This document shows positions 1 through 64,000 of a DNA stretch of 64,000 nucleotides, one piece after another. Position 1 is the stretch's first letter. Each line of letters begins with the position of its first letter. The DNA is from an uncultured Ignavibacteriaceae bacterium. Lineage in GTDB: Bacteria > Bacteroidota > Ignavibacteria > UBA10030. The DNA lies in assembly GCA_964651225.1 (NCBI GenBank), contig CAZYYD010000003.1:51533-115532 (forward strand). Direction: 5' to 3'. The notes under the pieces are model-generated. The model made no database searches. It was not told where the DNA came from and saw only the letters and a list, made by a program, of their open reading frames with translations. The position numbers were made by a program, and so were the translations under genes.

Positions 1-2513
1 TCCAATGCCTCCAATCTATTGCTTATAACCTTCTGTGGGTGTGGGATCATGAATTGATGGATCTTTTTATGCGGATGGATTTGGATTTGTGGGAATTGAC
101 GAATCATAATCCGGTTCAGATGTTAGGAATGATTAAGCAGGAGCGGTTGAACTCCCTCTCACGAGATGATGCATTCCTGGCCCAGGTAGAACGTGCATCC
201 CGCCGTTTTTCTGAATATCTCGATACGAGTTCGAGCTGGTATCACAAGACCTATCCGGAAAAGAAATCTGCTTGCATTGCCTATTTCTCAGCAGAGTTTG
301 GGCTGACGGAGTGCCTTCAGAATTATTCCGGCGGATTAGGCATTCTCTCCGGTGATCATCTGAAAGCAGCCAGCGATTTAGGACTGCCTCTGGTTGGTGT
401 GGGGCTCTTATATCAACAGGGCTATTTCCGGCAATACCTTAATGCAGATGGCTGGCAGCAAGAGCGGTATCCGGAGAATGATTTTTATGCGCTCCCGATT
501 AATCGGGTAATGGGCGACGACGGAAAACCAAAGACGATTACGGTCGATCTCACTGGGCGACAGGTGGCCGCCCAAATTTGGATCGTGCATGTTGGACGTG
601 TTAATTTGTATCTTCTCGATACCAATATTCCTCAGAACCCTCCTTCTGATCAGACCATCACCGGTCAGCTGTACGGAGGTGATCGTGAACTGCGTATAAA
701 GCAAGAAATTCTTCTCGGCATCGGCGGATACCGCGCGTTGAAAGCAATTGGATTGGAACCTGATGTCTTTCATTTGAATGAGGGTCATTCCTCGTTCCTC
801 ACATTGGAACATTGCCGCGATCTTATGCGGCAGCATCACATCAGTTTTGCCGAGGCGCGTGAAGCAACGATCGCCTGTACGGTTTTCACGACTCATACCC
901 CTGTGCCGGCAGGCAACGATTATTTTGACCCGCAGCTCATCGAGAAGTACTTCAACAAATACTACCGAGATCTCGGGCTGTCTGCGACAGAATTTCATGG
1001 ACTCGGGCGCGAAAACCCGGACAATCCTTCAGAAAGCTTTTGTATGACCATCCTTGCACTAAAGATGACCGGGCATTGCAATGGTGTCAGCAAACTTCAT
1101 GGGTCTGTATCGCGCGACATGTGGAAAAATGTCTGGCCAAACGTTCCAGTAGAAAATGTGCCGATTATTTCCATTACGAATGGTGTGCATGCACCTTCAT
1201 GGGTCAGCCGCGATATGGCAGGACTCTTTGACAGGTACGTTGGGCCCGGCTGGCGTGAAGATGCAGAACAGCAATATGGATTGTGGGGACGTGTCCATCA
1301 CATTCCGGATGAGGAACTCTGGCGCACTCATGAACGCCGAAAAGAACGCCTCGTGGCCTTTGCCCGCAATCGTCTGCGGACTCAACTCGAAGCTCGCGGC
1401 GCCATACCGTCCGAGGTAGCACAAGCGAACGAGGTTTTAAATCCGGAGATATTGACGATCGGTTTTTCACGACGGTTTGCAACATACAAGCGCTCGACGC
1501 TCCTCCTGAGAAATCCTGAACGTCTCATCAACCTTCTCAACAACAAGGAACGGCCGGTGCAGTTCCTCTTCGCCGGCAAGGCGCATCCTATGGATAACCC
1601 GGGTAAGGAACTCATTCGTCAAATCATTCATTTCGAACGTCAGCCGAATGTTCGCCGCCGAATGGTTTTCATCGAAGATTACGACATGGTTGTTGCACGC
1701 TACCTTGTTTCAGGAGTCGATGTATGGCTCAATACACCGCTGCGTCCATTGGAAGCAAGTGGAACCAGCGGTATGAAGGCAACTATGAATGGCGCTATCA
1801 ACGTCAGTATCCTCGATGGGTGGTGGGCAGAAGCGTATAATTCCTATACAGGCTGGGCCATCGGCCGCGGTGAAGATTATCAGGATAAGGACTATCAAAA
1901 CGAAGTAGAATCGAACGCTCTTTTTGATCTTCTCGAAAAGGAAATCATTCCATTGTTTTACACTCGAACAGGAGATGATCTCCCGCGTCCTTGGATTACC
2001 AAGATGAAAACCGCGATGCGGGCGATCGGACCTGAATATAACACCAACCGAATGGTGCGCCAGTATACTGAGGATCTGTATTTGCCGGCGCGTCAGCATG
2101 CTGAATCTCTTCTGGAAAACAATTTGGAGCGTACGAAACAATTAACTGCCTGGAAATTGCATATGCGCAGTCACTGGAACACTTTGAAGATTCTTGATGT
2201 TAAACTCAATACGCATGAGAGTTTCAAGGTTGGGGATGAGTGTGTTGTGCACGCATGGATGGATATGGGAAAACTTACACCGGACGATATATCCGTTGAA
2301 TTGTTCTTCGGGCCGCTCAATGCAAAAGGAGATATCAACGCTCCTCAGACATCACCGATGAAATGCATAACAACCGGAACGGAGAGCAAAAAAGAGTTTG
2401 TGGGAACAATACAACTTCAATCCAGCGGCCGCATCGGCCCTACCGTGCGCGTGATTCCCAAGCACCCGGATATCCTGAGTCCTTTCCGTGAAGGATTGAT
2501 TCTATGGGCATAA
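1..2513 (+). CDS. glgP: alpha-glucan (glycogen/maltodextrin) phosphorylase, GT35 family; 5' end cut by the window edge
   Basis: The frame stays open from base 3 upstream of the listed GTG (translation ..SIAYNLLWVWDHEL). Motifs NEGHSSF and EASGTSGMKATMNG (PLP-lysine region) are present, and 824+ aa is typical for the family. Confidence 0.9.
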   Translation, partial: QCLQSIAYNLLWVWDHELMDLFMRMDLDLWELTNHNPVQMLGMIKQERLNSLSRDDAFLAQVERASRRFSEYLDTSSSWYHKTYPEKKSACIAYFSAEFGLTECLQNYSGGLGILSGDHLKAASDLGLPLVGVGLLYQQGYFRQYLNADGWQQERYPENDFYALPINRVMGDDGKPKTITVDLTGRQVAAQIWIVHVGRVNLYLLDTNIPQNPPSDQTITGQLYGGDRELRIKQEILLGIGGYRALKAIGLEPDVFHLNEGHSSFLTLEHCRDLMRQHHISFAEAREATIACTVFTTHTPVPAGNDYFDPQLIEKYFNKYYRDLGLSATEFHGLGRENPDNPSESFCMTILALKMTGHCNGVSKLHGSVSRDMWKNVWPNVPVENVPIISITNGVHAPSWVSRDMAGLFDRYVGPGWREDAEQQYGLWGRVHHIPDEELWRTHERRKERLVAFARNRLRTQLEARGAIPSEVAQANEVLNPEILTIGFSRRFATYKRSTLLLRNPERLINLLNNKERPVQFLFAGKAHPMDNPGKELIRQIIHFERQPNVRRRMVFIEDYDMVVARYLVSGVDVWLNTPLRPLEASGTSGMKATMNGAINVSILDGWWAEAYNSYTGWAIGRGEDYQDKDYQNEVESNALFDLLEKEIIPLFYTRTGDDLPRPWITKMKTAMRAIGPEYNTNRMVRQYTEDLYLPARQHAESLLENNLERTKQLTAWKLHMRSHWNTLKILDVKLNTHESFKVGDECVVHAWMDMGKLTPDDISVELFFGPLNAKGDINAPQTSPMKCITTGTESKKEFVGTIQLQSSGRIGPTVRVIPKHPDILSPFREGLILWA

Positions 2514-2526
2514 CGTCTCGGTGCAC

Positions 2527-3327
2527 ATGAAACGATCTCTTCTCTTTTGGGTCATCGCTTTCCTCGTTACTGCCGCTTCCGCACTATATCAGCGGATGAC
2601 GGGACCAACGTATCCCGTGAGCGGAAAAGTCATCGTCGACGGCAAAGAAGTCTCCTATAGATTAAAGCGCAGCGATGAAAGCATTGCCAATCATCATGTA
2701 CAGATCAAAACAGAGGATCCGAACATTCATGGATATGTAGAGTGGAAACGGTATAAAACGAAGGACGAATGGACCCGCGTCGAAATGCGCTATGACAACG
2801 GAACATTGGAAGCGGAACTTCCGGCTCAGCCTCCGGCAGGAAAATTGCAGTATCGAGTCTATCTCCAGGATCCGCAGACAACGGTCGCAATCCCCTCAAA
2901 TGAACCGGTCATTATTCGATTTAAGGGCGTCGTTCCAACGGTCGTTTTGATTTTCCATGTGATTGTTATTTTCAGCGCGATGTTATTTTCTGCACGCACC
3001 GGTCTTGAAGCTTTCTCCCCGGCACCCCAGTACATTGGTCTTACCTCTGCGACGGTTGCATTCCTGATTGCGGGTGGATTGATCCTGGGTCCGCTTGTAC
3101 AGAAATATACATTCGATGCCTACTGGACCGGTTGGCCATTCGGCACAGATCTGACAGACAATAAAACTGTCGTATCACTTCTCAGCTGGATCGCCGCTGC
3201 TGTTGCCATGAAGAAATCAGCACACCCCAAACGCTGGATTCTTGCGGCCGCTGTCATCACTATTGTTGTCTTCTTGATTCCACACAGCGTACTTGGTTCC
3301 GAGCTGGATTATTCAACAATGAAGTAA
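2527..3327 (+). CDS. hypothetical membrane protein
   Basis: ATG at 2527, in frame with the listed 2521 GTG. N-terminal signal/TM segment MKRSLLFWVIAFLVTAASA plus several C-terminal hydrophobic helices. No family recognised. Confidence 0.6.
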   Translation: MKRSLLFWVIAFLVTAASALYQRMTGPTYPVSGKVIVDGKEVSYRLKRSDESIANHHVQIKTEDPNIHGYVEWKRYKTKDEWTRVEMRYDNGTLEAELPAQPPAGKLQYRVYLQDPQTTVAIPSNEPVIIRFKGVVPTVVLIFHVIVIFSAMLFSARTGLEAFSPAPQYIGLTSATVAFLIAGGLILGPLVQKYTFDAYWTGWPFGTDLTDNKTVVSLLSWIAAAVAMKKSAHPKRWILAAAVITIVVFLIPHSVLGSELDYSTMK

Positions 3328-3717
3328 CTGCCGTAAACTTATTTTTGAGGACACCAACATCTGTGGTTGTTTCATCAACTCGCCACTTCGGAATTTCTCA
3401 CCAGACAATACAAGCTACTGCAACGGACAATTCCTTACCGTTGTCTCACCCGCCTTGTGGAGGTTGAAGAGATTTATTCATATTATCTTTTGTTATTCAT
3501 CAACGATTGCTTTGTTAGGGAACGATGTACTCCCGATTATCGCTTCAAAACAGAATTTTCATCGTGCTGGGGACCGTCGCGATTGTCGCCTTATTCCAAC
3601 CGGCGAACGGGGATTAGGGTGAACGGATTCCGATCATCAGAACTTTCCGATATATCACCCGTATAAGGAATCGTAGTGGAAATCATTACTGACCTCAATG
3701 TGAAAGGGACAACAGCT

Positions 3718-4158
3718 ATGGATAAACACATTACACTCGTCGGCATTCTCAATCTTGCCTATCGTTCGTTAGTCATCATTGGCGGATTCGTTCTCATGGC
3801 TCTTGCGGTCGGATTCCGATACCTCATGGAATTGATCTCGCGTTCAAGCCGCCATGGCATGGAAGAAATTCCGGAAGCAGTCTTGGATATCGCACCGATT
3901 ATTTTAGGAATCATTGCCATCCTCATCATCATTGTTTCGATCGCAGGAATCATTGGAGCGATCGGTGTCATGAAAAAGAAAGAATGGGGACGTCTCCTGC
4001 TGTTAGTCGTTTCATTCTTTAATCTGCTCCACGTGCCGCTTGGAACGATCCTGGGAGTATATAGCCTCTGGGTGCTGTTGAATGACGAAACAATCCGCGA
4101 ATTCAACTCGATCATGAACGCTCTGGTCGAAAAGGCCCCCGGCAATCCTCTTCTATGA
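3718..4158 (+). CDS. hypothetical small membrane protein
   Basis: Internal ATG (MDKHITLVG..) of ORF 3676-4158 with three to four hydrophobic helices. Its stop overlaps the next start as ATGA. Confidence 0.5.
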   Translation: MDKHITLVGILNLAYRSLVIIGGFVLMALAVGFRYLMELISRSSRHGMEEIPEAVLDIAPIILGIIAILIIIVSIAGIIGAIGVMKKKEWGRLLLLVVSFFNLLHVPLGTILGVYSLWVLLNDETIREFNSIMNALVEKAPGNPLL

Positions 4159-4454
4159 TCGTTCTTGCATTAGAAAAAGAGGTTTCCGGTATTGCAGACG
4201 AACAATTCACACCGGCAATTCTTAAAAAAGAAGCTTTGCGGGCGTGGGAATTGTACCAGGAAGGAATTATCCGCGAACTCTACTTCCGTCAGGATCGCAA
4301 CGAGGCGGTACTTCTTCTCGAATGCAGCGATCTTCAAGAAGCGCATACTGCTCTTGCGACGCTGCCGCTGGTCAGCGCCGGTCTCATTGCATTCGAAGTC
4401 ATCCCGCTGAAAGCATATAACGGCTTCGCACGACTCTTTTCAGAACAGCTGTAA
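4155..4454 (+). CDS. small soluble protein, possibly muconolactone-isomerase-like alpha+beta fold
   Basis: 99-aa ORF translationally coupled (ATGA) to the upstream gene. The family assignment rests only on weak recollection. Confidence 0.4.
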   Translation: MIVLALEKEVSGIADEQFTPAILKKEALRAWELYQEGIIRELYFRQDRNEAVLLLECSDLQEAHTALATLPLVSAGLIAFEVIPLKAYNGFARLFSEQL

Positions 4455-4658
4455 ACGACTATTCCTTGAGATTAATTTGCTTCTCATTTATGGGCTCTGT
4501 ACATTATCGAAGGCGCTCCGAATTCCATCTTCTTGATCGCTGTCTTTCTCCCCATGGACTCTTGTCCTCTCGCCTCGAATTCCCCGCGCTTGTGATACCG
4601 TATAAAAGAACATCGCACTGCCGCAAAGCTTTTTCATGAAGCTGAAAGGAACCGCGTC

Positions 4659-6149
4659 ATGAATATTCTCCTCGTCAATCCAACATTTCCAGACACGTTC
4701 TGGAGTTTCAAACATGCAATGAAATTTGTCTCCAAACGGACAACCTTCCCCCCGCTCGGTCTGCTGACCGTTGCATCGTTGTTGCCGCACTCTTGGAACA
4801 AGCGACTGATCGATCTTAATGTGCAGGAATTACGCGAGATCGAACTGCGATGGGCAGATTACGTTTTCATCGGCGGCATGTCCATTCAACTCAAGTCCGT
4901 GCATGCCGTCATCGACCGCTGCAAAGCTCTCGGGAAAAAGATCGTGGCTGGAGGACCGCTGTTTACTTCGTTTCCCCATGAATTCGAACATGTTGACCAT
5001 CTCGTTTTAAATGAGGCAGAAATTACCCTTCCCCATTTTTTAGAGGATGTCAGGAACGGAACCCCCCGCCATATGTACCAAACTGACCAATGGGCAGACA
5101 TCACGACCACTCCGGTTCCTATGTGGAACCTCGTCAATCTCCAGCACTATTCTTCGATGAACATCCAGTACTCCCGGGGCTGTCCCTATGATTGTGAGTT
5201 CTGTGATATTACGGTCCTCTACGGACGGACACCGAGGACAAAAACAAAAAAGCAGGTCGTCACGGAACTAGAAGGATTGTTGGCCACAGGATGGCGGGGA
5301 GATGTCTTCATTGTCGACGATAATTTTATCGGGAATAAATCGCTGCTCAAAAAAGAAATTCTCCCGGCCATCATCGACTGGATGAAAAGCCATAACTACC
5401 CATTTGCGTTCAACACGGAAGCATCCATTAACCTTGCGGATGATGAAGAACTCATGGCGCTTATGGTACAGGCGGGCTTTAATGCGGTGTTCGTCGGTAT
5501 TGAATCGCCGAACGAGGAAAGCTTGATGGAGTGCAAGAAAAGCCCCAACAGAAATCGAAATCTCGTCGCCTCCGTTCGAAAGCTTCAACACCGCGGACTC
5601 CAAGTACAGGGAGGATTTATTGTCGGATTCGACAGCGATCCCAGTTCGATCTTTCAAACAGTGATCGACTTCATTCAGGAGAGCGGCATTGTTACGGCTA
5701 TGGTCGGTCTGCTCAACGCACCCTTCGGTACTCGCCTGTATAAGCGCATGCAAAAAGAAGGAAGACTCCTTCACGCAATGTCTGGCGACAACACTGATTT
5801 TTCTATGAACTTTATTCCCAAGATGAATTATGACCTGCTCCTGAAGGGATATCGGTCGATCCTTGAGAACGTGTATTCATCCAAACACTACTATACGCGT
5901 GTGAAACAATTCCTCCGGACGTACAATCCGCCTAAGATTCGAGTCTCTGTTATACAGTCGAATCACTTCAAAGCGTTCATTAAATCTATTATCATCCTTG
6001 GGATTCTCGACTCAGAGCGTGTGCAGTATTGGAATCTCTTCTTCTGGTCGCTTTTTACCCGCCCGCGGATGTTCCCGCTTGCTATAACATTTACCATCTA
6101 CGGATATCACTACCGGAGGATACTGGAACAATACATGGCGGGAGTATAA
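4659..6149 (+). CDS. B12-binding-domain radical SAM protein
   Basis: The N-terminus MNILLVNPTFPDTFWSF..PPLGLLTVASLLP is typical of the B12-binding radical SAM class. CxxxCxxC cluster motif YSRGCPYDCEFCDI. Confidence 0.85.
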   Translation: MNILLVNPTFPDTFWSFKHAMKFVSKRTTFPPLGLLTVASLLPHSWNKRLIDLNVQELREIELRWADYVFIGGMSIQLKSVHAVIDRCKALGKKIVAGGPLFTSFPHEFEHVDHLVLNEAEITLPHFLEDVRNGTPRHMYQTDQWADITTTPVPMWNLVNLQHYSSMNIQYSRGCPYDCEFCDITVLYGRTPRTKTKKQVVTELEGLLATGWRGDVFIVDDNFIGNKSLLKKEILPAIIDWMKSHNYPFAFNTEASINLADDEELMALMVQAGFNAVFVGIESPNEESLMECKKSPNRNRNLVASVRKLQHRGLQVQGGFIVGFDSDPSSIFQTVIDFIQESGIVTAMVGLLNAPFGTRLYKRMQKEGRLLHAMSGDNTDFSMNFIPKMNYDLLLKGYRSILENVYSSKHYYTRVKQFLRTYNPPKIRVSVIQSNHFKAFIKSIIILGILDSERVQYWNLFFWSLFTRPRMFPLAITFTIYGYHYRRILEQYMAGV

Positions 6150-6200
6150 GACGGATCACTTTTAATCGCCGGCGAGTACTGTCGGTGTCATGATCTCTCT

Positions 6201-7088
6201 TCAGGACTCCTTGGCGATCGCCATCGCTGCTTTCAACGTGTTCTTTAAGAGCATTGCTACGGTCATGAGTCCGACACCGCCGGGAACGGGAGTTATTGCT
6301 TTTGCTTTTTTCGAGGCCGATTCAAAATGCACATCACCGACGATGCGGTACCCTTTGGGTGAGGAAGGATCCTCCACACGGTTTATTCCGACATCAATCA
6401 CAACGACACCGTCTTTCAGCATTTCACCCTGAATGGCGTTCGGTTTCCCGATTGCGGCAATGAGGATATCGGCAAATTTTGTAAACCGTGTAAGATCTTC
6501 TGCACCTGTATGCGCAACGGTGACTATGGCATTGGCACCGCGCTTTTTTTGCAGCAAGATATTGGCAATCGGCTTGCCGACGATATTGCTGCGGCCAACG
6601 ATGACAACATGCTTCCCTGCCGGATCATTGCCGCTGCGAAGAAGCATTTCTTGAATTCCGTATGGCGTACAGGGCTTAAAGCAGTCCTCGCCGATCACGA
6701 GTCGCCCGACATTCGAAGGATGAAACCCATCGACATCTTTCCTTGGATCGATCGCTTCGATGACTTTTTGTTCATGGATATGTTTGGGAAGCGGAAGCTG
6801 GACAAGGATCCCATGAATTTTTGGATCATGATTCAATTCCTGGATCTTCGATAGCAGCGCAATTTCAGACATGTCCGCGGGCATGTACTCGGTGAGAGAA
6901 TAGAATCCGGCCTCTTCGCACGCTTTACCCTTCGAGCGGACGTAGGACTGTGAGGCAGGATGATCACCCACTAAAATAACGGCAAGGCCCGGTGTGATCC
7001 CCTTTGTTTCTTTCAGACGACGAGTCTCTTCTTCTACTTCGCGTTTAATCTCGTCAGCAATTCTTCTTCCGTCAATAATTTCCGCCAT
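6201..7088 (-). CDS. folD: bifunctional methylenetetrahydrofolate dehydrogenase/cyclohydrolase
   Basis: Start taken at the internal MAEIIDGRRIADEIK (Met36 of the listed ORF), just after the upstream gene's stop at 7112. Motifs GDHPASQSYV and GRSNIVGKPIANILL. Confidence 0.9.
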   Translation of the reverse strand: MAEIIDGRRIADEIKREVEEETRRLKETKGITPGLAVILVGDHPASQSYVRSKGKACEEAGFYSLTEYMPADMSEIALLSKIQELNHDPKIHGILVQLPLPKHIHEQKVIEAIDPRKDVDGFHPSNVGRLVIGEDCFKPCTPYGIQEMLLRSGNDPAGKHVVIVGRSNIVGKPIANILLQKKRGANAIVTVAHTGAEDLTRFTKFADILIAAIGKPNAIQGEMLKDGVVVIDVGINRVEDPSSPKGYRIVGDVHFESASKKAKAITPVPGGVGLMTVAMLLKNTLKAAMAIAKES

Positions 7089-7111
7089 CTCTCTTTCCTC
7101 ATCTCTGAGCA

Positions 7112-7909
7112 TCACTGAAAACTCGGGAAAATCACCTGTTCGATTTTTACTGCTTTTCCTGTCTCGACATCGACTTGAAGGAAAACCGCGCACATCCGGA
7201 CATCGTGTTCGGCCACTTCAAACTTAAATGGTGTCTGGAACAAAAACCTGCGGATAGCAACCTCCTTCTTCATCCCAATGACCGAATCGTACGGGCCGCT
7301 CATACCGACATCGGTAATATATGCGGTCCCTTTCGGCAGAATCCGTGCATCCGCCGTTGGAATATGAGTATGCGTACCAACAACTGCACTGACTCGTCCA
7401 TCGAGATGCCAGGCAAGAGCCATTTTCTCAGCCGTTGCTTCGGCATGCATATCGATGAGTACCACCTTTGTATCGTTGATGATCTTGCTTAATGCCCAAT
7501 CTGCCGCTTTAAACGGATCATCGATGGTTTGCATATAGGTTCGTCCCTGCAGGTTGATAACGCCGACACGCCCTTTTTCTTTCAAATCGTAAATGATAAA
7601 ACCGTTCCCTGGATTTTCTCTTGGATAGTTCAGCGGACGCAGGACATGACGCTCCTTTGAAAGAAGCGCCTTTGCCTGCCATCGGTCCCATAGATGATTC
7701 CCTGTTGTGATGACATGAACACCCAATTCAAACAACGCTTTTGCGTCTGCTTCATCAATCCCTTTTCCTTCTGTAACATTTTCGCCGTTGACGACGCAAA
7801 AGTCTATTTCATATTTCTGGATGTACTGCTTGAGCAGCGACGAAACAAGGATCATCCCGGGTTTACCATTGATGTCACCAATGAAAAATATATTCAGCAC
7901 TTTTGCCAC
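7112..7909 (-). CDS. YmdB-like metallophosphoesterase (2',3'-cyclic-nucleotide phosphodiesterase family)
   Basis: Motifs GDINGKPG, NGEN, TTGNH and GTHTHIPTAD. 265 aa. Confidence 0.85.
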   Translation of the reverse strand: MAKVLNIFFIGDINGKPGMILVSSLLKQYIQKYEIDFCVVNGENVTEGKGIDEADAKALFELGVHVITTGNHLWDRWQAKALLSKERHVLRPLNYPRENPGNGFIIYDLKEKGRVGVINLQGRTYMQTIDDPFKAADWALSKIINDTKVVLIDMHAEATAEKMALAWHLDGRVSAVVGTHTHIPTADARILPKGTAYITDVGMSGPYDSVIGMKKEVAIRRFLFQTPFKFEVAEHDVRMCAVFLQVDVETGKAVKIEQVIFPSFQ

Positions 7910-7986
7910 AAGAAGCCTCTCTGTGTTGTGATACGAAAACGGTGTGTAGAATAATATACAGAAAATATCAGCAGATGAAAAGTTGA

Positions 7987-9024
7987 TCAGGTGAGTCCTA
8001 ACACGTGGTCATAGACCTTCTTGGTCTTCTCGCCCACCTTCTCCCAGACAAATTCCTTCCGTATGCGTTCGCTCAGCACATTGTCTTTCTCTCTTCCGAA
8101 TGCTGTTATGATTCCCCTGGCAATCTCGTCCGCCGATCCGGGATCGACATAAACAACATCTGCTCCGAAATAATCCTCGGTACCACCGAACGGCGTGATA
8201 ACAATTTTTGCACCGGCGAGCGCGGCTTCCAGTGCGGCCAGACCCGGTGTCTCATAGTACGACGGAAGCACAAAAGCTTCACAGGCTGCATAAGCGGACG
8301 CGAGCAGCATGGAATCGTGAGACAATTCCGGCACGATGAGCAATCGATGATTCTTTTTTGCCCGTTCAAGGCACTGATATCCCGAGAGCGAATCATCAAT
8401 GGAACCGATGAGCACCGCAGGCCGGTCTACTTTTTCCAACGCTGCCAGCAGCGTAGACACATTTTTCCGATGCGGGCCGATCTGCCCGACATAGAGAAGA
8501 AAATCCCTTATTCCATATTGACGCTCGAACAAATCGGGTGTTGCTTTTGCAAATCGCTCTTCCACTCCGTTCGGAACGACAATCACATCTTTTGTCTGGA
8601 TCTTCATGCCATAGCGCATGAGATGTGCTTCCGCATTGGTATTCGGAAGAACTGCGTTTGCCCAGCCGCACATTTCGGCGATCAATCCATAATCTGTCCA
8701 GAAACCGCGAACAAATCGATTCAGAAGAGCATCAGTGCGAATGACAGAACGGACCATGCTATCTGAGCGGCGCGTATAGAACACCGGCGACACGACAAAC
8801 GGAATTTTTTGAAGCCGCAGCGCCCGCGCAAAATGATATGTTGCCATATTTGCGGAGAAGATGTGCACAAGATCGTACTGGCCCGGATCGAACTCTTTCC
8901 ACATTTCAAACAATGTCACGGTGACACCGTGCGCCTCCAGCGCAGCTTTTGTTTGCATCATTTGCGTCCGCACACCGCCTTCATGCAGTGCTACCGCCTG
9001 GTGAGTTGCAAATAATACGTGCAT
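7987..9024 (-). CDS. glycosyltransferase family 4
   Basis: C-terminal GT-B signature (..AFVLPSYYETPGLAALEAALAGAKIV..). Confidence 0.8.
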   Translation of the reverse strand: MHVLFATHQAVALHEGGVRTQMMQTKAALEAHGVTVTLFEMWKEFDPGQYDLVHIFSANMATYHFARALRLQKIPFVVSPVFYTRRSDSMVRSVIRTDALLNRFVRGFWTDYGLIAEMCGWANAVLPNTNAEAHLMRYGMKIQTKDVIVVPNGVEERFAKATPDLFERQYGIRDFLLYVGQIGPHRKNVSTLLAALEKVDRPAVLIGSIDDSLSGYQCLERAKKNHRLLIVPELSHDSMLLASAYAACEAFVLPSYYETPGLAALEAALAGAKIVITPFGGTEDYFGADVVYVDPGSADEIARGIITAFGREKDNVLSERIRKEFVWEKVGEKTKKVYDHVLGLT

Positions 9025-9033
9025 ACGGTTCCT

Positions 9034-10593
9034 CTATGGTTCGTGTTTTCGGATGAAATGGTACACTGCATCGAGACCGCGTATCAGGGGAATACGATAG
9101 TTCAATCGTCGACTCCGAAGATAATCATCCGGCATTGCCCAAGCGGCCGGCCTGGGGCTCCAGCGTACCGTTCCAAGCACAATTTGTTTTGAAGCGGGAA
9201 TGATGGCCTCGGTGCCATCCAATTGCGCAATGCGCAGGTAAAGAGATTTTTTTTCCGGCTGGACACCACGTAGATGGAGACTTCCTTTTGTGAACCGCAT
9301 GCCCGGGATTGACGTTGTACGCATCTTCCACCACCGCGCATATTCACCCATCGTTTTTGCCGGTACGCGCTCCCGGCGCATTTCCTGAAACATCCACTCC
9401 AACACCTGGAGATGTCCATCGTTCGGGTGATGATAAAACATGATGGGTTCCCGCACCCTTAATTTTCGCTGCACCACACCGGCAAAGTACCGAATCATCT
9501 GTTCTTCAGAATATCCATGCCGTTTCAGACTTCCGACGCAAATGGGATGAACCGGCAGTTGAAGAGTTCCCATGCGCTCAGGCAGCCTGGGTACTCCGGG
9601 CATGTTGTCATAATCATACGAAAACTCCGACGAATACTCAAATCCGGAATCGACAATGGCACGGGCTAGTGCTTCATTCCACCGGCCATACGGTGCGGCA
9701 AAACCTTTTGGAGAAATCTTTATATTGCGCAGAACCGCCTGCGCCTTTTGAATATTTTGAACATTACGGTCGTAGTCCGCAAACGTTTGATGCTTAAAAC
9801 AATGAACACCGATTTCCTGACCGTCCATTGCCGAGAATTGGTTCATCGAGGATTGATGGCTCTGAACATCAACAAACCATGTTGCCGATATGCCGCTTTG
9901 ATGAACAACATCGGAAATACCTTTAATCTGCACCTCTGTTCCATAATCAGTATCGACACGAAAACAGAAAATAGAACGAGCCCCATAAGGAAAGTACCAC
10001 AGATGTGCAAAGGGAAGACCACGGCGGTGATGTAAGAGCTCAAGACATTGAGCGACCAGTGCCCGAATTTCACCTTTGGACACCAACGAAACAGTCTCAA
10101 AGGGAAGTCTGCGTTCCGGAGAGTAAAACGACTTTGCCGCTGAACGTTGATCCAGAACCAATGCTGCCGGGTTAAAGGGTAATGCAATGACCCTGTCAGC
10201 TTCATGTGTCCCCACATGTGCGGCAATACTTCCGCGATTCGTCTTCAGATCATTGGCGTTCCATGCAATCTGGCATCGTGCGTGGATATCTATGATTCCT
10301 GCCGAATGGAACACTGAATCATGAGGAGGATAGAGATAATCAATATGTACAACCTGGGCGGTCGTCTGACGGATACGTGCATAGACTTTTGCTGAAGAGA
10401 GAACCGCTCCCCCAAGCGTCAGGTATTGGCGCAGCATTTCAGATTCACGGTCGTCGACATCATCACTGACCACGACAACACTATATTCATCCGGATGCAG
10501 CGAATCTGCAACGACCGCATGCGGTACGCCGATCTGCTGAAGCAGCAGCTGCCATCCTGAAGCATCTCCAAGAATTCCAATTTTTAAATTCAT
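9034..10593 (-). CDS. polysaccharide-deacetylase-like (NodB/CE4-type) protein
   Basis: The central region FRVDTDYG .. GVHCFKH .. FAAPYGRW resembles CE4 metal-binding and catalytic motifs. It sits inside a glycosyltransferase/flippase block. Confidence 0.55.
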   Translation of the reverse strand: MNLKIGILGDASGWQLLLQQIGVPHAVVADSLHPDEYSVVVVSDDVDDRESEMLRQYLTLGGAVLSSAKVYARIRQTTAQVVHIDYLYPPHDSVFHSAGIIDIHARCQIAWNANDLKTNRGSIAAHVGTHEADRVIALPFNPAALVLDQRSAAKSFYSPERRLPFETVSLVSKGEIRALVAQCLELLHHRRGLPFAHLWYFPYGARSIFCFRVDTDYGTEVQIKGISDVVHQSGISATWFVDVQSHQSSMNQFSAMDGQEIGVHCFKHQTFADYDRNVQNIQKAQAVLRNIKISPKGFAAPYGRWNEALARAIVDSGFEYSSEFSYDYDNMPGVPRLPERMGTLQLPVHPICVGSLKRHGYSEEQMIRYFAGVVQRKLRVREPIMFYHHPNDGHLQVLEWMFQEMRRERVPAKTMGEYARWWKMRTTSIPGMRFTKGSLHLRGVQPEKKSLYLRIAQLDGTEAIIPASKQIVLGTVRWSPRPAAWAMPDDYLRSRRLNYRIPLIRGLDAVYHFIRKHEP

Positions 10594-11981
10594 CAGAACC
10601 TCTCGAGTAACAACTTCACATCATTCCATTCAACCGCTCGCAGGAGAAGAATCATCCCGCAGTAGCTTCCGGCTCCGGCAAGAAGTGTCCACCATAATCC
10701 AAGAGGTGCAATGGAGACGACGCAAATCGCCATCAGAAAAACCGAGAGTACCAGGCGCACCATTCTTTTCGGCGGAGCCATAAGCACGAAGAATCGCAAC
10801 GCCCGATTCATGAGAACAACACTTAATCCTTCTGCAATGATAACACCACACGCTGCCCCAAGAGGTCCGAACCAGATCGCCCCCGCACTCACCAACAGGA
10901 CATAGGCAAGGGTGGTGATTCCCATGATCTTTCCATAGGCTTTCTCACCCCCCGCACCAATCAATCCAGAGGTATACGTCGTATGAAGCATTGTGAAAAA
11001 GAAATACCAGATAAGCACTCTCAGCACGGCCGCTGATGATACGTACTCCATTCCAAAGATGAATACGATCAAATCATCCGCGACGACTGTTCCGCCAACG
11101 GCAATGGGCAGACTCACCAGAAGGATCCACCAGACAGCCTCGTCGAGCAGCTTCCTGAATGTTTCCGGTGCATCATGATGCTTCCGAGCAGAGGCCGGAA
11201 GAAGAAGGAGAAGAAGAATACGATCGCCCATCAATAAGAAATAGACAAGCTTGCTCGCCGCACTATAGATACCCACGTCCGCGGTCGTATTGAACAAACC
11301 GAGGGCCAGCGGCGGATAATTAAAGACAATAGTCGAAAGGATAATGCCGATCGTGAGCGGAAGGGATTGTTTCAGCAGTTCAAATGACGGGCGGACATGG
11401 ATCCGGACATTATGATAGAGCACCCGAAATCGGGCAAAAAGCATGGTCGCAGCTGTACATTCTCCAATCAGGACGCCCAGGGCAACCCACAAGACATCGT
11501 TGGACGACCGCACGAATCCAAGGACAACAGCAAGATAGATCACCGACTGCAGTACTCGTGCAGCACTGACAATCCCCATGGTTTCTTTTCCCTGAAAGAA
11601 CCAATCAACAAAAAAGATCTGGGGAAGAACCGCACAGGAGAAAATAATGATCAGCCATGCGATGACGGTGTTATGGACACCTATCAGTACCGTGCAGACG
11701 ATGATGGACAGCACAAGAACCGTTGCTACCATTCTACTGCCGATCACCCGGCCGATCAATTCCGGTGAATCTCCCTGCGCAATCCTCTTTGCCCCGAGAG
11801 TGGGAAATCCTGCCGCACTAAAAATCATCCCGTACGCCAATACCGCAAAACCAAGATTGACAGCCCCAAAGTCTTCCTTCCCCAGCACCCGCGCCAGGTA
11901 TGCCACTGACACAAAGCCCAGCACCCGGCGCATCATATCTGCTGAAAAAAGCGAGAGAAGATTTCTTGAGAGCCGCTTCAT
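10593..11981 (-). CDS. oligosaccharide/polysaccharide flippase (MOP/Wzx family)
   Basis: 462 aa and highly hydrophobic with at least 12 helices. It overlaps both neighbouring glycosyltransferase-block genes by 1 and 4 nt. Confidence 0.75.
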   Translation of the reverse strand: MKRLSRNLLSLFSADMMRRVLGFVSVAYLARVLGKEDFGAVNLGFAVLAYGMIFSAAGFPTLGAKRIAQGDSPELIGRVIGSRMVATVLVLSIIVCTVLIGVHNTVIAWLIIIFSCAVLPQIFFVDWFFQGKETMGIVSAARVLQSVIYLAVVLGFVRSSNDVLWVALGVLIGECTAATMLFARFRVLYHNVRIHVRPSFELLKQSLPLTIGIILSTIVFNYPPLALGLFNTTADVGIYSAASKLVYFLLMGDRILLLLLLPASARKHHDAPETFRKLLDEAVWWILLVSLPIAVGGTVVADDLIVFIFGMEYVSSAAVLRVLIWYFFFTMLHTTYTSGLIGAGGEKAYGKIMGITTLAYVLLVSAGAIWFGPLGAACGVIIAEGLSVVLMNRALRFFVLMAPPKRMVRLVLSVFLMAICVVSIAPLGLWWTLLAGAGSYCGMILLLRAVEWNDVKLLLERF

Positions 11982-13153
11982 TGTTGCTGTACCACACTAT
12001 GGTAGACATCGATCGTTTTCCTGGCAATGTCCGTCCAGGAATACTGTTGTTCTGCAAATGCTCGAATGCGTGCGCGGGTGTGTTCCCGCTGACGAAACAA
12101 ATCACTCCTGAAAAACACCTTCAGCTTCTCAGACATGTCTTCAGCGCTGTCGGGCCTGCAGAGGAACCCGGTTACTCCGTCTATGATATCTTCACAAAAG
12201 CTGCCGACATCCGTCGCGATAATCGGCACTCCAAATCGATAGGAAAGAAAAATAACTCCGCTTTGAAAAATATTTTTATATGGAAGGACCACACAGTCGG
12301 CTGCCGCAAAATACATTTCCACTTCCCCGACAGGTATGTACTGAAAACGGAGTCTTCTATTCTGTTCTGGGAGACGTTGTAGAGCCTGTTGTTCCAGGTT
12401 TCGTATGTAGTCCGATTGTCGTTTTGGGTTTCCGGCAACAATGAGCATCATCGATGCATCTTCGTTGACACATATCGCCACGGCGTCAATCAAGGTCTCG
12501 ATCCCTTTATAGGAATCGATCTGGCCAAAAAAGAGAATCGTATGTACCGTCGGCTCAAGTCCCATCTGCCGCCGCGCCTCTTCCTGTGTCATGCCCTTTC
12601 TGGGGATCCGATTATTGATCCCGTGAGGAATAATGATAACCTTCTGAGAATCGACATGAAAGAGCGAACAGAGTTCTTCCTTCATCTTTGCTGTATGTAC
12701 GATAATCCGGTCCAGAAGGTGATACATCACCGAAAGCGAAAGACGGCGGAGAGGTGTTGCACGCCCGTCACGTGCTTCTCTATAAATATTATGGGCGGTA
12801 AAAACGAGCTTCTTTCCCAACAGCTTATAATAGAGAAGCAATATGGTCCGGTCAATCAACGCAAGGCTGTTTTCCCATTGAATATGAAATATATTCGAAG
12901 GTGTACGTGCAGTATAAAGAAGGAGACGGACGTAATAACACCCTATGCGCCATGCTTTGGTCAGAAAAGACTGCGGTGAAAGGTTATCGCCTCGAAGATT
13001 GAAGAGCTTCACATGCGGCAGTGTGTCTATCACACCGACCGCATTGTCGGAATCTACAACCTCAATTTCCAGATCTGGTATTTCAGAAAGACCGGAGACG
13101 ATTCCATACAGATAATCGGTTTGCTCGCCGGCATTGAGGATAGAGATTCTCAT
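11978..13153 (-). CDS. glycosyltransferase (GT4/GT1-type)
   Basis: GT-B C-terminal domain pattern (..VVLPYKNIFQSGVIFLSYRFGVPIIATDVG..). Confidence 0.8.
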   Translation of the reverse strand: MRISILNAGEQTDYLYGIVSGLSEIPDLEIEVVDSDNAVGVIDTLPHVKLFNLRGDNLSPQSFLTKAWRIGCYYVRLLLYTARTPSNIFHIQWENSLALIDRTILLLYYKLLGKKLVFTAHNIYREARDGRATPLRRLSLSVMYHLLDRIIVHTAKMKEELCSLFHVDSQKVIIIPHGINNRIPRKGMTQEEARRQMGLEPTVHTILFFGQIDSYKGIETLIDAVAICVNEDASMMLIVAGNPKRQSDYIRNLEQQALQRLPEQNRRLRFQYIPVGEVEMYFAAADCVVLPYKNIFQSGVIFLSYRFGVPIIATDVGSFCEDIIDGVTGFLCRPDSAEDMSEKLKVFFRSDLFRQREHTRARIRAFAEQQYSWTDIARKTIDVYHSVVQQQ

Positions 13154-13165
13154 GGGCAGGACGTG

Positions 13166-13657
13166 TTATTCGTCCACCTGTACCTCAAATTGAACAATCT
13201 TGAATCCTTTTGTTGTATCCAGCACTCCAAAGATGACGCCAACAAACACCACGATCATGCCGCTTAAAAACGCACCAAGGATAAGATATCGGACCTCAAG
13301 CTGCGAAATAAAATAATCTATTCCAATAAACAACGATGTGGCGACAAACAACCCGACCGCAATGAGGTAGCAGAAGACCGAATTCCGGATAAGCTGAGCT
13401 CGTTTGAGAAGCCCATGCAATTGCCGGGAAATACTTTCGATACGCTGGTTTTCAATGGGATGGAATTCCCGTTCGGCTGCATGGAGAATCATTCTCCGTT
13501 TTTCTTCCGTCAGTGCACGGATACGATTCAGCACGCTGGTGAATTTATTGCTGATTCCCAGCAGCAACAATCCGCATGCATTGATCATAATTCCAGGGGC
13601 AAGGATCAACTGGATCACCTGGATAACAGAAAGATTTTCTGAAAGAATGGGATTCAT
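13166..13657 (-). CDS. DUF2721-like membrane protein
   Basis: N-terminus LILAPGIMINACGLLLLGISNKF..RIR..L and a C-terminal TM pair, as recalled for DUF2721. Confidence 0.55.
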   Translation of the reverse strand: MNPILSENLSVIQVIQLILAPGIMINACGLLLLGISNKFTSVLNRIRALTEEKRRMILHAAEREFHPIENQRIESISRQLHGLLKRAQLIRNSVFCYLIAVGLFVATSLFIGIDYFISQLEVRYLILGAFLSGMIVVFVGVIFGVLDTTKGFKIVQFEVQVDE

Positions 13658-13675
13658 TTCTTTTACCTCATATTT

Positions 13676-14689
13676 CTATGGATGGCTTCCGATAATTTCA
13701 CCCAACACGAGGGGCATTTCCTTCTTTCGTTTGAGTGCCGAGATCACTACATCAATTCCGTTGCGATCGACCAGGAGAATTAATCCGATACCAAGATTAA
13801 AGGTCCGGCGCATATCTTCTTCCGGGACATTCCCTACATGCTGAATTAGATTGAAGACAGCAGGACGTTCCCATGCATTCCAATCGATCTTGAGTCTCAA
13901 TCCTTCCGGAATAACCCGCATGGTATTTCCTTCGATGCCTCCGCCGGTGATGTGCGATAATCCATGGATGTTCTTTGCTACGGCATCTTGAAGCAGCGGA
14001 TGAAGGGTTGGTTGATACGAGCGATGCACTGCCAGGAGCGAATCGCCCAGCGTACAACCAAGTTCATCGAAATATGTTTCCAGCGAAAACTTGTCCAGCA
14101 GCACACGCCGTGCTAAAGAATACCCGTTGGTATGCAGACCCGTGGAGGGGAGCCCGATGAGGATATCCCCTTTCTTCACTTTCTTCCCGGTGAGAATTTT
14201 TTTCTCATCCACCACACCAACGATGGTCCCGGCAATATCATAATCTGCTGTACCGTACATCCCTGGCATTTCAGCTGTTTCACCGCCGATCAAAGCGCAG
14301 CCATTCTCCTTGCACGCTTTCACAAAACCGAGGATTACCTGTTCCGCGACATCCGGAGTAAGTTTTCCGGTTGCATAGTAATCAAGAAAATAGAGCGGCT
14401 TCGCACCGCACGCGAGGATATCGTTCACGCAGTGATTGACGAGATCCTGTCCAACCGTTTCATGACGATTCAATGCGATGGCGATTTTCAGCTTGGTGCC
14501 AATCCCATCGACGCTGGAGACGAGCACCGGCTTCCTGATTCCTTTGAAATCCGCCCGATAGAACGCGCCGAACATACCGATATCTGTCAGGACATTGCGG
14601 TTGAACGTCGAACGAACAGGTTTTTTAATACGTCGAACGAGTTCTTCGCCTGCATCGATATCAACACCGGAGTCTTTATAGGTCGTCAT
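13676..14689 (-). CDS. purM: phosphoribosylformylglycinamidine cyclo-ligase (AIR synthetase)
   Basis: YKDSGVDIDAGEELV, VDGIGTKLKIA and GGETAEMPGMY. 337 aa. Confidence 0.95.
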   Translation of the reverse strand: MTTYKDSGVDIDAGEELVRRIKKPVRSTFNRNVLTDIGMFGAFYRADFKGIRKPVLVSSVDGIGTKLKIAIALNRHETVGQDLVNHCVNDILACGAKPLYFLDYYATGKLTPDVAEQVILGFVKACKENGCALIGGETAEMPGMYGTADYDIAGTIVGVVDEKKILTGKKVKKGDILIGLPSTGLHTNGYSLARRVLLDKFSLETYFDELGCTLGDSLLAVHRSYQPTLHPLLQDAVAKNIHGLSHITGGGIEGNTMRVIPEGLRLKIDWNAWERPAVFNLIQHVGNVPEEDMRRTFNLGIGLILLVDRNGIDVVISALKRKKEMPLVLGEIIGSHP

Positions 14690-14860
14690 GGATCATCGGG
14701 TTTGGGGATTGAAATTTGATTTCCTGTAAGATAGGAGATTTTTTTCCGTTGAACAAGGAGAGAACTATCTCCCTAGGGATCGGAACACAGCAATGTGGTC
14801 CGCTTGTTCTTGTTCTCCGGCTTCATTATATTACGTGTAATCTTTCTACAGGAAATCACC

Positions 14861-15532
14861 ATGAAATCCATTTCACTGCGCGGTTCTCAAGAGCCTGTCA
14901 CTGTCGGTAAGATTATCTGCATCGGTCAAAATTATATCGACCATGCGAAGGAAATGAAGTCCGAAGTCCCAACCTCTCCGGTCTTCTTCTTGAAACCGCC
15001 AAGCGCCATCATCCATCAGGGTGAATCGATCGTTCTCCCCTCTCTTTCGAACGATGTGCACCACGAAGTGGAATTGACTGTTCTGATTGGTGAAGGAGGA
15101 ACGAACATCCCCCGCGAGAAAGCATTTCATCACGTCGCGGGATACGGCATTGGCCTTGATATGACCATGCGCGATGTACAATCGGAAGCCAAAAAGAAAG
15201 GCCTCCCGTGGACTCTGGCGAAAGGATTCAACACATCCGCCCCGTTGTCGGAATTTATTCCAGCATCGACCGCCGGAAATCCTGGAGCACTCAGCGTTCA
15301 CTTAAAAGTTAACGGATCAGTACGGCAATCCTGCAGCACCGGCAAGCTCATTTTCCCGGTGGACGTGCTCATCGCATACATTTCGCAATTCATGACCTTT
15401 GAACGCGGCGATATTCTCTATACCGGCACACCGGAAGGCGTTTCACGCGTCCACCATGGCGATGTCCTGGACGCGTCACTTCTGAATGCAGCTGGCAGTA
15501 CTCTCGTTTCACTCTCGGTGAGCGTACAGTAA
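14861..15532 (+). CDS. fumarylacetoacetate hydrolase (FAH) family protein
   Basis: Internal ATG at 14861 (MKSISLRG). KIICIGQNYIDHAKEM, HHEVELTVLIG and GTPEGV. Confidence 0.85.
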   Translation: MKSISLRGSQEPVTVGKIICIGQNYIDHAKEMKSEVPTSPVFFLKPPSAIIHQGESIVLPSLSNDVHHEVELTVLIGEGGTNIPREKAFHHVAGYGIGLDMTMRDVQSEAKKKGLPWTLAKGFNTSAPLSEFIPASTAGNPGALSVHLKVNGSVRQSCSTGKLIFPVDVLIAYISQFMTFERGDILYTGTPEGVSRVHHGDVLDASLLNAAGSTLVSLSVSVQ

Positions 15533-15534
15533 CG

Positions 15535-15915
15535 ATGAAGGCGAAGTTCAAGGAATTTTTCTCGAACTACGAGAATGCCATCTTCTCATGGTTCATTATC
15601 GTAGGAGCCATCGCACTCGGGATTCACTACAGCATCGATCGACGGCTCCTCGCTGCCATCGTTCTCCTCATCGGCATCGCAGGTCATGCCTTCGGAGCGT
15701 TGGTCGCGTGGATCGGATTGGTGCCGTTGGTGGGCCCCATAATTGCACAGGTACTTACTCTCCCATTCATTTGGATCCTGAATGGCATTGGATACCTTGT
15801 ATCCGTTGTGGCAATCAAGCGGGGATACTCCAAAGATGTACTCAATTATCGGATGGCAACTGTCACACTTATTGTCGGTATCATTCTTGGATATATCTTA
15901 GGTACATTGACCTAA
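15535..15915 (+). CDS. hypothetical small membrane protein
   Basis: 126 aa with four hydrophobic helices. It starts 3 nt after the FAH stop. Confidence 0.5.
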   Translation: MKAKFKEFFSNYENAIFSWFIIVGAIALGIHYSIDRRLLAAIVLLIGIAGHAFGALVAWIGLVPLVGPIIAQVLTLPFIWILNGIGYLVSVVAIKRGYSKDVLNYRMATVTLIVGIILGYILGTLT

Positions 15916-16003
15916 AGAACGCAGCAAGACCGAACAGCGAAAAAATGCTGTTGGAAAGTATAGAAAAAATTGTTATCCTCTCTCTTAAATTCTGGATAGT
16001 GTT

Positions 16004-16816
16004 TTGGGAAAAATCATCACCATAGGAATCCCCAAAGGAGGCGTAGGAAAGACGACCACGGCGGTAAATCTCGCCGCGAGTTTCGCTGTCCTCGAAAAAC
16101 GTGTTCTCCTGATCGACACGGATCCGTTCGGAGCATGCAGCATGTCTCTGGGATTCACCCCAGAGAAAACCAGAGGCGGTCTCTACGAAGTCTTCAACTT
16201 CATCCGCTCCATGACGCAGGTGATTCACCGAACGGAACTGGCATTCCTGGATTTTGTTCCTGCGAATATCACCACGGCACAGGCAGAAGAACGGATCATG
16301 CGCCTCTCGGAAAATCGGACCCTTTTAAAAAATATTCTTCGTACCATCGCACCGCATTATGATTATATCATTATCGATACGCCGCCATTTTTACGCGGGC
16401 TCACGGCCAATGCTCTCACGTGCGCCGATTCGGTGCTCATCCCGATTAAATCCGGACATTTTTCACTGGAGGGGATCGATAAGCTCTTTAAGTATTTTGA
16501 ATGGATCCGCGACGCAGCCAACAAAACATTGCAGATTGAAGGCATTCTTCAAACGATGTACGAACCGCATACAAAAGTCACAGAGATCACCGACAGGGAA
16601 TTGCAGCTGCGTTTCCGAAAGCATCTTATTAAAACTATTATTCCAAAGAATACGCACCTGACGGAAGCTTCGTTCTACGGAAAACCCTCTATCCTCTTTA
16701 ATGCTACCTCGAGAGGAACACTTGCCTATTTAGAACTCGCGCGTGAACTGATCGATCGGCACCAGGCTGCAGTACCATCTTCGACTATTCTTCCAGCACA
16801 GATTCAATCAGCATAA
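16004..16816 (+). CDS. ParA/Soj-family P-loop ATPase (TTG start)
   Basis: Deviant Walker A PKGGVGKTTTAVNLA followed by LLIDTDP. No parB is adjacent. Confidence 0.85.
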   Translation: MGKIITIGIPKGGVGKTTTAVNLAASFAVLEKRVLLIDTDPFGACSMSLGFTPEKTRGGLYEVFNFIRSMTQVIHRTELAFLDFVPANITTAQAEERIMRLSENRTLLKNILRTIAPHYDYIIIDTPPFLRGLTANALTCADSVLIPIKSGHFSLEGIDKLFKYFEWIRDAANKTLQIEGILQTMYEPHTKVTEITDRELQLRFRKHLIKTIIPKNTHLTEASFYGKPSILFNATSRGTLAYLELARELIDRHQAAVPSSTILPAQIQSA

Positions 16817-16949
16817 GCACTATCCTCCAGTTCGGGGAAGAGACAATCCAATCTCAGGATGAGCAGAGGTATTCTCAGATGTATGATTCGTTTTTCCGGC
16901 GTTGATTTCATCCCCGTTTTTTCGTTAATTGAAGGGAGCTGACGACTTT

Positions 16950-16975
16950 GGGGTAGCGCGTGCTACCCTTTTCTC
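16950..16975 (+). terminator. rho-independent terminator candidate
   Basis: GGGTAGC (16951-16957), loop GCGT, GCTACCC (16962-16968), then TTTTCTCT. Confidence 0.5.
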
Positions 16976-16993
16976 TATATCGTTAGAAACCGT

Positions 16994-19741
16994 ATGGGCA
17001 CACAAGAACTCTCAAAAGCATATAATCCAAAAGAAGTAGAGGATAAGTGGTATTCCTCGTGGGAATCGAACGGCCTGTTTCATGCAGCCGCCAATAAAGA
17101 CAAAGCCCCGTATACCATCGTCATTCCGCCGCCGAACATCACCGGCAGTCTCACGATGGGGCACGTATTGAATAACACACTGCAGGATGTCTTTGTCCGG
17201 TGGAAACGGATGCAGGGGTTTGAAGCATGCTGGATTCCCGGCACCGACCACGCCGGCATCGCAACTCAGAACGCCGTGGAAAAATCTCTTGCCAAAGAAG
17301 GCAAACACCGCCACGACCTCGGGCGCGAGAAGTTCATTGAACTTGTCTGGCAGTGGCGGGAAAAATACGGCAGCACGATTATCCAGCAATTGCGCAAGCT
17401 GGGTGTTTCGTGTGATTGGGAGCGCGAACGCTTTACGATGGATGAGGGATTATCCAATGCCGTGAAAGAGGTGTTCATCCGGTTGTTCGAAAAAGGACTG
17501 GTCTACCGCGGCAAGTACATTGTCAACTGGTGCCCCCAGCATCAAACGGCGTTAAGCGATGATGAAGTCGATCACTCAGAGACGAACGGAAGCCTCTATT
17601 ATATCAAGTACCCCATCGTCGGTTCCACGGAATTTGCCATTGTCGCAACGACGCGTCCGGAGACAATGCTGGGCGATACGGCACTCTGCGTCCATCCGAA
17701 AGATGAACGCTTCAAACATCTGATCGGGAAAACGGCCATTCTTCCGATCGTCGGGCGGAAGCTTCCTATCATTGCGGATGATTATATCGATCTGAGTTTC
17801 GGCACCGGCGTTATGAAAGTGACCCCCGCACATGATGCGAACGACTTTCTGCTCGGTCAACGGCACGAGCTTGCACAAATCAATGTTCTGGATGAGACTG
17901 CTCGCCTTAACTCTTCCGTTCCAAAAGAATACGAAGGGATGGACCGCTTTGAATGCCGGGCTCAACTTGTGATAGACCTGGAAGCTCAAGGATTCCTGGA
18001 AAAAATTGAACCGTATGTTCATAACATCGGCAAATGCTATCGATGCCATACGGTGGTGGAGCCCTGGTTGTCCGATCAATGGTTTGTCAAAATGAAACCG
18101 CTTGCCGCTCCTGCACTGCGCGTTGTGCACGAAGGAAAAGTACGCTTCCATCCCGACCGATGGACAAAAGTGTACGAGCACTGGATGACGAACATCCGCG
18201 ACTGGTGCATCTCGCGGCAAATATGGTGGGGACACCGCATTCCTGTTTATTACACGCAGGATGGAAATTATGTCGCCGCACGGAATGAGGAAGAAGCACG
18301 CAAAAAACTTGACGTCCGCCCTGACGTACCGATCCGTCAAGATGAAGATGTCCTCGATACGTGGTTCTCCTCATGGCTCTGGCCCTTCTCCACACTCGGC
18401 TGGCCCGATGATAACAAGGACCTGCAGTACTTTAATCCGACCGACACGCTTGTCACCGCTCCCGACATTATTTTCTTCTGGGTAGCGCGGATGATCATGG
18501 CGAATATGGAGTTTATGAAAGGAACTCCCGGCCATAATGGGAAACCCCGCAAGAAAGATGAGGACCTTGTTCCCTTCCGCGATGTGTACTTTACCAGCAT
18601 CATTCGTGATATGGAAGGCCGCAAGATGAGCAAGTCGCTCGGCAATTCTCCCGATCCGCTGGATGTCATCGATCAGTACGGCGCTGATGCGCTCCGCTTC
18701 ACAGTCGCGTACCTTGCACCGCTGGGGCAGGACGTGCTGTTCGCCGCTGAAAAATGTGAGATCGGCAGAAACTTTGCAAACAAAATCTGGAACGCCGGGC
18801 GCTTCCTGCTGATGAATAAACAGGAAATCATCGGCGACGGCGACGCACCGCTTGGCACATTACCCGCCGAGCATCTCGATCTTGCCGATCGGTGGATCCT
18901 TTCGCGCCTGAACCAGGCAGTCAAGGCATTCAACAACTCGCTGACGGAGTTCCACGTCAACGAAGCCACAAAGCTGATTTATGATTTCATCTGGCATGAT
19001 TTCTGTGATTGGTATGTGGAGATGGTCAAAACCCGGTTCTATGGCGATGAATCGAAAGAAGTGAAGACCGCAGTGGTCCTTCGCGCTTTGTGGATTTATG
19101 ATCAGGCATTGCGGCTTCTCCATCCTGTCATGCCGTTTATTTCAGAGGAAGTATGGCAGCACCTCACCGATCGCAGAGGTGCATCGCTTATGCGAGCTTC
19201 CTTCCCCGTCATTGACCATCATTATATTAACCAGAAGATCGAAGATGAACTGAACTTCGTGATAAAAGTCATCGAGGCGGTGCGGAACATTCGGGGCGAG
19301 CTCAATGTAGCCCCATCCAAACACATCGAAGTACATATGCACCTGCAGGGCGAGTTTGGCGAAAAGCTCACGACCGACATCAACGCGATGCAGGGTCTTT
19401 TGAACTATATCGACCGACTCTGCCGCGCAAAAACCATTCCGACCTGGGCACGAGAGACAGCCACATTCGAACGCCCCAAAGCGTCCGCCAGTGCCGTTGT
19501 CTACGAGACCGAAATTTTTATTCCGCTCGCAGGGATCATCGATCTCGACGCCGAGCGGAAGCGGCTGGAAAAAGAAATTATGCGGTTGAATGGATTAGTC
19601 GAGAGTATTGAAAGAAAATTAACAAACGCGAGTTTTGTTGCAAAGGCGCCAAAAGAAGTTGTCGAGAAAGAGCGCGAAAAGCAGAAGAATATTACGATGA
19701 ATATGGAGAAGCTGAAGGCAAATCTTGCTCAGCTCAACTAA
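16994..19741 (+). CDS. valS: valine--tRNA ligase
   Basis: PPPNITGSLTMGHVLN (HIGH-type motif), KMSKS present (RKMSKSLGN) and a C-terminal coiled coil. 915 aa. Confidence 0.97.
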   Translation: MGTQELSKAYNPKEVEDKWYSSWESNGLFHAAANKDKAPYTIVIPPPNITGSLTMGHVLNNTLQDVFVRWKRMQGFEACWIPGTDHAGIATQNAVEKSLAKEGKHRHDLGREKFIELVWQWREKYGSTIIQQLRKLGVSCDWERERFTMDEGLSNAVKEVFIRLFEKGLVYRGKYIVNWCPQHQTALSDDEVDHSETNGSLYYIKYPIVGSTEFAIVATTRPETMLGDTALCVHPKDERFKHLIGKTAILPIVGRKLPIIADDYIDLSFGTGVMKVTPAHDANDFLLGQRHELAQINVLDETARLNSSVPKEYEGMDRFECRAQLVIDLEAQGFLEKIEPYVHNIGKCYRCHTVVEPWLSDQWFVKMKPLAAPALRVVHEGKVRFHPDRWTKVYEHWMTNIRDWCISRQIWWGHRIPVYYTQDGNYVAARNEEEARKKLDVRPDVPIRQDEDVLDTWFSSWLWPFSTLGWPDDNKDLQYFNPTDTLVTAPDIIFFWVARMIMANMEFMKGTPGHNGKPRKKDEDLVPFRDVYFTSIIRDMEGRKMSKSLGNSPDPLDVIDQYGADALRFTVAYLAPLGQDVLFAAEKCEIGRNFANKIWNAGRFLLMNKQEIIGDGDAPLGTLPAEHLDLADRWILSRLNQAVKAFNNSLTEFHVNEATKLIYDFIWHDFCDWYVEMVKTRFYGDESKEVKTAVVLRALWIYDQALRLLHPVMPFISEEVWQHLTDRRGASLMRASFPVIDHHYINQKIEDELNFVIKVIEAVRNIRGELNVAPSKHIEVHMHLQGEFGEKLTTDINAMQGLLNYIDRLCRAKTIPTWARETATFERPKASASAVVYETEIFIPLAGIIDLDAERKRLEKEIMRLNGLVESIERKLTNASFVAKAPKEVVEKEREKQKNITMNMEKLKANLAQLN

Positions 19742-19786
19742 TGGACTGATCCGAACACGTTTCCCTTAACTCTTTTTCCTTGAACT

Positions 19787-20158
19787 ATGTATACCGTTAC
19801 TATCGAAACTGAATTTTCCGCTGCACATATCATCCGCGGATACAACGGTCCCTGTTCCCGGCCCCATGGACATAATTGGAAAGTCACCGTGGAAGCGAAG
19901 ACCGAAGTGCTTGATCATCTCGGTATAAGTATCGATTTCTATGTGCTTCAGAACAAGACAGAAGAAGTTGTCGCAAAGTTCGATCATCAGGATTTGAATA
20001 CCATTTCTCCTTTTGATCATGCGTTAAATCCGACATCCGAGAATATTGCACGGCATATTTACGAAGAGCTCAAGAAGATCCTGCCGCCACAGATGAAGCT
20101 TTCCTTCGTGGGTATCGGAGAGACCGGGCAATATACAGCAAAGTACTCTGAAGATTAA
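19787..20158 (+). CDS. queD: 6-carboxy-5,6,7,8-tetrahydropterin synthase
   Basis: 123 aa with FSAAH..PHGHNW motifs, at the head of the que cluster. Confidence 0.9.
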   Translation: MYTVTIETEFSAAHIIRGYNGPCSRPHGHNWKVTVEAKTEVLDHLGISIDFYVLQNKTEEVVAKFDHQDLNTISPFDHALNPTSENIARHIYEELKKILPPQMKLSFVGIGETGQYTAKYSED

Positions 20159-20216
20159 CACGATAAGAGCGGGACAAAGAAGAACTACACCACGCTCCTC
20201 GATAGACACTATCTCC

Positions 20217-20876
20217 ATGACCAACGGTCCACAGGACACACTCAACATCAATGAAATTTTCTTCAGCATCCAGGGAGAGTCAACGCTCATGGGAAAACCG
20301 TGCGTCTTTGTTCGGCTAAGCGCATGCGACCTCCGCTGTGTGTGGTGTGATACGGCATATGCCTTCTCTGATGGCACCGAGATGTCCATAGACTCCATCA
20401 TCCAGAAGGTGAAAGAATACCCATGCGATCTCGTGGAAATCACCGGTGGAGAACCTCTCCTTCAGGAAAATGTTCATGCATTGATGAAACTCCTCTGTGA
20501 CGCGGGGTATACAGTGATACTTGAAACGGGGGGGCATCGGGATATCAGCAGTGTCGACACACGCGTCAAGCGGATCATGGATATTAAATGTCCCGGCAGT
20601 AAGATGGAAAAACATAACCGCTGGGAAAACATAGACTCCCTTACTGCACTTGATGAAATAAAGTTTGTCCTAGCCGATCAAGCCGACTATGAATGGGCAA
20701 AGCAGATCATACATCAATATGGATTAGCGAAACGTTGCCCTGTTCTGATGTCGCCCGTCTTTAACAAATTAGAAAACCGTACATTGGCGGAGTGGATACT
20801 CCGCGATCATCTCAACGTGCAATTCCAGCTGCAGATGCATAAATATATTTGGGATCCAACAGCAAGAGGCGTGTGA
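20217..20876 (+). CDS. queE: 7-carboxy-7-deazaguanine synthase (radical SAM)
   Basis: INEIFFSIQGES and CVFVRLSACDLRCVWCDT. Confidence 0.9.
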   Translation: MTNGPQDTLNINEIFFSIQGESTLMGKPCVFVRLSACDLRCVWCDTAYAFSDGTEMSIDSIIQKVKEYPCDLVEITGGEPLLQENVHALMKLLCDAGYTVILETGGHRDISSVDTRVKRIMDIKCPGSKMEKHNRWENIDSLTALDEIKFVLADQADYEWAKQIIHQYGLAKRCPVLMSPVFNKLENRTLAEWILRDHLNVQFQLQMHKYIWDPTARGV

Positions 20877-20962
20877 TTACACTGATTGCGCTGATTGTGA
20901 CACTGATATTATGATTTCGCAGATTTTTGGGCTTTTTTTCTCATCAACAGAAATGAGGATAT

Positions 20963-21331
20963 ATGATGGACCCGATAAAGAAATTGGAAACATTTGACAA
21001 TAAGTACCCGAGCCGGGATTATACGGTCACGATCGTCAATCCGGAATTTACTTCTGTCTGCCCGAAGACCGGTCTGCCCGACTTCGGCACGATCACCATC
21101 AATTACATTCCGAACAAGAAGTGTGTGGAACTGAAATCGCTGAAATATTATTTTCTGGAATACCGGTCGACGGGCATATTCTATGAGACCGTTGTCAACA
21201 AGATCCTGGATGACCTCGTGTCCGTGCTTCATCCTAAATGGATGGAAGTCACCGGGAATTTCACTGCTCGCGGCGGCATCAGCACGACGGTGAAGACCGA
21301 GCATGCCGACAAAGGAAAGCGAAGGAAATGA
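20963..21331 (+). CDS. queF: NADPH-dependent 7-cyano-7-deazaguanine reductase (short type)
   Basis: [17 protein letters not shown] and ELKSLKYYF. Confidence 0.9.
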
Positions 21332-22035
21332 CGATGAAGTCACTCGCGGTTGTACTGGTCAGTGGAGGAATGGACAGCTGTGTGACCGCTGCTATCGCCA
21401 GCCGTGAACACGAATTGGCATTCCTTCATGTCAATTACGGCCAGCGCACTGTTCGCCGCGAATTAAGGGCATTTTACGCTCTTGCAGATCATTATAACGT
21501 CAGCCAGCGGTTAGTGACTGACCTGAGCCACCTGAGCATGATCGGTGGTTCAAGTCTGACGGATACGCATATCGACGTTACGAACGCTGACCCGAAGACA
21601 CTCTTTGAGACAAAGAAAGGTGAGATTCCTTCTTCCTATGTTCCGTTTCGGAATGCGAACATCCTATCAGCCGCTGTCAGCTGGGCAGAGGTGATCGGTG
21701 CGGCAAAGATTTTCATTGGTGCCGTGGAGGAAGATAGTTCCGGGTATCCCGACTGCAGGAAAGAATTCTATGATGCCTTCAATAGGATGATCGAACTCGG
21801 TACGAAACCCGAGACAAGAATATCGATCGTAACGCCTGTCATTGATCTCAAAAAATCGGAAATCGTCATCCGCGGACTCGAACTCAACGCACCTTTTGAA
21901 CTGACCTGGTCATGCTACAAGAACGAAGAGAGTGCCTGCGGTGTGTGCGACAGCTGCGCTCTCCGGCTGCACGCATTCCAGATTGCAGGAATCGAAGATC
22001 CGATACCGTACGTTATACGTCCGTCATACCACTAG
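21328..22035 (+). CDS. queC: 7-cyano-7-deazaguanine synthase
   Basis: Start at the internal ATG 21328, which overlaps the queF stop as [15 protein letters not shown]-loop and C-terminal [10 protein letters not shown]. Confidence 0.9.
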
Positions 22036-22077
22036 AAGCCTTTAAAGAACATTTACTGGGAATTCTATGTCAAGATG

Positions 22078-22147
22078 TTCTTTGCGTTACTTCGCGCTCT
22101 TGGCGGTGAAAATTAAACCGCAAAGTACGCCAAGGAGCGCAAAGTAA
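22078..22147. repeat. REP-like intergenic palindromic element, copy 1
   Basis: TTACTTCGCGCTCTTGGCGGT ... ACCGCAAAGTACGCCAAGGAGCGCAAAGTAA form imperfect inverted arms. The word set (CTTGGCG, CTTCGCGG, CCGCAAAG, CGCAAAG) recurs at 41341-41395. Confidence 0.5.
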
Positions 22148-22186
22148 ATTTTTGATGGATGCCGAGAGAATAGCAGAAAGATCAAC

Positions 22187-22597
22187 ATGGTTCAGCAAAT
22201 GATTTCATATATCGGCGAATTGAGGTGCAAAGCCGCACATGGCCCCAGCGGTGTTGAACTCCTTACTGATGCACCAACGGACAATCAGGGTAAAGGAGAG
22301 AGCTTCTCTCCCACCGATCTGGTTGTCACGGCTCTCGCTTCCTGTATTATGACGACCGTTGATATAATCGCACGTCGGGAACAGATCAAGCTGGAGGGAA
22401 CACGAATCTATGCAGAAAAGCACATGTCCATTGATGCGCCCAGAAGAATCGTAAAAATAGTCCTAAGATTCGATATGCCAGATGGGATTCCTCTTCTCTT
22501 CCGGCCAAAGTTAGTCGCTACAGCGGCATCGTGTCCGGTCAAGCGAAGCATTCATCCGGATATTGACGTGGAGACCGAGTTCCAATACCCGGATTGA
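22187..22597 (+). CDS. OsmC/Ohr family peroxiredoxin-like protein
   Basis: 136 aa with the general OsmC pattern (..FSPTDLVVTALASCIMTT.. and a second Cys near the C-terminus). Confidence 0.7.
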   Translation: MVQQMISYIGELRCKAAHGPSGVELLTDAPTDNQGKGESFSPTDLVVTALASCIMTTVDIIARREQIKLEGTRIYAEKHMSIDAPRRIVKIVLRFDMPDGIPLLFRPKLVATAASCPVKRSIHPDIDVETEFQYPD

Positions 22598-22636
22598 GTC
22601 GACGTTTCGAATAAAAAAAATCAATGGTAAATAGCC

Positions 22637-22686
22637 AACCTTGTCAAAGTTACGGGCGTTTAGACTGGGAGAACTTTGACAAGGTT
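22637..22686. terminator. perfect 15-bp inverted repeat between convergent genes (bidirectional terminator candidate)
   Basis: AACCTTGTCAAAGTT (22637-22651), a 20-nt loop, then AACTTTGACAAGGTT (22672-22686). Both flanks are A/T-rich. Confidence 0.45.
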
Positions 22687-22743
22687 TTCTTTGCTTCCCT
22701 TTACAACCTCTCCAATCGCTTGAAGCGGTCGGAGAGGTGCATC

Positions 22744-23292
22744 CTACTCACGCCATTTGACCGAACAGCCCATAGAAGGGAATTGCCTGCTATCGATGGG
22801 TTTTCCACCTGCAAGATTTGTTATCGCGAGCTTCAGCTCTTCCTTCGTTACCTTCGATTCATCCTGCCAGTTATCATCAATGCGCCCGTGATAGACTAAT
22901 TTTTGGGAGGAATTATAGAGATATATATCCGGCGTGCACTGAGCATGAAAAGCACGTGCAATATTCTGTGTCTGATCAATGAGATAAGGAAAAGGAATAT
23001 TCCACTCTTTGATTTTTTTTCTCATGACTTCAGGTGCGTCATCTGGATAATCAGGATGGATATTGGGATTTATTGCGGCAACGTTAATCCCGCGTTGAAT
23101 CGCATACTCTCCCAGCCGAATCGTCCGCGGCCAGACAGCTTTTGCATACGGGCAATGATTGCACGTAAAGATAACTAAAAGTCCTTTTTTCCCAACCAGG
23201 TAATCACTTATCTGAACAACTCCATCAGGATCTTTGAGTGTGAATTTCGGCATCGTCGTTCCCAGCGGAACGTCCAGTGATTCTACGGCCAT
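22744..23292 (-). CDS. thioredoxin-fold thiol-disulfide oxidoreductase (AhpC/TSA-like)
   Basis: Start at the internal Met (MAVESLDVPLG), preceded on the minus strand by AAGGAGA. Contains the FTCNHCPY motif. Confidence 0.75.
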   Translation of the reverse strand: MAVESLDVPLGTTMPKFTLKDPDGVVQISDYLVGKKGLLVIFTCNHCPYAKAVWPRTIRLGEYAIQRGINVAAINPNIHPDYPDDAPEVMRKKIKEWNIPFPYLIDQTQNIARAFHAQCTPDIYLYNSSQKLVYHGRIDDNWQDESKVTKEELKLAITNLAGGKPIDSRQFPSMGCSVKWRE

Positions 23293-23431
23293 TACCAGTT
23301 CTCCTTTTATAAAGTATAACCGCCTCAAATCTATGAAAAGTTTCCGATAATTTCCTGTGCTTGCAATTCAGACGAAATTGGCTGACATTTCACCAGTTCG
23401 ATCATTTCTCATTATCATTATCGAGGCCATC

Positions 23432-25141
23432 ATGAAACGAACACCAAAGCTGTTCCAGGTACCCCACATCAACTCCATACAGGATATGGTTGTCAAATCA
23501 TCTACCGCGTATGGTGATAAACTCGCCTTGGAGGATTTAAAGGACACTCCTCTCCCGAAGTTGAGTTACAGCTCATTATTGAAATATGTGTTGAAATTCG
23601 GTACCGCACTTCAGAAACTTGGACTTCCTGAACGAAGCCATATTGCTGTCGTCAGTGAAAATCGAGTTCAGTGGGGCCTTGCCTATCTGACGGCCATGTG
23701 CTTCAACCATGTGATTGTTCCCATCGATGCCAAATTGAATACCAATGAGATCATCAATATTCTCCACGAGTCGGATGCCAATGCCATCATCTTTTCCGAA
23801 TCGTTTGATGCCATGCTGCGGGACGAACGCCACACACTCAAGCATCTGCAGTATTACATCAGCATGGATCTGCTGACAAAAAAAGAGGGCGTTCTTTCCA
23901 TGATGGAACTGCTCAACGCGAGCCGCGGGTGTACTGTGGATGCCATGCCGAAGATCGATCCGAAAGTGATGGCAGTAATCATCTTCACTTCCGGTACACT
24001 CGGCAGAGCAAAAGGAGTGATGCTTTCCCAGCACAATCTGGCCGCCAACCTCATCGCGATGGTCAGTATGATGTTCATATATCCTGAAGACCGGTTCCTT
24101 TCCGTCTTACCGATCCACCATACCTATGAATGCACCTGCGGTTTGCTCTGTCCACTCTATGCAGGAGCCTCAGCGCACTATGCCCGTTCACTCAAAACCG
24201 TCGTGGACGATCTGCAGCATGTGAAGGCGACCATGCTGCTGGGGGTGCCTCTCCTCTTCGATAAAATGTTCAAACGTATTTACAAAGGAATACAGGAAAA
24301 AAAGGTTGCCTCGGTCCTTATTCCTCCGCTTATCAAACTCACTGACGTCGCTGCCCGGTTTGGATTGAAGAGTGCGAAAAAAGCGATCTTCTCTGAAATT
24401 CATGAAAAATTCGGCGGGCATATCCGCGCGTTCATTGCCGGCGGTGCGGCTCCCGACCCGATGGTGGCGAAGGGGCTACGTGCTCTCGGTTTTACCTTCA
24501 TCCAGGGATACGGACTCACCGAGACCTCTCCCATCCTGACGCTCAATCAGCTCGATAATTTTAAGGACGATGCCGCCGGACTTCCTTTGCCCGGAGTCGA
24601 ACTGCATATCCACACACCGAATGAAGACAGAGTTGGTGAAGTGTGGGCCAAAGGTGCAAACGTGATGCTTGGATTCTATAAGAATGAACGTGCAACGAGC
24701 GAAGCATTCGAGAATGGCTGGTTCAAAACCGGCGACCTCGGGTTCATCGATGACGACGGTTTCCTGCATATCTGCGGACGTAAGAAGAATGTCATCATTT
24801 CTCGAAGCGGGAAAAACGTATTTCCTGAAGAAATCGAAGACATACTGAAGCGAAGTCCCTACATTCAAGAATGTCTCGTGTATGGAGAAGACGATCCGAA
24901 GCTGGACGAAGTGATTGTAGCCCAACTGGTCGTGGACACGGAAGCATTTATCGAACTCTCGGAATCTCGCGGTGTGCAGATCACACCTGAACTCATTAAC
25001 GAGGTCATCAGCGTGGAAGTAAAAAAAGCGAATACCGAACTTTCCAGTTTCAAACAGATCAAAAAATTCACTATCCGGGATCAGGAGTTTGAAAAGACAA
25101 CGACACTCAAGGTCAAACGATATCTGGTTCTTCCAAAGTAA
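23432..25141 (+). CDS. long-chain-fatty-acid--CoA ligase (AMP-binding family)
   Basis: Internal ATG at 23432. FTSGTLGRAKGVML and GYGLTETSP. Confidence 0.85.
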   Translation: MKRTPKLFQVPHINSIQDMVVKSSTAYGDKLALEDLKDTPLPKLSYSSLLKYVLKFGTALQKLGLPERSHIAVVSENRVQWGLAYLTAMCFNHVIVPIDAKLNTNEIINILHESDANAIIFSESFDAMLRDERHTLKHLQYYISMDLLTKKEGVLSMMELLNASRGCTVDAMPKIDPKVMAVIIFTSGTLGRAKGVMLSQHNLAANLIAMVSMMFIYPEDRFLSVLPIHHTYECTCGLLCPLYAGASAHYARSLKTVVDDLQHVKATMLLGVPLLFDKMFKRIYKGIQEKKVASVLIPPLIKLTDVAARFGLKSAKKAIFSEIHEKFGGHIRAFIAGGAAPDPMVAKGLRALGFTFIQGYGLTETSPILTLNQLDNFKDDAAGLPLPGVELHIHTPNEDRVGEVWAKGANVMLGFYKNERATSEAFENGWFKTGDLGFIDDDGFLHICGRKKNVIISRSGKNVFPEEIEDILKRSPYIQECLVYGEDDPKLDEVIVAQLVVDTEAFIELSESRGVQITPELINEVISVEVKKANTELSSFKQIKKFTIRDQEFEKTTTLKVKRYLVLPK

Positions 25142-25206
25142 GCCAAACGGCGAAGACTTTGCGTGACTATTTCCCTTTCATGCAGGAGCAGGCAAATTCC
25201 CGACAT

Positions 25207-26091
25207 ATGAAAATTCTCTCTCTTATAATATTTCACGTACTCATAGCTTCAACGTTGTATGGTCAGCCCTTGAATCAGCGGTATACGGATAAAGGGGAAA
25301 TGATCATCGCACAGTTTTCTTCTGCGATGTTTCCTCATACAGAACGGGATACCGGGTATTGGTATGACGGCAAAAAGTATTCCGCAGAGGAACACTATCG
25401 GGACAGCAGCGTTGCGATCTTTATTCCCCAAGGATTCCAACCGGGAGAGACGACGAATTTTGTAGTTTATTTTCATGGCTGGCGCAATAATATCGACTCA
25501 ACGTTTACACAATTCAACATCGCCGAACAATTCGCAGACAGCAAGATCAACGCCATCCTGATCCATCCTGAAGGACCGAAGAATGCTCCTGATTCATTCG
25601 GCGGGAAACTGGAAGAGGCGGATACCTTCAAGTGTTTGATCGAAGAAGTCATCGACCTTCTTATCAAGAGCAAGAAGATCAAAACGAAGGAGATCGGAAA
25701 AATTATTCTCGCCGGTCATAGCGGCGCCTACCGGGTGATGTCGTTCATCCTTCTCCGCGGCGGAATGACTCAGCATATCAAGGAAGTCTATCTTTTCGAT
25801 GCATTGTACGGACAAACGGAAAAGTTTTCCTATTGGCTCGATCATTCCAGGGGAAGACTGATTAACATCTTCACGGAAGAAGGGGGCACAAAACACGAGA
25901 GTCAGAGCCTTATGGATGATCTCCAGGCCTGGGGGATTCCATTTCTTGCCCTGAAAGAGCTTGATGTCACAACCAGCGATCTCCTGAAGAATCGCATCTT
26001 GTTCATCTCCAGTGATCTTGAGCATAACGATGTGATCGCAAAACGGAACCAGTTTAGAACATATCTCCAAACCAGCAGTCTCAGTCGATGA
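25207..26091 (+). CDS. secreted hypothetical protein, possible alpha/beta-hydrolase fold
   Basis: Signal peptide MKILSLIIFHVLIASTLYG. The GHSGAY segment resembles a nucleophile elbow. The functional call is weak. Confidence 0.45.
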   Translation: MKILSLIIFHVLIASTLYGQPLNQRYTDKGEMIIAQFSSAMFPHTERDTGYWYDGKKYSAEEHYRDSSVAIFIPQGFQPGETTNFVVYFHGWRNNIDSTFTQFNIAEQFADSKINAILIHPEGPKNAPDSFGGKLEEADTFKCLIEEVIDLLIKSKKIKTKEIGKIILAGHSGAYRVMSFILLRGGMTQHIKEVYLFDALYGQTEKFSYWLDHSRGRLINIFTEEGGTKHESQSLMDDLQAWGIPFLALKELDVTTSDLLKNRILFISSDLEHNDVIAKRNQFRTYLQTSSLSR

Positions 26092-26174
26092 TGAAGAGAA
26101 TGGAACTCGTGGATATCACGACATCATTATAATCTTTCACTGTTTGTGTCCGAAGTCTAAGACGTGAATTCTTT

Positions 26175-27329
26175 ATGTCCTCTCCTAAAAAATTCATCGC
26201 CCATCTCGATCTTGACTGCTTTTTCGTTTCCGTTGAACGCATTAAGAATCCGGATCTTCTAGGCAAGCCCGTGGTTGTTGGAGGAAGTGCTTCCGGACGC
26301 GGTGTTGTCGCATCTGCATCGTACGAAGCACGCAAGTTCGGCGTGCACTCCGCTATGCCCACCGCCAGAGCCCAGCGTCTTTGTCCAAACCTCATCGTTG
26401 TCCGCGGCAGTCATGGAGAATATGGCCGCATCTCCAAAAAACTTTTCGAACGGATGTGTGAGCTTGCCCCTATCGTCGAGCGTGCATCGATCGATGAGAT
26501 GAACATGGATTTCACCGGCTGCGAGCATCTGTACAACAACGACCTCCCGGGATTCATGAAAACGATTCAGAAACTTGTTCTCGATGAGTTCCATCTCCCC
26601 TGCACGATTGCACTCGGCTCAAATAAGACTATTGCCAAGATCGCCGCAAACCGGGTTAAGCCTCAAGGTGTCATCTTCATACCGCATGGGGAAGAAGCTG
26701 CGTTCCTGGCCCCGCTTGACATCAGCGTCATTCCCGGGATAGGAAAAAAGACGGAAGAGTTTCTCCGCGGCAAAGGATTTAGGGAAGTTGCGGACCTACA
26801 GGAGAAATCGGAGGAGGAGTTAATCGCCGTTCTGGGAAAGCATGGTTCCTGGATTTCCCGTGCCGCCAGCGGCCGCGGCTCTGATATCATTGGAGAAGAA
26901 TGGGACGCAAAAAGTATTTCGCGGGAGGAGACATTCTCCAAAGACATTGCTGACAAGAAAGAGCTTGAGAAAATCATTTTCGAACTCACTGAAGATGTCT
27001 GCCGTCAGCTTCGCGAGCAGCAGTGGAAAGCGCATACGGTCACACTGAAACTCCGGTACTCCGATTTCAACACGATCACACGGGCAAAGAGCATCGAGCC
27101 GACGAACGATGACACCGTGGTTGCCAAAACAGCACGCGAACTCCTCCACGCTTCCTATACAAGGAAACTTCCTCTCCGGCTTGTCGGTGTGCGGCTCTCC
27201 AATTTCGGGGAAGCACAGCAGCTTGAACTTTCCCTTTCCCCTACAGATGAAAAGAAACAGACGATTCTCCGCGCTGTGGACGATTTGAGAAAAAAATTTG
27301 GCAATGATGTGATTCATGTGGGGGGATGA
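26175..27329 (+). CDS. dinB: DNA polymerase IV (Y-family)
   Basis: HLDLDCFFVSVE, SIDEMNMD and GIGKKT. Confidence 0.92.
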   Translation: MSSPKKFIAHLDLDCFFVSVERIKNPDLLGKPVVVGGSASGRGVVASASYEARKFGVHSAMPTARAQRLCPNLIVVRGSHGEYGRISKKLFERMCELAPIVERASIDEMNMDFTGCEHLYNNDLPGFMKTIQKLVLDEFHLPCTIALGSNKTIAKIAANRVKPQGVIFIPHGEEAAFLAPLDISVIPGIGKKTEEFLRGKGFREVADLQEKSEEELIAVLGKHGSWISRAASGRGSDIIGEEWDAKSISREETFSKDIADKKELEKIIFELTEDVCRQLREQQWKAHTVTLKLRYSDFNTITRAKSIEPTNDDTVVAKTARELLHASYTRKLPLRLVGVRLSNFGEAQQLELSLSPTDEKKQTILRAVDDLRKKFGNDVIHVGG

Positions 27330-27593
27330 GGAAGTGGATGAGTTGACGTGCTGAATAGAAGTAGCTTGTTTGCATGTAAATATCGATATTTTACTATTCT
27401 TAGGAGTGTCCTCTTATGAATAGACTTTCGAAGAATTTGACTCGACTGGTTCTTTTTCCCTCAATCATTTCCTTTTCTGCTTTCAGTCAACCCAAACCAC
27501 CTCTTTGTTCAATGGTACCAGTTTGAATTCCTTTTTATTTTTTTGTAGCTTTGCTGAGACTTCTATCACTACATCATACTTGGGGAATTACCA

Positions 27594-30500
27594 ATGAAAG
27601 TTCTTGTACTCTCTCTACTGCCGCCACTCCTCCTCTTCGGACAAGTGAAAGAACCTGCACTGCCATCAATTCAAAGACTGGCCAAAACAGCGCGCTTTGA
27701 GTTCAAACAACTCGATGTCAACAACCTCAACGCTACGCTCTCGTCGGAAGGACCGTACTGTGATTATCGACGACTTAATGCTTCCGGATTGGAATGGCCG
27801 AAAGGGAGTGGAAAATCGCCGATCTATACTGCTGGCATCTGGCTTGGAGGAATCCATCGATCCAGTAACAAACTCAGAGTTTCCAATATAGATTATGCTA
27901 CAGAGTACCAGCCCGGCCCGATCCTAACAATATTCAACACGACGACCAATAACATCGATGGGGCGGATCTTCGCGCATCGGATCCACGATACCGGCTTTA
28001 CAAAATCACCAAACTAGATACGCTCCGGAATGACCAGGGAAATTTTATCTCGACCAATCCGGATTTTCTAGAATGGCCCGGTGATCTCGGCGCCCCCTAC
28101 GAAGACCGCAACGGAGACGGCAGATGGACATCTGGTGTGGATATGCCGAAGTTTTATGGGGACATGCAGATATGGTGTGTCATCAACGACCTGAACATCC
28201 TTTCGCATTCATATCTAAGCACCTCCCAACCGTTGGGGGTCGAAATTCAAGTTCTCTCATATGCCTTTAACCAGATCGGATTGTTCAACAATGCGATGTT
28301 CATGCGTTGGAGGATCATCAACAAGAGTGATGCTGCCTACGACAGTCTGTACATCGGTCTCTGGTCTGATCCTGATCTCGGCGATGCGAACGACGATCTT
28401 CCTGGATGTGATTCCATCCTCAACCTGGGGTACGTGTACAATGGAGATGATAATGATGCGTCAAGCAATGGATATGGATCGACGCCTCCGGCTGCAGGAT
28501 TTGATCTCCTTCAGGGTCCGAATGTACCGGCATCACTCCTCGATAGCGCTCTCTGGAATGGAACCTGGCACCGTGGCTACAAAAACCTGACAGCAACATC
28601 TTTTACATTCACAACAAATGGTACCTTTTCATCCATTTTTGATCCGGTCGACGGATCCCCCGACTACCCTGCACATGCATACGATTATTTAAAGGGAAGG
28701 ATGGGGACGGTCCATCGACCACTGATGAACGGCAGCAGGGAAATCAAGTACTGGTTCTCCGGTGATCCAGTCGCCGGTACGGGCGATCTACCGAGCAATT
28801 TCCCTTTGGGAAATTTCGCACCGCAAGATTTCAGGATGCTGCTCAGCTCCGGTCCTTTCACACTGGTACAGAATGATACGCAGGAAGTGGTCAGTGCACT
28901 GATCATTTCACAAGGATACAACCGATTGTCAAGTTTGGCCCAGTTAAAAGAGGATGACCGATATATCCAGCAGGCGTTCCATAATCAATTTCGATCTCTG
29001 CCGACAGCCAAGGCCGCCGTCACGCCGGGGACCAGTTTTGCCACCATTTGCATTCAATGCACTCCGAACGACACCGATATCAAGGGTATCACTGCATTGA
29101 TCCACAAATACGATGGTCTTTTTGTTGCGAATCTTGTTCTCTATGATGACGGGGCACACGAGGACATAGCCGCAAATGACGGAATCTTTGGAAATAGTGT
29201 TTCTGTCCCTCTTCACCAGGAAGGTCTCTGTTCCGACCTCCTTCTTACCAGACGCGACGACACACAATGGAAGATTACTTCTGCGATTGAGAACCTTACG
29301 ACCTCTCTGCTTCCACTCACGTTGCCTATTGTTCTCTCAGACAATCTGAACTGCGACGGTATGGTGAATCCGGGGGAAAATATCCGTTTTGGATTCAGCA
29401 TCACCAATCCTAACACTTTTCAAATATCAAATCTTAAAGTTCAGGCAGGAGATGATCCCAAAAGCTCGCTCATCCCTGCTTTAACCTCAGGTGGCATATT
29501 CAATTTCGACTACAACTTGAACGATTCCCTTTCGTATTTTTCGTTCAATGTATCGCCAAATTACACAGCAAACACGATCACCATACCGATTGTTCTTACA
29601 GACGACAAGTTTAACTTATGGAGAGATTCCCTGTCTTTTATCGTGAAACCATGGACGCGTTTCTATGCGGCAACGGAATCGCTGGCAGGAACAAAGCTGG
29701 ATGGAGTATTTCAGATTATCATCACGAATCCATCAACCGTGAAAAATCATTCGTATGTTATCCGGGGAATTGATTCCATCGATGTAAAACAGACGACAGG
29801 ATTTTCGCTGTACGATGAAACAGACAGCAGAGTGATTCTTTCTCAGTCACCTCTCCCAGACGTCTACAGCCACAATTTGCAACCTTTAGAAGGATTCAAG
29901 ATCCTTCGGGGAACGGTTGAGACGATTCCTACGGCGAAAAGCATTGAATTTGGCACAAACTCATGGTTTAACCCAACTGTATGGCATGCAAACGCCTACC
30001 TATCCGCTTGTTACGGATCGGAAAGTGCGCTTACTGCAAAAGGCGGTTATCATAAAGTACAAATACTGTATGCTCCGATTCTCGGAATAAGTGATGCCAA
30101 CAGTAATGGTAAATGGGATTATGGTGAAAAGATCCTTTTTGATACTTCAGGATACGCAACATCCCAAAAAGCATTTATGTACAATGTGGGAGTATTTGCC
30201 AGAAAATCATATGGATTCGGATGGGTTCCCTTTTCTGCATTTGATATAGAGGATGGATCAGCGCAAAAACTGAACATTGTCGTCAACGATATCAATAAGA
30301 ATTTCCGTTGGGATCCAAAGGAAACAATCTATGTCATGCCCACACCGTACGATTCGACCGGCGGGACTTATGATACCACGACAGGCATCAATCTATTCAC
30401 GGGGCCGCTCCCTTTTGGCCATACTATTCTCAAGCATGCATACTGGGTTGTCTTCAGTGACACTGCAAAAGGTTCTATCCCATATGCGACAAATGCACCT

Positions 30501-30860
30501 ATGACGTTGACCCCGACCTATCCGCTTTCCAGCGTGAACGGCTTCCGGTTCAATCCGACCGTTCTCACGAGTGTAGAACCTGAGAATGGAATACCTATAG
30601 AGTTCTCACTTTTGCAGAATTATCCCAACCCATTCAATCCAACCACAGTAATTAGTTATCAGATACCTGTGATGAGTTCGGTAAAGCTTGTTGTCTATGA
30701 CTTGTTGGGCCGCGAGGTGGTAACGCTGGTGAATGAAAAGCTTGCCGCGGGAACGCACACCGTGACATGGAGCGCAACGAATGCCGCTAGCGGTATATAC
30801 TTTTATCGGCTCACCGCAGGGAATTATACTCAGACAAAGAAGATGATGATTTTGAAATAA
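27594..30860 (+). CDS. large secreted protein with a T9SS C-terminal sorting domain
   Basis: Signal peptide MKVLVLSLLPPLLLFG. C-terminus ..LLQNYPNPFNPTTVISYQIP...GIYFYRLTAGNYTQTKKMMILK (Por-secretion tail pattern). Confidence 0.8.
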   Translation: MKVLVLSLLPPLLLFGQVKEPALPSIQRLAKTARFEFKQLDVNNLNATLSSEGPYCDYRRLNASGLEWPKGSGKSPIYTAGIWLGGIHRSSNKLRVSNIDYATEYQPGPILTIFNTTTNNIDGADLRASDPRYRLYKITKLDTLRNDQGNFISTNPDFLEWPGDLGAPYEDRNGDGRWTSGVDMPKFYGDMQIWCVINDLNILSHSYLSTSQPLGVEIQVLSYAFNQIGLFNNAMFMRWRIINKSDAAYDSLYIGLWSDPDLGDANDDLPGCDSILNLGYVYNGDDNDASSNGYGSTPPAAGFDLLQGPNVPASLLDSALWNGTWHRGYKNLTATSFTFTTNGTFSSIFDPVDGSPDYPAHAYDYLKGRMGTVHRPLMNGSREIKYWFSGDPVAGTGDLPSNFPLGNFAPQDFRMLLSSGPFTLVQNDTQEVVSALIISQGYNRLSSLAQLKEDDRYIQQAFHNQFRSLPTAKAAVTPGTSFATICIQCTPNDTDIKGITALIHKYDGLFVANLVLYDDGAHEDIAANDGIFGNSVSVPLHQEGLCSDLLLTRRDDTQWKITSAIENLTTSLLPLTLPIVLSDNLNCDGMVNPGENIRFGFSITNPNTFQISNLKVQAGDDPKSSLIPALTSGGIFNFDYNLNDSLSYFSFNVSPNYTANTITIPIVLTDDKFNLWRDSLSFIVKPWTRFYAATESLAGTKLDGVFQIIITNPSTVKNHSYVIRGIDSIDVKQTTGFSLYDETDSRVILSQSPLPDVYSHNLQPLEGFKILRGTVETIPTAKSIEFGTNSWFNPTVWHANAYLSACYGSESALTAKGGYHKVQILYAPILGISDANSNGKWDYGEKILFDTSGYATSQKAFMYNVGVFARKSYGFGWVPFSAFDIEDGSAQKLNIVVNDINKNFRWDPKETIYVMPTPYDSTGGTYDTTTGINLFTGPLPFGHTILKHAYWVVFSDTAKGSIPYATNAPMTLTPTYPLSSVNGFRFNPTVLTSVEPENGIPIEFSLLQNYPNPFNPTTVISYQIPVMSSVKLVVYDLLGREVVTLVNEKLAAGTHTVTWSATNAASGIYFYRLTAGNYTQTKKMMILK

Positions 30861-31024
30861 GTGATAATTACCTTCGAAGTATGGAATGATGATGTTAATC
30901 CTGGAAGGAGGATGGACAAAAAGAAAGTAATTTCATTCCTGCCGATTTATGAAATTTCACTGCATTCCTTATTCTCCCACCTCCTTTTGGCTTCCACCCA
31001 ACAAATCCGTATCTTACTATCACG

Positions 31025-31861
31025 ATGGCACGATTTAAACTCTTTATCGAATATGAAGGAACGCGATTCAGCGGCTGGCAGGTGCAGAAAAGCGCCCGGA
31101 CCGTCCAGGGTGAGATCCAGGCGGCCATAGGCAAGGTCTTTGGCACGCATGGTTTTGAATTCTACGGTTCAGGCCGCACAGATGCCGGCGTCCATGCGTT
31201 ACAGCAGGTGGCACACCTGGAAATCAAAACGATGCTCGCACCAGAAATTATCCGGATGAAGCTGAACGATGAACTTCCTGCCGATATCAATATCATCGAG
31301 ATCGAAAAAGCATCCCCGGAGTTCCACGCCCGCCACGATGCCATGGCGCGAAGTTATCTTTATCAAATCTCACGTCGGCGAACAGCCTTCGGGAAAAAAT
31401 ATGTCTGGTGGATCAAAGATCCTCTCGACGTTGCCAAAATGCGGCAGACCGCCGAGATGTTCCTCGGTCTGAAGGATTTCAAATCCTTCACGGCGGATGA
31501 TCCGGAAGAGAAATCGACAAAAGTACACATCAATTCGATTGACGTTCAGCAGGCGGGCGACCTGATCCTTGTCCGTATCGTAGGATCGCATTTCATCTGG
31601 AAAATGGTACGGCAGATCGTTGGAGTACTGGCGGAAGTCGGCCGCGGCAAAATGGCTTTGAACGATGTGAAGACCTTTCTTCATGCAAAATCGGATGAAC
31701 CTGCAAAGCTGACCGCCCCTCCCTCCGGCCTTTTTCTAGAACGTGTGTATTACAAAGGTGATTTTTGGCTGAAAGAGATGAAACCGATGCTGGAAATTTC
31801 AACGCGGTTTGCTAGGAAATATGAAGAGCCTCAAAAAGAATCCAGGGAAGGAAAGTCCTGA
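31025..31861 (+). CDS. truA: tRNA pseudouridine(38-40) synthase
   Basis: FKLFIEYEGTRFSGWQ and GSGRTDAGVHA (catalytic Asp). Confidence 0.92.
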   Translation: MARFKLFIEYEGTRFSGWQVQKSARTVQGEIQAAIGKVFGTHGFEFYGSGRTDAGVHALQQVAHLEIKTMLAPEIIRMKLNDELPADINIIEIEKASPEFHARHDAMARSYLYQISRRRTAFGKKYVWWIKDPLDVAKMRQTAEMFLGLKDFKSFTADDPEEKSTKVHINSIDVQQAGDLILVRIVGSHFIWKMVRQIVGVLAEVGRGKMALNDVKTFLHAKSDEPAKLTAPPSGLFLERVYYKGDFWLKEMKPMLEISTRFARKYEEPQKESREGKS

Positions 31862-32042
31862 GAAGAACGAGACAGGAAGTAAAAAGGCCGTCCTTCCGCT
31901 TTTCTGCGATTTCACTTGTTCCTACGCCGGGTTCGCACAACCGGATGCAATTGGTGCCTGCCGGCGGGAAGTCGCAGTGTTCTGCAGAAAATTTAAGAAA
32001 CATAATAACAAGAACTCCATGTGTATCGGAAGAAATACATGA
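31821..32042 (+). CDS. candidate small Cys-rich protein (73 aa)
   Basis: ATG at 31821 overlaps the truA 3' end, and its stop overlaps the next ATG as ATGA (32039-32042). Cys pattern CDFTC..GAC..FC..C. No family recognised. Confidence 0.4.
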   Translation: MKSLKKNPGKESPEKNETGSKKAVLPLFCDFTCSYAGFAQPDAIGACRREVAVFCRKFKKHNNKNSMCIGRNT

Positions 32043-32629
32043 AAACACGACTGTTGATATCCGCAGCATTTTCACTTTCGCTGTGTGCGGCTCCCGGATT
32101 TGCAAAGGAAGCCACCAACATTCGTAGCGCAATTCTTACTGAGACGAAAAAATATCCCGGACTGCAAATGCAGGATCTCTACAAATTGACGTACCAGTCT
32201 GCAATGGGAAACGAGCATTTGATGGGTGATACCGCGCTGGCTCGGAAATATCTCCTCGAAGAACTCGCATCCGTCGATTCCTCCTCAAATGAGCCGTACA
32301 TTGAATATCTCACCACGGACAGTTCCGTCGCACGCATCAACCTTCGCTCTTTCAAAGCAAAGAGAGGAAATCCGGAATCGCTCTTTCAGGCAATGCTGAA
32401 ATCCGCATCGCTGATCAAACCCTCAGTCGAGACGCTCCGCCGCTTCTGGAGCGATGTAGAATTCTTAGCGGAAGAAGGAAGAATCCCATTTAAGAAAAAG
32501 GATCTGCGCGCCTACTTTCAGATGCTGGAAGAACAGAACTTCCCCGCTGTTCATCATTCTCAACCGGTTAAAGATACATACCACCCTGCATATCGCGTCG
32601 TTGCAGGCAAGAAAAATTCCCTTCCATGA
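32039..32629 (+). CDS. hypothetical secreted protein
   Basis: ATG at 32039 and signal peptide MKTRLLISAAFSLSLCAAPGFA. No family recognised. Confidence 0.6.
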   Translation: MKTRLLISAAFSLSLCAAPGFAKEATNIRSAILTETKKYPGLQMQDLYKLTYQSAMGNEHLMGDTALARKYLLEELASVDSSSNEPYIEYLTTDSSVARINLRSFKAKRGNPESLFQAMLKSASLIKPSVETLRRFWSDVEFLAEEGRIPFKKKDLRAYFQMLEEQNFPAVHHSQPVKDTYHPAYRVVAGKKNSLP

Positions 32630-32642
32630 TCAAAGCGAGTTT

Positions 32643-33884
32643 ATGGCACACCAACTGAACAACGAATTAGACAGCATCGCAGAACCGTATACCAAGCTTG
32701 TCCTTGCAGTCGGTCAACACGATGCCGATTATGTCGACGCATACTATGGTCCGGCTGAGTGGCAGGCAGAAGCGAAAGCCGCGCAGAAATCTCTTGAAAC
32801 CATCTACCGCGAGGCGCTTCCCCTGAAAGAGACGCTCAACGAGATCAAAAGCAGCCGCGATGAGGATATCCTTCAACTCCGCCACCAGTATCTTAAGAAG
32901 CAAATTACATCGCTCATCGCTCGTGTCGAAGCATTGCGAGGGAAAAAATTTTCATTCGACGAAGAAGCAAAGGCGTACTACGATGTCGAACCGCCAAAAT
33001 TTCCAGAAGATCATTTTCAGAAGCTTATTGATGAATTAGGAACCATGGTGCCCGGGAACGGATCGATCCCGGAGCGGGTCGAACAGTACCGGAGGCAATT
33101 CATCATCGCACCGGACAAACTGGATCAAGTGTTCAGCGCAGCTATCCACGAATGCCGCCAGCGGACAAAGAAGCATATCATCCTTCCCGAGAATGAAACG
33201 TTCCGGCTGGAATATGTCCACAACAAATCGTGGAGCGGCTATAACTGGTATAAAGGGAACAACGTAAGTCTTATCCAGATCAATACCGATCTGCCGATAT
33301 TTTTGGAACGTGCCGTCGACCTTGCTGCACACGAAGGATATCCCGGGCATCATGTGTACAACTGTCTGCTCGAAACAGCCTTCGCACGGAAATTCGGATG
33401 GGTGGAATTCACTATCAATCCTTTGTTCAGCTCGCAGTCGCTGATCGCAGAAGGAACTGCGAACTTCGGCATCGAGGTCGCCTTCCCCGGTAAAGAGCGG
33501 ATGGAATTTGAACGGGATATGCTGTTTAAGATCGCCGGTCTCGATAAGGATCAGGCGGAGAATTATTCCAAAGTGCAGGCACTTGCGGCAAAACTCAGTT
33601 ATGCCGGCAACGAAGCCGCCCGCCGGTATCTTAACGGTGAAATAACCCGTGAGCAGGCCGCCCAATGGCTCGTCAAGTACGCGTTGATGTCGCCCGAACG
33701 CGCGCAGCAGCGTACGCGGTTCTTCGATCAGTACCGGAGCTACGTGATCAATTATAATCTTGGCCAGGATATGGTCAGGCAGTACATCGAACGCCGTGGC
33801 GGTACGGAAGACAAACCCGGGAAGCGGTGGGAAGAGTTCACACGGCTTATTTCCTCTCCGCGTTTGCCATCAGGATTGGTGTAG
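32643..33884 (+). CDS. DUF885-like protein (HEGYPGHH motif)
   Basis: Internal ATG at 32643, after the upstream stop. AAHEGYPGHHVYN resembles the DUF885 signature. Confidence 0.5.
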   Translation: MAHQLNNELDSIAEPYTKLVLAVGQHDADYVDAYYGPAEWQAEAKAAQKSLETIYREALPLKETLNEIKSSRDEDILQLRHQYLKKQITSLIARVEALRGKKFSFDEEAKAYYDVEPPKFPEDHFQKLIDELGTMVPGNGSIPERVEQYRRQFIIAPDKLDQVFSAAIHECRQRTKKHIILPENETFRLEYVHNKSWSGYNWYKGNNVSLIQINTDLPIFLERAVDLAAHEGYPGHHVYNCLLETAFARKFGWVEFTINPLFSSQSLIAEGTANFGIEVAFPGKERMEFERDMLFKIAGLDKDQAENYSKVQALAAKLSYAGNEAARRYLNGEITREQAAQWLVKYALMSPERAQQRTRFFDQYRSYVINYNLGQDMVRQYIERRGGTEDKPGKRWEEFTRLISSPRLPSGLV

Positions 33885-35132
33885 ATGTCGCCGATCAAAT
33901 CAAAAATCCCCAAAGGAGAACGCCCGTTCCTTGATCGCCTGCTGGACGAGATCCGGTATCAGATGTCCGGAGTGGAGGATATCGATGTTGCCGGACAATC
34001 TCTCCCGCGCTATATCGGAGAGTTCTGGACATCGAAACAGCGGCAGGGTTCATCGCTGCATGAAGTGTCGTACCGCGCATGCTTCAAGCCGCAGCTTCCG
34101 CGGTTCTTCATCGAACACCTCACAAATGTCGATGATACGGTGTACGATCCCTTCAGCGGTCGGGGCACAACAGTACTGGAAGCAGGATTGCTCGGGCGGC
34201 CTATCATCGCCAACGATGCGAATCCCCTCAGTACTCTTTTGAGTAAACCGCGATTCTTTCCTCCCTATCTCGAAGACCTCATGAAGCGGCTGGACAGCAT
34301 TCCGATGCATGAGCAGGCGGAAGCCGACATCGACCTGACAATGTTCTTTCATCCGAAAACCGAAGCCGAGATTGTCTCGCTGAAGGACTATCTTTCCGAA
34401 CGCCGTGCGACCGGTATGGAAGACCACATCGACCGATGGATCCGCATGGTCGCTACGAACCGGCTGACGGGACATTCTAAAGGATTTTTCTCCGTCTACA
34501 CACTTCCTCCTAATCAGGCAGTGAGTGCCGAGAGTCAGCGGAAGATCAATATCAAGATGAAACAGGTACCGGAACATCGTGATACGCGTGTCATCATCTT
34601 TAAGAAATCGAAAACGCTCCTGAGCGATATTACTCCGATGGAGAGAGAGCATTTGCAGAAGAGCGGTGAGAGTGCCCGCTTCCTCACATCCGATGCGCGG
34701 GAGACGAAAGACATTCCCCCTCATTCCATCCAGTTGACCGTCACTTCTCCTCCATTTCTCGATGTCGTGGATTACGTACAGGATAACTGGCTCCGCTGCT
34801 GGTTCAATGACCTGGATGCAAAGGATATTGCAAAGAACATAACCATGTCCCGGACACTGGAGGAGTGGTCAGCGGTGATGTTTGGTGTTTTTCGTGAATT
34901 GCACCGTATTACCAAACCCCGCGGTTTTGTGGCATTCGAAGTCGGCGAAGTAAGAAATAACAGCGTACGGCTCGATGAACATATTGTGCCGCTCGGAGTA
35001 AAAGCCGGTTTTTCATGCCTTGGTATTGTGATTAATGAACAAAAATTTACCAAAACCTCAAATATCTGGGGGGTCGATAATAACGAAAAAGGGACGAATT
35101 CTAACCGAATTGTGCTGTTCCGAAAGAACTAG
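33885..35132 (+). CDS. DNA methyltransferase, N6-adenine or N4-cytosine class (alpha motif order)
   Basis: AdoMet motif VYDPFSGRGTT lies about 200 aa upstream of the catalytic motif TSPPFLDVVDY. The start codon directly follows the upstream stop. Confidence 0.75.
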   Translation: MSPIKSKIPKGERPFLDRLLDEIRYQMSGVEDIDVAGQSLPRYIGEFWTSKQRQGSSLHEVSYRACFKPQLPRFFIEHLTNVDDTVYDPFSGRGTTVLEAGLLGRPIIANDANPLSTLLSKPRFFPPYLEDLMKRLDSIPMHEQAEADIDLTMFFHPKTEAEIVSLKDYLSERRATGMEDHIDRWIRMVATNRLTGHSKGFFSVYTLPPNQAVSAESQRKINIKMKQVPEHRDTRVIIFKKSKTLLSDITPMEREHLQKSGESARFLTSDARETKDIPPHSIQLTVTSPPFLDVVDYVQDNWLRCWFNDLDAKDIAKNITMSRTLEEWSAVMFGVFRELHRITKPRGFVAFEVGEVRNNSVRLDEHIVPLGVKAGFSCLGIVINEQKFTKTSNIWGVDNNEKGTNSNRIVLFRKN

Positions 35133-35221
35133 TCAAAAAGCGGATCCGAAGACCCTTTATCATCCAGGTCGAAAGTCTTTGTAACGCTCACAAATCTTCC
35201 AATCCTTTTGTATATTAGTAT

Positions 35222-36079
35222 ATGAATAGAAAAGACCTTCAGCATCTTCGTACCATTATTCGCCGTGCTCTGGAAGAAGATATCGGCAGCGGCGATATCA
35301 CTACACTCAGCACAGTACCGTCTCGATCGACGTTGAGCGGCAGGTTCATTGTAAAAAATTCCGGAGTCATTGCAGGATTGGAAGTCGTACACGAGACATT
35401 TAAAATGCGCGATCCCCGGGTTTCCTTTTCTCCCCGGTATGCCGATGGTGACCTGGTATCAAAAGGAAATATCGTCGCAACGGTGCGCGGTAAAGGGCAA
35501 GCCCTGCTGACAGCGGAACGGACCGCATTGAATTTTCTTCAGCGAATGTCCGGAATTGCTACGACAACCTTTGCCTATGTCGACGCAGTGAAAAACACGA
35601 AAGCTGTCATCGTTGACACGCGCAAAACAGCTCCCGGACTTCGATTCCTCGATAAGTGGGCAGTCCGTCTTGGCAGAGGTCAGAATCACCGGTACGGCCT
35701 CTACGATATGGTACTCATCAAAGAAAATCACATCGCCGCGGCCGGAGGAATAACACAGGCAGTCACCCGGGTACGTGCAACGGACAAGAAGAAACGTCCC
35801 ATCGAGGTTGAAGTACGCAATCTTGACGAATTGCGCGAAGCAGTCGGACTGAATGTCGATCAAATATTATTAGATAATATGAGTCTGGACCGGCTGCACG
35901 ATGCTGTCTGGTATGCCAGAGGAAGAACCAAGCTGGAAGCCTCCGGGAACATATCGCTGGACAATATTGCCGCCGTCGCTGCAACGGGCGTCGACATTAT
36001 TTCCGTCGGAAAACTGACGCACTCGGTTCGCGCAATGGATATTAGTTTTTTGATAGATCTCCCGAAGACCAAAAAATAA
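35222..36079 (+). CDS. nadC: nicotinate-nucleotide diphosphorylase (carboxylating)
   Basis: 285 aa with ERTALNFLQRMSGIAT and DTRKTAPGLR. Confidence 0.92.
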   Translation: MNRKDLQHLRTIIRRALEEDIGSGDITTLSTVPSRSTLSGRFIVKNSGVIAGLEVVHETFKMRDPRVSFSPRYADGDLVSKGNIVATVRGKGQALLTAERTALNFLQRMSGIATTTFAYVDAVKNTKAVIVDTRKTAPGLRFLDKWAVRLGRGQNHRYGLYDMVLIKENHIAAAGGITQAVTRVRATDKKKRPIEVEVRNLDELREAVGLNVDQILLDNMSLDRLHDAVWYARGRTKLEASGNISLDNIAAVAATGVDIISVGKLTHSVRAMDISFLIDLPKTKK

Positions 36080-37131
36080 TGACCGTCGAAACGATCTATC
36101 ATGATCTGCATACAAAACTCCACGACGTTGTACCGGATGTCGAACTGCGGTACAAAGCCGAACTCGCCTTCAAGATCAATACACTGAAACGTGAACGGAA
36201 TGCGGTCATCCTCGGCCACAATTACATGGAGCCGGCACTCTTCCACTCCATCCCCGATTATGCCGGTGATTCTCTGGAACTCAGCCGTATCGCTTCGAAA
36301 ACCGAAAGGGACATCATTGTCTTTTGCGGTGTCCGCTTTATGGCAGAGACTGCAAAAATCCTGTCACCGAAAAAAACCGTCCTGATCCCATCAAAAAAGG
36401 CGGGTTGTTCACTCGCCGATGGCATTACTGCAGAGGATGTCCGCCAATTGAAGGTGAAATTTCCCGGTGTTCCGGTGGTTACCTATGTCAATACCACAGC
36501 GGAAGTGAAAGCTGAATCCGATGTCTGCTGTACATCGAGCAATGCTTCTGCCGTGGTCAGATCGCTGAAGAGCGACACTGTGATTTTTCTTCCGGACGAA
36601 TATCTTGCCCGCAATGTGGCGCGGGAAACGGGAAGACACATTATTTTTCCATCGCTCACCGGCGGCGATCCGGCAAGCGATTCGCTGCTCGACAAACCGA
36701 TCATCGGCTGGAAGGCACGGTGCGAGGTTCACGAGAAATTCACCGTGGAAGATATTCAGAATATCCGGAAGCAGTTTCCCGATGTGCATGTGTTGTCGCA
36801 TCCCGAGTGCAGTCCGGAGGTGGTTGCGGCTTCCGACTATTCCGGCAGTACGACGCAGATGATCCGTCACATCCAGAATACGAAAGCTCCCCGGTATCTT
36901 CTCCTGACCGAGTGTGCGATGGGCGACAATATCATGGCCGCTCATCCTGAAAAGAATATGCTTCGTCTCTGCAGCGTCCGGTGTCCGCATATGAACGAGA
37001 TTACACTCGAAGACACCCTGGAAGCGCTGAAGCAGACAAGATATGTCGTGGAAGTACCGGAAGAGATTCGTGTGCGCGCCTATCGGGCCGTCGAACGGAT
37101 GTTGCAGATCATTCCCGTAGTATCGGATTGA
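36079..37131 (+). CDS. nadA: quinolinate synthase
   Basis: TAATG overlap with nadC. AVILGHNYM, FCGVRFMAETAKIL and HPEC. Confidence 0.92.
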   Translation: MTVETIYHDLHTKLHDVVPDVELRYKAELAFKINTLKRERNAVILGHNYMEPALFHSIPDYAGDSLELSRIASKTERDIIVFCGVRFMAETAKILSPKKTVLIPSKKAGCSLADGITAEDVRQLKVKFPGVPVVTYVNTTAEVKAESDVCCTSSNASAVVRSLKSDTVIFLPDEYLARNVARETGRHIIFPSLTGGDPASDSLLDKPIIGWKARCEVHEKFTVEDIQNIRKQFPDVHVLSHPECSPEVVAASDYSGSTTQMIRHIQNTKAPRYLLLTECAMGDNIMAAHPEKNMLRLCSVRCPHMNEITLEDTLEALKQTRYVVEVPEEIRVRAYRAVERMLQIIPVVSD

Positions 37132-37195
37132 GTCTCTTTTAACGCGTGTCTCTTCCTTTTCCTTTGAAAGAGAGGAGAGATATAGTTCTGGATCA

Positions 37196-38779
37196 ATGAA
37201 TACAAGAACCATGCAAGAATGTCTTGAGTGTGATGTCCTCGTTATCGGGTGCGGTGTCGCCGGCAGTATTACCGCACTGCAGCTTGCGGATGCCGGCATT
37301 CATGTCATTATTGCGACACGATCGGTCAACCCGGAAGAATCGAGCACGTATTATGCACAGGGCGGAATAATTTTTAAAGGAGAACAGGATTCTCCTGAGC
37401 TTCTCGCAGAGGACATTTTCCGCGCCGGCGCGGGATATTGTAAGCCTGAAGCGGTGAGCCTTCTGGCCGAAGAAGGACCGCGGCTTGTTCGATCGATCCT
37501 TCTCGAGAAACTCGGTATCCCTTTTGATAAAACACCGGATGGTACTCTCTCTCTTGTCCGTGAAGGCGGACATACGGTTGCCCGCATCCTTCATGCAGCT
37601 GATGCTACCGGAAGCCTCATCGAACAACATCTCATCCGCGCTCTGAAAGCACATCCGAACATCACATTACTGACGGGTCAAACGGCTGTCGATTTGCTCA
37701 CCCCTGCTCACCACTCACAAAACCGGCTTTCGGTCTACGATCCTCTCTCCTGTGTCGGTGCATATCTTCTGGATCAAACAACGGGGCTTGTCCAGCGAGT
37801 CCTAGCTCGCGCCACCGTTCTTGCAACGGGCGGTCTCGGACAAATTTTTTTGCGATCGACGAATCCCCCGGGCGCGCGCGGTGACGGTTTGACGATGGCC
37901 TATCGCGCCGGTGCACGCGTAGTCAATTGTGAATTTGTGCAGTTCCACCCCACCGCCTTCTATCAGGTCAATGCACCATGTTTTCTTATCACGGAAGCAA
38001 TTCGCGGTGCCGGAGCCCGTCTGGTGACAGCCGACGGTGAACCGTTCATGCAGAAGTACGACCCTGAGTGGAAGGACCTTGCACCGCGCGACGTCGTTGC
38101 TCGGGGAATCCATCAGGAGATGTTGTCTACAGGTTCAACGCATGTCTATCTCGATATCGCATCCTATGTTCCTGAACAAGACATTCGAGAACATTTCCCG
38201 TCGATCTATCAGCAGTGTCTTCAGTTCGGTATTGACATCACACAGGAATCCGTTCCCATTGTTCCGGCGGCTCATTATTTCTGCGGCGGCGTCTGGTCGG
38301 ATACCTGGGGCAGGACAACGCTCAATCACCTCTACGCGGTCGGTGAAGTCGCTTGCACCGGTCTTCATGGCGCCAACCGGCTTGCGAGCACATCGCTCTT
38401 AGAAGGAGTGGTCTGGGGGCATCGCGCGACCGAGCATATTATCACCACGTTTCAAGAACATCCAAAACCACATGTGAACGACATACCCCCATGGCTTGAG
38501 ACCGGTACAGAATACCCGGACTCCGCATTGATCAGTCAGGATATGAGTGTGATCAAAAATATCATGTGGAATTACACGGGTCTTATCCGTACAACCGAAC
38601 GCCTCCAGCGTGCATCACGCGAACTTCGTCATCTTGAATCGGAGATCGAACGCTTCTACCGGGCAGTCCGTCTTACAGACAGCATCATCGGTTTACGCAA
38701 CGCCGTTCGTGCCGCTATTATCGTGACGATTGCAGCATGGGAAAATAAGGCAAGCGTCGGCTGTCATTTCAGGCAGTGA
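37196..38779 (+). CDS. nadB: L-aspartate oxidase
   Basis: DVLVIGCGVAGS FAD-binding motif, YAQGGI and GLHGANRLASTSLLE. Confidence 0.92.
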   Translation: MNTRTMQECLECDVLVIGCGVAGSITALQLADAGIHVIIATRSVNPEESSTYYAQGGIIFKGEQDSPELLAEDIFRAGAGYCKPEAVSLLAEEGPRLVRSILLEKLGIPFDKTPDGTLSLVREGGHTVARILHAADATGSLIEQHLIRALKAHPNITLLTGQTAVDLLTPAHHSQNRLSVYDPLSCVGAYLLDQTTGLVQRVLARATVLATGGLGQIFLRSTNPPGARGDGLTMAYRAGARVVNCEFVQFHPTAFYQVNAPCFLITEAIRGAGARLVTADGEPFMQKYDPEWKDLAPRDVVARGIHQEMLSTGSTHVYLDIASYVPEQDIREHFPSIYQQCLQFGIDITQESVPIVPAAHYFCGGVWSDTWGRTTLNHLYAVGEVACTGLHGANRLASTSLLEGVVWGHRATEHIITTFQEHPKPHVNDIPPWLETGTEYPDSALISQDMSVIKNIMWNYTGLIRTTERLQRASRELRHLESEIERFYRAVRLTDSIIGLRNAVRAAIIVTIAAWENKASVGCHFRQ

Positions 38780-39031
38780 TCTTTTTTTATAGGGCTGCAT
38801 TTCAATCGCGCCGTGACTTTTTCCTGACTTCCGGGGTTCTTTTCTCTTCTCCAAAGAAAAAAAATAAAAAGAATCTTCGAATTATTTCCAAAACAACCCT
38901 TTTTCCTCTCCCCTCTTTGATGCAAACCCAAAAAACAGTATGTTTGTGTGTAGAACAACCAACCGTACGGGAAATTCCGGTTTATATTCCTGACCGTATA
39001 CATGTTATTCATCTCATTGATAGGAGGTCGT

Positions 39032-39922
39032 ATGTTATTTCTTCTGAGCATTATTATCGTCATTGGAGCAATCGTCGTTTGGATGAGCGCTCTCAAGAAA
39101 GTGCGGGACGAAAGGAATATGTTATTCAAGACCACCGCCTCCGCTGCCAGTCTTACCGCCCTGGCATTTGCCGTCGTTGCATTGTCACAAATGTTCACGG
39201 TTGTCCCTGCCGGCAATGTCGGTGTCGTCGATTTCTTTGGCACTGTCTCCGACAACACGTTGAAAGCAGGAATCAACTTTGTCAATCCCTTCGCCCGCGT
39301 GATAAAATTTTCCGTCAAGACCCAGGAGATCAAAGAAGTGATGGATGTTCCCTCGAAAGAAGGAATGACCGTTCAGCTGGAGATCAGCGCTCTGTTCCAC
39401 CTGAATCCTGATAAAGCCGCGGAAGTCTACAAAACGGTAGGAGAAAACTATGTGGAAATTATTCTCGAACCGCAATTTCGCTCTGTTGCCAGAGGTGTCA
39501 CGGCGGGTTATGAAGCCAAGGCACTCTATACCTCCGAACGTGAAATGCTGGCCCAGATTCTCTTGAAAGATTTAGAAAATCTTGTCGAACCGAGAGGTGT
39601 CACGGTGGAGTCAACTCCGCTGCGCCGCATCGGTCTTCCAGCCGGTTTGACAGCCTCAATCGAAGCAAAGCTCCAGGCCGAACAGCAGAGTCAGCAGATG
39701 CAATTCGTGTTGACCAAGGAAAAGCAAGAAGCGGATAGAAAGCGGATCGAAGCACAGGGTATTTCTGACTTCCAGAATATTGTCGCGCGTGGTATCAGCG
39801 AGCAGCTCCTGCGATGGAAGGGCATTGAAGCAACAGAGAAACTGGCGAGTTCGCCGAACTCAAAAGTCATCGTCATCGGCGCCGGGAGAGACGGTTTGCC
39901 GCTGATTTTGGATACGAAGTAA
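39032..39922 (+). CDS. SPFH/band-7 (prohibitin-like) membrane protein
   Basis: ATG at 39032, preceded by AGGAGG (39023-39028). An N-terminal TM helix is followed by an SPFH-like body and a coiled-coil QAEQQSQQ. Confidence 0.8.
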   Translation: MLFLLSIIIVIGAIVVWMSALKKVRDERNMLFKTTASAASLTALAFAVVALSQMFTVVPAGNVGVVDFFGTVSDNTLKAGINFVNPFARVIKFSVKTQEIKEVMDVPSKEGMTVQLEISALFHLNPDKAAEVYKTVGENYVEIILEPQFRSVARGVTAGYEAKALYTSEREMLAQILLKDLENLVEPRGVTVESTPLRRIGLPAGLTASIEAKLQAEQQSQQMQFVLTKEKQEADRKRIEAQGISDFQNIVARGISEQLLRWKGIEATEKLASSPNSKVIVIGAGRDGLPLILDTK

Positions 39923-39952
39923 GGCATAGACACGTTATTCATTCCTTTTTCT

Positions 39953-39986
39953 ACATCCTCCCCGGAGTCTGCTGCGGGGAGGATGT
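39953..39986 (+). terminator. rho-independent terminator candidate
   Basis: Perfect 12-bp stem ACATCCTCCCCG (39953-39964) / CGGGGAGGATGT (39975-39986) with a 10-nt loop, followed by TCTCTC. Confidence 0.55.
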
Positions 39987-40004
39987 TCTCTCAGAGGTGC
40001 TCGC

Positions 40005-40562
40005 ATGCATTCCCGACCTTTTTTATCCCCCTTCTTGCTTTCTCTGATCTTTACCTTCGGAGGATGTTCTTCCCAACGTCAGACCATTGTGACACCTCTG
40101 CGTCCGGCATTAGATCATGCATTGAGGATGGATCGTGTGATTATCGCCGGACAACCAACTGAGACAGAAATCAGATCGCTGGTCCGGCGGGGCATTTCCC
40201 ATGTCGTCAATGTTCGTACTCCGGAAGAGATGAAGGATAGTACAGAAATCAATTTCGATGAAGCAAAGCTCCTCCTGGAGGAAAACATCACCTATGAGAA
40301 TCTCCCGATTGGAGGAGAAAAATATCCTTATCGTCCTGAGGTACTCGAAACCTTTGCAAATATTATGAAGGCGAGTAAAGATTCCGTTCTTCTCCATTGC
40401 AAGTTCGGTGGAAGAGCACGATGGCTCTATGCAGCCTATGAGATAAAATATCTTGGAAAATCTCCCGATGAAGTCATACGATCGCTTAACCGATGGGGAG
40501 TCTGGCCGCTGCCCCTGGAAAAGCTTACCGGAATTCCTTTGCGGCTGGACAAAAAGGAATGA
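40005..40562 (+). CDS. lipoprotein with a phosphatase-like (PTP/DUF442-type) domain
   Basis: Lipobox FTFGGC. The HCKFGGRAR loop only approximates the HCxxGxxR P-loop. Confidence 0.35.
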   Translation: MHSRPFLSPFLLSLIFTFGGCSSQRQTIVTPLRPALDHALRMDRVIIAGQPTETEIRSLVRRGISHVVNVRTPEEMKDSTEINFDEAKLLLEENITYENLPIGGEKYPYRPEVLETFANIMKASKDSVLLHCKFGGRARWLYAAYEIKYLGKSPDEVIRSLNRWGVWPLPLEKLTGIPLRLDKKE

Positions 40563-40652
40563 GACATAATACATGAAACAACATCTTATTTCCGTCATCT
40601 TCCATGGCTTCTGAAAAACAAATTCCCTGTAAGAGTTCCTGAGATCTCTCCT

Positions 40653-40883
40653 ATGCCAAATCTCATCATGCCGGTACTGTTCATTGGTCATGGCTCGCCC
40701 ATGAATATCATTCAAGAAAACGAGTACACCAAAACTCTCCAGAAGTTCCATCTCTCCCCGCCAAGACCGGAGGCGATACTGGTCGTCTCTGCCTATAGGC
40801 TTACCCGGAGAACATTCGTCTGCTATGCAAAAACATCAACCCAGAAAGAAAACCGCCATGATTATCAGCAACATACCTTTTGA
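40653..40883 (+). pseudogene. N-terminal remnant of a class III extradiol (4,5-DOPA dioxygenase/YgiD-like) dioxygenase
   Basis: MPVLFIGHGSPMNIIQENEYTK..PRPEAILVVSA matches the family N-terminus. Similarity ends after about 60 aa, and the ORF stops inside the next gene. Confidence 0.6.
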
Positions 40884-41187
40884 AGCAACCGATTGGGAAG
40901 ATGTCCCCTCCGAGCGGCACACCGGTGATACCGGATATGCCGATTGGAAAGTCCGACAATACGGCGATATCCGTGTGCGCGTCGTGGAATATTCCCCCAA
41001 TTACAAGGCCGATCACTGGTGTTCAAAAGGACACATTCTCTATTGTCTTCAGGGCGAAATGACAACGGAGTTGAAAGACGGCCGTGTGGTAGAGCTTCAC
41101 AAAGGAATGTCGTATCATGTAGAAGATGAACATTTTCCGCATCGCTCATCGACCAAGAATGGTGCGATCCTGTTTATTGTTGACTAG
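40858..41187 (+). CDS. cupin-fold protein (DHCW-motif type)
   Basis: Internal ATG at 40858. ..YKADHWCSKGHILYCLQGEMTTELKDGR... Confidence 0.65.
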   Translation: MIISNIPFEATDWEDVPSERHTGDTGYADWKVRQYGDIRVRVVEYSPNYKADHWCSKGHILYCLQGEMTTELKDGRVVELHKGMSYHVEDEHFPHRSSTKNGAILFIVD

Positions 41188-41340
41188 TGCCGTTTCCATT
41201 AAATAACATTGTGTTTTTTTAATTTTGTGATTACAAATGGAAACGAGCACTATTGCTTTTTTGTATAGACTATTGACATAACACACAAGATTTCTTTTTT
41301 GTAGTGGTACTAGGATCTCTCTCCATAACCATAGTGCGAT

Positions 41341-41395
41341 CCTTGGCGTCCTTCGCGGTTTTATTCTCACCGCAAAGCACGCAAAGAGACACGAA
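41341..41395. repeat. REP-like intergenic palindromic element, copy 2
   Basis: CCTTGGCGTCCTTCGCGGT tttattctc ACCGCAAAGCACGCAAAG. It uses the same word set as 22078-22147. Confidence 0.45.
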
Positions 41396-41487
41396 GAATA
41401 TATTGATGGGGAATCAATTATCCATGATCTTAAGGACTTCAGAACTCATTCTTTCTCACCACGGTTGATCTCGTATAAAGGACTATT

Positions 41488-44310
41488 ATGAAGAAACGGC
41501 AAATCTTTCCGCAATTATTATTACTCTGCGCAGTGCTGATTGTATGGTTCTCTGCATCCCATGGACAGCAGACGATCAAACCGGATCAAATTCTTACGCC
41601 CGATCCCCAGGTTCTCATTGGCAAGCTCGAAAACGGTCTGACCTACTATATTCGAGAAAACGGGAAACCTGAAAAGCGGGCGGAACTTCGGATCGTTGTT
41701 AAAGCAGGATCCATTCTCGAAGACGACAATCAACAGGGACTGGCACACTTTGTTGAGCATATGGCATTTAACGGGACCAGGAATTTCCCCAAACAAGACC
41801 TCATTAATTTTCTGGAAAGGTCCGGAGTCCGTTTTGGACCGGAAATCAACGCCTATACCAGTTTTGATGAGACCGTCTATATGCTGCAGGTGCCGACCGA
41901 CTCCCCGGCAATTATGAAAAAAGGATTTCAGGTTCTCCATGAATGGGCACAGGACATATCGTTCGATGACAAAGAAATCGATAAAGAACGGGGTGTCGTT
42001 ATAGAAGAATGGCGTCTGCGAAGAGGAGCAAATTACCGTGTTGCGATGAAACACATCCCCGTTGAACTGTATCAGTCGCGGTATGCGGATCGCATTGTCA
42101 TCGGAAAAAAAGAAATTCTTGAATCATGTTCGCATGATCTGCTGCGCTCATTCTATCACGACTGGTACCGTCCGGATTTGATGGCAGTCTTTGCGGTTGG
42201 AGACTTTCACAAGAAAGAGATTGAAAAACTTATCCGGGAAAATTTTTCGGGACTCAAGAATCCCCCGAACGAACGCGAACGAAAGCAGTATCCCATTCCG
42301 GATCATGAGAAGACATTACTCTCCATCGTTACCGATCCCGAGCTCACCCGTGCATCGGTCGAGGTCATGTTCAAGCGGGACATCAACGATACACGCACGG
42401 CTATGGACTACCGGAACGACATCATCAGCAATCTCTATGATGCGATGCTCAATGCCCGTTTCCAGGAACTTCTCCAGCAATCGAACCCTCCATTTCTGTA
42501 TGCCTATGGGGGTGACGGACGATTCGTTTCAGAAAAGCAGGCCTTTACCCTCGGCGCAGGTGTGAAAGAAAATGCCGTTCTCAGCGGACTTGAAGCTGTC
42601 GTACGCGAAGCATACCGGGTACTGCAGAACGGGTTTACACCGACGGAACTCGAACGTCAGAAAATCCAAAGCCTGCGAAGAATGGAACAGGCGTATAACG
42701 AGCGGAACAAAACCGAGTCCAGCAGGGTGATCGATGAGTACATTCGGAATTTTCTTGAACGCGAAACCATGCCGGGTATCGAGACCGAGTTAGCGCTGTA
42801 CAAACAATTCCTTCCCGGCATCACTGTCGAAGAAGTTAATAAACTCTCTCCAGAACGGATGACTGCCGGCAATCGTGTCATTACTGTTTCTTTACCTCAA
42901 AAGGAAAGCGTCACAGTACCGTCAGAATCTGAGGTCATGGCAGTGATGAACAAGCTCAGCTCGCAAACCCTCGATCCCTATGTCGACAGGATCAACGCGA
43001 TGCCCTTGATTTCCAAACTGCCTCCCCCCGGAACGATCGTGGAAGAGAAAACAATCGCTTCATTGGATGTCACAGAATGGAAGCTCTCCAACGGTGCACA
43101 GGTGGTCCTGAAACCTACTGATTTTAAAAATGATGAGATCCTTTTCTCAGCATTCAGTTACGGGGGGACATCCCTCGTTCCCAATACGGACTATCTCTCC
43201 GCTGTCTTTGCGACCTCCATTATCGGTCAATCGGGCGTAGGAGATTTTGATTTCGTCTCCCTTCGTAAGAAACTTTCCGGGAAAATCGTCAATGTCAGTC
43301 CGTCGATCAGCCAGCTGGGTGAAAGCCTCGGCGGCAATGGTTCACCGCAGGATCTCGAAACTCTGTTTCAATTGATTTACCTGTACGGCACATCGCCGCG
43401 GACCGATACAACAGCATTTTCTTCGCTGATCACACGGTATAAAGCCATGCTGCAGAACCGCAATGTCAGTCCCGACGCTGCATACAGCGATACCATCCAG
43501 GTGACGCTGGCCAACTACCATTATCGTGCACGCCCCGTCTCCATTCCGATGATGGACGAGATCAACCTCAAGAAAGCAATCGACATCTACAAAGAACGGT
43601 TTGCCGATTTCAGCGATTTCACATTCTTTTTTGTCGGTGCATTCAAGATTGACGCTCTCAAACCGCTGGTGGAACAATATCTTGCAACGCTCCCCTCATT
43701 GCACAGAAAGGAAACGTGGAAGGATGTTGGTATCATACCGCCGAAAGGAGTCATCAGTAAACAGGTGTATAAGGGGATCGAACCGAAAAGCACCGTCAAT
43801 GTCACCTTTACCGGACCATTTGTCTGGTCACAGCAGAACCGGTACGACTTCTATGCGATGATCGAGGCGCTCAACATCAAATTGCGCGAGGATCTCCGCG
43901 AGGACAAAGGCGGAACATACGGCGTCAGGGTATCCGGTTCGCCTACGCTCTTTCCGCGACCTGAATACAGCATAACGATTTCCTGGGGCTGCAATCCCAA
44001 TCGTGTCGATGAACTTGTCAAAGAAGCGTTCCTCCAGATCGACAGTCTGAAACTCAAACCATTCGACACTCTCACTGTTGAAAAGGTACGCGAGACCCAG
44101 CGCCGCGCTCATGAAGTACGATTGAAACAAAACAGCTTCTGGATCAACAACCTTGTTGCGTATTATTCAAATTCGGAAGATCCGGAGATGATCCTCAACT
44201 ATCCATCACTTGTCGAGAACATGAACGCCGGTGCGCTTCAACAAGCCGTCAGGAAATATTTCAACATGGAGAATTATGTGAAAGTGATCCTGTTCCCTGA
44301 AAAGAAATAA
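41488..44310 (+). CDS. M16 family zinc peptidase (insulinase-like, two-unit fusion)
   Basis: Signal peptide and the inverted zinc motif HFVEHMAFNGT. 940 aa. Confidence 0.88.
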   Translation: MKKRQIFPQLLLLCAVLIVWFSASHGQQTIKPDQILTPDPQVLIGKLENGLTYYIRENGKPEKRAELRIVVKAGSILEDDNQQGLAHFVEHMAFNGTRNFPKQDLINFLERSGVRFGPEINAYTSFDETVYMLQVPTDSPAIMKKGFQVLHEWAQDISFDDKEIDKERGVVIEEWRLRRGANYRVAMKHIPVELYQSRYADRIVIGKKEILESCSHDLLRSFYHDWYRPDLMAVFAVGDFHKKEIEKLIRENFSGLKNPPNERERKQYPIPDHEKTLLSIVTDPELTRASVEVMFKRDINDTRTAMDYRNDIISNLYDAMLNARFQELLQQSNPPFLYAYGGDGRFVSEKQAFTLGAGVKENAVLSGLEAVVREAYRVLQNGFTPTELERQKIQSLRRMEQAYNERNKTESSRVIDEYIRNFLERETMPGIETELALYKQFLPGITVEEVNKLSPERMTAGNRVITVSLPQKESVTVPSESEVMAVMNKLSSQTLDPYVDRINAMPLISKLPPPGTIVEEKTIASLDVTEWKLSNGAQVVLKPTDFKNDEILFSAFSYGGTSLVPNTDYLSAVFATSIIGQSGVGDFDFVSLRKKLSGKIVNVSPSISQLGESLGGNGSPQDLETLFQLIYLYGTSPRTDTTAFSSLITRYKAMLQNRNVSPDAAYSDTIQVTLANYHYRARPVSIPMMDEINLKKAIDIYKERFADFSDFTFFFVGAFKIDALKPLVEQYLATLPSLHRKETWKDVGIIPPKGVISKQVYKGIEPKSTVNVTFTGPFVWSQQNRYDFYAMIEALNIKLREDLREDKGGTYGVRVSGSPTLFPRPEYSITISWGCNPNRVDELVKEAFLQIDSLKLKPFDTLTVEKVRETQRRAHEVRLKQNSFWINNLVAYYSNSEDPEMILNYPSLVENMNAGALQQAVRKYFNMENYVKVILFPEKK

Positions 44311-44394
44311 TTCGAGGACCGGATTTCTCAGTCAAACGCGCGGGGATTTCCCGCCCGCAGCATCCACGGCAATAGACACAATGAAGAACTCTCC

Positions 44395-45198
44395 ATGAAC
44401 CGACGAATCTCCTTTGCGAGCTTCCTTACTGTACTCTTTTGCGTACACATTGGTCTGTACTCCCAATCGCCATATGCGATAACGTACGAGAGAGAAGCAT
44501 ATATCCTCGGCACGGGAGCTGCGGGATCAACGGTTGGCTTTTTTCTCGATCGATCGGTATCAGCACTGACGACAGCAGAAATTGATCACCTCACAAGCGG
44601 ATCCGTTAATCGGTTTGATCGGAGCGCAGTGGATCATTTTTCAGCATCGGCAGGAACGGTCAGTGATGTTCTCTTCGGTGTTGCTGCTGCTGCGCCCATG
44701 GTATTGCTGACAGATAAAAGCATCCACCATGACTGGAGAACGATTGCTGTGATGTACCTGGAGACATGGTCGTTCATTGGAGCAGCGACGACGATCGCGA
44801 AAGGATCTGCGCTGCGCATCCGGCCATTCGTCTATAACCCGGACGCTCCGCTGGATCAAAAGCTGACCAGTGACGCGCGCAAATCGTTCTTTTCCGGGCA
44901 CGCGACGGCGGCTTTTGCGTCAGCAGTCTTTCTTTCCACTGTCTACAGCGATTACAATTCCGACTCACACTGGAGACCGTACGTCTGGGCCGGATCGCTT
45001 CTCACGGCGAGTGTTGTGGGATATTTACGCTATGAGGCCGGTGCGCACTTTCCGTCAGATATTCTCGTTGGTACGCTGGTGGGAAGCGCTATCGGATATA
45101 CTGTCCCCTGGATGCACCGTGTCGGCAGTAAGAACTTGACATTCACTCCGGGCACGGCGAGAACTGACTACGGAATTTCATTGCAGCTGAAGTTCTAA
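44395..45198 (+). CDS. PAP2 family phosphatase
   Basis: KGSALRIRPF, FFSGHAT and RYEAGAHFPSDILVG match the three PAP2 motifs. Confidence 0.8.
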   Translation: MNRRISFASFLTVLFCVHIGLYSQSPYAITYEREAYILGTGAAGSTVGFFLDRSVSALTTAEIDHLTSGSVNRFDRSAVDHFSASAGTVSDVLFGVAAAAPMVLLTDKSIHHDWRTIAVMYLETWSFIGAATTIAKGSALRIRPFVYNPDAPLDQKLTSDARKSFFSGHATAAFASAVFLSTVYSDYNSDSHWRPYVWAGSLLTASVVGYLRYEAGAHFPSDILVGTLVGSAIGYTVPWMHRVGSKNLTFTPGTARTDYGISLQLKF

Positions 45199-45256
45199 TC
45201 TGTAGCGTGAGAAGACAACCTGTAAATTCCTCTGCAGAAGTCCTGCCAAGAGCATA

Positions 45257-45649
45257 TTACCTGGAAAGATAGGGAACATATTTCATGTCCGTTGTCAGGA
45301 CATGTGTCGTCAGCCATGACGAGAGAAATTCCATCAGCTCAAGACCTGAAAAGTCATCGTTACTTTGCACGAGGTTCTGAATCCGCTGCAGTTGATTCTG
45401 AAATTCTTCATGCTCCTGAATATGAGCGGGAGCATCCGGATAGTTTTTCTTTCGCATCAATTCCTCTTCCGCCTGAAAATGGTACGATGCATATTCACGC
45501 AGTTCAGTAAGAGTCTCAATCACCGCGCGTGGATTATTTCCGCCGCTGATTGCATCATACAGCTTATTGATGACGGAAATAATGTGTTGATGGTGTTCAT
45601 CCAGCTCTTTGACACCGACACTGAATTCTTTGGTCCACTTGATCATCAT
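45257..45649 (-). CDS. hemerythrin-like metal-binding protein
   Basis: Start at the internal MMIKWTKEFSVGVKELDEHHQ. HF..EE and H..H..F motifs. Confidence 0.8.
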   Translation of the reverse strand: MMIKWTKEFSVGVKELDEHHQHIISVINKLYDAISGGNNPRAVIETLTELREYASYHFQAEEELMRKKNYPDAPAHIQEHEEFQNQLQRIQNLVQSNDDFSGLELMEFLSSWLTTHVLTTDMKYVPYLSR

Positions 45650-45774
45650 AGGTAATTTCCGATCTCTGGATGAAAAGAAATTCTTGATCCGGCTCTTTCG
45701 TTTTGAATCCGTTCTTTTTTCTTCCCGCTGTACAGGTACGGATTCGCTCAGCACGGGGGTTCACCACCTGTTGT

Positions 45775-46305
45775 TCAGCGCACGGTCCCGCTCGATCGGA
45801 CAATATCTTTCACCGGAACAAACCCGATATAATGATCGACTGTTGTTTTGCCCATGACAAAGGGAGTCTTCTCCGTAATCTGATATCCCATTTTCTGATA
45901 CCAGAGCACTGCAGATGTATTATCGACCATGACACCGAGCCACACACAATCGAGATTGAATGTCTCAGCGCGCTCCGCTGCGAATGCCATCAACTGCTTG
46001 CCAAGACCGAGTCCTTGAAATTGCGGCAGAACATACAGTTGATGGACGTACAATCGTTTCTCTTCTTTGTTGTAAAAGGTCTTTTCATACGCCGCAAGGA
46101 CACCGTCAACGTCGGCAATAAACCCAACGGTGTCTTCATTCTCCACAAAATTTTTGATGGCGTCAAGGTGATAATGTTTGTCCAGATATCCAAGAATGTC
46201 CTCTCGCGGAATAAAGCCGGAGTATGCATCCAGCCATGTATCATGGAGAATTTGATGGATGTGTACTGCATCCTCCTGCGTCCATCGCCTATAAGTAATT
46301 CTCAC
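45775..46305 (-). CDS. GNAT family N-acetyltransferase
   Basis: ..LYVLPQFQGLGLGKQLMAFA.. acetyl-CoA binding loop. Confidence 0.8.
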   Translation of the reverse strand: MRITYRRWTQEDAVHIHQILHDTWLDAYSGFIPREDILGYLDKHYHLDAIKNFVENEDTVGFIADVDGVLAAYEKTFYNKEEKRLYVHQLYVLPQFQGLGLGKQLMAFAAERAETFNLDCVWLGVMVDNTSAVLWYQKMGYQITEKTPFVMGKTTVDHYIGFVPVKDIVRSSGTVR

Positions 46306-46676
46306 GTTTCTCCTTCTGTCGGGTCGTTATCGAGCCGGTGTGTAGAGAGATTGATTATCTGGTTTTTTCTTTCAGCAACTGTAGATCGTCCTGCTGCCAT
46401 CCCGGCCGACCAACATACCCCCGATGCATCGATTTATGAAATAATGCATCTTATAGAACGACAGCTGCTCCTTTCAAAAAGAATTCGATAGAGCGATGTT
46501 AAAAATATTGGCGATAATTCAATGAAAAGCAATCATCATAAAAGCAGAGATTTCTCCTTACCAATTCAACCGAATTTTACCTATTTTCCAACCATTCGAT
46601 GCGGTTTGAAACCAATTCCGCTGCTGGTTGGTTTACTCTTATAGTTCATCATTCAGCATATCAAGAAAGGATTTGT

Positions 46677-47153
46677 ATGAAACACGTTTTGAGTTTGTCC
46701 ATCATCCTGGTCTTCTTCATGGTTAGTATCGGAAATGCGCAGCAAAAGGCTCCCAATTTCTCGCTCAAGACATATGACGGCAAAGTCATCGAACTGTCGA
46801 CATTGAAAGGGAAAGTTGTCCTGGTCAATTTTTGGGCTACATGGTGCCCTCCCTGCCGCGCAGAGATCCCCGATTTTATTAAAGTCTATACCGCGTACAA
46901 ATCCAAAGGTCTGGAAATTATCGGTATTGCTCTCGACGAAGAGGGCTGGACAAAAGTGAAACCGTTTATTGAGAGAAACAAAATGAATTATCCGGTTGTC
47001 CTTGGTGATGCCAAAGTCGTACGGGATTATGGGAGTCCGGAAGGTATTCCGACCACATTCTTTATCGATAAGAACGGGAACGTCGTCGATCAGCAAGTGG
47101 GTATGCTGAGGAAAGAAATGCTGGAACAGCGTATTCACAAACTTTTACAATAA
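46677..47153 (+). CDS. TlpA-like thiol:disulfide oxidoreductase
   Basis: Internal ATG at 46677, signal peptide and WATWCPPC. Confidence 0.85.
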   Translation: MKHVLSLSIILVFFMVSIGNAQQKAPNFSLKTYDGKVIELSTLKGKVVLVNFWATWCPPCRAEIPDFIKVYTAYKSKGLEIIGIALDEEGWTKVKPFIERNKMNYPVVLGDAKVVRDYGSPEGIPTTFFIDKNGNVVDQQVGMLRKEMLEQRIHKLLQ

Positions 47154-47228
47154 AATAACAGGACGACTCCACATTCAGGAAGGATGCGGAGTCCGATCCT
47201 TCCATCCTGCATTCAGGGTAAAATCTCT

Positions 47229-49007
47229 ATGCGATACTTCGGTGCTGCGCTTTTCTTTCTCCTCCTTGTTACTTCGGCTCTCTTTGCTCAGTCTTCATCC
47301 AGCGCAAAACAGGTAAGCGTTGAAGCGATACTTTCTGCCGACAAAATCCAATCCGGTCAAACCGCACAGATCGCAATCATGCTCAAGATCAATGAGGGCT
47401 GGCACGTCAACTCGCATAAGCCGACATTCGACTATTTGATCGGAACGCGCTTTGAGCTGCAGCAGGTGGAAGGAATCATTGTCACCGACGTTCAATACCC
47501 GGACGGCAAACTGGTCCCCCTCTCCTTCGCCGATCAGCCGATTGATGTCTACGAAGGAACGACGATCCTGTTTGCGTCGATCAAACTCTCCGATAAAATG
47601 GCCCCCGGCAGCGATACACTGAAAGGAAGTGTAACGGTTCAAGCATGCAACAATCAACTCTGCCTGGCTCCATCGACCATGGAACTCAGTATTCCCGTAG
47701 AGATCGTCGCAGCAGGTGCACCGGTCACGCCACAGAATCAAGAGATTTTTGCACAGTACAAAATATCCGCATCAGCTGGCGTCACCAACAATGATCTCGC
47801 GGCCATGCTGGAAGAGAAGGGTTCGTTCCTGACGTTCCTCGCGATCTTTCTCATCGGTCTCGCGCTCAATCTCACTCCGTGTGTTTATCCGATGCTGTCC
47901 GTTACGGTGTCGCTCTTCGGATCGCAAACGGAAACAAATGTTGTTCGCGTATTTCTCAAAGCGGTTCTCTACGTCCTTGGTATTGCAACGATGTACAGCA
48001 TTCTCGGAGTCTCGGCGGCACTCGGCGGCGGGTTATTCGGCAGCTGGCTGCAGAGTCCGTGGGTCCTCGGCGGCATCGCGGCATTGCTGTTCGGACTCGC
48101 ACTGAGTTCGTTCGGTCTGTATCAGATCCAGATACCCTACTGGCTCACCAGCAAACTCGGCGGGACCTCCGGTACCGGATTCATTACCATTTATGTCTCC
48201 GGACTCATCGTGGGTGTCTTCGCCGCCCCGTGTGTGGGTCCGCCTGTTATTGCGCTCCTGACGTTGGTTGCCGCAAAGGGAAGCGCTGCCTTCGGGTTCT
48301 GGACATTTTTTACACTCTCGCTTGGCCTTGGATTTCCCTATCTGCTTCTCGGAACATTTTCCGGGCTTCTAAAAAAAATTCCGCGTTCAGGGTCATGGCT
48401 CGTGTGGGTAGAACACATATTCGGTGTTATCCTCCTTGGCGCAGCGTTCTTCTACCTTGCACTCGCAGTGGCGCCGAAAGAGGCGTTCTATGTTATCCCG
48501 GCTGTGCTCGTGATCGGAGGCATATATCTTGGTTTCTTGGACAACTCCGGAAAAGAGAAGCCGGCGCTTAAAAACATCCAATGGATTTTCGGCACTCTGT
48601 TCATCCTCATCGGTCTTGTATATGCGAACGGCATGCGCGAAAAAGGAATGTCGTGGGAAATGTACTCGGATATCGATCTGGCGGAAGCAAAGGAGAACGG
48701 CATACCGGTCTTACTCGATTTTTCTGCCGACTGGTGCATCCCCTGCATGGAACTCGACCGTAACACATGGACGAATCCGGAAGTGATCGAGGCCGCGAAA
48801 GATATTAGACGGATGAAGGTCGATCTTACACAGTTCGATTCTCCGGAATCGGAGGCATTACGGAAAAGGTTCAACATCTCCGGCGTTCCCACCATTGTTT
48901 TCATTCGGATGGATGGGACAGAGGCAAACGATACGCGCATTATTGGATTCGTTCCGCCGAAGGAATTCCTGGTCAAGCTCAAGCAGGCCTTTTCAACCGG
49001 ATATTAA
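47229..49007 (+). CDS. DsbD-like thiol:disulfide interchange protein (N-domain + CcdA-type TM core + thioredoxin domain)
   Basis: Internal ATG at 47229. The TM core has LTPCVYPM and APCVGP. C-terminal domain has DWCIPC. Confidence 0.85.
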   Translation: MRYFGAALFFLLLVTSALFAQSSSSAKQVSVEAILSADKIQSGQTAQIAIMLKINEGWHVNSHKPTFDYLIGTRFELQQVEGIIVTDVQYPDGKLVPLSFADQPIDVYEGTTILFASIKLSDKMAPGSDTLKGSVTVQACNNQLCLAPSTMELSIPVEIVAAGAPVTPQNQEIFAQYKISASAGVTNNDLAAMLEEKGSFLTFLAIFLIGLALNLTPCVYPMLSVTVSLFGSQTETNVVRVFLKAVLYVLGIATMYSILGVSAALGGGLFGSWLQSPWVLGGIAALLFGLALSSFGLYQIQIPYWLTSKLGGTSGTGFITIYVSGLIVGVFAAPCVGPPVIALLTLVAAKGSAAFGFWTFFTLSLGLGFPYLLLGTFSGLLKKIPRSGSWLVWVEHIFGVILLGAAFFYLALAVAPKEAFYVIPAVLVIGGIYLGFLDNSGKEKPALKNIQWIFGTLFILIGLVYANGMREKGMSWEMYSDIDLAEAKENGIPVLLDFSADWCIPCMELDRNTWTNPEVIEAAKDIRRMKVDLTQFDSPESEALRKRFNISGVPTIVFIRMDGTEANDTRIIGFVPPKEFLVKLKQAFSTGY

Positions 49008-49064
49008 TACGTTCACCAAGGAGATCGTTATGAAACATCTATTTATTGTTGCCCTCGCGCTCAC

Positions 49065-49093
49065 TTGACATTACTTATTGCTAAGGGTATATT
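49065..49093 (+). promoter_or_regulatory. sigma-70-type promoter candidate upstream of the serpin
   Basis: TTGACA (49065-49070), a 17-nt spacer, then TATATT (49088-49093). The serpin ATG is at 49134. Confidence 0.45.
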
Positions 49094-49133
49094 GGAATGA
49101 GTGATGTCGTGTAAGACTGCCACGGAGGTCGTC

Positions 49134-50354
49134 ATGAAGACATTCATCGTTCTCTCTGCACTGCTTCTATTCTTGCCAACAGCCTGCCGCCAGGCGACCG
49201 AAACACCCATCCCTTCTCCTCCTCTTGAATTATCGGTCACAGAAAAGCAAATCGTTTCCGCCGACAACTCTTTCGGCTTCAAGCTGTTCACCCGCATCAA
49301 TTCAGCAGAACAGGGAAAGAATGTTTTTATTTCGCCTCTCAGCGTTTCGATGGCACTGGGGATGACGATGAACGGCGCAAACGGCGCGACGTATGATTCG
49401 ATGCAGCGGACACTGGAACTCCAGGGGTATACCGTTGAGCAGATTCAAACTTCCTATCAGAATATTATTTCCGTCCTTACGCAGCTTGATCCGAAAGTTA
49501 TTTTTCAAATTGCCAATTCCATCTGGTATCGGAATACATTTCAGGTAGAGACCGACTTTCTCGATGCCAATAAGAAATACTTCAACGCTGAGATCACTCC
49601 TCTCGATTTCAACAGCCCTACAGCTGTCGACATTATCAATGCCTGGGTGAATACAAAAACGAAGGGTAAAATCCCGACCATCATCGATAATCCGATTGAA
49701 CCGGAAGTGATTATGTATCTCATCAACGCAATTTACTTTAAAGGAACATGGACGTACGAATTCGATGCATCGAAAACAAAAGATACTCTTTTCACAAAGG
49801 CTGACGGCAGCAAGATCCCATGCAAGTTGATGATTCAAAAAGCTTCTCTTTCGTACTGTTTTACCGATGGCTGCCAGGTACTCGATTTGTTTTACGGCGA
49901 CGGAAAATTCAGTATGACCATAATCCTTCCGCCGGCTGGAACCACTATCGATGCCTTCACTGCAAGCCTGACACAGGAGCGCTGGAACACCTTCGTTTCA
50001 GGTCTTGCAAAAACCGACATAACAGTGGAACTGCCCAAATTCAAGCTGGAGTATAAGAGATCTCTCAATGATGAGCTCAAGGCGATGGGAATGGCAATTG
50101 CATTTTCCGGTCAGGCCGATTTTACCCGGATCAATAAGAACGGCGGTTTGTCAATTTCCAATGTGCTGCACAAGACGTTTGTTGAAGTGGACGAGCAGGG
50201 GACAACTGCTGCAGCCGTTACCAGTGTGGAAATATGGAATACCGTCATACAAGAGATACTCATGCGGATTGACCGTCCGTTTATCTTTGCCATTCGCGAA
50301 CATGAATCCGGAACGGTTCTCTTTATCGGTAAGATCGTCGAGCCGGCATTTTAA
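49134..50354 (+). CDS. serpin family protease inhibitor (lipoprotein signal)
   Basis: Internal ATG at 49134 and lipobox LPTAC. C-terminal serpin signature ..IDRPFIFAIREHESGTVLFIGKIVEP. Confidence 0.88.
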   Translation: MKTFIVLSALLLFLPTACRQATETPIPSPPLELSVTEKQIVSADNSFGFKLFTRINSAEQGKNVFISPLSVSMALGMTMNGANGATYDSMQRTLELQGYTVEQIQTSYQNIISVLTQLDPKVIFQIANSIWYRNTFQVETDFLDANKKYFNAEITPLDFNSPTAVDIINAWVNTKTKGKIPTIIDNPIEPEVIMYLINAIYFKGTWTYEFDASKTKDTLFTKADGSKIPCKLMIQKASLSYCFTDGCQVLDLFYGDGKFSMTIILPPAGTTIDAFTASLTQERWNTFVSGLAKTDITVELPKFKLEYKRSLNDELKAMGMAIAFSGQADFTRINKNGGLSISNVLHKTFVEVDEQGTTAAAVTSVEIWNTVIQEILMRIDRPFIFAIREHESGTVLFIGKIVEPAF

Positions 50355-50401
50355 GGCCGCGTAAGAACCTGAGAGAGATCCCGGGCACTCATAAGTTAAC
50401 C

Positions 50402-51265
50402 TCAATGAGCTGTCGTGTCGACCGTATCTCCCGGGAGGTCGCGGTTCACGGTTTGCTGTACATCAAATGTGAAGACTCTTTCCGGGTGTGTGAGGCGAAC
50501 GATCTTTACGCTCTTCACTTTCGTAAGGGGACACAACACCACATCGCCAAACCCGTTTGTACTTCCCTGACTTGACCAGTATACCATTCCGAGTTTACTC
50601 TCTTTTTTGAACCAGCCGAGGAACACGACAGAGTGTCCGGTTCCGGTAGTCCAGGAAATGTTTGCAAAATCTCCGGGGCGAGCTCGTTCGGGCGGAACTT
50701 CCTCCCCCATCCCTGAATACTGCACCAGGGCATACTGGGTTCCCCAGCCGTCATCGTTCCACTTTCCCCAGAATTTGATCTGATCCTCGCGGCGCGATCC
50801 ATCCGGCTCCTGCATACGGAGCGACTCGAATCGATCGGCGGAGATCTTCGATCCGCCGTCTGAGAATAAAAGATTCATTGTCTCGACAAAGACACCGTAT
50901 GTTGAGCCGCTGCAGTAGCTTGTGGTGCGGGGAGGATCGAGAAGTGGTTTATCGAAGAGTTTTAATCCGTACCCAATAGGCGATTCTGTGGGCTTCGCCT
51001 TGATACCGGTAAAATATCCCCCTCCATCCATCGCGTGCGCCTGGACGATGTCGATCGCCTTCAGAATTTCAAGGTTATACCCATCGGTATATTTTTTGAA
51101 CATCGATTCATGGTTGAGATGCTGTTTCAATACCGGGATATCTGTACTGTCGAGGAAAAGCCATGTACCGTTATCCGTTGCGGCATGGTTCTTAACATCC
51201 TGGGAGAATGATAGAAATGTGCATATGAGTATAAAGAGGGAAAAACCAGATATTCGAACGATCAT
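50402..51265 (-). CDS. secreted hypothetical protein, possibly papain-fold (NlpC/P60-like)
   Basis: Signal peptide. SYCSGST and PGDFANI..GHSVVFLGW loosely resemble a Cys/His peptidase. It is not a recombinase. Confidence 0.35.
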   Translation of the reverse strand: MIVRISGFSLFILICTFLSFSQDVKNHAATDNGTWLFLDSTDIPVLKQHLNHESMFKKYTDGYNLEILKAIDIVQAHAMDGGGYFTGIKAKPTESPIGYGLKLFDKPLLDPPRTTSYCSGSTYGVFVETMNLLFSDGGSKISADRFESLRMQEPDGSRREDQIKFWGKWNDDGWGTQYALVQYSGMGEEVPPERARPGDFANISWTTGTGHSVVFLGWFKKESKLGMVYWSSQGSTNGFGDVVLCPLTKVKSVKIVRLTHPERVFTFDVQQTVNRDLPGDTVDTTAH

Positions 51266-51335
51266 CTTGTCTCCAGAAGTCTTTTATAAGAATGATGGAT
51301 GTAATTTGATGTTCCGCGATTTCAATATATCAGTG

Positions 51336-51480
51336 ATTGAACAGATTGTCAAATTGCGCAGGGAATGGATCAAGAAGGCTCATGATACAGGCAGGATTGA
51401 ATTCTATTCAAAGCATTTGACTTTCCCCTTGCAGAAAGAAGGAATACTGAGTACCATTTTCCGTCGGCAGGGATTTACTA
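51336..51480 (+). other. attC-like junction upstream of the GNAT cassette (degenerate)
   Basis: ATTGAAC (51336-51342) is followed by a GCGCAGG..GATCAA module shared with junctions 60750 and 62118. The 3' end ..TTTTCCGTCGGCAGGGATTTACTA has TTACT complementary to GAGTAAC at 52029. Confidence 0.3.
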
Positions 51481-51498
51481 TCTAAAATCAAAATTTCC

Positions 51499-51981
51499 AT
51501 GACCCCATTTGAGATTCGCACACTGAATAAAAGCGACCAGCCATGGGTGGAGAGCATTTTAACGAAATTCTGGCACTCTGCGAAAATCGTGACACGGGGT
51601 AAAATCCATCTTGCCGACCAGTTACCCGGCTTTATCGCCCACCAGGGGGAGAAACGATTGGGATTGATTACCTACCACGTACACAACAATGAGTGCGAAA
51701 TTGTTACCCTGAACAGTCTTGCTGAACAGATGGGAATTGGTTCTGCTCTCATAGCTGCTGTGAAGCATGCTGCGATCTCCTCTCAATGCAAGCGTCTCTG
51801 GCTGATTACCACAAACGACAATACGCCCGCTTTACGGTTCTATCAGAAACGGGGATTTTCGCTGACAGCAATTTATCCCAATGCGCTGGAGCAATCACGC
51901 CGGCTCAAACCGGAGATCCCTCTCTTCGGCATAGACGGAATACCTCTGCGGGATGAACTTGAACTTGAGATGCTTCTTTAG
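51499..51981 (+). CDS. GNAT family N-acetyltransferase (cassette-borne?)
   Basis: 160 aa with LAEQMGIGSALIAAV and ALRFYQKRGF. Confidence 0.8.
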   Translation: MTPFEIRTLNKSDQPWVESILTKFWHSAKIVTRGKIHLADQLPGFIAHQGEKRLGLITYHVHNNECEIVTLNSLAEQMGIGSALIAAVKHAAISSQCKRLWLITTNDNTPALRFYQKRGFSLTAIYPNALEQSRRLKPEIPLFGIDGIPLRDELELEMLL

Positions 51982-52028
51982 AAATGTTGCGAGAACCGGA
52001 GGCATACAAATAATATCTCCGCTTCGCG

Positions 52029-52105
52029 GAGTAACAAACTTACACTCCCGAGCACCTTAGGTCGGGAGTGTGCGCCAAAGGCGCATGCATGTCCGCCGGT
52101 TCTTA
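52029..52105 (+). other. attC-like 5' half-site plus hairpin after the GNAT gene
   Basis: GAGTAAC-AAAC (52029-52039), inner hairpin ACACTCCCGA/TCGGGAGTGT, and a possible weak R' GTTCTTA (52099-52105). Confidence 0.3.
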
Positions 52106-52772
52106 AGCGGAAGCTTCCAGCTGACAATCCCCTTCCTGCCAAGAACTGGCTAGACTAGCTTCAATTCAAAGCATTCGACATACTACTTGCGAATAGATGG
52201 AAAACTGAGTACCATTTTGCCATCGGCAAACATGCATCAGAAGGAGGCACTGACGGATGCATGGGCGGGGAGATTGTCAATATTTTAGATAACTCACTCC
52301 AACAGACAAAAACAAAATAAACGACATCCCGCAAAAAGCACGGGACAAGTTATGTCATCTATCCACCTAATTTTGATGGATATACGACATGGTTCAGAAT
52401 TGCAGTAGTTATGCAAGATGTGCGAGAGGAAGAGAGAATCAGTTGAACAAGAACGTCGTGGTGCTGTGCACCACGGCGAGCGAGCAGACATCAAAAAAAG
52501 GGGGAATTGGATAGAGGTTCTTGGATTGAGCAAAGCGTCGGTTGGAAGTGAGTGACCATGCATTTCATAGTATGAGTTTGTGGTCACACACGAACAAGAA
52601 GATGCTTTGCTCAACACCAAAAAGTTTTTTTTGTTCCCGTTTTTTTTGCTGCATTCCCGCAAAGACGGCGGGACTGACTCGCACTGACATTCTTGTGTTG
52701 TTAGACAGACTATGAGAAGATTGATGGTGACGTTGACTGAATGGAAACTGGTGGATCATTCTCGCCCACCTC

Positions 52773-52907
52773 GCATAACAGTCGGCAACACGGCGCTCAT
52801 TCTATGATATGGTAGTAGTATTGTATTCGCTCCATTGTTTTGTTCACTATTGAAAAAAATCATTTATAGTTCACAAAACAACAGCGTGTAGCCGACATAC
52901 GTTATGC
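52773..52907 (+). other. attC site candidate (135 bp)
   Basis: R'' GCATAAC (52773-52779) is a perfect complement of R' GTTATGC (52901-52907). Inner arms GTCGGCAACACG (52781-52792) and CGTGTAGCCGAC (52885-52896) pair at 11/12 positions. Confidence 0.7.
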
Positions 52908-52940
52908 GCAGGCCAGTGGCGAACTAAAATTAACCCCGAG

Positions 52941-54101
52941 GTGAGTGTGAATCCTCTGTTTCTTTTGAGTGGAATTGGAATGATTGTCGTCGCAATAGCG
53001 GCGGTGATGTATTGGAAGAAGTACTCAGGCGTTCTGTGGTCGTTCTTTTTCTGGGGTGCTCTCGCGTGGATAGTCGGAGTGACTCTCAAGGCAGGGGCTT
53101 CTATTCCAACACCAACCATAATTAACCAAGTTCGTAATGTTTTGCCTCGCACTTTTGCAGAACCCGTGCTTTGGATATACATAGGTCTGTTGACAGGAAT
53201 CTTCGAGTGTGGGGCAACACTCGGATTTGCATACATCCAGAAAATCCGAAAGGCGAATTGGAATCAATCAGTTGGATTTGGTGTAGGATTCGGAGCTGTA
53301 GAAGCTCTTCTCGTAGGGGTTGGCTCTTTGCTTATGATGGTGGTGGTCATTTATATTCCCGACAAACTTCCGCCAGAGTTTCTGAAGTTCATAACATCAG
53401 GCAATTCGTTGTGGTGCATTCCTGTTCCGATTATTGAGAGGGTTATTACTATCCCAATACATGCATTATCATGTGTACTTATCATATACGCAGTACAGAA
53501 ACAAGAATGGAAATGCTTCTACCTCTCATTTGCTTACAAGACTGTTGTAGATGCAATAGCCGGATTCATCCACATCTCATACGGATTGGAGAACCTCACA
53601 ACTCTCAGCACATGGGGCATGGAGCTTGTTTTCCTTCCTTTCGGCATTATTGGTGTTCTGGGGTTGTACGCATTTCGCAATAAATGGAAACAGTTAGGCA
53701 TGGAGACTACTTTTAGTACGCCAAAAGTCAAATTGCTGTTTTGGTGGATGGGGTCAATTTGCCTTCTCCTGATTATCCCCATCAAGGCAATCCGTTGGGA
53801 ACATTTGAGCGTGGCAACAACCATATTTGTCGGCATCGCTCCAAGCCTCTTAGGTCCCGCGGGTTTGTTGTTCCTCATTTTATCGAGTTCCGGCAAACTT
53901 TCACGCCTGACACTGGTTCAAATCACTTTATTCGTAACCGCAATTGCCCTCGGGCTCGAATTTGTTCAGCTTATTCCTCGACCGGGAATTCTGGCGAGGG
54001 TGCATTACACTTTTGATTGGCTTGACATTCTCGCAAGCATACTCAGTGTGTGTGCTGGCTACGTCACCGCTTTCATCATGACGAAAAAGAAATTACTGTA
54101 G
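52941..54101 (+). CDS. polytopic membrane protein; N-terminal half YhfC-like, C-terminal part VanZ-like (tentative)
   Basis: GTG start after GAGGTG. Motifs GIFECGAT, GFGAVEALLVG and ERVITIPIHALS recall YhfC intramembrane proteases. The C-terminus has LEFVQLIP..DWLDILASILS. Confidence 0.6.
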   Translation: MSVNPLFLLSGIGMIVVAIAAVMYWKKYSGVLWSFFFWGALAWIVGVTLKAGASIPTPTIINQVRNVLPRTFAEPVLWIYIGLLTGIFECGATLGFAYIQKIRKANWNQSVGFGVGFGAVEALLVGVGSLLMMVVVIYIPDKLPPEFLKFITSGNSLWCIPVPIIERVITIPIHALSCVLIIYAVQKQEWKCFYLSFAYKTVVDAIAGFIHISYGLENLTTLSTWGMELVFLPFGIIGVLGLYAFRNKWKQLGMETTFSTPKVKLLFWWMGSICLLLIIPIKAIRWEHLSVATTIFVGIAPSLLGPAGLLFLILSSSGKLSRLTLVQITLFVTAIALGLEFVQLIPRPGILARVHYTFDWLDILASILSVCAGYVTAFIMTKKKLL

Positions 54102-54131
54102 ACAAATGCAGCACCAAGGCCACTGGCCTGC

Positions 54132-54321
54132 GCATAACAAACGGCACCACGACGCTCACACATTTGGATAGGTCGAGAAGGAGCGAGAGTTATGCGTGAT
54201 GAAAAGTGTTCGCTCCACGCCGTGTGCGAGCCGAGAAATTGGTAATCGTCATTCATAGCTTTTTCAATCGTATCATTCGCAATCGCGCACACGGCGCGGC
54301 GTGGTGCCTGAAACGTTAGGC
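54132..54321 (+). other. attC site candidate (190 bp)
   Basis: R'' GCATAAC (54132-54138), spacer AAAC and GGCACCACGACGC (54143-54155). The latter pairs at 12/13 positions with GCGGCGTGGTGCC (54296-54308), followed by TGAAAC and R' GTTAGGC (54315-54321). Confidence 0.65.
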
Positions 54322-54421
54322 GCAAGCGAAGATTCCTTTGATAGTGCGTTTTGCGGCACCGCTGTTCACTTGGTAGCGGCACTTTTTTCTGCATTCAACG
54401 AGGCATCCTTCGGCCACAAGC

Positions 54422-54886
54422 ATGGATACGATTCACCTAAAATGGTTCAGACTTATGCTGCTCGTTGCAGGTTTGTACCTCATCGTTGGCTTTGGATTCG
54501 CCGAGCTTGGCAAGAATGCTCCATCAATTCAAATCCAGCGTTTCTGGAGGCTCGCGGCCTGGGCAGTCAGTTTCGTCGCATACTTAGCTCACATCTGGTA
54601 CGAACACTTTAGGTTTCACAACACGGCTCGTACAACGGCGCTTCATACATCTTTACCAGCAGCAATTGCATCATTTGGACTGGCAGTTGGTGCCAATATT
54701 CACGCACAGTTCGTCATCTCGCCTAATCCGACGATGCTTGCACTATCCCTTGTGTTGTGGCCCGCTCTAACAATGGTGCCAGCATTTGGGAGTCGCTTTC
54801 ATCCTTGCTTCCGGTCTGGCCCAATGGTGGAAGAAGAGTTAGCTCAGATGACGAAGGTTCTGTGCCGCAAACCGCGAAATCAATAG
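54422..54886 (+). CDS. hypothetical membrane protein
   Basis: 154 aa with four hydrophobic helices. No family recognised. Confidence 0.55.
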   Translation: MDTIHLKWFRLMLLVAGLYLIVGFGFAELGKNAPSIQIQRFWRLAAWAVSFVAYLAHIWYEHFRFHNTARTTALHTSLPAAIASFGLAVGANIHAQFVISPNPTMLALSLVLWPALTMVPAFGSRFHPCFRSGPMVEEELAQMTKVLCRKPRNQ

Positions 54887-54898
54887 AACTTTGCCTGC

Positions 54899-55127
54899 GG
54901 CTAACAAACGGCAAACCGGCGCCTGTCTGCCGTCAGGCAGGCCTGCCCGCCGGCAGGCGGGCTCGCACACTGGATAGGCGATGTTGAAACAGAGTTTGGC
55001 TAGATGTAAAGTGCTTCCGCCAAAAGGTGAAGCACGGCGGACAGGCGCTCCATTGCTCGCCGCCGAAGCAATGAATGATCAGATCGATATCGGCGGCTCG
55101 CAACGACGTGTTGCCTAAACGTTAGCT
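54899..55127 (+). other. attC site candidate (229 bp)
   Basis: R'' GGCTAAC (54899-54905), spacer AAAC and GGCAAACCGGCG (54910-54921). The latter pairs at 9/12 positions with CGACGTGTTGCC (55104-55115), followed by TAAAC and R' GTTAGCT (55121-55127). Confidence 0.6.
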
Positions 55128-55160
55128 GCCATTCTAACTAAATGGAAACATGGAGGTTCT

Positions 55161-55814
55161 ATGAGATGTAACAAGTGTTCGGTTCGAGCGATACTATCTC
55201 TTGCCATTTGGTTTATCGCACTTTCTTCCAACGGGTTCGCTCAGTCAATATCGATACGTGTCGCAGCGGGGATTGTAGACCTCCCACTATCTGATTGGTC
55301 AAAGTTCTTCGGATCGCAAGGGAACTCTTCTTATCCACTTTATTCCCAGAATAATCCCAACCCGTACTATGCTTTATCAATTCACTACGACATCAATTCG
55401 CACCATTCGGTCTATATTGGTACGGAACTTATTCAGACATCTGCTTCATCGAGCGATTCCGTTGAGATCGTCGATTGGAAATTCCAGGGTATTCCAATAA
55501 CTGTCGGTTATGAATACAAGTCGTTAAGAATCAACCAATATTTTACTCCAGTTATTGGCGGTGGAGTGTCATACTTCATAAGCCAAGTGGTTGCGAGGGA
55601 CCATTTCTTCAATCAAACTCTCAAACGTACTGGGAATGGCTATGGAATTCATGCATCCCTTGGATTAATATCACAATTGACTCAATCACTTTGCATGATT
55701 ACGCAAGCCCGTTATCGCTATTCTAATGGCATGGCTTTCAGCGGAAACAGGGATGACATTAAGGTCGAGTTCTCGGGATTTGATATTAGCATTGGACTGG
55801 AATATTCCTTATGA
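55161..55814 (+). CDS. outer-membrane beta-barrel-like protein
   Basis: GGAGG precedes the ATG. The product has a signal peptide and an alternating amphipathic strand pattern (..YYALSIHYDI.., ..GISIGLEYSL). Confidence 0.6.
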   Translation: MRCNKCSVRAILSLAIWFIALSSNGFAQSISIRVAAGIVDLPLSDWSKFFGSQGNSSYPLYSQNNPNPYYALSIHYDINSHHSVYIGTELIQTSASSSDSVEIVDWKFQGIPITVGYEYKSLRINQYFTPVIGGGVSYFISQVVARDHFFNQTLKRTGNGYGIHASLGLISQLTQSLCMITQARYRYSNGMAFSGNRDDIKVEFSGFDISIGLEYSL

Positions 55815-55823
55815 TGGAACGGC

Positions 55824-55901
55824 AGCTAACACGTCGCTCCGTCATTTTAAAAAGATTAAGGTCGTCGCTCATTGGCAGTAGACCACAGATGCAGTTAAGC
55901 T
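55824..55901 (+). other. short attC-like site (78 bp, poor inner stem)
   Basis: R'' AGCTAAC (55824-55830) is a perfect complement of TTAGCT at 55122-55127. R' GTTAAGCT (55894-55901) abuts the next ATG. Confidence 0.45.
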
Positions 55902-56459
55902 ATGCCTCCACCCTATGTTAAAACGATCCGCGAAGAGATCCTCTACGAGTATGCCAAGCTCATATCTCGTTCAGCTTATGGAACTCTCCAGCGGGGATTT
56001 ATTACAGACAGGTTCAAGAAGCTCGCCGCGGGCACCATCACGATCTCCGATACCATTCGGGAATGGGAACGCGAACAGCAACTTCCAAGGGAATGCGTTT
56101 TCTGCAAAACCACTGACAATCTCACAACGGACCATTTGATACCTCGCAATAGAGGCGGCGATGACTCTGCCGACAATCTAGTTCTGGCTTGTCAGTCGTG
56201 TAACTCTGCTCGTGGTGATAAAGGTATCTTTGAATGGCTGGGCCTTGAAAAGAAGGACGAACTTCACCGTCTCGTTGCTGGTAAGTATCTGAAACAGCTT
56301 CTTCGTGTTCACGAGTCGGCAGGCACGATTCACACTTCGAAGGACGAATTGGCCGAGCTTTGCAAGCAATGTCCTCTCCCTGGTGTATGCGAAGAATGGC
56401 ACTCGGTAGGTAAGCTTACATGTTTTTGTTTGGAGAGCATATTGCCACGGCGGCAGTGA
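55902..56459 (+). CDS. HNH endonuclease
   Basis: CVFCKTTDNLTTDHLIPRNRGGDDSADNLVLACQSCNSARG. Confidence 0.85.
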   Translation: MPPPYVKTIREEILYEYAKLISRSAYGTLQRGFITDRFKKLAAGTITISDTIREWEREQQLPRECVFCKTTDNLTTDHLIPRNRGGDDSADNLVLACQSCNSARGDKGIFEWLGLEKKDELHRLVAGKYLKQLLRVHESAGTIHTSKDELAELCKQCPLPGVCEEWHSVGKLTCFCLESILPRRQ

Positions 56460-56473
56460 TGCATTGCAACTGA

Positions 56474-56687
56474 GCCTAACACAACCTATATCTAAAGGAA
56501 AAAGGTAAATAAAAACCAGAGAAGGTGAAGTGATCAGTACAAAGGAAACCTCCTCCACCAATCCGCCTAAAAACTGGCGGACACCCCGTTAAAAAAACAC
56601 GGGGTGCATAAAGCGCACAAAAAGTGTGAAAGATGATGGACAAGAAGGTAGAACACGGCAGGCAGGCAACTACGACTTCAATTAGCG
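56474..56687 (+). other. degenerate attC-like junction (R'' present, R' not canonical)
   Basis: (A)GCCTAAC (56473-56480) pairs at 7/8 with GTTAAGCT at 55894-55901. The nearest R'-like word is ATTAGCG (56681-56687). Internal hairpins: CCGCC..GGCGG and ACACCCCGT..ACGGGGTG. Confidence 0.3.
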
Positions 56688-56699
56688 CAGGGGAAAAGA

Positions 56700-57875
56700 A
56701 TGGCAACACCGAAAATAGGTCCTAATCCATTTACACCTCGTTCCGGACAGGAACCGAAAGTGTTCTTGGGACGAGAGAAAGAACTCGATATTTTTCAAAA
56801 GCACCTTGAGAAAGCAAGAACAAAACACTATGATCACTTTGTTGTTGTCGGCGGATGGGGAACCGGAAAAACAACACTTCTCAAGGAGTTCCGAAAAGCT
56901 GCACATGCCCGACGTGTCATTACTTCCTTCGTAAGCGTTCACGAATTTAAACCCGACAATCTTCTTGGACCAGTAATCCAATTGCTCACTCACATTCCTC
57001 GTAATTTACCGATCAAATTCGATCGCATGAAACGCTTCTCGAAATATCTGCAGGGAGTCGGCGTAACGTTGCCGGTGATTGGAGGAGGTATCGAGATCGG
57101 AGAAAAGAAACGTTTCGATGGGGATCCTCAGGAACTGCTGCTTGAAGGTCTCGTTCAACTGTGGCACGAACTCAAGTCAGAGACAGATGCGTTAGTTGTA
57201 TTTCTCGATGACGTACAGCATTACGATGCCATCCCTGAGGTGCTGGGTGTTCTAAAAAACGTTCTCAGCGATGACGATATTATTAAAGAAACAGGATACC
57301 TTTTTGTCCTAGCCGCCACGGAAGAAGGGTGGTCAAACTTCTTGCGTAAGAATCATCCCATTGGCCGATATTTTGTCCCCATTCTGAAAATCTACCCGCT
57401 TTCGAAAACGAATTCCTTGCGAATCATCGATGCAACGCTCGATGGCTCAGGCGTAATTTTTACACATGAAGTGCAAGAAGCTGTCTTTGATTATACTGAA
57501 GGACATCCGTTCCAGATGCAGATACTATGCTCCTACTTATATGAAAATCAAATAAAGGGAAATGTCGGGCGTGACCAGCTTGACAGTGCACTCTCCCAAA
57601 CGCTTGATGAGCTCGGACCAATCATTCTCGATCCCCTTTATTCTATGGCGAGTGAGCAAGAGAGAGCAACCCTCCATGTGATGTCCTCAGATTACAAGGT
57701 TTACTCATTTGATGACATATTAAAACAGACTCGAAAACTGAAGGTACACATCGGCAAGGGAACACTTGCGGCAGTGGTGGCACGATTGAGTGAAAAGGGC
57801 CTCCTTCTAAAAATGGAAAGAGGAAAATATCGTCTCGTAAATAGATTGTTCAATGAATTTGTCGTACGACAATGA
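56700..57875 (+). CDS. P-loop NTPase (archaeal-ATPase/ORC-like AAA) with a C-terminal winged-helix-like tail
   Basis: Walker A GGWGTGKTTLL, Walker B VVFLDDVQH and C-terminus ..VVARLSEKGLLLKMERGKYRLV. Confidence 0.75.
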   Translation: MATPKIGPNPFTPRSGQEPKVFLGREKELDIFQKHLEKARTKHYDHFVVVGGWGTGKTTLLKEFRKAAHARRVITSFVSVHEFKPDNLLGPVIQLLTHIPRNLPIKFDRMKRFSKYLQGVGVTLPVIGGGIEIGEKKRFDGDPQELLLEGLVQLWHELKSETDALVVFLDDVQHYDAIPEVLGVLKNVLSDDDIIKETGYLFVLAATEEGWSNFLRKNHPIGRYFVPILKIYPLSKTNSLRIIDATLDGSGVIFTHEVQEAVFDYTEGHPFQMQILCSYLYENQIKGNVGRDQLDSALSQTLDELGPIILDPLYSMASEQERATLHVMSSDYKVYSFDDILKQTRKLKVHIGKGTLAAVVARLSEKGLLLKMERGKYRLVNRLFNEFVVRQ

Positions 57876-58295
57876 TCGGAGAGAATTTGCACAGTTTGCA
57901 GAATAGAGTCGGATTTGCAAACTCTGCAAACTTCTATGCATAGACAGTGTTTCAGATATTCATCGTACAGGCGCGGTAGCATATAGCGATACTTCTTGCC
58001 AAGTGGTTAGTTTGAAAAACATTGGATTCTCAAGAATCTGGACAGGGTGTCCAGATAATAATTCCTTTAAAAACCCTCTGCAGCAATAAACATAGACGCC
58101 AATATAGACATCGTGACTATGTCGTGATTCCAGGAAATCATTCTCAGACCGAGAAGGACGTCATGCACTAGTTACTCAAAGAAAAGCAGCCATTATCCTC
58201 GCACCCGCAAGTGAATTGATGAAGCGACATGAGCCGGAACAGAACGAATCTCCTAAGGAAGACCGCATTTCTCATCACCACTCCGGGTTGCAACA

Positions 58296-58324
58296 TTGAG
58301 CGATTTATGATGAAATGGTATAAT
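58296..58324 (+). promoter_or_regulatory. sigma-70-type promoter candidate with an extended -10
   Basis: TTGAGC (58296-58301), a 17-nt spacer, then TGgTATAAT (-10 at 58319-58324). It lies upstream of the lipoprotein ORF. Confidence 0.4.
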
Positions 58325-58456
58325 ATGGAAAAAAGATCAATACTTTCGATGTCACGCAGAATCACGCGTTGATAAATGCAGGAGCGAAGATATTGTAACG
58401 ACACTATGAAAAGAGTTCGCCAACCTTCTTCGTCTCACATCTCAGAAAGACGAAGG

Positions 58457-59038
58457 ATGAATTTTTCCCTTAGTACGACACTTGTCCTCTGTTTCTCTGT
58501 TCTTCTTCTATCCATCGGATGCAGGAAAACCGGCTCGGGTGATGCAAACCGACACCCAACCGTTTTGTCTTTTACATTTCCAGAGCGGCAAACGGCTTCC
58601 AACGATTCTCTTGCTCTCTCCCTCGACTCGTTGAGGAATGCCCTCATCAACACTCAGGACTATGGCTCAGTCAGACTCTCCAACGGCGAATACTCCATAG
58701 ATCCACTGAGACTTTCTATCTCATTCCTGGGCGGCTTTATCAACCTTGACCTGGACGGCGATGGGTACAAAGATGCCATAGGTTCACTCTCCATCAATAC
58801 CGGCGGCACCGGTTGTTTTAACTCGCTGGATATCTTTCTCAATCGCCGCGGAACTGCTTATCACTCGGATTCCTACGAAATCGGTGACCGCGAACGCATC
58901 GATTCCCTGCGGGTCATGGGCGACACGCTCGATATCTTTTTCCTGGTCCACGATCCAGGCGATCCGATGTCCTCCCCGACGATGATCGAAGAGAGGAGAT
59001 TGCTGCTTGTTGGCGGCAAGATCGTCGAGATCGAATAA
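58457..59038 (+). CDS. hypothetical lipoprotein
   Basis: Start taken at MNFSLSTTLVLCFSVLLLSIGC (lipobox). Alternative in-frame starts are at 58376 and 58406. Confidence 0.6.
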   Translation: MNFSLSTTLVLCFSVLLLSIGCRKTGSGDANRHPTVLSFTFPERQTASNDSLALSLDSLRNALINTQDYGSVRLSNGEYSIDPLRLSISFLGGFINLDLDGDGYKDAIGSLSINTGGTGCFNSLDIFLNRRGTAYHSDSYEIGDRERIDSLRVMGDTLDIFFLVHDPGDPMSSPTMIEERRLLLVGGKIVEIE

Positions 59039-59081
59039 GACGAGCAGCACCTCCTCCACTTCGCTGCAACAGGTACGCTCG

Positions 59082-59155
59082 CTTCACTTCGTTTGCCTCA
59101 GAGAACATGAAAAATTATATTGTGGAAAAAGGAACGGCATTGTTTTCACATACGG
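59082..59155 (+). repeat. 74-nt junction repeat, copy 1
   Basis: 65/74 nt are identical to 60196-60269 (CTTCAYTWCGTTTGCCTCAGAGAACATGAAAAATTAT...AACGGCATTGTTTTCRCATACGG). Confidence 0.8.
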
Positions 59156-59269
59156 TAATCAGCATTGTCATGTTTGCAGAGTCAATGCTCTTTGAACTGT
59201 TACATATCGGAAAAAAGGAATCAGGCAATATAACCGAAGACCATTCCCACATGAATTGAGGTGATAACT

Positions 59270-60121
59270 ATGGGTGTCATTTCTAAGATGCTGAAGTTTT
59301 TTCGTTCTTCTTGGCAGCATGTATCCATGCAGTACGAAACACGTTTTTTCCTCGTCATATGGCTGGCGCTCAGCACTATTGTGGTTGTAGTCAGTTTCGC
59401 GACAGGATTCTATGCAGATAAAAATACACTTAGCAATATACTTGGGAATGCTCACATTTCTTTGCTTGACCTTTTTATAGTTGCGATCGTTGCATCTTTC
59501 CTGTTGGCAAAGCGCTCCCAACGCGAATGGAAGCCAACGCGAGACATGTTACTTTCCCGCTTATTCACTGAGACTGACAGGTTGCTTCAGGTTGTCCTTC
59601 CTCGGTCAATTCACTCTTCAGGAGACAATATCTTCTTCTCCTTTGGTGAGTTTGAATCAACCACATCTGAACACTTTTTAACCCTCCAAGAAAGTGATGT
59701 GGACATTCAGATTGGATCCGAGGCATTGGATGACATGAAGGGAGAACGATATCTAGCCGAAGGAAGCTCTGAGGCACATGCAAACGAAGTTCGAATCGCA
59801 AGGTTTTTGCGCTTGCAACAATCCATCTTAGATTCTCGTGTCCGAATTCTTCCCTTATTTGATTCCGCTCGCTCTTTGGTTCGGTATTCAGTTTCTTCTG
59901 ATCTTGTCTCAGCTGTGGCGCGAGTCTACTACGCATTATTGGATCTGGAAGACACACTAAATAGGTCACAACGCTCTGGCTTTAAAGAGAAATGGGTTTG
60001 GATTGGAAATGCTCAAGCAACTCTAGCTTTATCAACGTTACAGTTATTCAAGAGACTTGCAATGGAGAGTTCGAGCCGACAATCTTTCAAGGAGCGCTTC
60101 AAGAACATAGCTGAAAATTGA
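59270..60121 (+). CDS. hypothetical protein with N-terminal TM helices
   Basis: ATG at 59270, preceded by GAGGTGA. No family recognised. Confidence 0.55.
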   Translation: MGVISKMLKFFRSSWQHVSMQYETRFFLVIWLALSTIVVVVSFATGFYADKNTLSNILGNAHISLLDLFIVAIVASFLLAKRSQREWKPTRDMLLSRLFTETDRLLQVVLPRSIHSSGDNIFFSFGEFESTTSEHFLTLQESDVDIQIGSEALDDMKGERYLAEGSSEAHANEVRIARFLRLQQSILDSRVRILPLFDSARSLVRYSVSSDLVSAVARVYYALLDLEDTLNRSQRSGFKEKWVWIGNAQATLALSTLQLFKRLAMESSSRQSFKERFKNIAEN

Positions 60122-60195
60122 AGCAAATATAACGTTATAGAATGATCTAATCATTTATAGGTATGATCGCAAAACAACTTTTGGATAAACACCTG

Positions 60196-60269
60196 CTTCA
60201 TTACGTTTGCCTCAGAGAACATGAAAAATTATTCTGTGTCAAATAGAACGGCATTGTTTTCGCATACGG
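60196..60269 (+). repeat. 74-nt junction repeat, copy 2
   Basis: See 59082-59155. It lies between ATATAAC (60129-60135) and GTTGTAT (60319-60325). Confidence 0.8.
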
Positions 60270-60323
60270 CAGCCGCCATAACTGGCCGAACTTCAACAGG
60301 GTAACCATTATGAGGATTGTTGT

Positions 60324-60755
60324 ATGAGACAGTTAGTATTCATTTCACAGACTATCATCCAAATCTTCGTTGCTGTAGGGGCGCTGGTCTGCGGTCTCCT
60401 CTTGATCATCGATCCCTCGGATGTACTCCTCCAAATGCATCCTGATATACTGAAGGATTCTCCTTTTCATGATTTTCTTGCTCCAGGAGTCATTCTGTTT
60501 CTGGTGAATGGCGTCGGTCAGCTCTTCGCCGGATTACTCAGCATCCGGAGGCACCGTTTTGCAGGCTATGTTGGTGCGGTGTTCGGTATAGGCTTGATGA
60601 CCTGGATTTTCGTTCAGGTCAATATGATCGGTGGCAGGCACATTCTCCAATACAGCTATTTTCTATTCGGCCTCCTCGAAACTGCTCTTTCTTTCTCGAT
60701 CCATAATTACCTTACAGCTGCGAGAGAACAAAGAACCGCCAGCAGCAGTGTATAA
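60324..60755 (+). CDS. hypothetical membrane protein
   Basis: 143 aa with four hydrophobic helices. The stop codon lies inside the GTATAAC box. Confidence 0.55.
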   Translation: MRQLVFISQTIIQIFVAVGALVCGLLLIIDPSDVLLQMHPDILKDSPFHDFLAPGVILFLVNGVGQLFAGLLSIRRHRFAGYVGAVFGIGLMTWIFVQVNMIGGRHILQYSYFLFGLLETALSFSIHNYLTAAREQRTASSSV

Positions 60756-60879
60756 CAAACGCCAAACGCCGCGCAGGAGGGCACCGATCAAATACATTGG
60801 GATTATCAAGCCGGTCCCGAATCTACACTTCTGGATAGACGCCGGCTCCATTGAGTTTGCCTTAACGACGGAGGTTCAC
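60750..60879 (+). other. attC-like junction (R'' good, R' weak)
   Basis: GTATAAC (60750-60756), AAAC and GCCAAAC ... GTTTGCC-TTAAC. The only GTT word is GTTCACC (60873-60879). GGAGG and the next ATG (60881) lie at its 3' end. Confidence 0.4.
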
Positions 60880-60880
60880 C

Positions 60881-61696
60881 ATGAGAATAGTCGATCTGAA
60901 CGAACAGCATCTGCCTCTCTATTTTGTTTGCCTTGAAGATTGGTCAGACGAGATCAAGGAAGCTGGCCGCCACAAGGAAGTCTGGTATCACCGAATGAAA
61001 GACAAAGGACTTCGGGTCAAGCTGGCGCTGGACGACCAAGGTACCGTGGGCGGGATGATCCAGTATGTTCCCATCGAATACTCCGTCGTTGAAGGGTCCG
61101 GTCTGTTCTTTATCAACTGCATCTGGGTTCATGGCCACAAACAAGGAAGGGGAAACTTCCAGCATCGGGGCATGGGCAAGGCGCTCCTTGAAGCTGCCGA
61201 ATTTGATGCCCGGGAACTCGGAGCCAAAGGCATCGCCGCCTGGGGTCTTCTCATTCCCGTGTTTATGCGCGCCTCCTGGTTCAAGAAGCACGGTTATCGA
61301 AGTGCCGACAGACAGGGTATCCAGGTTCTCCTGTGGAAGCCCTTCACACCTGATGCCGTCCCTCCAGCATGGATTCGACAAAAAGGCAAACCTCCTCTTG
61401 AACAGGGCAAGGTAACCGTCACCGCCTTTTGCAGCGGCTGGTGTCCGGCTCAGAACATGGCATTTGAGCGGGCCAAAAGAGCTGCTGCTGAGCCGGAATT
61501 TGCAGAGAAGGCCGTGTACCGCGAAGTCGACACATTCGATCGAACGGAGCTGCTGCGGTCCGGAATCTCCGACGCACTGTTCGTCAACCACAAAGAGGTA
61601 CGGACAGGCCCCCCTCCTTCGTACGAGAAAATAAGAAAACTGATAGGCAAGCAGGCCAAGAAGACCAGATCACTAATATCAGGTAAAGGCGCGTAA
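60881..61696 (+). CDS. GNAT-type acetyltransferase with a C-terminal thioredoxin-like/YoaP-like extension (tentative)
   Basis: ..WVHGHKQGRGNFQHRGMGKALLEAA.. acetyl-CoA loop. The C-terminal segment has TAFCSGWCP. Confidence 0.6.
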   Translation: MRIVDLNEQHLPLYFVCLEDWSDEIKEAGRHKEVWYHRMKDKGLRVKLALDDQGTVGGMIQYVPIEYSVVEGSGLFFINCIWVHGHKQGRGNFQHRGMGKALLEAAEFDARELGAKGIAAWGLLIPVFMRASWFKKHGYRSADRQGIQVLLWKPFTPDAVPPAWIRQKGKPPLEQGKVTVTAFCSGWCPAQNMAFERAKRAAAEPEFAEKAVYREVDTFDRTELLRSGISDALFVNHKEVRTGPPPSYEKIRKLIGKQAKKTRSLISGKGA

Positions 61697-61716
61697 CAGG
61701 CAGCGGCCAGCAACCG

Positions 61717-62079
61717 GTGATGGATACTTTTCTAGCATATTGCGGTTTGGACTGTGATGGTTGCCCAATTCATCTGGCAACTTTGGAGCCAGACCAAGCG
61801 AAACAAAAAGCGATGAGGCTTGAAATCGCTCGCATCTGCAGTCAACAGTACGGTATGGACTTGCTTCCTCAGGATGTTACCGACTGTGATGGCTGCCGTT
61901 CGCAAACGAACCGACTCTTCTCCGGTTGTTCAAGATGTGAAATTAGAAAGTGTGCAATCGAAAAGAACCTCACAAGTTGTGCTCTCTGTCTTGATTATGC
62001 GTGCCGGAAGCTTCTGAAGCACTTCGAGTCTGACCCTGCTGCTCAAACCCGGCTCGAAGCCATGAGAGCCTCTCACTGA
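61717..62079 (+). CDS. DUF3795-like Cys-rich protein
   Basis: YCGLDCDGCPIH .. CDGCR .. CSRCEIRKCA .. CALCLDYAC. Confidence 0.65.
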   Translation: MMDTFLAYCGLDCDGCPIHLATLEPDQAKQKAMRLEIARICSQQYGMDLLPQDVTDCDGCRSQTNRLFSGCSRCEIRKCAIEKNLTSCALCLDYACRKLLKHFESDPAAQTRLEAMRASH

Positions 62080-62117
62080 AGTTTGGCACCATTGCCCAAG
62101 GTTGATGACGGCCAGAG

Positions 62118-62205
62118 GCATAGAACAAACACCAAATTCTGCGCAGCGGAGACCCGATCGAAAACGCCGGGATAAATAAGGTTGTTTACCTAAACGGAAC
62201 GCGGG
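62118..62205 (+). other. attC-like junction (degenerate)
   Basis: GCATAGAAC-AAAC (62118-62130) and a GCGCAGCGGAGACCCGATCG module homologous to 60771-60795. The 3' part is GTTTACC-TAAAC-GGAACGC, with no GTT core. Confidence 0.3.
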
Positions 62206-62246
62206 CATATGTATTCAGATTTGTCAGAGCAAAAAGAAAGGTCAAT

Positions 62247-63785
62247 ATGTCGGATACCAGGAAGTGTTGTGTCATCCGTCTGATTGCTGCCCTATCTGTT
62301 TTACTGTCAGGGACGCTGCTTTCTCAACCGGATCGTACAGCTGATCTTAAGAAAATGATCGAGGAAAGAGTTACGTGGGATTATCCGAGCTTTGTCCTTG
62401 ACAAACTCCGGTCACACCGTATTGTTATGCTTGCCGATGCCGGCCATGGGATTGGTCTGTACCAACAGACTGTTATCGAAGTGTTGAATAGCTGGGCAAC
62501 CGCTTGCGAGGCTGCGCATCAAGGAGATACTTCATCTATGCTCCCCCGCACGCTCTTCCTTGTTCTCGAGATGGATTCTCTCCGTGCAGACGCTTTGAAA
62601 AGGTACTTCAAATCCGGAGACATCGCAGAAGCGCTCGAACCTGAATCCCTTATGGGCTATCAAACCACTGCTGCATCGATCGAATTCCTGTCGGACCTCC
62701 GCGATTTCTGGCTCCGGGTAGACACGCTGAACCGCACTCTCCTCAAAGATCACCCCGTCAGTTTCGATCTCATCGGTCCTGAAAATAAAATCAATACGCT
62801 CGATTGGTCGAATGAGAGAAAGGATCGATATTTCTTCAGCGAGCGCGATGAATATTCATCATCCCAGATCATACATCTCCTGGACAGCCGGCCTGAGGCA
62901 AAAGCGCTCCTGTTTTACGGCTCCGCCCATTATCTGGTTGGTGAGCAGCAAAAGCGGGGAGAAAAATCTGTCGGTAAGGGATATTATCTTGCACATTATC
63001 TCACCGAACATTTTCGGGAGCGGGGTGGGATTTATACCTTCGAACAGGTTTCTATTCCCCTTGCGGATCAGCTGGACGATGTATTTCGGAAGATTGGAAA
63101 ATCGTTCGCCGCGGATAATTCTTCCTGGACTAATATTCCGGTTGGTGCAAATTCGTTCCTCCCGCATTTTGACGGTACGATCTTTTTCAATACCAGGACG
63201 ATACAAGTACCGCATATTTCGAGAATCTTCACAGAGAATCTGGTTAATGCGATCCTGAAGAAGATCGATGCGTACTGTAATACGTCGAATGAATACAGCC
63301 GGTATTACTTGAAGCTCTGGTTCGTGTATTTATCCAACTTCACGGATAAAAATTACACACAGATTAATCCGGGTGATTCCCTGGCCGTTGCCGCAGCCTT
63401 GAGCGAACTCAAATCCTGGCGTGCATCAACGAAACTGGATGTGGTACACGACATCGAAACTCTTGCCATCTGGAAGCGCTCCATAGAGAGGATCCGCAGT
63501 TCCTCGGACCCGCAATCGATGCAGTACGAGCGTCTCCTGGCCGGCTCTATCGGATTCAAGGTCTGGTTTCAAAACGGCGCTTCGCCCGCAGTACGGGCCG
63601 ATGCAGTATGGGAGTATATCAAGAGGTACAAGAAGGCGATTATCATCGACAACCTCGCCGCGTTGCTATGGATCGGTACAGCCGCGGAAAAAGAAAAGGC
63701 TCTCTCAATTCTTGAACGTGAAACAGGGCAGAAGTTTCGGAGAGCGAAAGAGTGGACGCGATGGCTGGAACAATCGAAACTTTGA
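62247..63785 (+). CDS. hypothetical secreted protein
   Basis: 512 aa with signal peptide ..LIAALSVLLSGTLLS. No family recognised. Confidence 0.6.
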   Translation: MSDTRKCCVIRLIAALSVLLSGTLLSQPDRTADLKKMIEERVTWDYPSFVLDKLRSHRIVMLADAGHGIGLYQQTVIEVLNSWATACEAAHQGDTSSMLPRTLFLVLEMDSLRADALKRYFKSGDIAEALEPESLMGYQTTAASIEFLSDLRDFWLRVDTLNRTLLKDHPVSFDLIGPENKINTLDWSNERKDRYFFSERDEYSSSQIIHLLDSRPEAKALLFYGSAHYLVGEQQKRGEKSVGKGYYLAHYLTEHFRERGGIYTFEQVSIPLADQLDDVFRKIGKSFAADNSSWTNIPVGANSFLPHFDGTIFFNTRTIQVPHISRIFTENLVNAILKKIDAYCNTSNEYSRYYLKLWFVYLSNFTDKNYTQINPGDSLAVAAALSELKSWRASTKLDVVHDIETLAIWKRSIERIRSSSDPQSMQYERLLAGSIGFKVWFQNGASPAVRADAVWEYIKRYKKAIIIDNLAALLWIGTAAEKEKALSILERETGQKFRRAKEWTRWLEQSKL

Positions 63786-63820
63786 TCTCTCTCTTCGTTT
63801 TCCGTACCGATGGAACAGCC

Positions 63821-63877
63821 TGATAACAAACGGATTTACCAGTCAAATATAAGGGAGCGAAACCATTGCAGTTGATC
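63821..63877 (+). other. short attC site candidate (57 bp)
   Basis: R'' TGATAAC (63821-63827), AAAC and GGATTT, then GAAACC (63859-63864), ATTGCA and R' GTTGATC (63871-63877). The geometry is canonical but the stems are short. Confidence 0.45.
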
Positions 63878-64000
63878 GTCTCGGCAGTTTTAATCACACT
63901 CGCATTGATCTTTTACTCGGTCGGAGTATGGTCCGAAAGAATCGCCCGGTATCTGAAACCATGGCATGTGGCCGCATTTTGGACCGGTTTTTTGTTCGAT
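63866..64000 (+). CDS. HsmA/TIGR03987-like small membrane protein, 3' end cut by the window edge
   Basis: The frame is open to base 64000. Translation ..LIVSAVLITLALIFYSVGVWSERIARYLKPWHVAAFWTGFLFD matches my recollection of that family. TTG starts at 63866 (after AAGGGAG) or 63872. Confidence 0.5.
   Translation, partial: MQLIVSAVLITLALIFYSVGVWSERIARYLKPWHVAAFWTGFLFD

Follow-up and report, generated by a model that had tools for sequence, protein, structure and literature searches.

The window analysed here is the whole stretch of 64,000 nucleotides, and from 51.3 kb to its end all ORFs lie on the + strand. The locus raises the question whether these ORFs form an integron-type cassette array out of reach of an integrase (a CALIN-like element), as an earlier note claimed, and how far such an array extends. 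The host was assigned to Ignavibacteriales, the name borne by the closest ValS relatives (84-87% identical). Unrelated functions among the ORFs, also claimed, were confirmed by Pfam (GNAT, YhfC, a weak OMP_b-brl, HNH, AAA_16, GNAT and DUF3795). An integron-type gene-cassette array is real at this locus, but it is smaller than first claimed. The core reading was supported by three attC sites, cassette-end complementarity and recurring cassettes. The element is very probably a chromosomal CALIN in an Ignavibacteriales genome, with an intact promoter-proximal part at 52.4-55.1 kb, a decayed distal part from 55.1 to ~64.6 kb, and its upstream integrase gone. Table 1 shows the coordinates of the features.

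Table 1. Features of the cassette array and its flanks (window coordinates)
Feature	Position	Strand	Description
GNAT acetyltransferase	51499..51981	+	Upstream of intact array; Pfam Acetyltransf_1, E 1e-12
R''-plus-spacer-like GAGTAACAAAC	52029..52039	+	Starts 48 nt after first GNAT stop, upstream of intact array
Left boundary of intact array	52393..52414	+	GAATTGCAGTAG, then TTATGC after crossover
Cassette 1	52409..52901	+	ORF-less; from just after GTTATGC (52408-52414) to attC A
attC site A	52773..52907	+	135 nt; R'' GCATAAC, R' GTTATGC; crossover G52901/T52902
Cassette 2	52902..54315	+	YhfC-family membrane protein, ORF 52941-54101, plus attC B
attC site B	54132..54321	+	190 nt; R'' GCATAAC, R' GTTAGGC; crossover G54315/T54316
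Cassette 3	54316..55121	+	154-aa membrane protein, ORF 54422-54886, plus attC C
attC site C	54899..55127	+	229 nt; R'' GGCTAAC, R' GTTAGCT; crossover G55121/T55122
Probable fossil cassettes	55122..64000	+	Ten co-oriented ORFs without intact attC
R''-like box AGCTAAC	55824..55830	+	Starts 10 nt after OMP-like ORF stop
75-nt repeat, two copies	59081..59155 and 60195-60269	+ (59081..59155)	88% identical, each in a spacer after an ORF
Possible decayed attC	60750..60871	+	5' GTATAAC-AAAC-GCCAAAC, 3' TTTGCC-TTAAC-G, without GTT
Truncated attC	61691..61697	+	R'' GCGTAAC plus few bases, after GNAT 60881-61696
R''-plus-spacer relic TGATAACAAAC	63821..63831	+	Starts 36 nt after 512-aa ORF stop

Intact attC sites and the cassettes they bound

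The covariance model R1 was trained solely on 61 repeats taken from other genomes (Ignavibacteria and 'Bacteroidetes' MAG arrays). Searched against the 64 kb, it gave three matches, all on the + strand, and nothing else, ranging from 67 to 103 bits (E 5e-14 to 2e-22). The scores were 66.8 bits (E 5e-14) for site A, 88.5 bits (E 4e-19) for site B, and 102.7 bits (E 2e-22; nhmmer 114 bits) for site C, which fits the family consensus with two insertions. The lineage-specific model thus recovered, with identical ends, the three palindromic junctions listed in the earlier note, and these fold as described there, as R''-spacer-L''...L'-spacer-R' hairpins with GTTATGC, GTTAGGC and GTTAGCT at their ends. 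The bottom-strand folds of sites A and C had z-scores of -5.5 (equalled by 0/200 shuffles) and -4.2, respectively, and the fold of site B had a z-score of -1.6. Site B begins 31 nt 3' of the YhfC stop codon, and its L box is GGCACCACG/CGTGGTGCC. No extrahelical base was evident in the 9-bp L box in the folds, and Rfam holds no attC family.

The three sites are members of a lineage-wide repeat family with a consensus of 156 nt, with an invariant AAC/GTT core and with compensatory changes that preserve the L box and an inner stem. In the family, 91% of cells were paired against 69% in shuffles, and two-sided changes were found in 249 cells against 79; these values were reached by 0/500 shuffles, and slid controls gave 28-42%. 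Family arrays in MAGs (175 matches in total) are same-strand and carry as many as 13 sites in 8 kb, each site preceded by a single co-oriented ORF or by no ORF. In many cassettes, conservation extends ~40 nt beyond R'' and R'.

Only three cassettes are bounded by intact sites, spanning 52409-55121 (2.7 kb). The body of cassette 1 (52409-52772) forms a single long nested hairpin, for which RNAalifold predicted 108 pairs across five copies, 25 of them with compensatory changes. This ORF-less cassette recurs in four other loci, as segments starting at attC R' in L097, L078 and L087 and also at L094 623-1056. The ORF of cassette 2 matched Pfam YhfC (E 3e-23), and the ends of this cassette are complementary at 20/20 positions (52901-52920 with 54119-54138), the 13 bases past the R box matching the flank of the next site and not that of the same site. 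Complementarity at the G-TT ends is therefore stronger than first described; the 6-mer complementarities originally quoted are correct from the sequence and low in power, with variation at just three positions. The ends of cassette 3 (54333-54359 vs 54862-54888) are 78% complementary, and both segments are kept at cassette ends of more than 12 other arrays.

The left boundary was fixed by cassette homology beginning at 52408. The array, claimed to start at about 51.3 kb, seems to start at ~52.4 kb, at the GTTATGC junction. The boundary segment is similar to the right half of the attI-like site that lies 3' of the recombinase in related integrons, and it has TTGCA(A/G)TAGTTATGC in common with L094, in which this motif is 62 nt downstream of the recombinase stop codon; the resemblance is not significant alone (attI HMM, E 8.4). 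The GNAT further upstream is an uncertain cassette candidate. It is flanked on both sides by a direct repeat (51387-51460 and 52145-52218, 76% identical), and the box at 52029 had no partner in the folds (R1 4.9 bits, E 4.2).

The integrase position in the window and in relatives

No tyrosine recombinase was found in the window, including the 51 kb upstream of the array, which bears out the earlier statement for the window, and none was found in the 9.8 kb that follow it (L001). As a positive control, the same queries did find recombinases in other loci. Related platforms have the order core genes, recombinase, attI-like ...TAG/TTA motif, and genes each with an attC after it. Their recombinase is co-oriented with the cassettes and IntI-like, without the IntI-specific insertion. 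It lies directly upstream of the first cassette in 8/8 related platforms, and at this array that place is taken by 400 non-coding nt and a GNAT. L110 and L111 have an identical recombinase, and their sequences part exactly at G/TT. Because this array lacks the integrase gene that directly precedes the cassettes in related genomes, and a tyrosine recombinase is absent from the window and the 9.8 kb beyond, the array is by definition a CALIN, that is, a cluster of attC sites without an integron-integrase, none lying within 4 kb (Cury et al. 2016, PMC4889954; Neron et al. 2022, PMC9024848).

A doubtful but still credible alternative is that the array belongs to a complete, working integron, split or rearranged, whose integrase lies elsewhere in the same genome and serves the cassettes in trans. 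The three proximal sites are intact with good scores, half of CALINs lie in replicons encoding IntI (PMC4889954), and in several samples the assembly breaks off at 51.3-52.6 kb, which could mean strain variation at the array head. Against this stand the constant placement of the recombinase in the related platforms and its absence over the upstream and downstream DNA covered here (51 kb and 9.8 kb).

The array-linked recombinase P0002 of the related genomes had VchIntIA (2A3V) as its best PDB sequence match (E 1e-39), and the catalytic HxLRHsFAT motif and the C-terminal SPxD motif are present. The alignment to VchIntIA is split, with chain residues 174-247 (the IntI-specific insertion) facing only 32 residues of P0002, whereas XerA (4A8E/5HXY) matches in one piece. 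About 91 aa separate box I from box II in the array-linked recombinase, against 131 aa in IntI1 and 97 aa in XerD (1A0P).

Relic sites in the distal stretch

The ten ORFs downstream of site C encode OMP-like, HNH, AAA_16 ATPase, 220-aa, 286-aa, 143-aa, GNAT, DUF3795 and 512-aa proteins and the start of a 124-aa protein, and the stretch continues to about L001 12150, ~600 nt beyond the window end. A site was detectable at only 3 of ~13 junctions with R1, half-site HMMs and full-length HMMs. The eleven boxes previously called RYYYAAC-type did not hold up as such, as only that at 56474 has the strict motif, and those at 52029, 55824, 56474, 59064, 60129, 60750, 61691, 62120 and 63821 had no R'/L' partner in the folds; none of these was significant singly (R1 with filters off, half-site and full-length HMMs).

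One alternative is that integron-derived DNA is confined to 52.4-55.1 kb, and that the ORFs between 55.1 and 64.6 kb are ordinary chromosomal genes that merely share an orientation, with R''-like boxes arising by chance. The lack of significant matches at the distal junctions speaks for this, as does the frequency of loose boxes (any AAC up to 48 nt from a stop codon), expected by chance at about half of stops. Gene order also speaks for it: the cassette presence/absence polymorphism for which a comparison had been proposed was not seen, the same order being found in 4/4 samples that carry exactly these proteins. This explanation is nevertheless unlikely. The motif TAACAAAC occurs in 5 copies on the region's + strand, where 0.25 would be expected (P = 6e-6; ~20-fold), and TAACA lies from -10 to +51 nt of the stop in 8/12 ORFs here against 5/73 control ORFs elsewhere in the window (6/10 of the remaining stop codons vs 7%). 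Taken collectively, the partnerless boxes look like sequence relics of sites.

Some individual features point the same way. The GNAT at 60881-61696 is 85.6% identical in amino acids and 83.7% in DNA to a cassette homologue in L072, which is followed by a full attC (L072 4426-4613, 58 bits); the DNA homology ends at 61698, just past R'', and the DUF3795 ORF starts 20 nt after the truncated site. A homologue of the 512-aa protein sits between two attCs in L096; the relic after this ORF lacks a 3' half ahead of the following ORF (half-site HMM only E 3.6). The box at 55824 is exactly complementary to R' of attC C (7/7 chance within 50 nt estimated at ~0.003), its 3' half was not found, and 55815-55905 folds without an attC-like hairpin. 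At 60750-60871 the full R1 aligned with filters off at only 6.2 bits (E 2.1), not significant alone. The 75-nt repeat copies may be remnants of attC interiors, the one at 59081 having a weak likeness to R1 positions 75-131 (9.2 bits, E 0.41; nhmmer E 1). The ORFs at 55122-64000 are thus probable fossil cassettes, and the remaining ~9.5 kb is best read as such, with sites truncated or decayed.

It is highly improbable that the palindromes are a generic intergenic repeat (REP-like element, MITE or terminator) spread in Ignavibacteria and not recombination sites: their length (135-229 nt, exceeding most attC sites), the failure of generic hairpin scans to separate them from background and the unseen extrahelical bases would fit, but the AAC...GTT core is invariant with covarying paired positions, the repeats run strictly in one orientation with one ORF per unit and always 3' of a tyrosine recombinase and TAG/TTA site, two strains with an identical recombinase part exactly at G/TT, and the same gene occurs with such sites in unrelated arrays.

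Comparison with known integrons and implications

CALINs have a mean of 5-6 sites, and 95% have no recognisable intI pseudogene nearby (PMC4889954, PMC9024848). The window array is likewise small, with no recognisable intI pseudogene nearby, no integrase in the 51 kb preceding it or in the 9.8 kb that follow the window, and cassette functions that are non-resistance or unassigned. It differs in that its sites were identified by a lineage-specific model and not the IntegronFinder model, and in the long tail of decayed sites after the intact part. Sedentary chromosomal integrons, whose attC sites are homogeneous and taxon-specific (Vibrio VCRs, Xanthomonas; taxon-specific attC models, Ghaly et al. 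2021, PMC8352920), resemble the family in having a conserved repeat common to the lineage (here ~156 nt), and the related arrays hold 13 or more sites per 8 kb at fixed chromosomal positions with core genes adjoining. In contrast, the host here belongs to Ignavibacteriales, the sites have a greater length and a branched interior, ~40 nt outside R''/R' are conserved in many family cassettes, and the window retains only three sites. [quoted passage not shown] P0002 shares the catalytic motifs of VchIntIA and Xer-type recombinases and is short across the IntI-specific insertion, whereas its match to XerA is unbroken.

Present-day mobility of the cassettes is putative. By established integron biology, the folded single strand would be cut by a tyrosine recombinase at AA/C in the R box, and the cassette would be excised as a circle and re-inserted at an attI site. 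Since no integrase lies beside it, the window array would be rearranged only in trans, by a recombinase from elsewhere in the genome or from outside, or else would decay, and the truncated downstream sites may be what such decay looks like. CALINs are an already known kind of element, and both CALINs and integrons have been described in Ignavibacteriae (PMC4889954, PMC9024848). What was unexpected is that, in related genomes, the same site family is paired with an integrase without the usual integron-specific insertion.

attC sites in the window and their relatives in other genomes

The three palindromic junctions that the earlier note had folded as integron-type sites were found to be real attC sites (sites A, B, and C; see table), with matches to R1, a covariance model built from 61 attC repeats of other genomes, at the same coordinates. 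The covariance-model search that the note had proposed was run with this lineage-specific model and not with that of IntegronFinder, and it detected three sites. R1 matched the 64-kb window three times, on the + strand only, with 102.7, 88.5, and 66.8 bits (E 2e-22 to 5e-14). All three sites folded with paired ends (R box) and, set off by an asymmetric spacer, a second helix (L box) around an interior that varied. The R boxes were those of attC sites, with the pairs GCATAAC/GTTATGC, GCATAAC/GTTAGGC, and GGCTAAC/GTTAGCT. The central spacer was asymmetric, also as in attC: in sites B and C, as in the family consensus, one arm had 4 nt (AAAC) and the other 5-6 nt (TAAAC, TGAAAC), and the 5' spacer of site A was AG or shorter. 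The window sites measured 135, 190, and 229 nt and those elsewhere 91-264 nt with interior insertions, showing the variable terminal structure of attC sites. A further attC feature is the presence of extrahelical bases near L'' on the bottom strand (PMC5027507). Bottom-strand MFE folds of sites B and C and of a consensus-like member showed a 9-bp L box that was uninterrupted and had no bulge, an absence that energy folding cannot prove, and in site A the L box had one T-T mismatch.

A search of the sites against Rfam 15 returned nothing at the gathering score, and the list at E<=10 was noise with no attC family. A scan for AAC...GTT with R- and L-box pairing gave counts and energies no better than those of shuffles, a constrained arm-folding scan performed no better than on shuffled sequence, and both were dropped as tests. 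Since Rfam was empty and the generic hairpin scans were undiscriminating, relatives of the sites were sought elsewhere, using the common 5' arm TAACARWCGGCAMMMCGRCGC and scanning one genome per species. The scan produced 67 stretches, of which most came from Ignavibacteria or 'Bacteroidetes' MAGs and many had 3-6 same-strand matches at a spacing of 0.7-2.5 kb. In the manner of the lineage-specific attC modelling of Ghaly et al. (PMC8352920), 61 complete repeats were cut from these stretches, the window being excluded, and their alignment A1 (consensus 156 nt) was the source of R1.

TAAC and GTT were invariant across the 61 external sites, and RNAalifold on A1 predicted the R box, an L box of 8 bp, and a stem further inside, and it detected compensatory changes. 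In a wider set of 71 sites, 91% of the paired cells were complementary; shuffles gave 69% (none of 500 reached 91%), and slid partners gave 28-42%. Two-sided changes occurred at all 8 pairs of the L box across these 71 sites with AAC/GTT fixed, the pattern of structure conserved over sequence. Conservation also extended about 40 nt beyond R' and R'' (54322-54360 and 54858-54898 in the window, mutually complementary), with 79-89% identity to the cassette ends of more than 12 other arrays; in many cassettes this lengthens the conserved palindrome by about 80 nt relative to the attC proper.

Features of the array region and of related loci. Coordinates refer to the window unless a contig of another assembly (L number) is named.
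Feature	Coordinates	Strand	Remark
Serpin gene	49101-50354		full-length; Pfam Serpin, E 1.5e-111
287-aa secreted protein	50402-51265	-	Pfam none
GNAT	51499-51981	+	Pfam
YhfC	52941-54101	+	Pfam
154-aa ORF	54422-54886	+	Pfam none
OMP_b-brl	55161-55814	+	Pfam, weak, below cut-off
HNH	55902-56459	+	Pfam
AAA_16/KAP-type ATPase	56700-57875	+	Pfam
220-, 286-, and 143-aa ORFs		+	Pfam none
Second GNAT	60881-61696	+	Pfam
DUF3795	61717-62079	+	Pfam
512-aa ORF	62247-63785	+	Pfam none
attC site A	52773-52907	+	intact
attC site B	54132-54321	+	intact
attC site C	54899-55127	+	intact
Cassette 1	52409-52901		intact, no ORF
Cassette 2	52902-54315		intact, YhfC
Cassette 3	54316-55121		intact, 154-aa protein
Boxes without intact site	52029, 55824, 56474, 59064, 60129, 60750, 61691, 62120, 63821	+	
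74-nt direct repeat	51387-51460 / 52145-52218		76% identical
75-nt repeat	59081-59155 / 60195-60269		88% identical
Copies of the ORF-less cassette	52409-52772; L094 578-1018; L097 6853-7340; L078 5426-5915; L087 6866-7354		
Recombinase, L041	5287-6553		
Recombinase, L054	1030-2286	-	
Recombinase, L094	1-510		
Recombinase, L106-L113	mostly 8001-9200		

Intact cassettes, relic sites, and the extent of the array

For a crossover at G|TT, the bases 3' of GTT were assigned to the next cassette and expected to pair with its own 3' end. The 6-mer end matches listed in the earlier note were correct but carry little weight, as no more than three positions vary. The ends of cassette 2 (52901-52920 and 54119-54138) were complementary at 20 of 20 positions, and the 13 bases past the R box resembled the flank of site B and not that of site A. 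The ends of cassette 3 showed the same pattern (78% over 27 nt). This end complementarity with G|TT crossover delimits the three intact units listed in the table, which had the content of gene cassettes, with one ORF each in cassettes 2 and 3 and none in cassette 1.

The GNAT, the 512-aa protein, and the ORF-less cassette each recurred in other arrays, the last in at least five and twice on one contig, and it had no match in Rfam. The body of cassette 1 (52409-52772) formed a single long nested hairpin, with 5' blocks paired with 3' blocks, and its outermost stem extended the R box of site A. RNAalifold on only five copies predicted 108 pairs, and compensatory changes occurred at 25 of these; the centre was variable and was deleted in the window copy. 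The ORF-less cassette may be a selfish element without cargo, or it may supply an sRNA or a promoter module.

All sizeable ORFs from 51.3 kb to the window end were on the + strand, as the earlier note had described; its labels 'HsmA' and 'VanZ' were not reproduced. The nine boxes without an intact site, which it had described as RYYYAAC-type, were present, but the strict motif was found only at 56474 and a convincing 3' half at none. None of the nine was significant in searches using R1 with filters off, half-site HMMs, or full-length HMMs from two external alignments. On the + strand of the region, the sequence TAACAAAC was counted 5 times where 0.25 would be expected, and TAACA followed 8 of 12 stop codons in the region against 5 of 73 elsewhere in the window. 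The GNAT at 60881 was 85.6% identical to a gene in L072, a locus of another assembly, that ended in a full attC (58 bits). Because the DNA homology with L072 ended at window position 61698, directly past GCGTAAC, with DUF3795 beginning 20 nt on, the attC after this GNAT is truncated. A 41% homologue of the 512-aa protein was located between two attCs in L096, and AGCTAAC at 55824 was the exact complement of the preceding R'. In view of the enrichment, the L072 homology, the L096 homologue, and this exact complement, the boxes are read as relics and not chance matches, and the stretch from 55.1 to about 64.6 kb, with moderate confidence, as fossil cassettes. The 75-nt repeats were located in the spacers after the 220- and 286-aa ORFs and weakly resembled the interior of the attC model (E 0.4-1).

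Contig L001, 99.94% identical to the window, extended 9.8 kb further. Its co-oriented small ORFs ended about 600 nt past the window and were followed by larger genes (methyltransferase, DinB, DUF3857, and CMD), and no further R1 match was found in L001 beyond the window. At the apparent distal end of the array, some 0.6 kb beyond the window (L001 12190-12345), a degenerate CTTCGTGA(T/C)CC-type short-repeat run separated the last small ORF from a 203-aa gene.

Relatives of the window's valyl-tRNA synthetase with 84-87% identity were named Ignavibacteriales, Ignavibacteriae, or Bacteroidota MAGs, and integrons have been reported earlier in Ignavibacteriae (PMC9024848). Cassette order was unchanged among near-identical strains from four samples. 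The presence/absence polymorphism that the earlier note had proposed to look for was not seen: look-ups of the exact 512-aa, 287-aa, GNAT, and 154-aa proteins gave the same gene order and no alternative cassettes. The left neighbour of the array, the 287-aa protein, had 33 metagenome relatives (L006-L038; 53-81% identity), none with the neighbouring genes of the window; its gene is therefore itself in a variable context and uninformative on presence or absence of the array. The serpin gene lay between DsbD and the array flank.

Search for an integrase and the recombinase of related arrays

A box II regex, phmmer --max with IntI1 and XerD, and tblastn with the recombinase of this lineage were all empty in the window, in agreement with the earlier note that no tyrosine recombinase is present. 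The phmmer search also returned nothing in L001. As a positive control, the same queries detected recombinases in L040, L041, L054, and L094. Since three attC sites and no integrase were found in the window or L001, the element is a CALIN, a cluster of attC sites lacking integron-integrase, by the published definition (PMC4889954, PMC9024848). Parts of a complete integron beyond the attC sites were limited in the window to a weak attI-like half-site at 52393-52414, with no intI.

Homology to the recurrent ORF-less cassette began at 52408 (GTTATGC). The matching position was the R' of a normal attC in L097, L078, and L087, and in L094 an attI-like site 62 nt past the recombinase stop codon; TTGCA(A/G)TAGTTATGC was common to the window and L094. 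An attI-motif HMM from nine loci did not single out 52393-52409, where its match was not significant (E 8.4, ranked 7th). The expected recombinase position in the window was occupied by 400 nt of non-coding DNA, the first GNAT, and a 58-aa ORF. A search for a recombinase remnant upstream gave one faint similarity, of 23 aa at the start of this ORF to the recombinase C-terminus (51330-51392, E 0.38), possibly a vestige of an integrase gene since lost. It is plausible that the integrase upstream of the window array was deleted or replaced.

The first GNAT was bracketed by the 74-nt direct repeat, and just before the first copy the 58-aa ORF read SVIEQIVKLRREWIKKAHDTG, faintly similar to SPIDQIIHPRRK..AHDTG of the recombinase C-terminus (E 0.38). 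In three or four independent metagenome assemblies, contigs ended or started at the array head (51305-51317, 52197, 52427-52543, and 52628), and both flanks of these break points assembled over tens of kb; the breaks may come from strain heterogeneity or low coverage.

In L041, L054, and L094, a tyrosine recombinase was located directly upstream of an R1-type array and co-oriented with it. Five more homologues were taken from a large protein collection and their loci inspected. The layout was the same at every locus, running from core genes through the recombinase and a conserved motif to small genes, each with an R1 match. The core genes were mfd and a uvrC-like gene, menaquinone radical-SAM genes, or rny-coaE-dapF. 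The motif AAAACGCAATACG...TAG|TTAGGC was found 22-67 nt past the recombinase, and the genes after it were small, unrelated, and co-oriented, with an R1 match behind each. Loci L110 and L111 shared an identical recombinase (P0103) and identical DNA through ...GGAGTAG and differed from TTA on, with TTAGTTGCAATTGCC in L110 (8903-8960) and TTATGCGTCATGGAC in L111 (5050-5110). Such divergence would be expected of different first cassettes inserted at one crossover point. From the synteny in eight loci, we infer that the recombinase serves these arrays.

The recombinase of the relatives matched Pfam PF00589 (E 3e-41), the catalytic domain also of IntI, and PF13495. The best NCBIfam model was TIGR02249 (integron integrase), with 221 bits against a cut-off of 265 and a match in two stretches, and the alignment had a gap opposite the IntI-specific insertion. 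The best PDB match of P0002, one of these array-linked recombinases, was VchIntIA (2A3V; E 1e-39), in a split alignment that set VchIntIA residues 174-247 against only 32 of P0002; unlike VchIntIA, XerA aligned with P0002 unbroken. As the gap, the split TIGR02249 and VchIntIA matches, and the unbroken XerA alignment show, the recombinase linked to the attC family lacks the IntI-specific insertion (near patch III; intI_Cterm / I2 region). The lack of an extrahelical base in the predicted L-box folds is in line with an insertion-less recombinase. The literature searches turned up no account of an integron whose integrase has no such insertion. Many members had an N-terminal extension of about 100 aa, and the recombinase in L041 was frameshifted.

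A possible separate integron lineage

The observation of the earlier note was thus confirmed in part, and its interpretation of a cassette array without integrase was supported. With the window, a known class gains one more cassette array that has no integrase, from a phylum with poor sampling, and its cargo included a YhfC-type membrane protease, small membrane proteins, an HNH nuclease, a STAND-like ATPase, and acetyltransferases. Array decay is displayed at a single locus, with three intact sites beside truncated ones.

Of greatest interest is a result from beyond the window, an attC family apparently tied to an integrase without the defining insertion; its 156-nt sites occurred in many Ignavibacteria MAGs and were consistently linked to the co-oriented recombinase. 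A tentative reading, given slightly less than even credence, is that the array is part of a separate chromosomal-integron lineage of the Ignavibacteriales. Its integrase would be nearest to IntI by sequence, of Xer length, and without the insertion that reads extrahelical bases, the L box of its attC sites would be unbroken, and strand choice would be different or recombination would take place on double-stranded sites. Such elements would be called CALIN by current tools: IntegronFinder-type criteria reject insertion-less enzymes, so the integrons of this lineage would systematically be scored in this way. If the separate lineage is real, it could be a transitional form, still extant, between Xer recombinases and integron integrases. 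If the enzyme is the working integrase, it would bear directly on the Xer-like origin of integron integrases (PMC4792948) and on the question of whether cassette recombination truly requires the insertion.

Follow-up and report, generated by a model that had tools for sequence, protein, structure and literature searches.

A conserved arm at a fixed position in a lineage-specific family of integron attC sites from Ignavibacteriales

Introduction

Textbook integron attC sites are 57-141 bp long, and the attI1 site carries conserved extra blocks, DR1 and DR2, beside its core recombination site. A precedent for a branched attC is provided by the VCR sites of Vibrio cholerae, which possess a large branched terminal structure; replacement of this structure changed recombination less than 2.5-fold and left strand choice unaffected (PMC2727003). 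Taxon-specific covariance models of attC have been published for 11 taxa, i.e., six gammaproteobacterial orders together with Acidobacteria, Cyanobacteria, Deltaproteobacteria, Planctomycetes and Spirochaetes (PMC8352920).

Here we analysed a 64,000-nt stretch of DNA (hereafter, the window) from an uncultured Ignavibacteriaceae bacterium, in which three long attC candidates sharing an internal motif had been predicted. These are genuine integron attC sites belonging to one lineage-specific family, which is order-wide in Ignavibacteriales.

Three attC sites in a cassette array

The original prediction gave the sites lengths of 135, 190 and 229 nt, and a family covariance model (R1), based on 39 related sites of other genomes, recovered all three as full-length matches at exactly the same coordinates. 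The array comprises the following features:

52773-52907, + strand: attC site 1 (135 nt), R1 full-model match, 61.5 bits; R'' GCATAAC at 52773-52779, R' GTTATGC at 52901-52907
52793-52834, + strand: short M-arm variant of site 1, consisting of GCGCTCA, a 26-nt interior and TTCGCTCCA (sequence reading and regex extraction)
52941-54101, + strand: cassette ORF, 386 aa, YhfC-like intramembrane metalloprotease domain (Pfam PF10086, E = 3e-23)
54132-54321, + strand: attC site 2 (190 nt), R1 94.6 bits; R'' GCATAAC, R' GTTAGGC
54154-54213, + strand: M arm of site 2, base helix GC-TC-ACAC / GTGT-TC-GC, interior TTGGATAGG ... AGAGTTATGCGTGATGAAAAG
54422-54886, + strand: cassette ORF, 154 aa, no family match in Pfam
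54899-55127, + strand: attC site 3 (229 nt), R1 98.2 bits; family consensus plus two insertions
54922-54961, + strand: 40-nt G+C-rich hairpin insertion of site 3, separating the L'' arm from the M arm (aligned to R1 as an insert)
54962-55015, + strand: 5' part of the site 3 M arm, CTCGCACAC TGGATAGGCGATGTTGAAACAGAGTTTGGCTAGATGTAAAGTG CT
54984-55012, + strand: sigma-70-like match TTGAAA-17-TAAAGT in the site 3 M arm (9/12 positions)
55016-55045, + strand: 30-nt mini-hairpin insertion of site 3, TCCGCC-AAAAGGTGAAGCAC-GGCGGACAGG, interrupting the M-arm base helix within its 3' strand
55161-55814, + strand: next ORF, 217 aa, weak outer-membrane beta-barrel match (Pfam PF13505, E = 4e-4, below the curated cut-off)

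The three ORFs all lie on the + strand and start 34-101 nt past an R' box; a Pfam search of the minus-strand ORFs 54059-54394 and 54933-55103 returned no match. The cassette boundaries are independently supported by a perfect 20-nt inverted repeat (52901-52920 with 54119-54138) that spans one cassette and in which the R' end of site 1 pairs with the R'' end of site 2, as expected of a circularisable cassette. A strict RYYYAAC attC regex found no match in the sequence, since the R'' boxes read GCATAAC.

The genome encodes two integron integrases, one on contig C72 (443.9 bits) and one on contig C18 (422.5 bits), both exceeding the TIGR02249 cut-off. Neither gene adjoins this array, which is an attC cluster without an integrase (CALIN-type). 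No array of this attC family could be linked to an adjacent integrase, because the integrase genes lie at contig ends or have no neighbouring sites.

An order-wide family with a predicted three-way junction

The family is present in 117 of 277 genomes and in 69 of 110 genera of the host's order. When the phylum was sampled (401 genomes), 19 genomes carried it, all but one belonging to the host's order, and the named records with the family are Ignavibacteriales or Ignavibacteriota MAGs. Among 115 distinct copies the modal length is 156 nt, with a range of 107-242. TAAC and GTTA are nearly invariant in these copies, and inverted core sites are present at both ends. From its 5' end, the consensus (~156 nt) comprises R'' (GCcTAAC), the spacer AAAC, a 9-bp L stem, an arm that we term the M arm (GC-TC-GCAC, about 42 nt, GTGC-TC-GC) and one linker base; then come the terminal V arm (CC-A-TTGC-TC-GCCGCC, loop, GGCGGC-TC-GCAA-C-GG) and, at the 3' end, L', the spacer TAAAC and R' (GTTAGGC). 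The L stem is 92.8% paired, with changes on both sides in 8 of its 9 pairs, and the spacers AAAC and TAAAC are not complementary, forming an unpaired central spacer between the R box and the L stem.

The single strand is predicted to fold into a three-way junction of L stem, M arm and the usual terminal (V) arm, in which the V arm would continue the L stem and the M arm would branch off on the R''-L'' side. RNAalifold independently predicted the same junction. Compensatory changes occur in all three helices, including the one that closes the M arm: across the 115 distinct copies 90.8% of the cells are paired vs 81.5% in shuffles, and the covariation score is 0.258 vs 0.107 (0/500 shuffles as high; slid controls all <=0.055). 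In the M-arm base helix, 77 copies have A-T and 17 have T-A at pair 29-74. At the junction, 102 copies have C-G and 7 have A-T at pair 83-134, and in those 7 the competing pair 22-134 breaks. Canonical attC sites have extrahelical bases on the R''-L'' arm, namely a conserved G in L'' and a T located 6-8 nt beyond it. In the present family the consensus L stem is predicted to have no bulged base; on the R''-L'' side, pairing would first be interrupted by G21-C22 at the junction, with the M arm coming next. A candidate inner M-arm helix is ~84% paired, but compensatory changes in it are few and the top strand is favoured at both of its G.T positions.

The sites of the window differ in length from the 156-nt consensus for separate reasons: in site 1 the M arm is shortened, in site 2 the V loop is long, and site 3 carries two mini-hairpin insertions. 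Site 1, whose bottom strand folds at -26.1 kcal/mol (z = -5.5), has a near-identical copy at G000:C3:6051-6185 and holds its short divergent arm between the same flanking words, GCGCTCA and TTCGCTCCA. In site 2 (bottom-strand fold -32.5 kcal/mol, z = -1.6), the extra length lies in the V-arm loop, which has 52 nt vs 19 in the model, and the M arm is closed by an A-T pair where the family has G-C (pair 27-76: G-C in 102 copies, A-T in 5). Site 3 (R'' / R' = GGCTAAC / GTTAGCT) folds at -54.5 kcal/mol on the bottom strand (z = -4.2). Its 40-nt insertion, palindrome I4, reads CCTGTCTGCC-GTCA-GGCAGG, then GCCCGCC-GGCA-GGCGGGC, and a similar block is present in L109; its 30-nt mini-hairpin is also inserted elsewhere within attC sites of other genomes. 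The CCGCC...GGCGG mini-hairpins, which are separate from the M arm and found at variable positions, do behave in a MITE/REP-like manner, and the hairpin repeats on contig C5 have no Rfam match.

The shared motif is the interior of a fixed arm

The motif that had been noticed in the sites is the M-arm interior. The extra length of the sites had been described as non-random, with a conserved module within the site, and both points are borne out. The module had been placed in the variable loop, a description that we revise: it is no additional element of these particular sites but a fixed arm of the whole attC family, always in the same position and orientation. Likewise, the motif is shared by sites 2 and 3, which carry an TGGATAGG-type arm, and not by the 135-nt site with its short divergent arm. 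In the 4.2-Mb genome the two-part motif has just two occurrences, one in site 2 and one in site 3, and an arm profile (nhmmer) agrees. The first half, GCTCACACATTTGGATAGGTCGA, is present as predicted, starting at 54154 and not 54155; the second half, AGAGTTnnGCnnGATGnAAAGTG, lies at 54186-54208 and 54991-55013 (2 matches vs 0.08 expected from shuffles). As for the bare 8-mer TGGATAGG, its 55 occurrences in the genome are not above a simple uniform expectation of ~130 (our own arithmetic), and the "related words" proposed at 52507, 60181 and 60831 have no covariance-model or arm-profile match.

Two other readings of the motif were considered and rejected. An autonomous MITE or REP-like element does not fit the TGGATAGG module, given that the arm is found only within attC sites, in one position and one orientation; nor does a coding sequence on either strand, as stops occur and the variable positions are not codon-wobble-like.

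Within the family, conservation peaks at the junction words GCGCTCGC and GTGCTCGCTCCA, whose columns surpass all others of the site, the R and L boxes included, while the V arm varies freely, with compensation, in the very copies whose junction words stay conserved. The M arm is thus under sequence-level constraint. Lower-scoring sites of the same arrays keep the flanking words around interiors of 21-64 nt.

It is conceivable, though rather improbable, that the arm is a neutral heritage, i.e., a relic of how cassettes and attC sites arise or are copied, for example by V-arm duplication between four direct GCTCGC words, which persists without a function of its own as the VCR terminal structure seems to. 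Both arms share the GC-TC-GC base design and the four GCTCGC words are in direct orientation; copy L117 (107 nt) lost its V arm exactly between such words, copy L041:9019-9165 lost the M interior, and removal of the VCR terminal structure is almost neutral (PMC2727003). However, several interior columns join the junction words in outconserving the R and L boxes across 69 genera, which, next to a V arm that drifts with compensation, is a pattern unexpected for a neutral passenger.

Sequence-level conservation with little covariation inside the arm could also reflect an accessory-protein site, whose conserved blocks would be recognised, in duplex or single-stranded form, by additional integrase subunits or a host factor. 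Two candidate blocks, TGGATAGGC and TTGGCTA, lie on either side of the invariant C52, and the distance between their GGC triplets is 21 nt; on the top strand, C residues recur roughly once per helical turn (positions 32, 41, 52 and 62). Nevertheless, we regard such a site as unlikely: both integrases are of ordinary length (~319 aa from their likely starts) and no extra DNA-binding or arm-binding domain was found in either, no known binding motif is convincing (DnaA and IHF consensus matches by eye are 6/9 or worse), and one and the same array can contain sub-families whose interiors are quite different. In a by-eye comparison with consensus sequences, none of the DnaA-box, IHF, sigma-54 and Bacteroidetes-type (TAnnTTTG) motifs fits. 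Loop inversion between the interior haplotypes GTTGAAAC and GGAAGTTC was rejected as well, with only 8/16 matches.

We find little reason to believe that the arm is a structured or functional RNA, acting in the top-strand cassette transcript on stability, processing or translation of the next cassette. The candidate inner helix does tolerate top-strand G.T to A-T changes (pair 42-59: 69 copies with G.T, 29 with A-T), the isolated arm, only marginally stable, folds better on the top strand than on the bottom (-5.5 vs -2.6 kcal/mol), and the arm of site 2 has AAGGAG 8 nt ahead of an ATG. Yet the inner helix is without compensatory support, the ATG-TAA and Shine-Dalgarno-like words are not conserved, and the conserved TC.TC loops and A.C mismatch would be unfavourable in RNA. 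Furthermore, Rfam 15 gave no gathering-score match over the window and no relevant family at E up to 5 over 50-64 kb.

Least probable of all, and in our view very much so, is an internal promoter driving the downstream cassette, one of the three functions raised in the original prediction, along with the accessory-protein site and the structured RNA. TTGAAA-17-TAAAGT does occur on the top strand, both in site 3 and in the family consensus, and the host has TTGnnn-17-TATATT promoters upstream of tRNA genes. As a reason for the conservation, however, a promoter is disfavoured: only 34 of 114 distinct copies (30%) contain the match, which is absent from the 190-nt site; no part of the arm is less conserved than the -35 region; T74, the final base of the "-10", covaries with A29, changing from T to A along with its pairing partner; and the 2.7-kb region holds 5 such matches vs 3.1 +/- 1.7 in shuffles.

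Strand preference was examined through folding energies. Nearest-neighbour DNA parameters gave no clear bottom-strand advantage, either as the mean of 112 copies (-30.1 vs -30.8 kcal/mol) or for the consensus junction (-28.4 vs -27.6), and top-vs-bottom energy was set aside as a test of strand preference. The asymmetry of G.T vs A.C per helix was likewise uninformative, except for the fixed A84.C133.

Discussion

We infer that the M arm probably works as a part of the recombination substrate, and not as a separate gene-expression element; this is our main explanation overall. The arm would constitute a large one-sided asymmetry on the arm where canonical sites have extrahelical bases, and the bottom strand, which would be the recombining one, would favour all of the conserved non-Watson-Crick positions: on this strand the two TC.TC loops would become tandem G.A pairs, the stability of which is known from the DNA literature, and A84.C133 would become T.G. 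Since the conserved mismatches would favour the bottom strand and the asymmetry is one-sided, the arm and the junction are proposed to help set both which strand folds productively and the orientation in which the integrase assembles. The conserved interior (TGGATAGGC, C52, TTGGCT, TAAAG) would then either provide a surface for contacts or form a loop that is deliberately kept unpaired. Such a role in recombination is not guaranteed, because replacing the terminal structure of VCR sites had little effect (PMC2727003).

A bolder version, which we put forward as doubtful, is that in this order the whole conserved arm has replaced the classical extrahelical bases. The M arm and the invariant junction would then either determine strand choice and orientation or dock an accessory factor specific to the lineage. 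If so, integron integrases would read attC polarity in a different way.

Like canonical attC sites (59-base elements, e.g., attC of aadA7), those of the family lie at the 3' ends of cassette ORFs that are all co-oriented, show complementarity of the cassette ends, pair L'' with L' and leave a central spacer of 4 x 5 nt unpaired; their R'' core likewise ends in AAC and their R' core starts with GTT. In contrast, the present sites are 2-3 times longer, are predicted to form a three-way junction where canonical sites form a simple hairpin, and have an interior that is strongly conserved in sequence. The normal length of 156 nt already exceeds the textbook range of 57-141 bp and copies with insertions reach 229-242 nt, such that the length limits of cassette finders could miss these sites.

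As in the taxon-specific covariance models of Ghaly et al. (2021, PMC8352920), attC sequence and structure are conserved within the taxon and usable as a taxonomic marker, but none of the published models covers Ignavibacteria or Bacteroidota, where the present family belongs. A covariance model is now ready for this group, by which environmental cassettes could be assigned to Ignavibacteriales. The accessory (arm-type or direct-repeat) sites of tyrosine recombinases, such as those of attI1, offer a functional analogy only, and this for the boldest reading, as extra conserved blocks beside a core site; here, the integrases have no extra domain.

Lastly, VCRs and the other homogeneous attC families of sedentary chromosomal integrons each represent the array of one species, whereas the present family spans an order (69 genera). 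It also differs from VCRs in its length (modal 156 nt, up to 242 nt), in a one-sided arm directly above the 9-bp L stem, in the invariant TC.TC loops of both arms and in the lack of a predicted extrahelical L-stem bulge, and it bears no sequence relation to them beyond TAACAAACG. With an arm that outconserves the R and L boxes across so many genera, the family is a clean system in which to ask why chromosomal attC families have conserved interiors in the first place.

The attC array

Three ORFs in the 52.7-55.2 kb region of the window share one orientation; they encode a YhfC-like membrane protease, an unknown protein of 154 aa and a beta-barrel-like protein. Each is preceded or followed by an imperfect palindrome that starts with GCATAAC or GGCTAAC and closes with GTTATGC, GTTAGGC or GTTAGCT. 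The attC sites concerned are:

52773-52907: site 1, 135 nt
54132-54321: site 2, 190 nt
54899-55127: site 3, 229 nt

A perfect 20-nt inverted repeat pairs the R' end of site 1 (52901-52920) with the R'' end of site 2 (54119-54138), as expected of a cassette able to circularise. No integrase was found between 47 and 64 kb in the window, and the two integron integrases of the genome that score above the TIGR02249 cut-off lie elsewhere, each at the end of another contig; the array is thus an attC cluster without an adjacent integrase (CALIN-type). Both integrase genes (C72:10818-11759 and C18:84499-85437) lie within ~100-800 bp of contig ends, so assembly probably split their cassette arrays at repeated attC sites. 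The same genome holds more small attC clusters, on the window's contig beyond the window (C3:6051-6185, nearly identical to site 1, and C3:7336-7473) and on another contig (C10:1683-5250).

Other repeats lie nearby. A 75-nt direct repeat (88% identical; 59081-59155 and 60195-60269) occupies consecutive intergenic junctions between unrelated ORFs and has no attC model match, and a 74-nt direct repeat (76% identical; 51387-51460 and 52145-52218) flanks a GNAT gene upstream of the first attC. A short palindrome, GTCGTGGTGCTGTGCACCACGGC, at 52440-52480 shows 88% complementarity over 17 nt to the L'' arm of site 2 and may be what is left of an inverted attC arm.

An attC family of the host's order

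When the 190-nt site was compared by BLAST with 60 relatives, several genomes from the host's family and order gave matches that cover the internal motif. Scanning 185,579 species' genomes for the pattern yielded 32 stretches, which come almost entirely from MAGs bearing the labels Ignavibacteriales, Ignavibacteriota, Ignavibacteriae or unclassified "Bacteroidetes/Bacteroidota bacterium"; obvious chance matches, without any attC context, account for three. We built a covariance model, R1, on an alignment of 39 clean copies, its structure (156 positions, 35 pairs) drawn up with guidance from RNAalifold. Within the host's order, R1 hits came from 117 of 277 genomes, representing 69 of 110 genera, and among 401 genomes sampled across the phylum the family was confined to this order plus one genome of the same class. 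Lengths cluster tightly around 156 nt (range 107-242; n=115 distinct copies).

The original prediction, that the sites are unusually long and share an internal motif, held in its essentials: R1, here a family-specific model rather than the generic IntegronFinder one, matched full-length at the very coordinates proposed, with no short canonical sites instead. Within the window, the motif's second half was found two times versus 0.08 expected, and the combined motif is present solely at two places, both in the window, in the 4.24-Mb genome. "Related words" proposed at 52507, 60181 and 60831 fared differently, being matched by neither R1 nor an nhmmer profile of the arm, and the 8-mer TGGATAGG shows no genome-wide enrichment. 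That profile found nothing else of note in the genome; with the combined motif solely inside two attC sites, we rejected the arm as a mobile insert.

Anatomy and base-pair support

The family consensus is GCCTAAC AAAC GGCAAACCG GC GC-TC-GCAC [ACTGGATAGGCGAAGTTGAAACAAAGTTTGGCTAAATGTAAA] GTGC-TC-GC T CC-A-TTGC-TC-GCCGCCAC [loop] GTGGCGGC-TC-GCAA-C-GG CGGTTTGCC TAAAC GTTAGGC, and its modelled fold is three helices meeting at one junction.

Helices of the family (R1 numbering)
L stem: 12-20 with 136-144
M arm (conserved side arm with the motif), base helix: 23, 24, 27-30 with 73-76, 79, 80
V arm (terminal): 82, 83, 85-88, 91-98 with 119-126, 129-132, 134, 135

In alignment A3, which was fitted to the model and so favours its pairs, 90.8% of cells were paired versus 81.5% in shuffles (n=115), and the covariation score was 0.258 versus 0.107 in shuffles, with 0/500 shuffles as high and slid controls at <=0.055. 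An independent MAFFT/RNAalifold fold and MAFFT-based pair counts agree with this result. In the base helix of the M arm, pair 29-74 reads A-T 77 times and T-A 17 times, and at pair 27-76 there are 102 copies with G-C and 5 with A-T, site 2 among the latter. In 7 copies pair 83-134 is A-T instead of C-G and the competing pair 22-134 is broken, which argues for direct stacking of the V arm on the L stem, with the M arm as a side branch. No bulge is predicted in the family's L stem.

Across the whole site, conservation is highest in the columns of the junction words GCGCTCGC and GTGCTCGCTCCA (n=115). Conservation within the M arm falls on CTGGATAGGC (32-41), C52, TTGGCT (58-63) and TnnAAAG (67-73), while columns 44-57 show two main haplotypes; a candidate inner helix (37-43 with 58-64, and others) reaches ~84% pairing with few compensatory changes. 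Two copies have lost parts of the structure: L117:1501-1607, from a same-genus genome, is a 107-nt copy without the whole V arm, leaving the M arm as sole terminal structure, and L041:9019-9165 has no M interior. Direct GCTCGC words mark the ends of both deletions.

Odd lengths and hairpin insertions

Site 1 keeps the family flanking words around an arm interior of just 26 nt, and site 2 combines a normal M arm with a V loop of 52 nt versus the usual 19. To the consensus, site 3 adds a 40-nt G+C-rich double hairpin and a 30-nt hairpin. The ~30-nt mini-hairpin, CCGCC-ARAAGRTGRNGCAY-GGCGG, has a conserved loop and recurs in other genomes' attC sites, always in one orientation and at times in tandem, whether after L'', within the 3' strand of the M base helix or within the V arm.

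Mini-hairpin loci
Window 54922-54961 (double hairpin)
Window 55016-55045 (30-nt hairpin)
Loci L015, L047, L059, L060, L071, L072, L075, L109

Alongside the mini-hairpins stands another hairpin type, CCTGTCTGCC-GWCA-GGCAGG, and they behave like tiny hairpin elements colonising attC sites. Outside any attC, an intergenic region of the window's own genome (C5, ~95.86-96.61 kb; L126:3860-4608) carries three ~85-nt long hairpin repeats, GGTGTCAGGAGT..CCGCC-ATGGGTCATCTTTT-GGCGG..ACTTCCTGACAC, which carry the attC mini-hairpin in reverse complement at their tip and have no Rfam match.

Role of the conserved arm

Host promoters read TTGnnn-17-TATATT, and site 3 contains TTGAAA-17-TAAAGT. An internal promoter, one option in the original prediction, was nonetheless rejected as the cause of conservation: the site is kept in 34/114 copies only, its -35 falls in the arm's least conserved part, and its final T covaries with a pairing partner. 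The match may still fire in some copies.

We favour, with moderate confidence as a whole explanation, the reading that the M arm belongs to the recombination substrate. On the bottom strand, the invariant TC.TC loops would read as tandem G.A and A84.C133 as T.G. Tandem G.A and T.G are stabilising in DNA. The same conserved mismatches would weaken an RNA fold and the arm has no Rfam match, making it improbable that it works as RNA. Its conservation at the sequence level would suit a protein site, yet both integrases are of ordinary size and no motif fits, and we consider this unlikely. As part of the substrate, the arm would place a large asymmetry on the same R''-L'' side that bears the extrahelical bases of canonical attC sites (PMC2727003). 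We infer this step, as nearest-neighbour energies captured no folding difference between top and bottom strands and the branched terminal structure of the VCR is nearly dispensable (PMC2727003).

Comparison with known systems

Taxon-specific attC models cover 11 taxa, Ignavibacteria not among them (PMC8352920), and IntegronFinder papers note the presence of integrons in Ignavibacteriae and nothing more (PMC9024848). Branched, conserved, lineage-specific attC sites are already known from the VCR (PMC2727003). The present family, possibly one without classical extrahelical bases, is unusual in its length, its order-wide spread and its one-sided arm, which is more strongly conserved than the core boxes.
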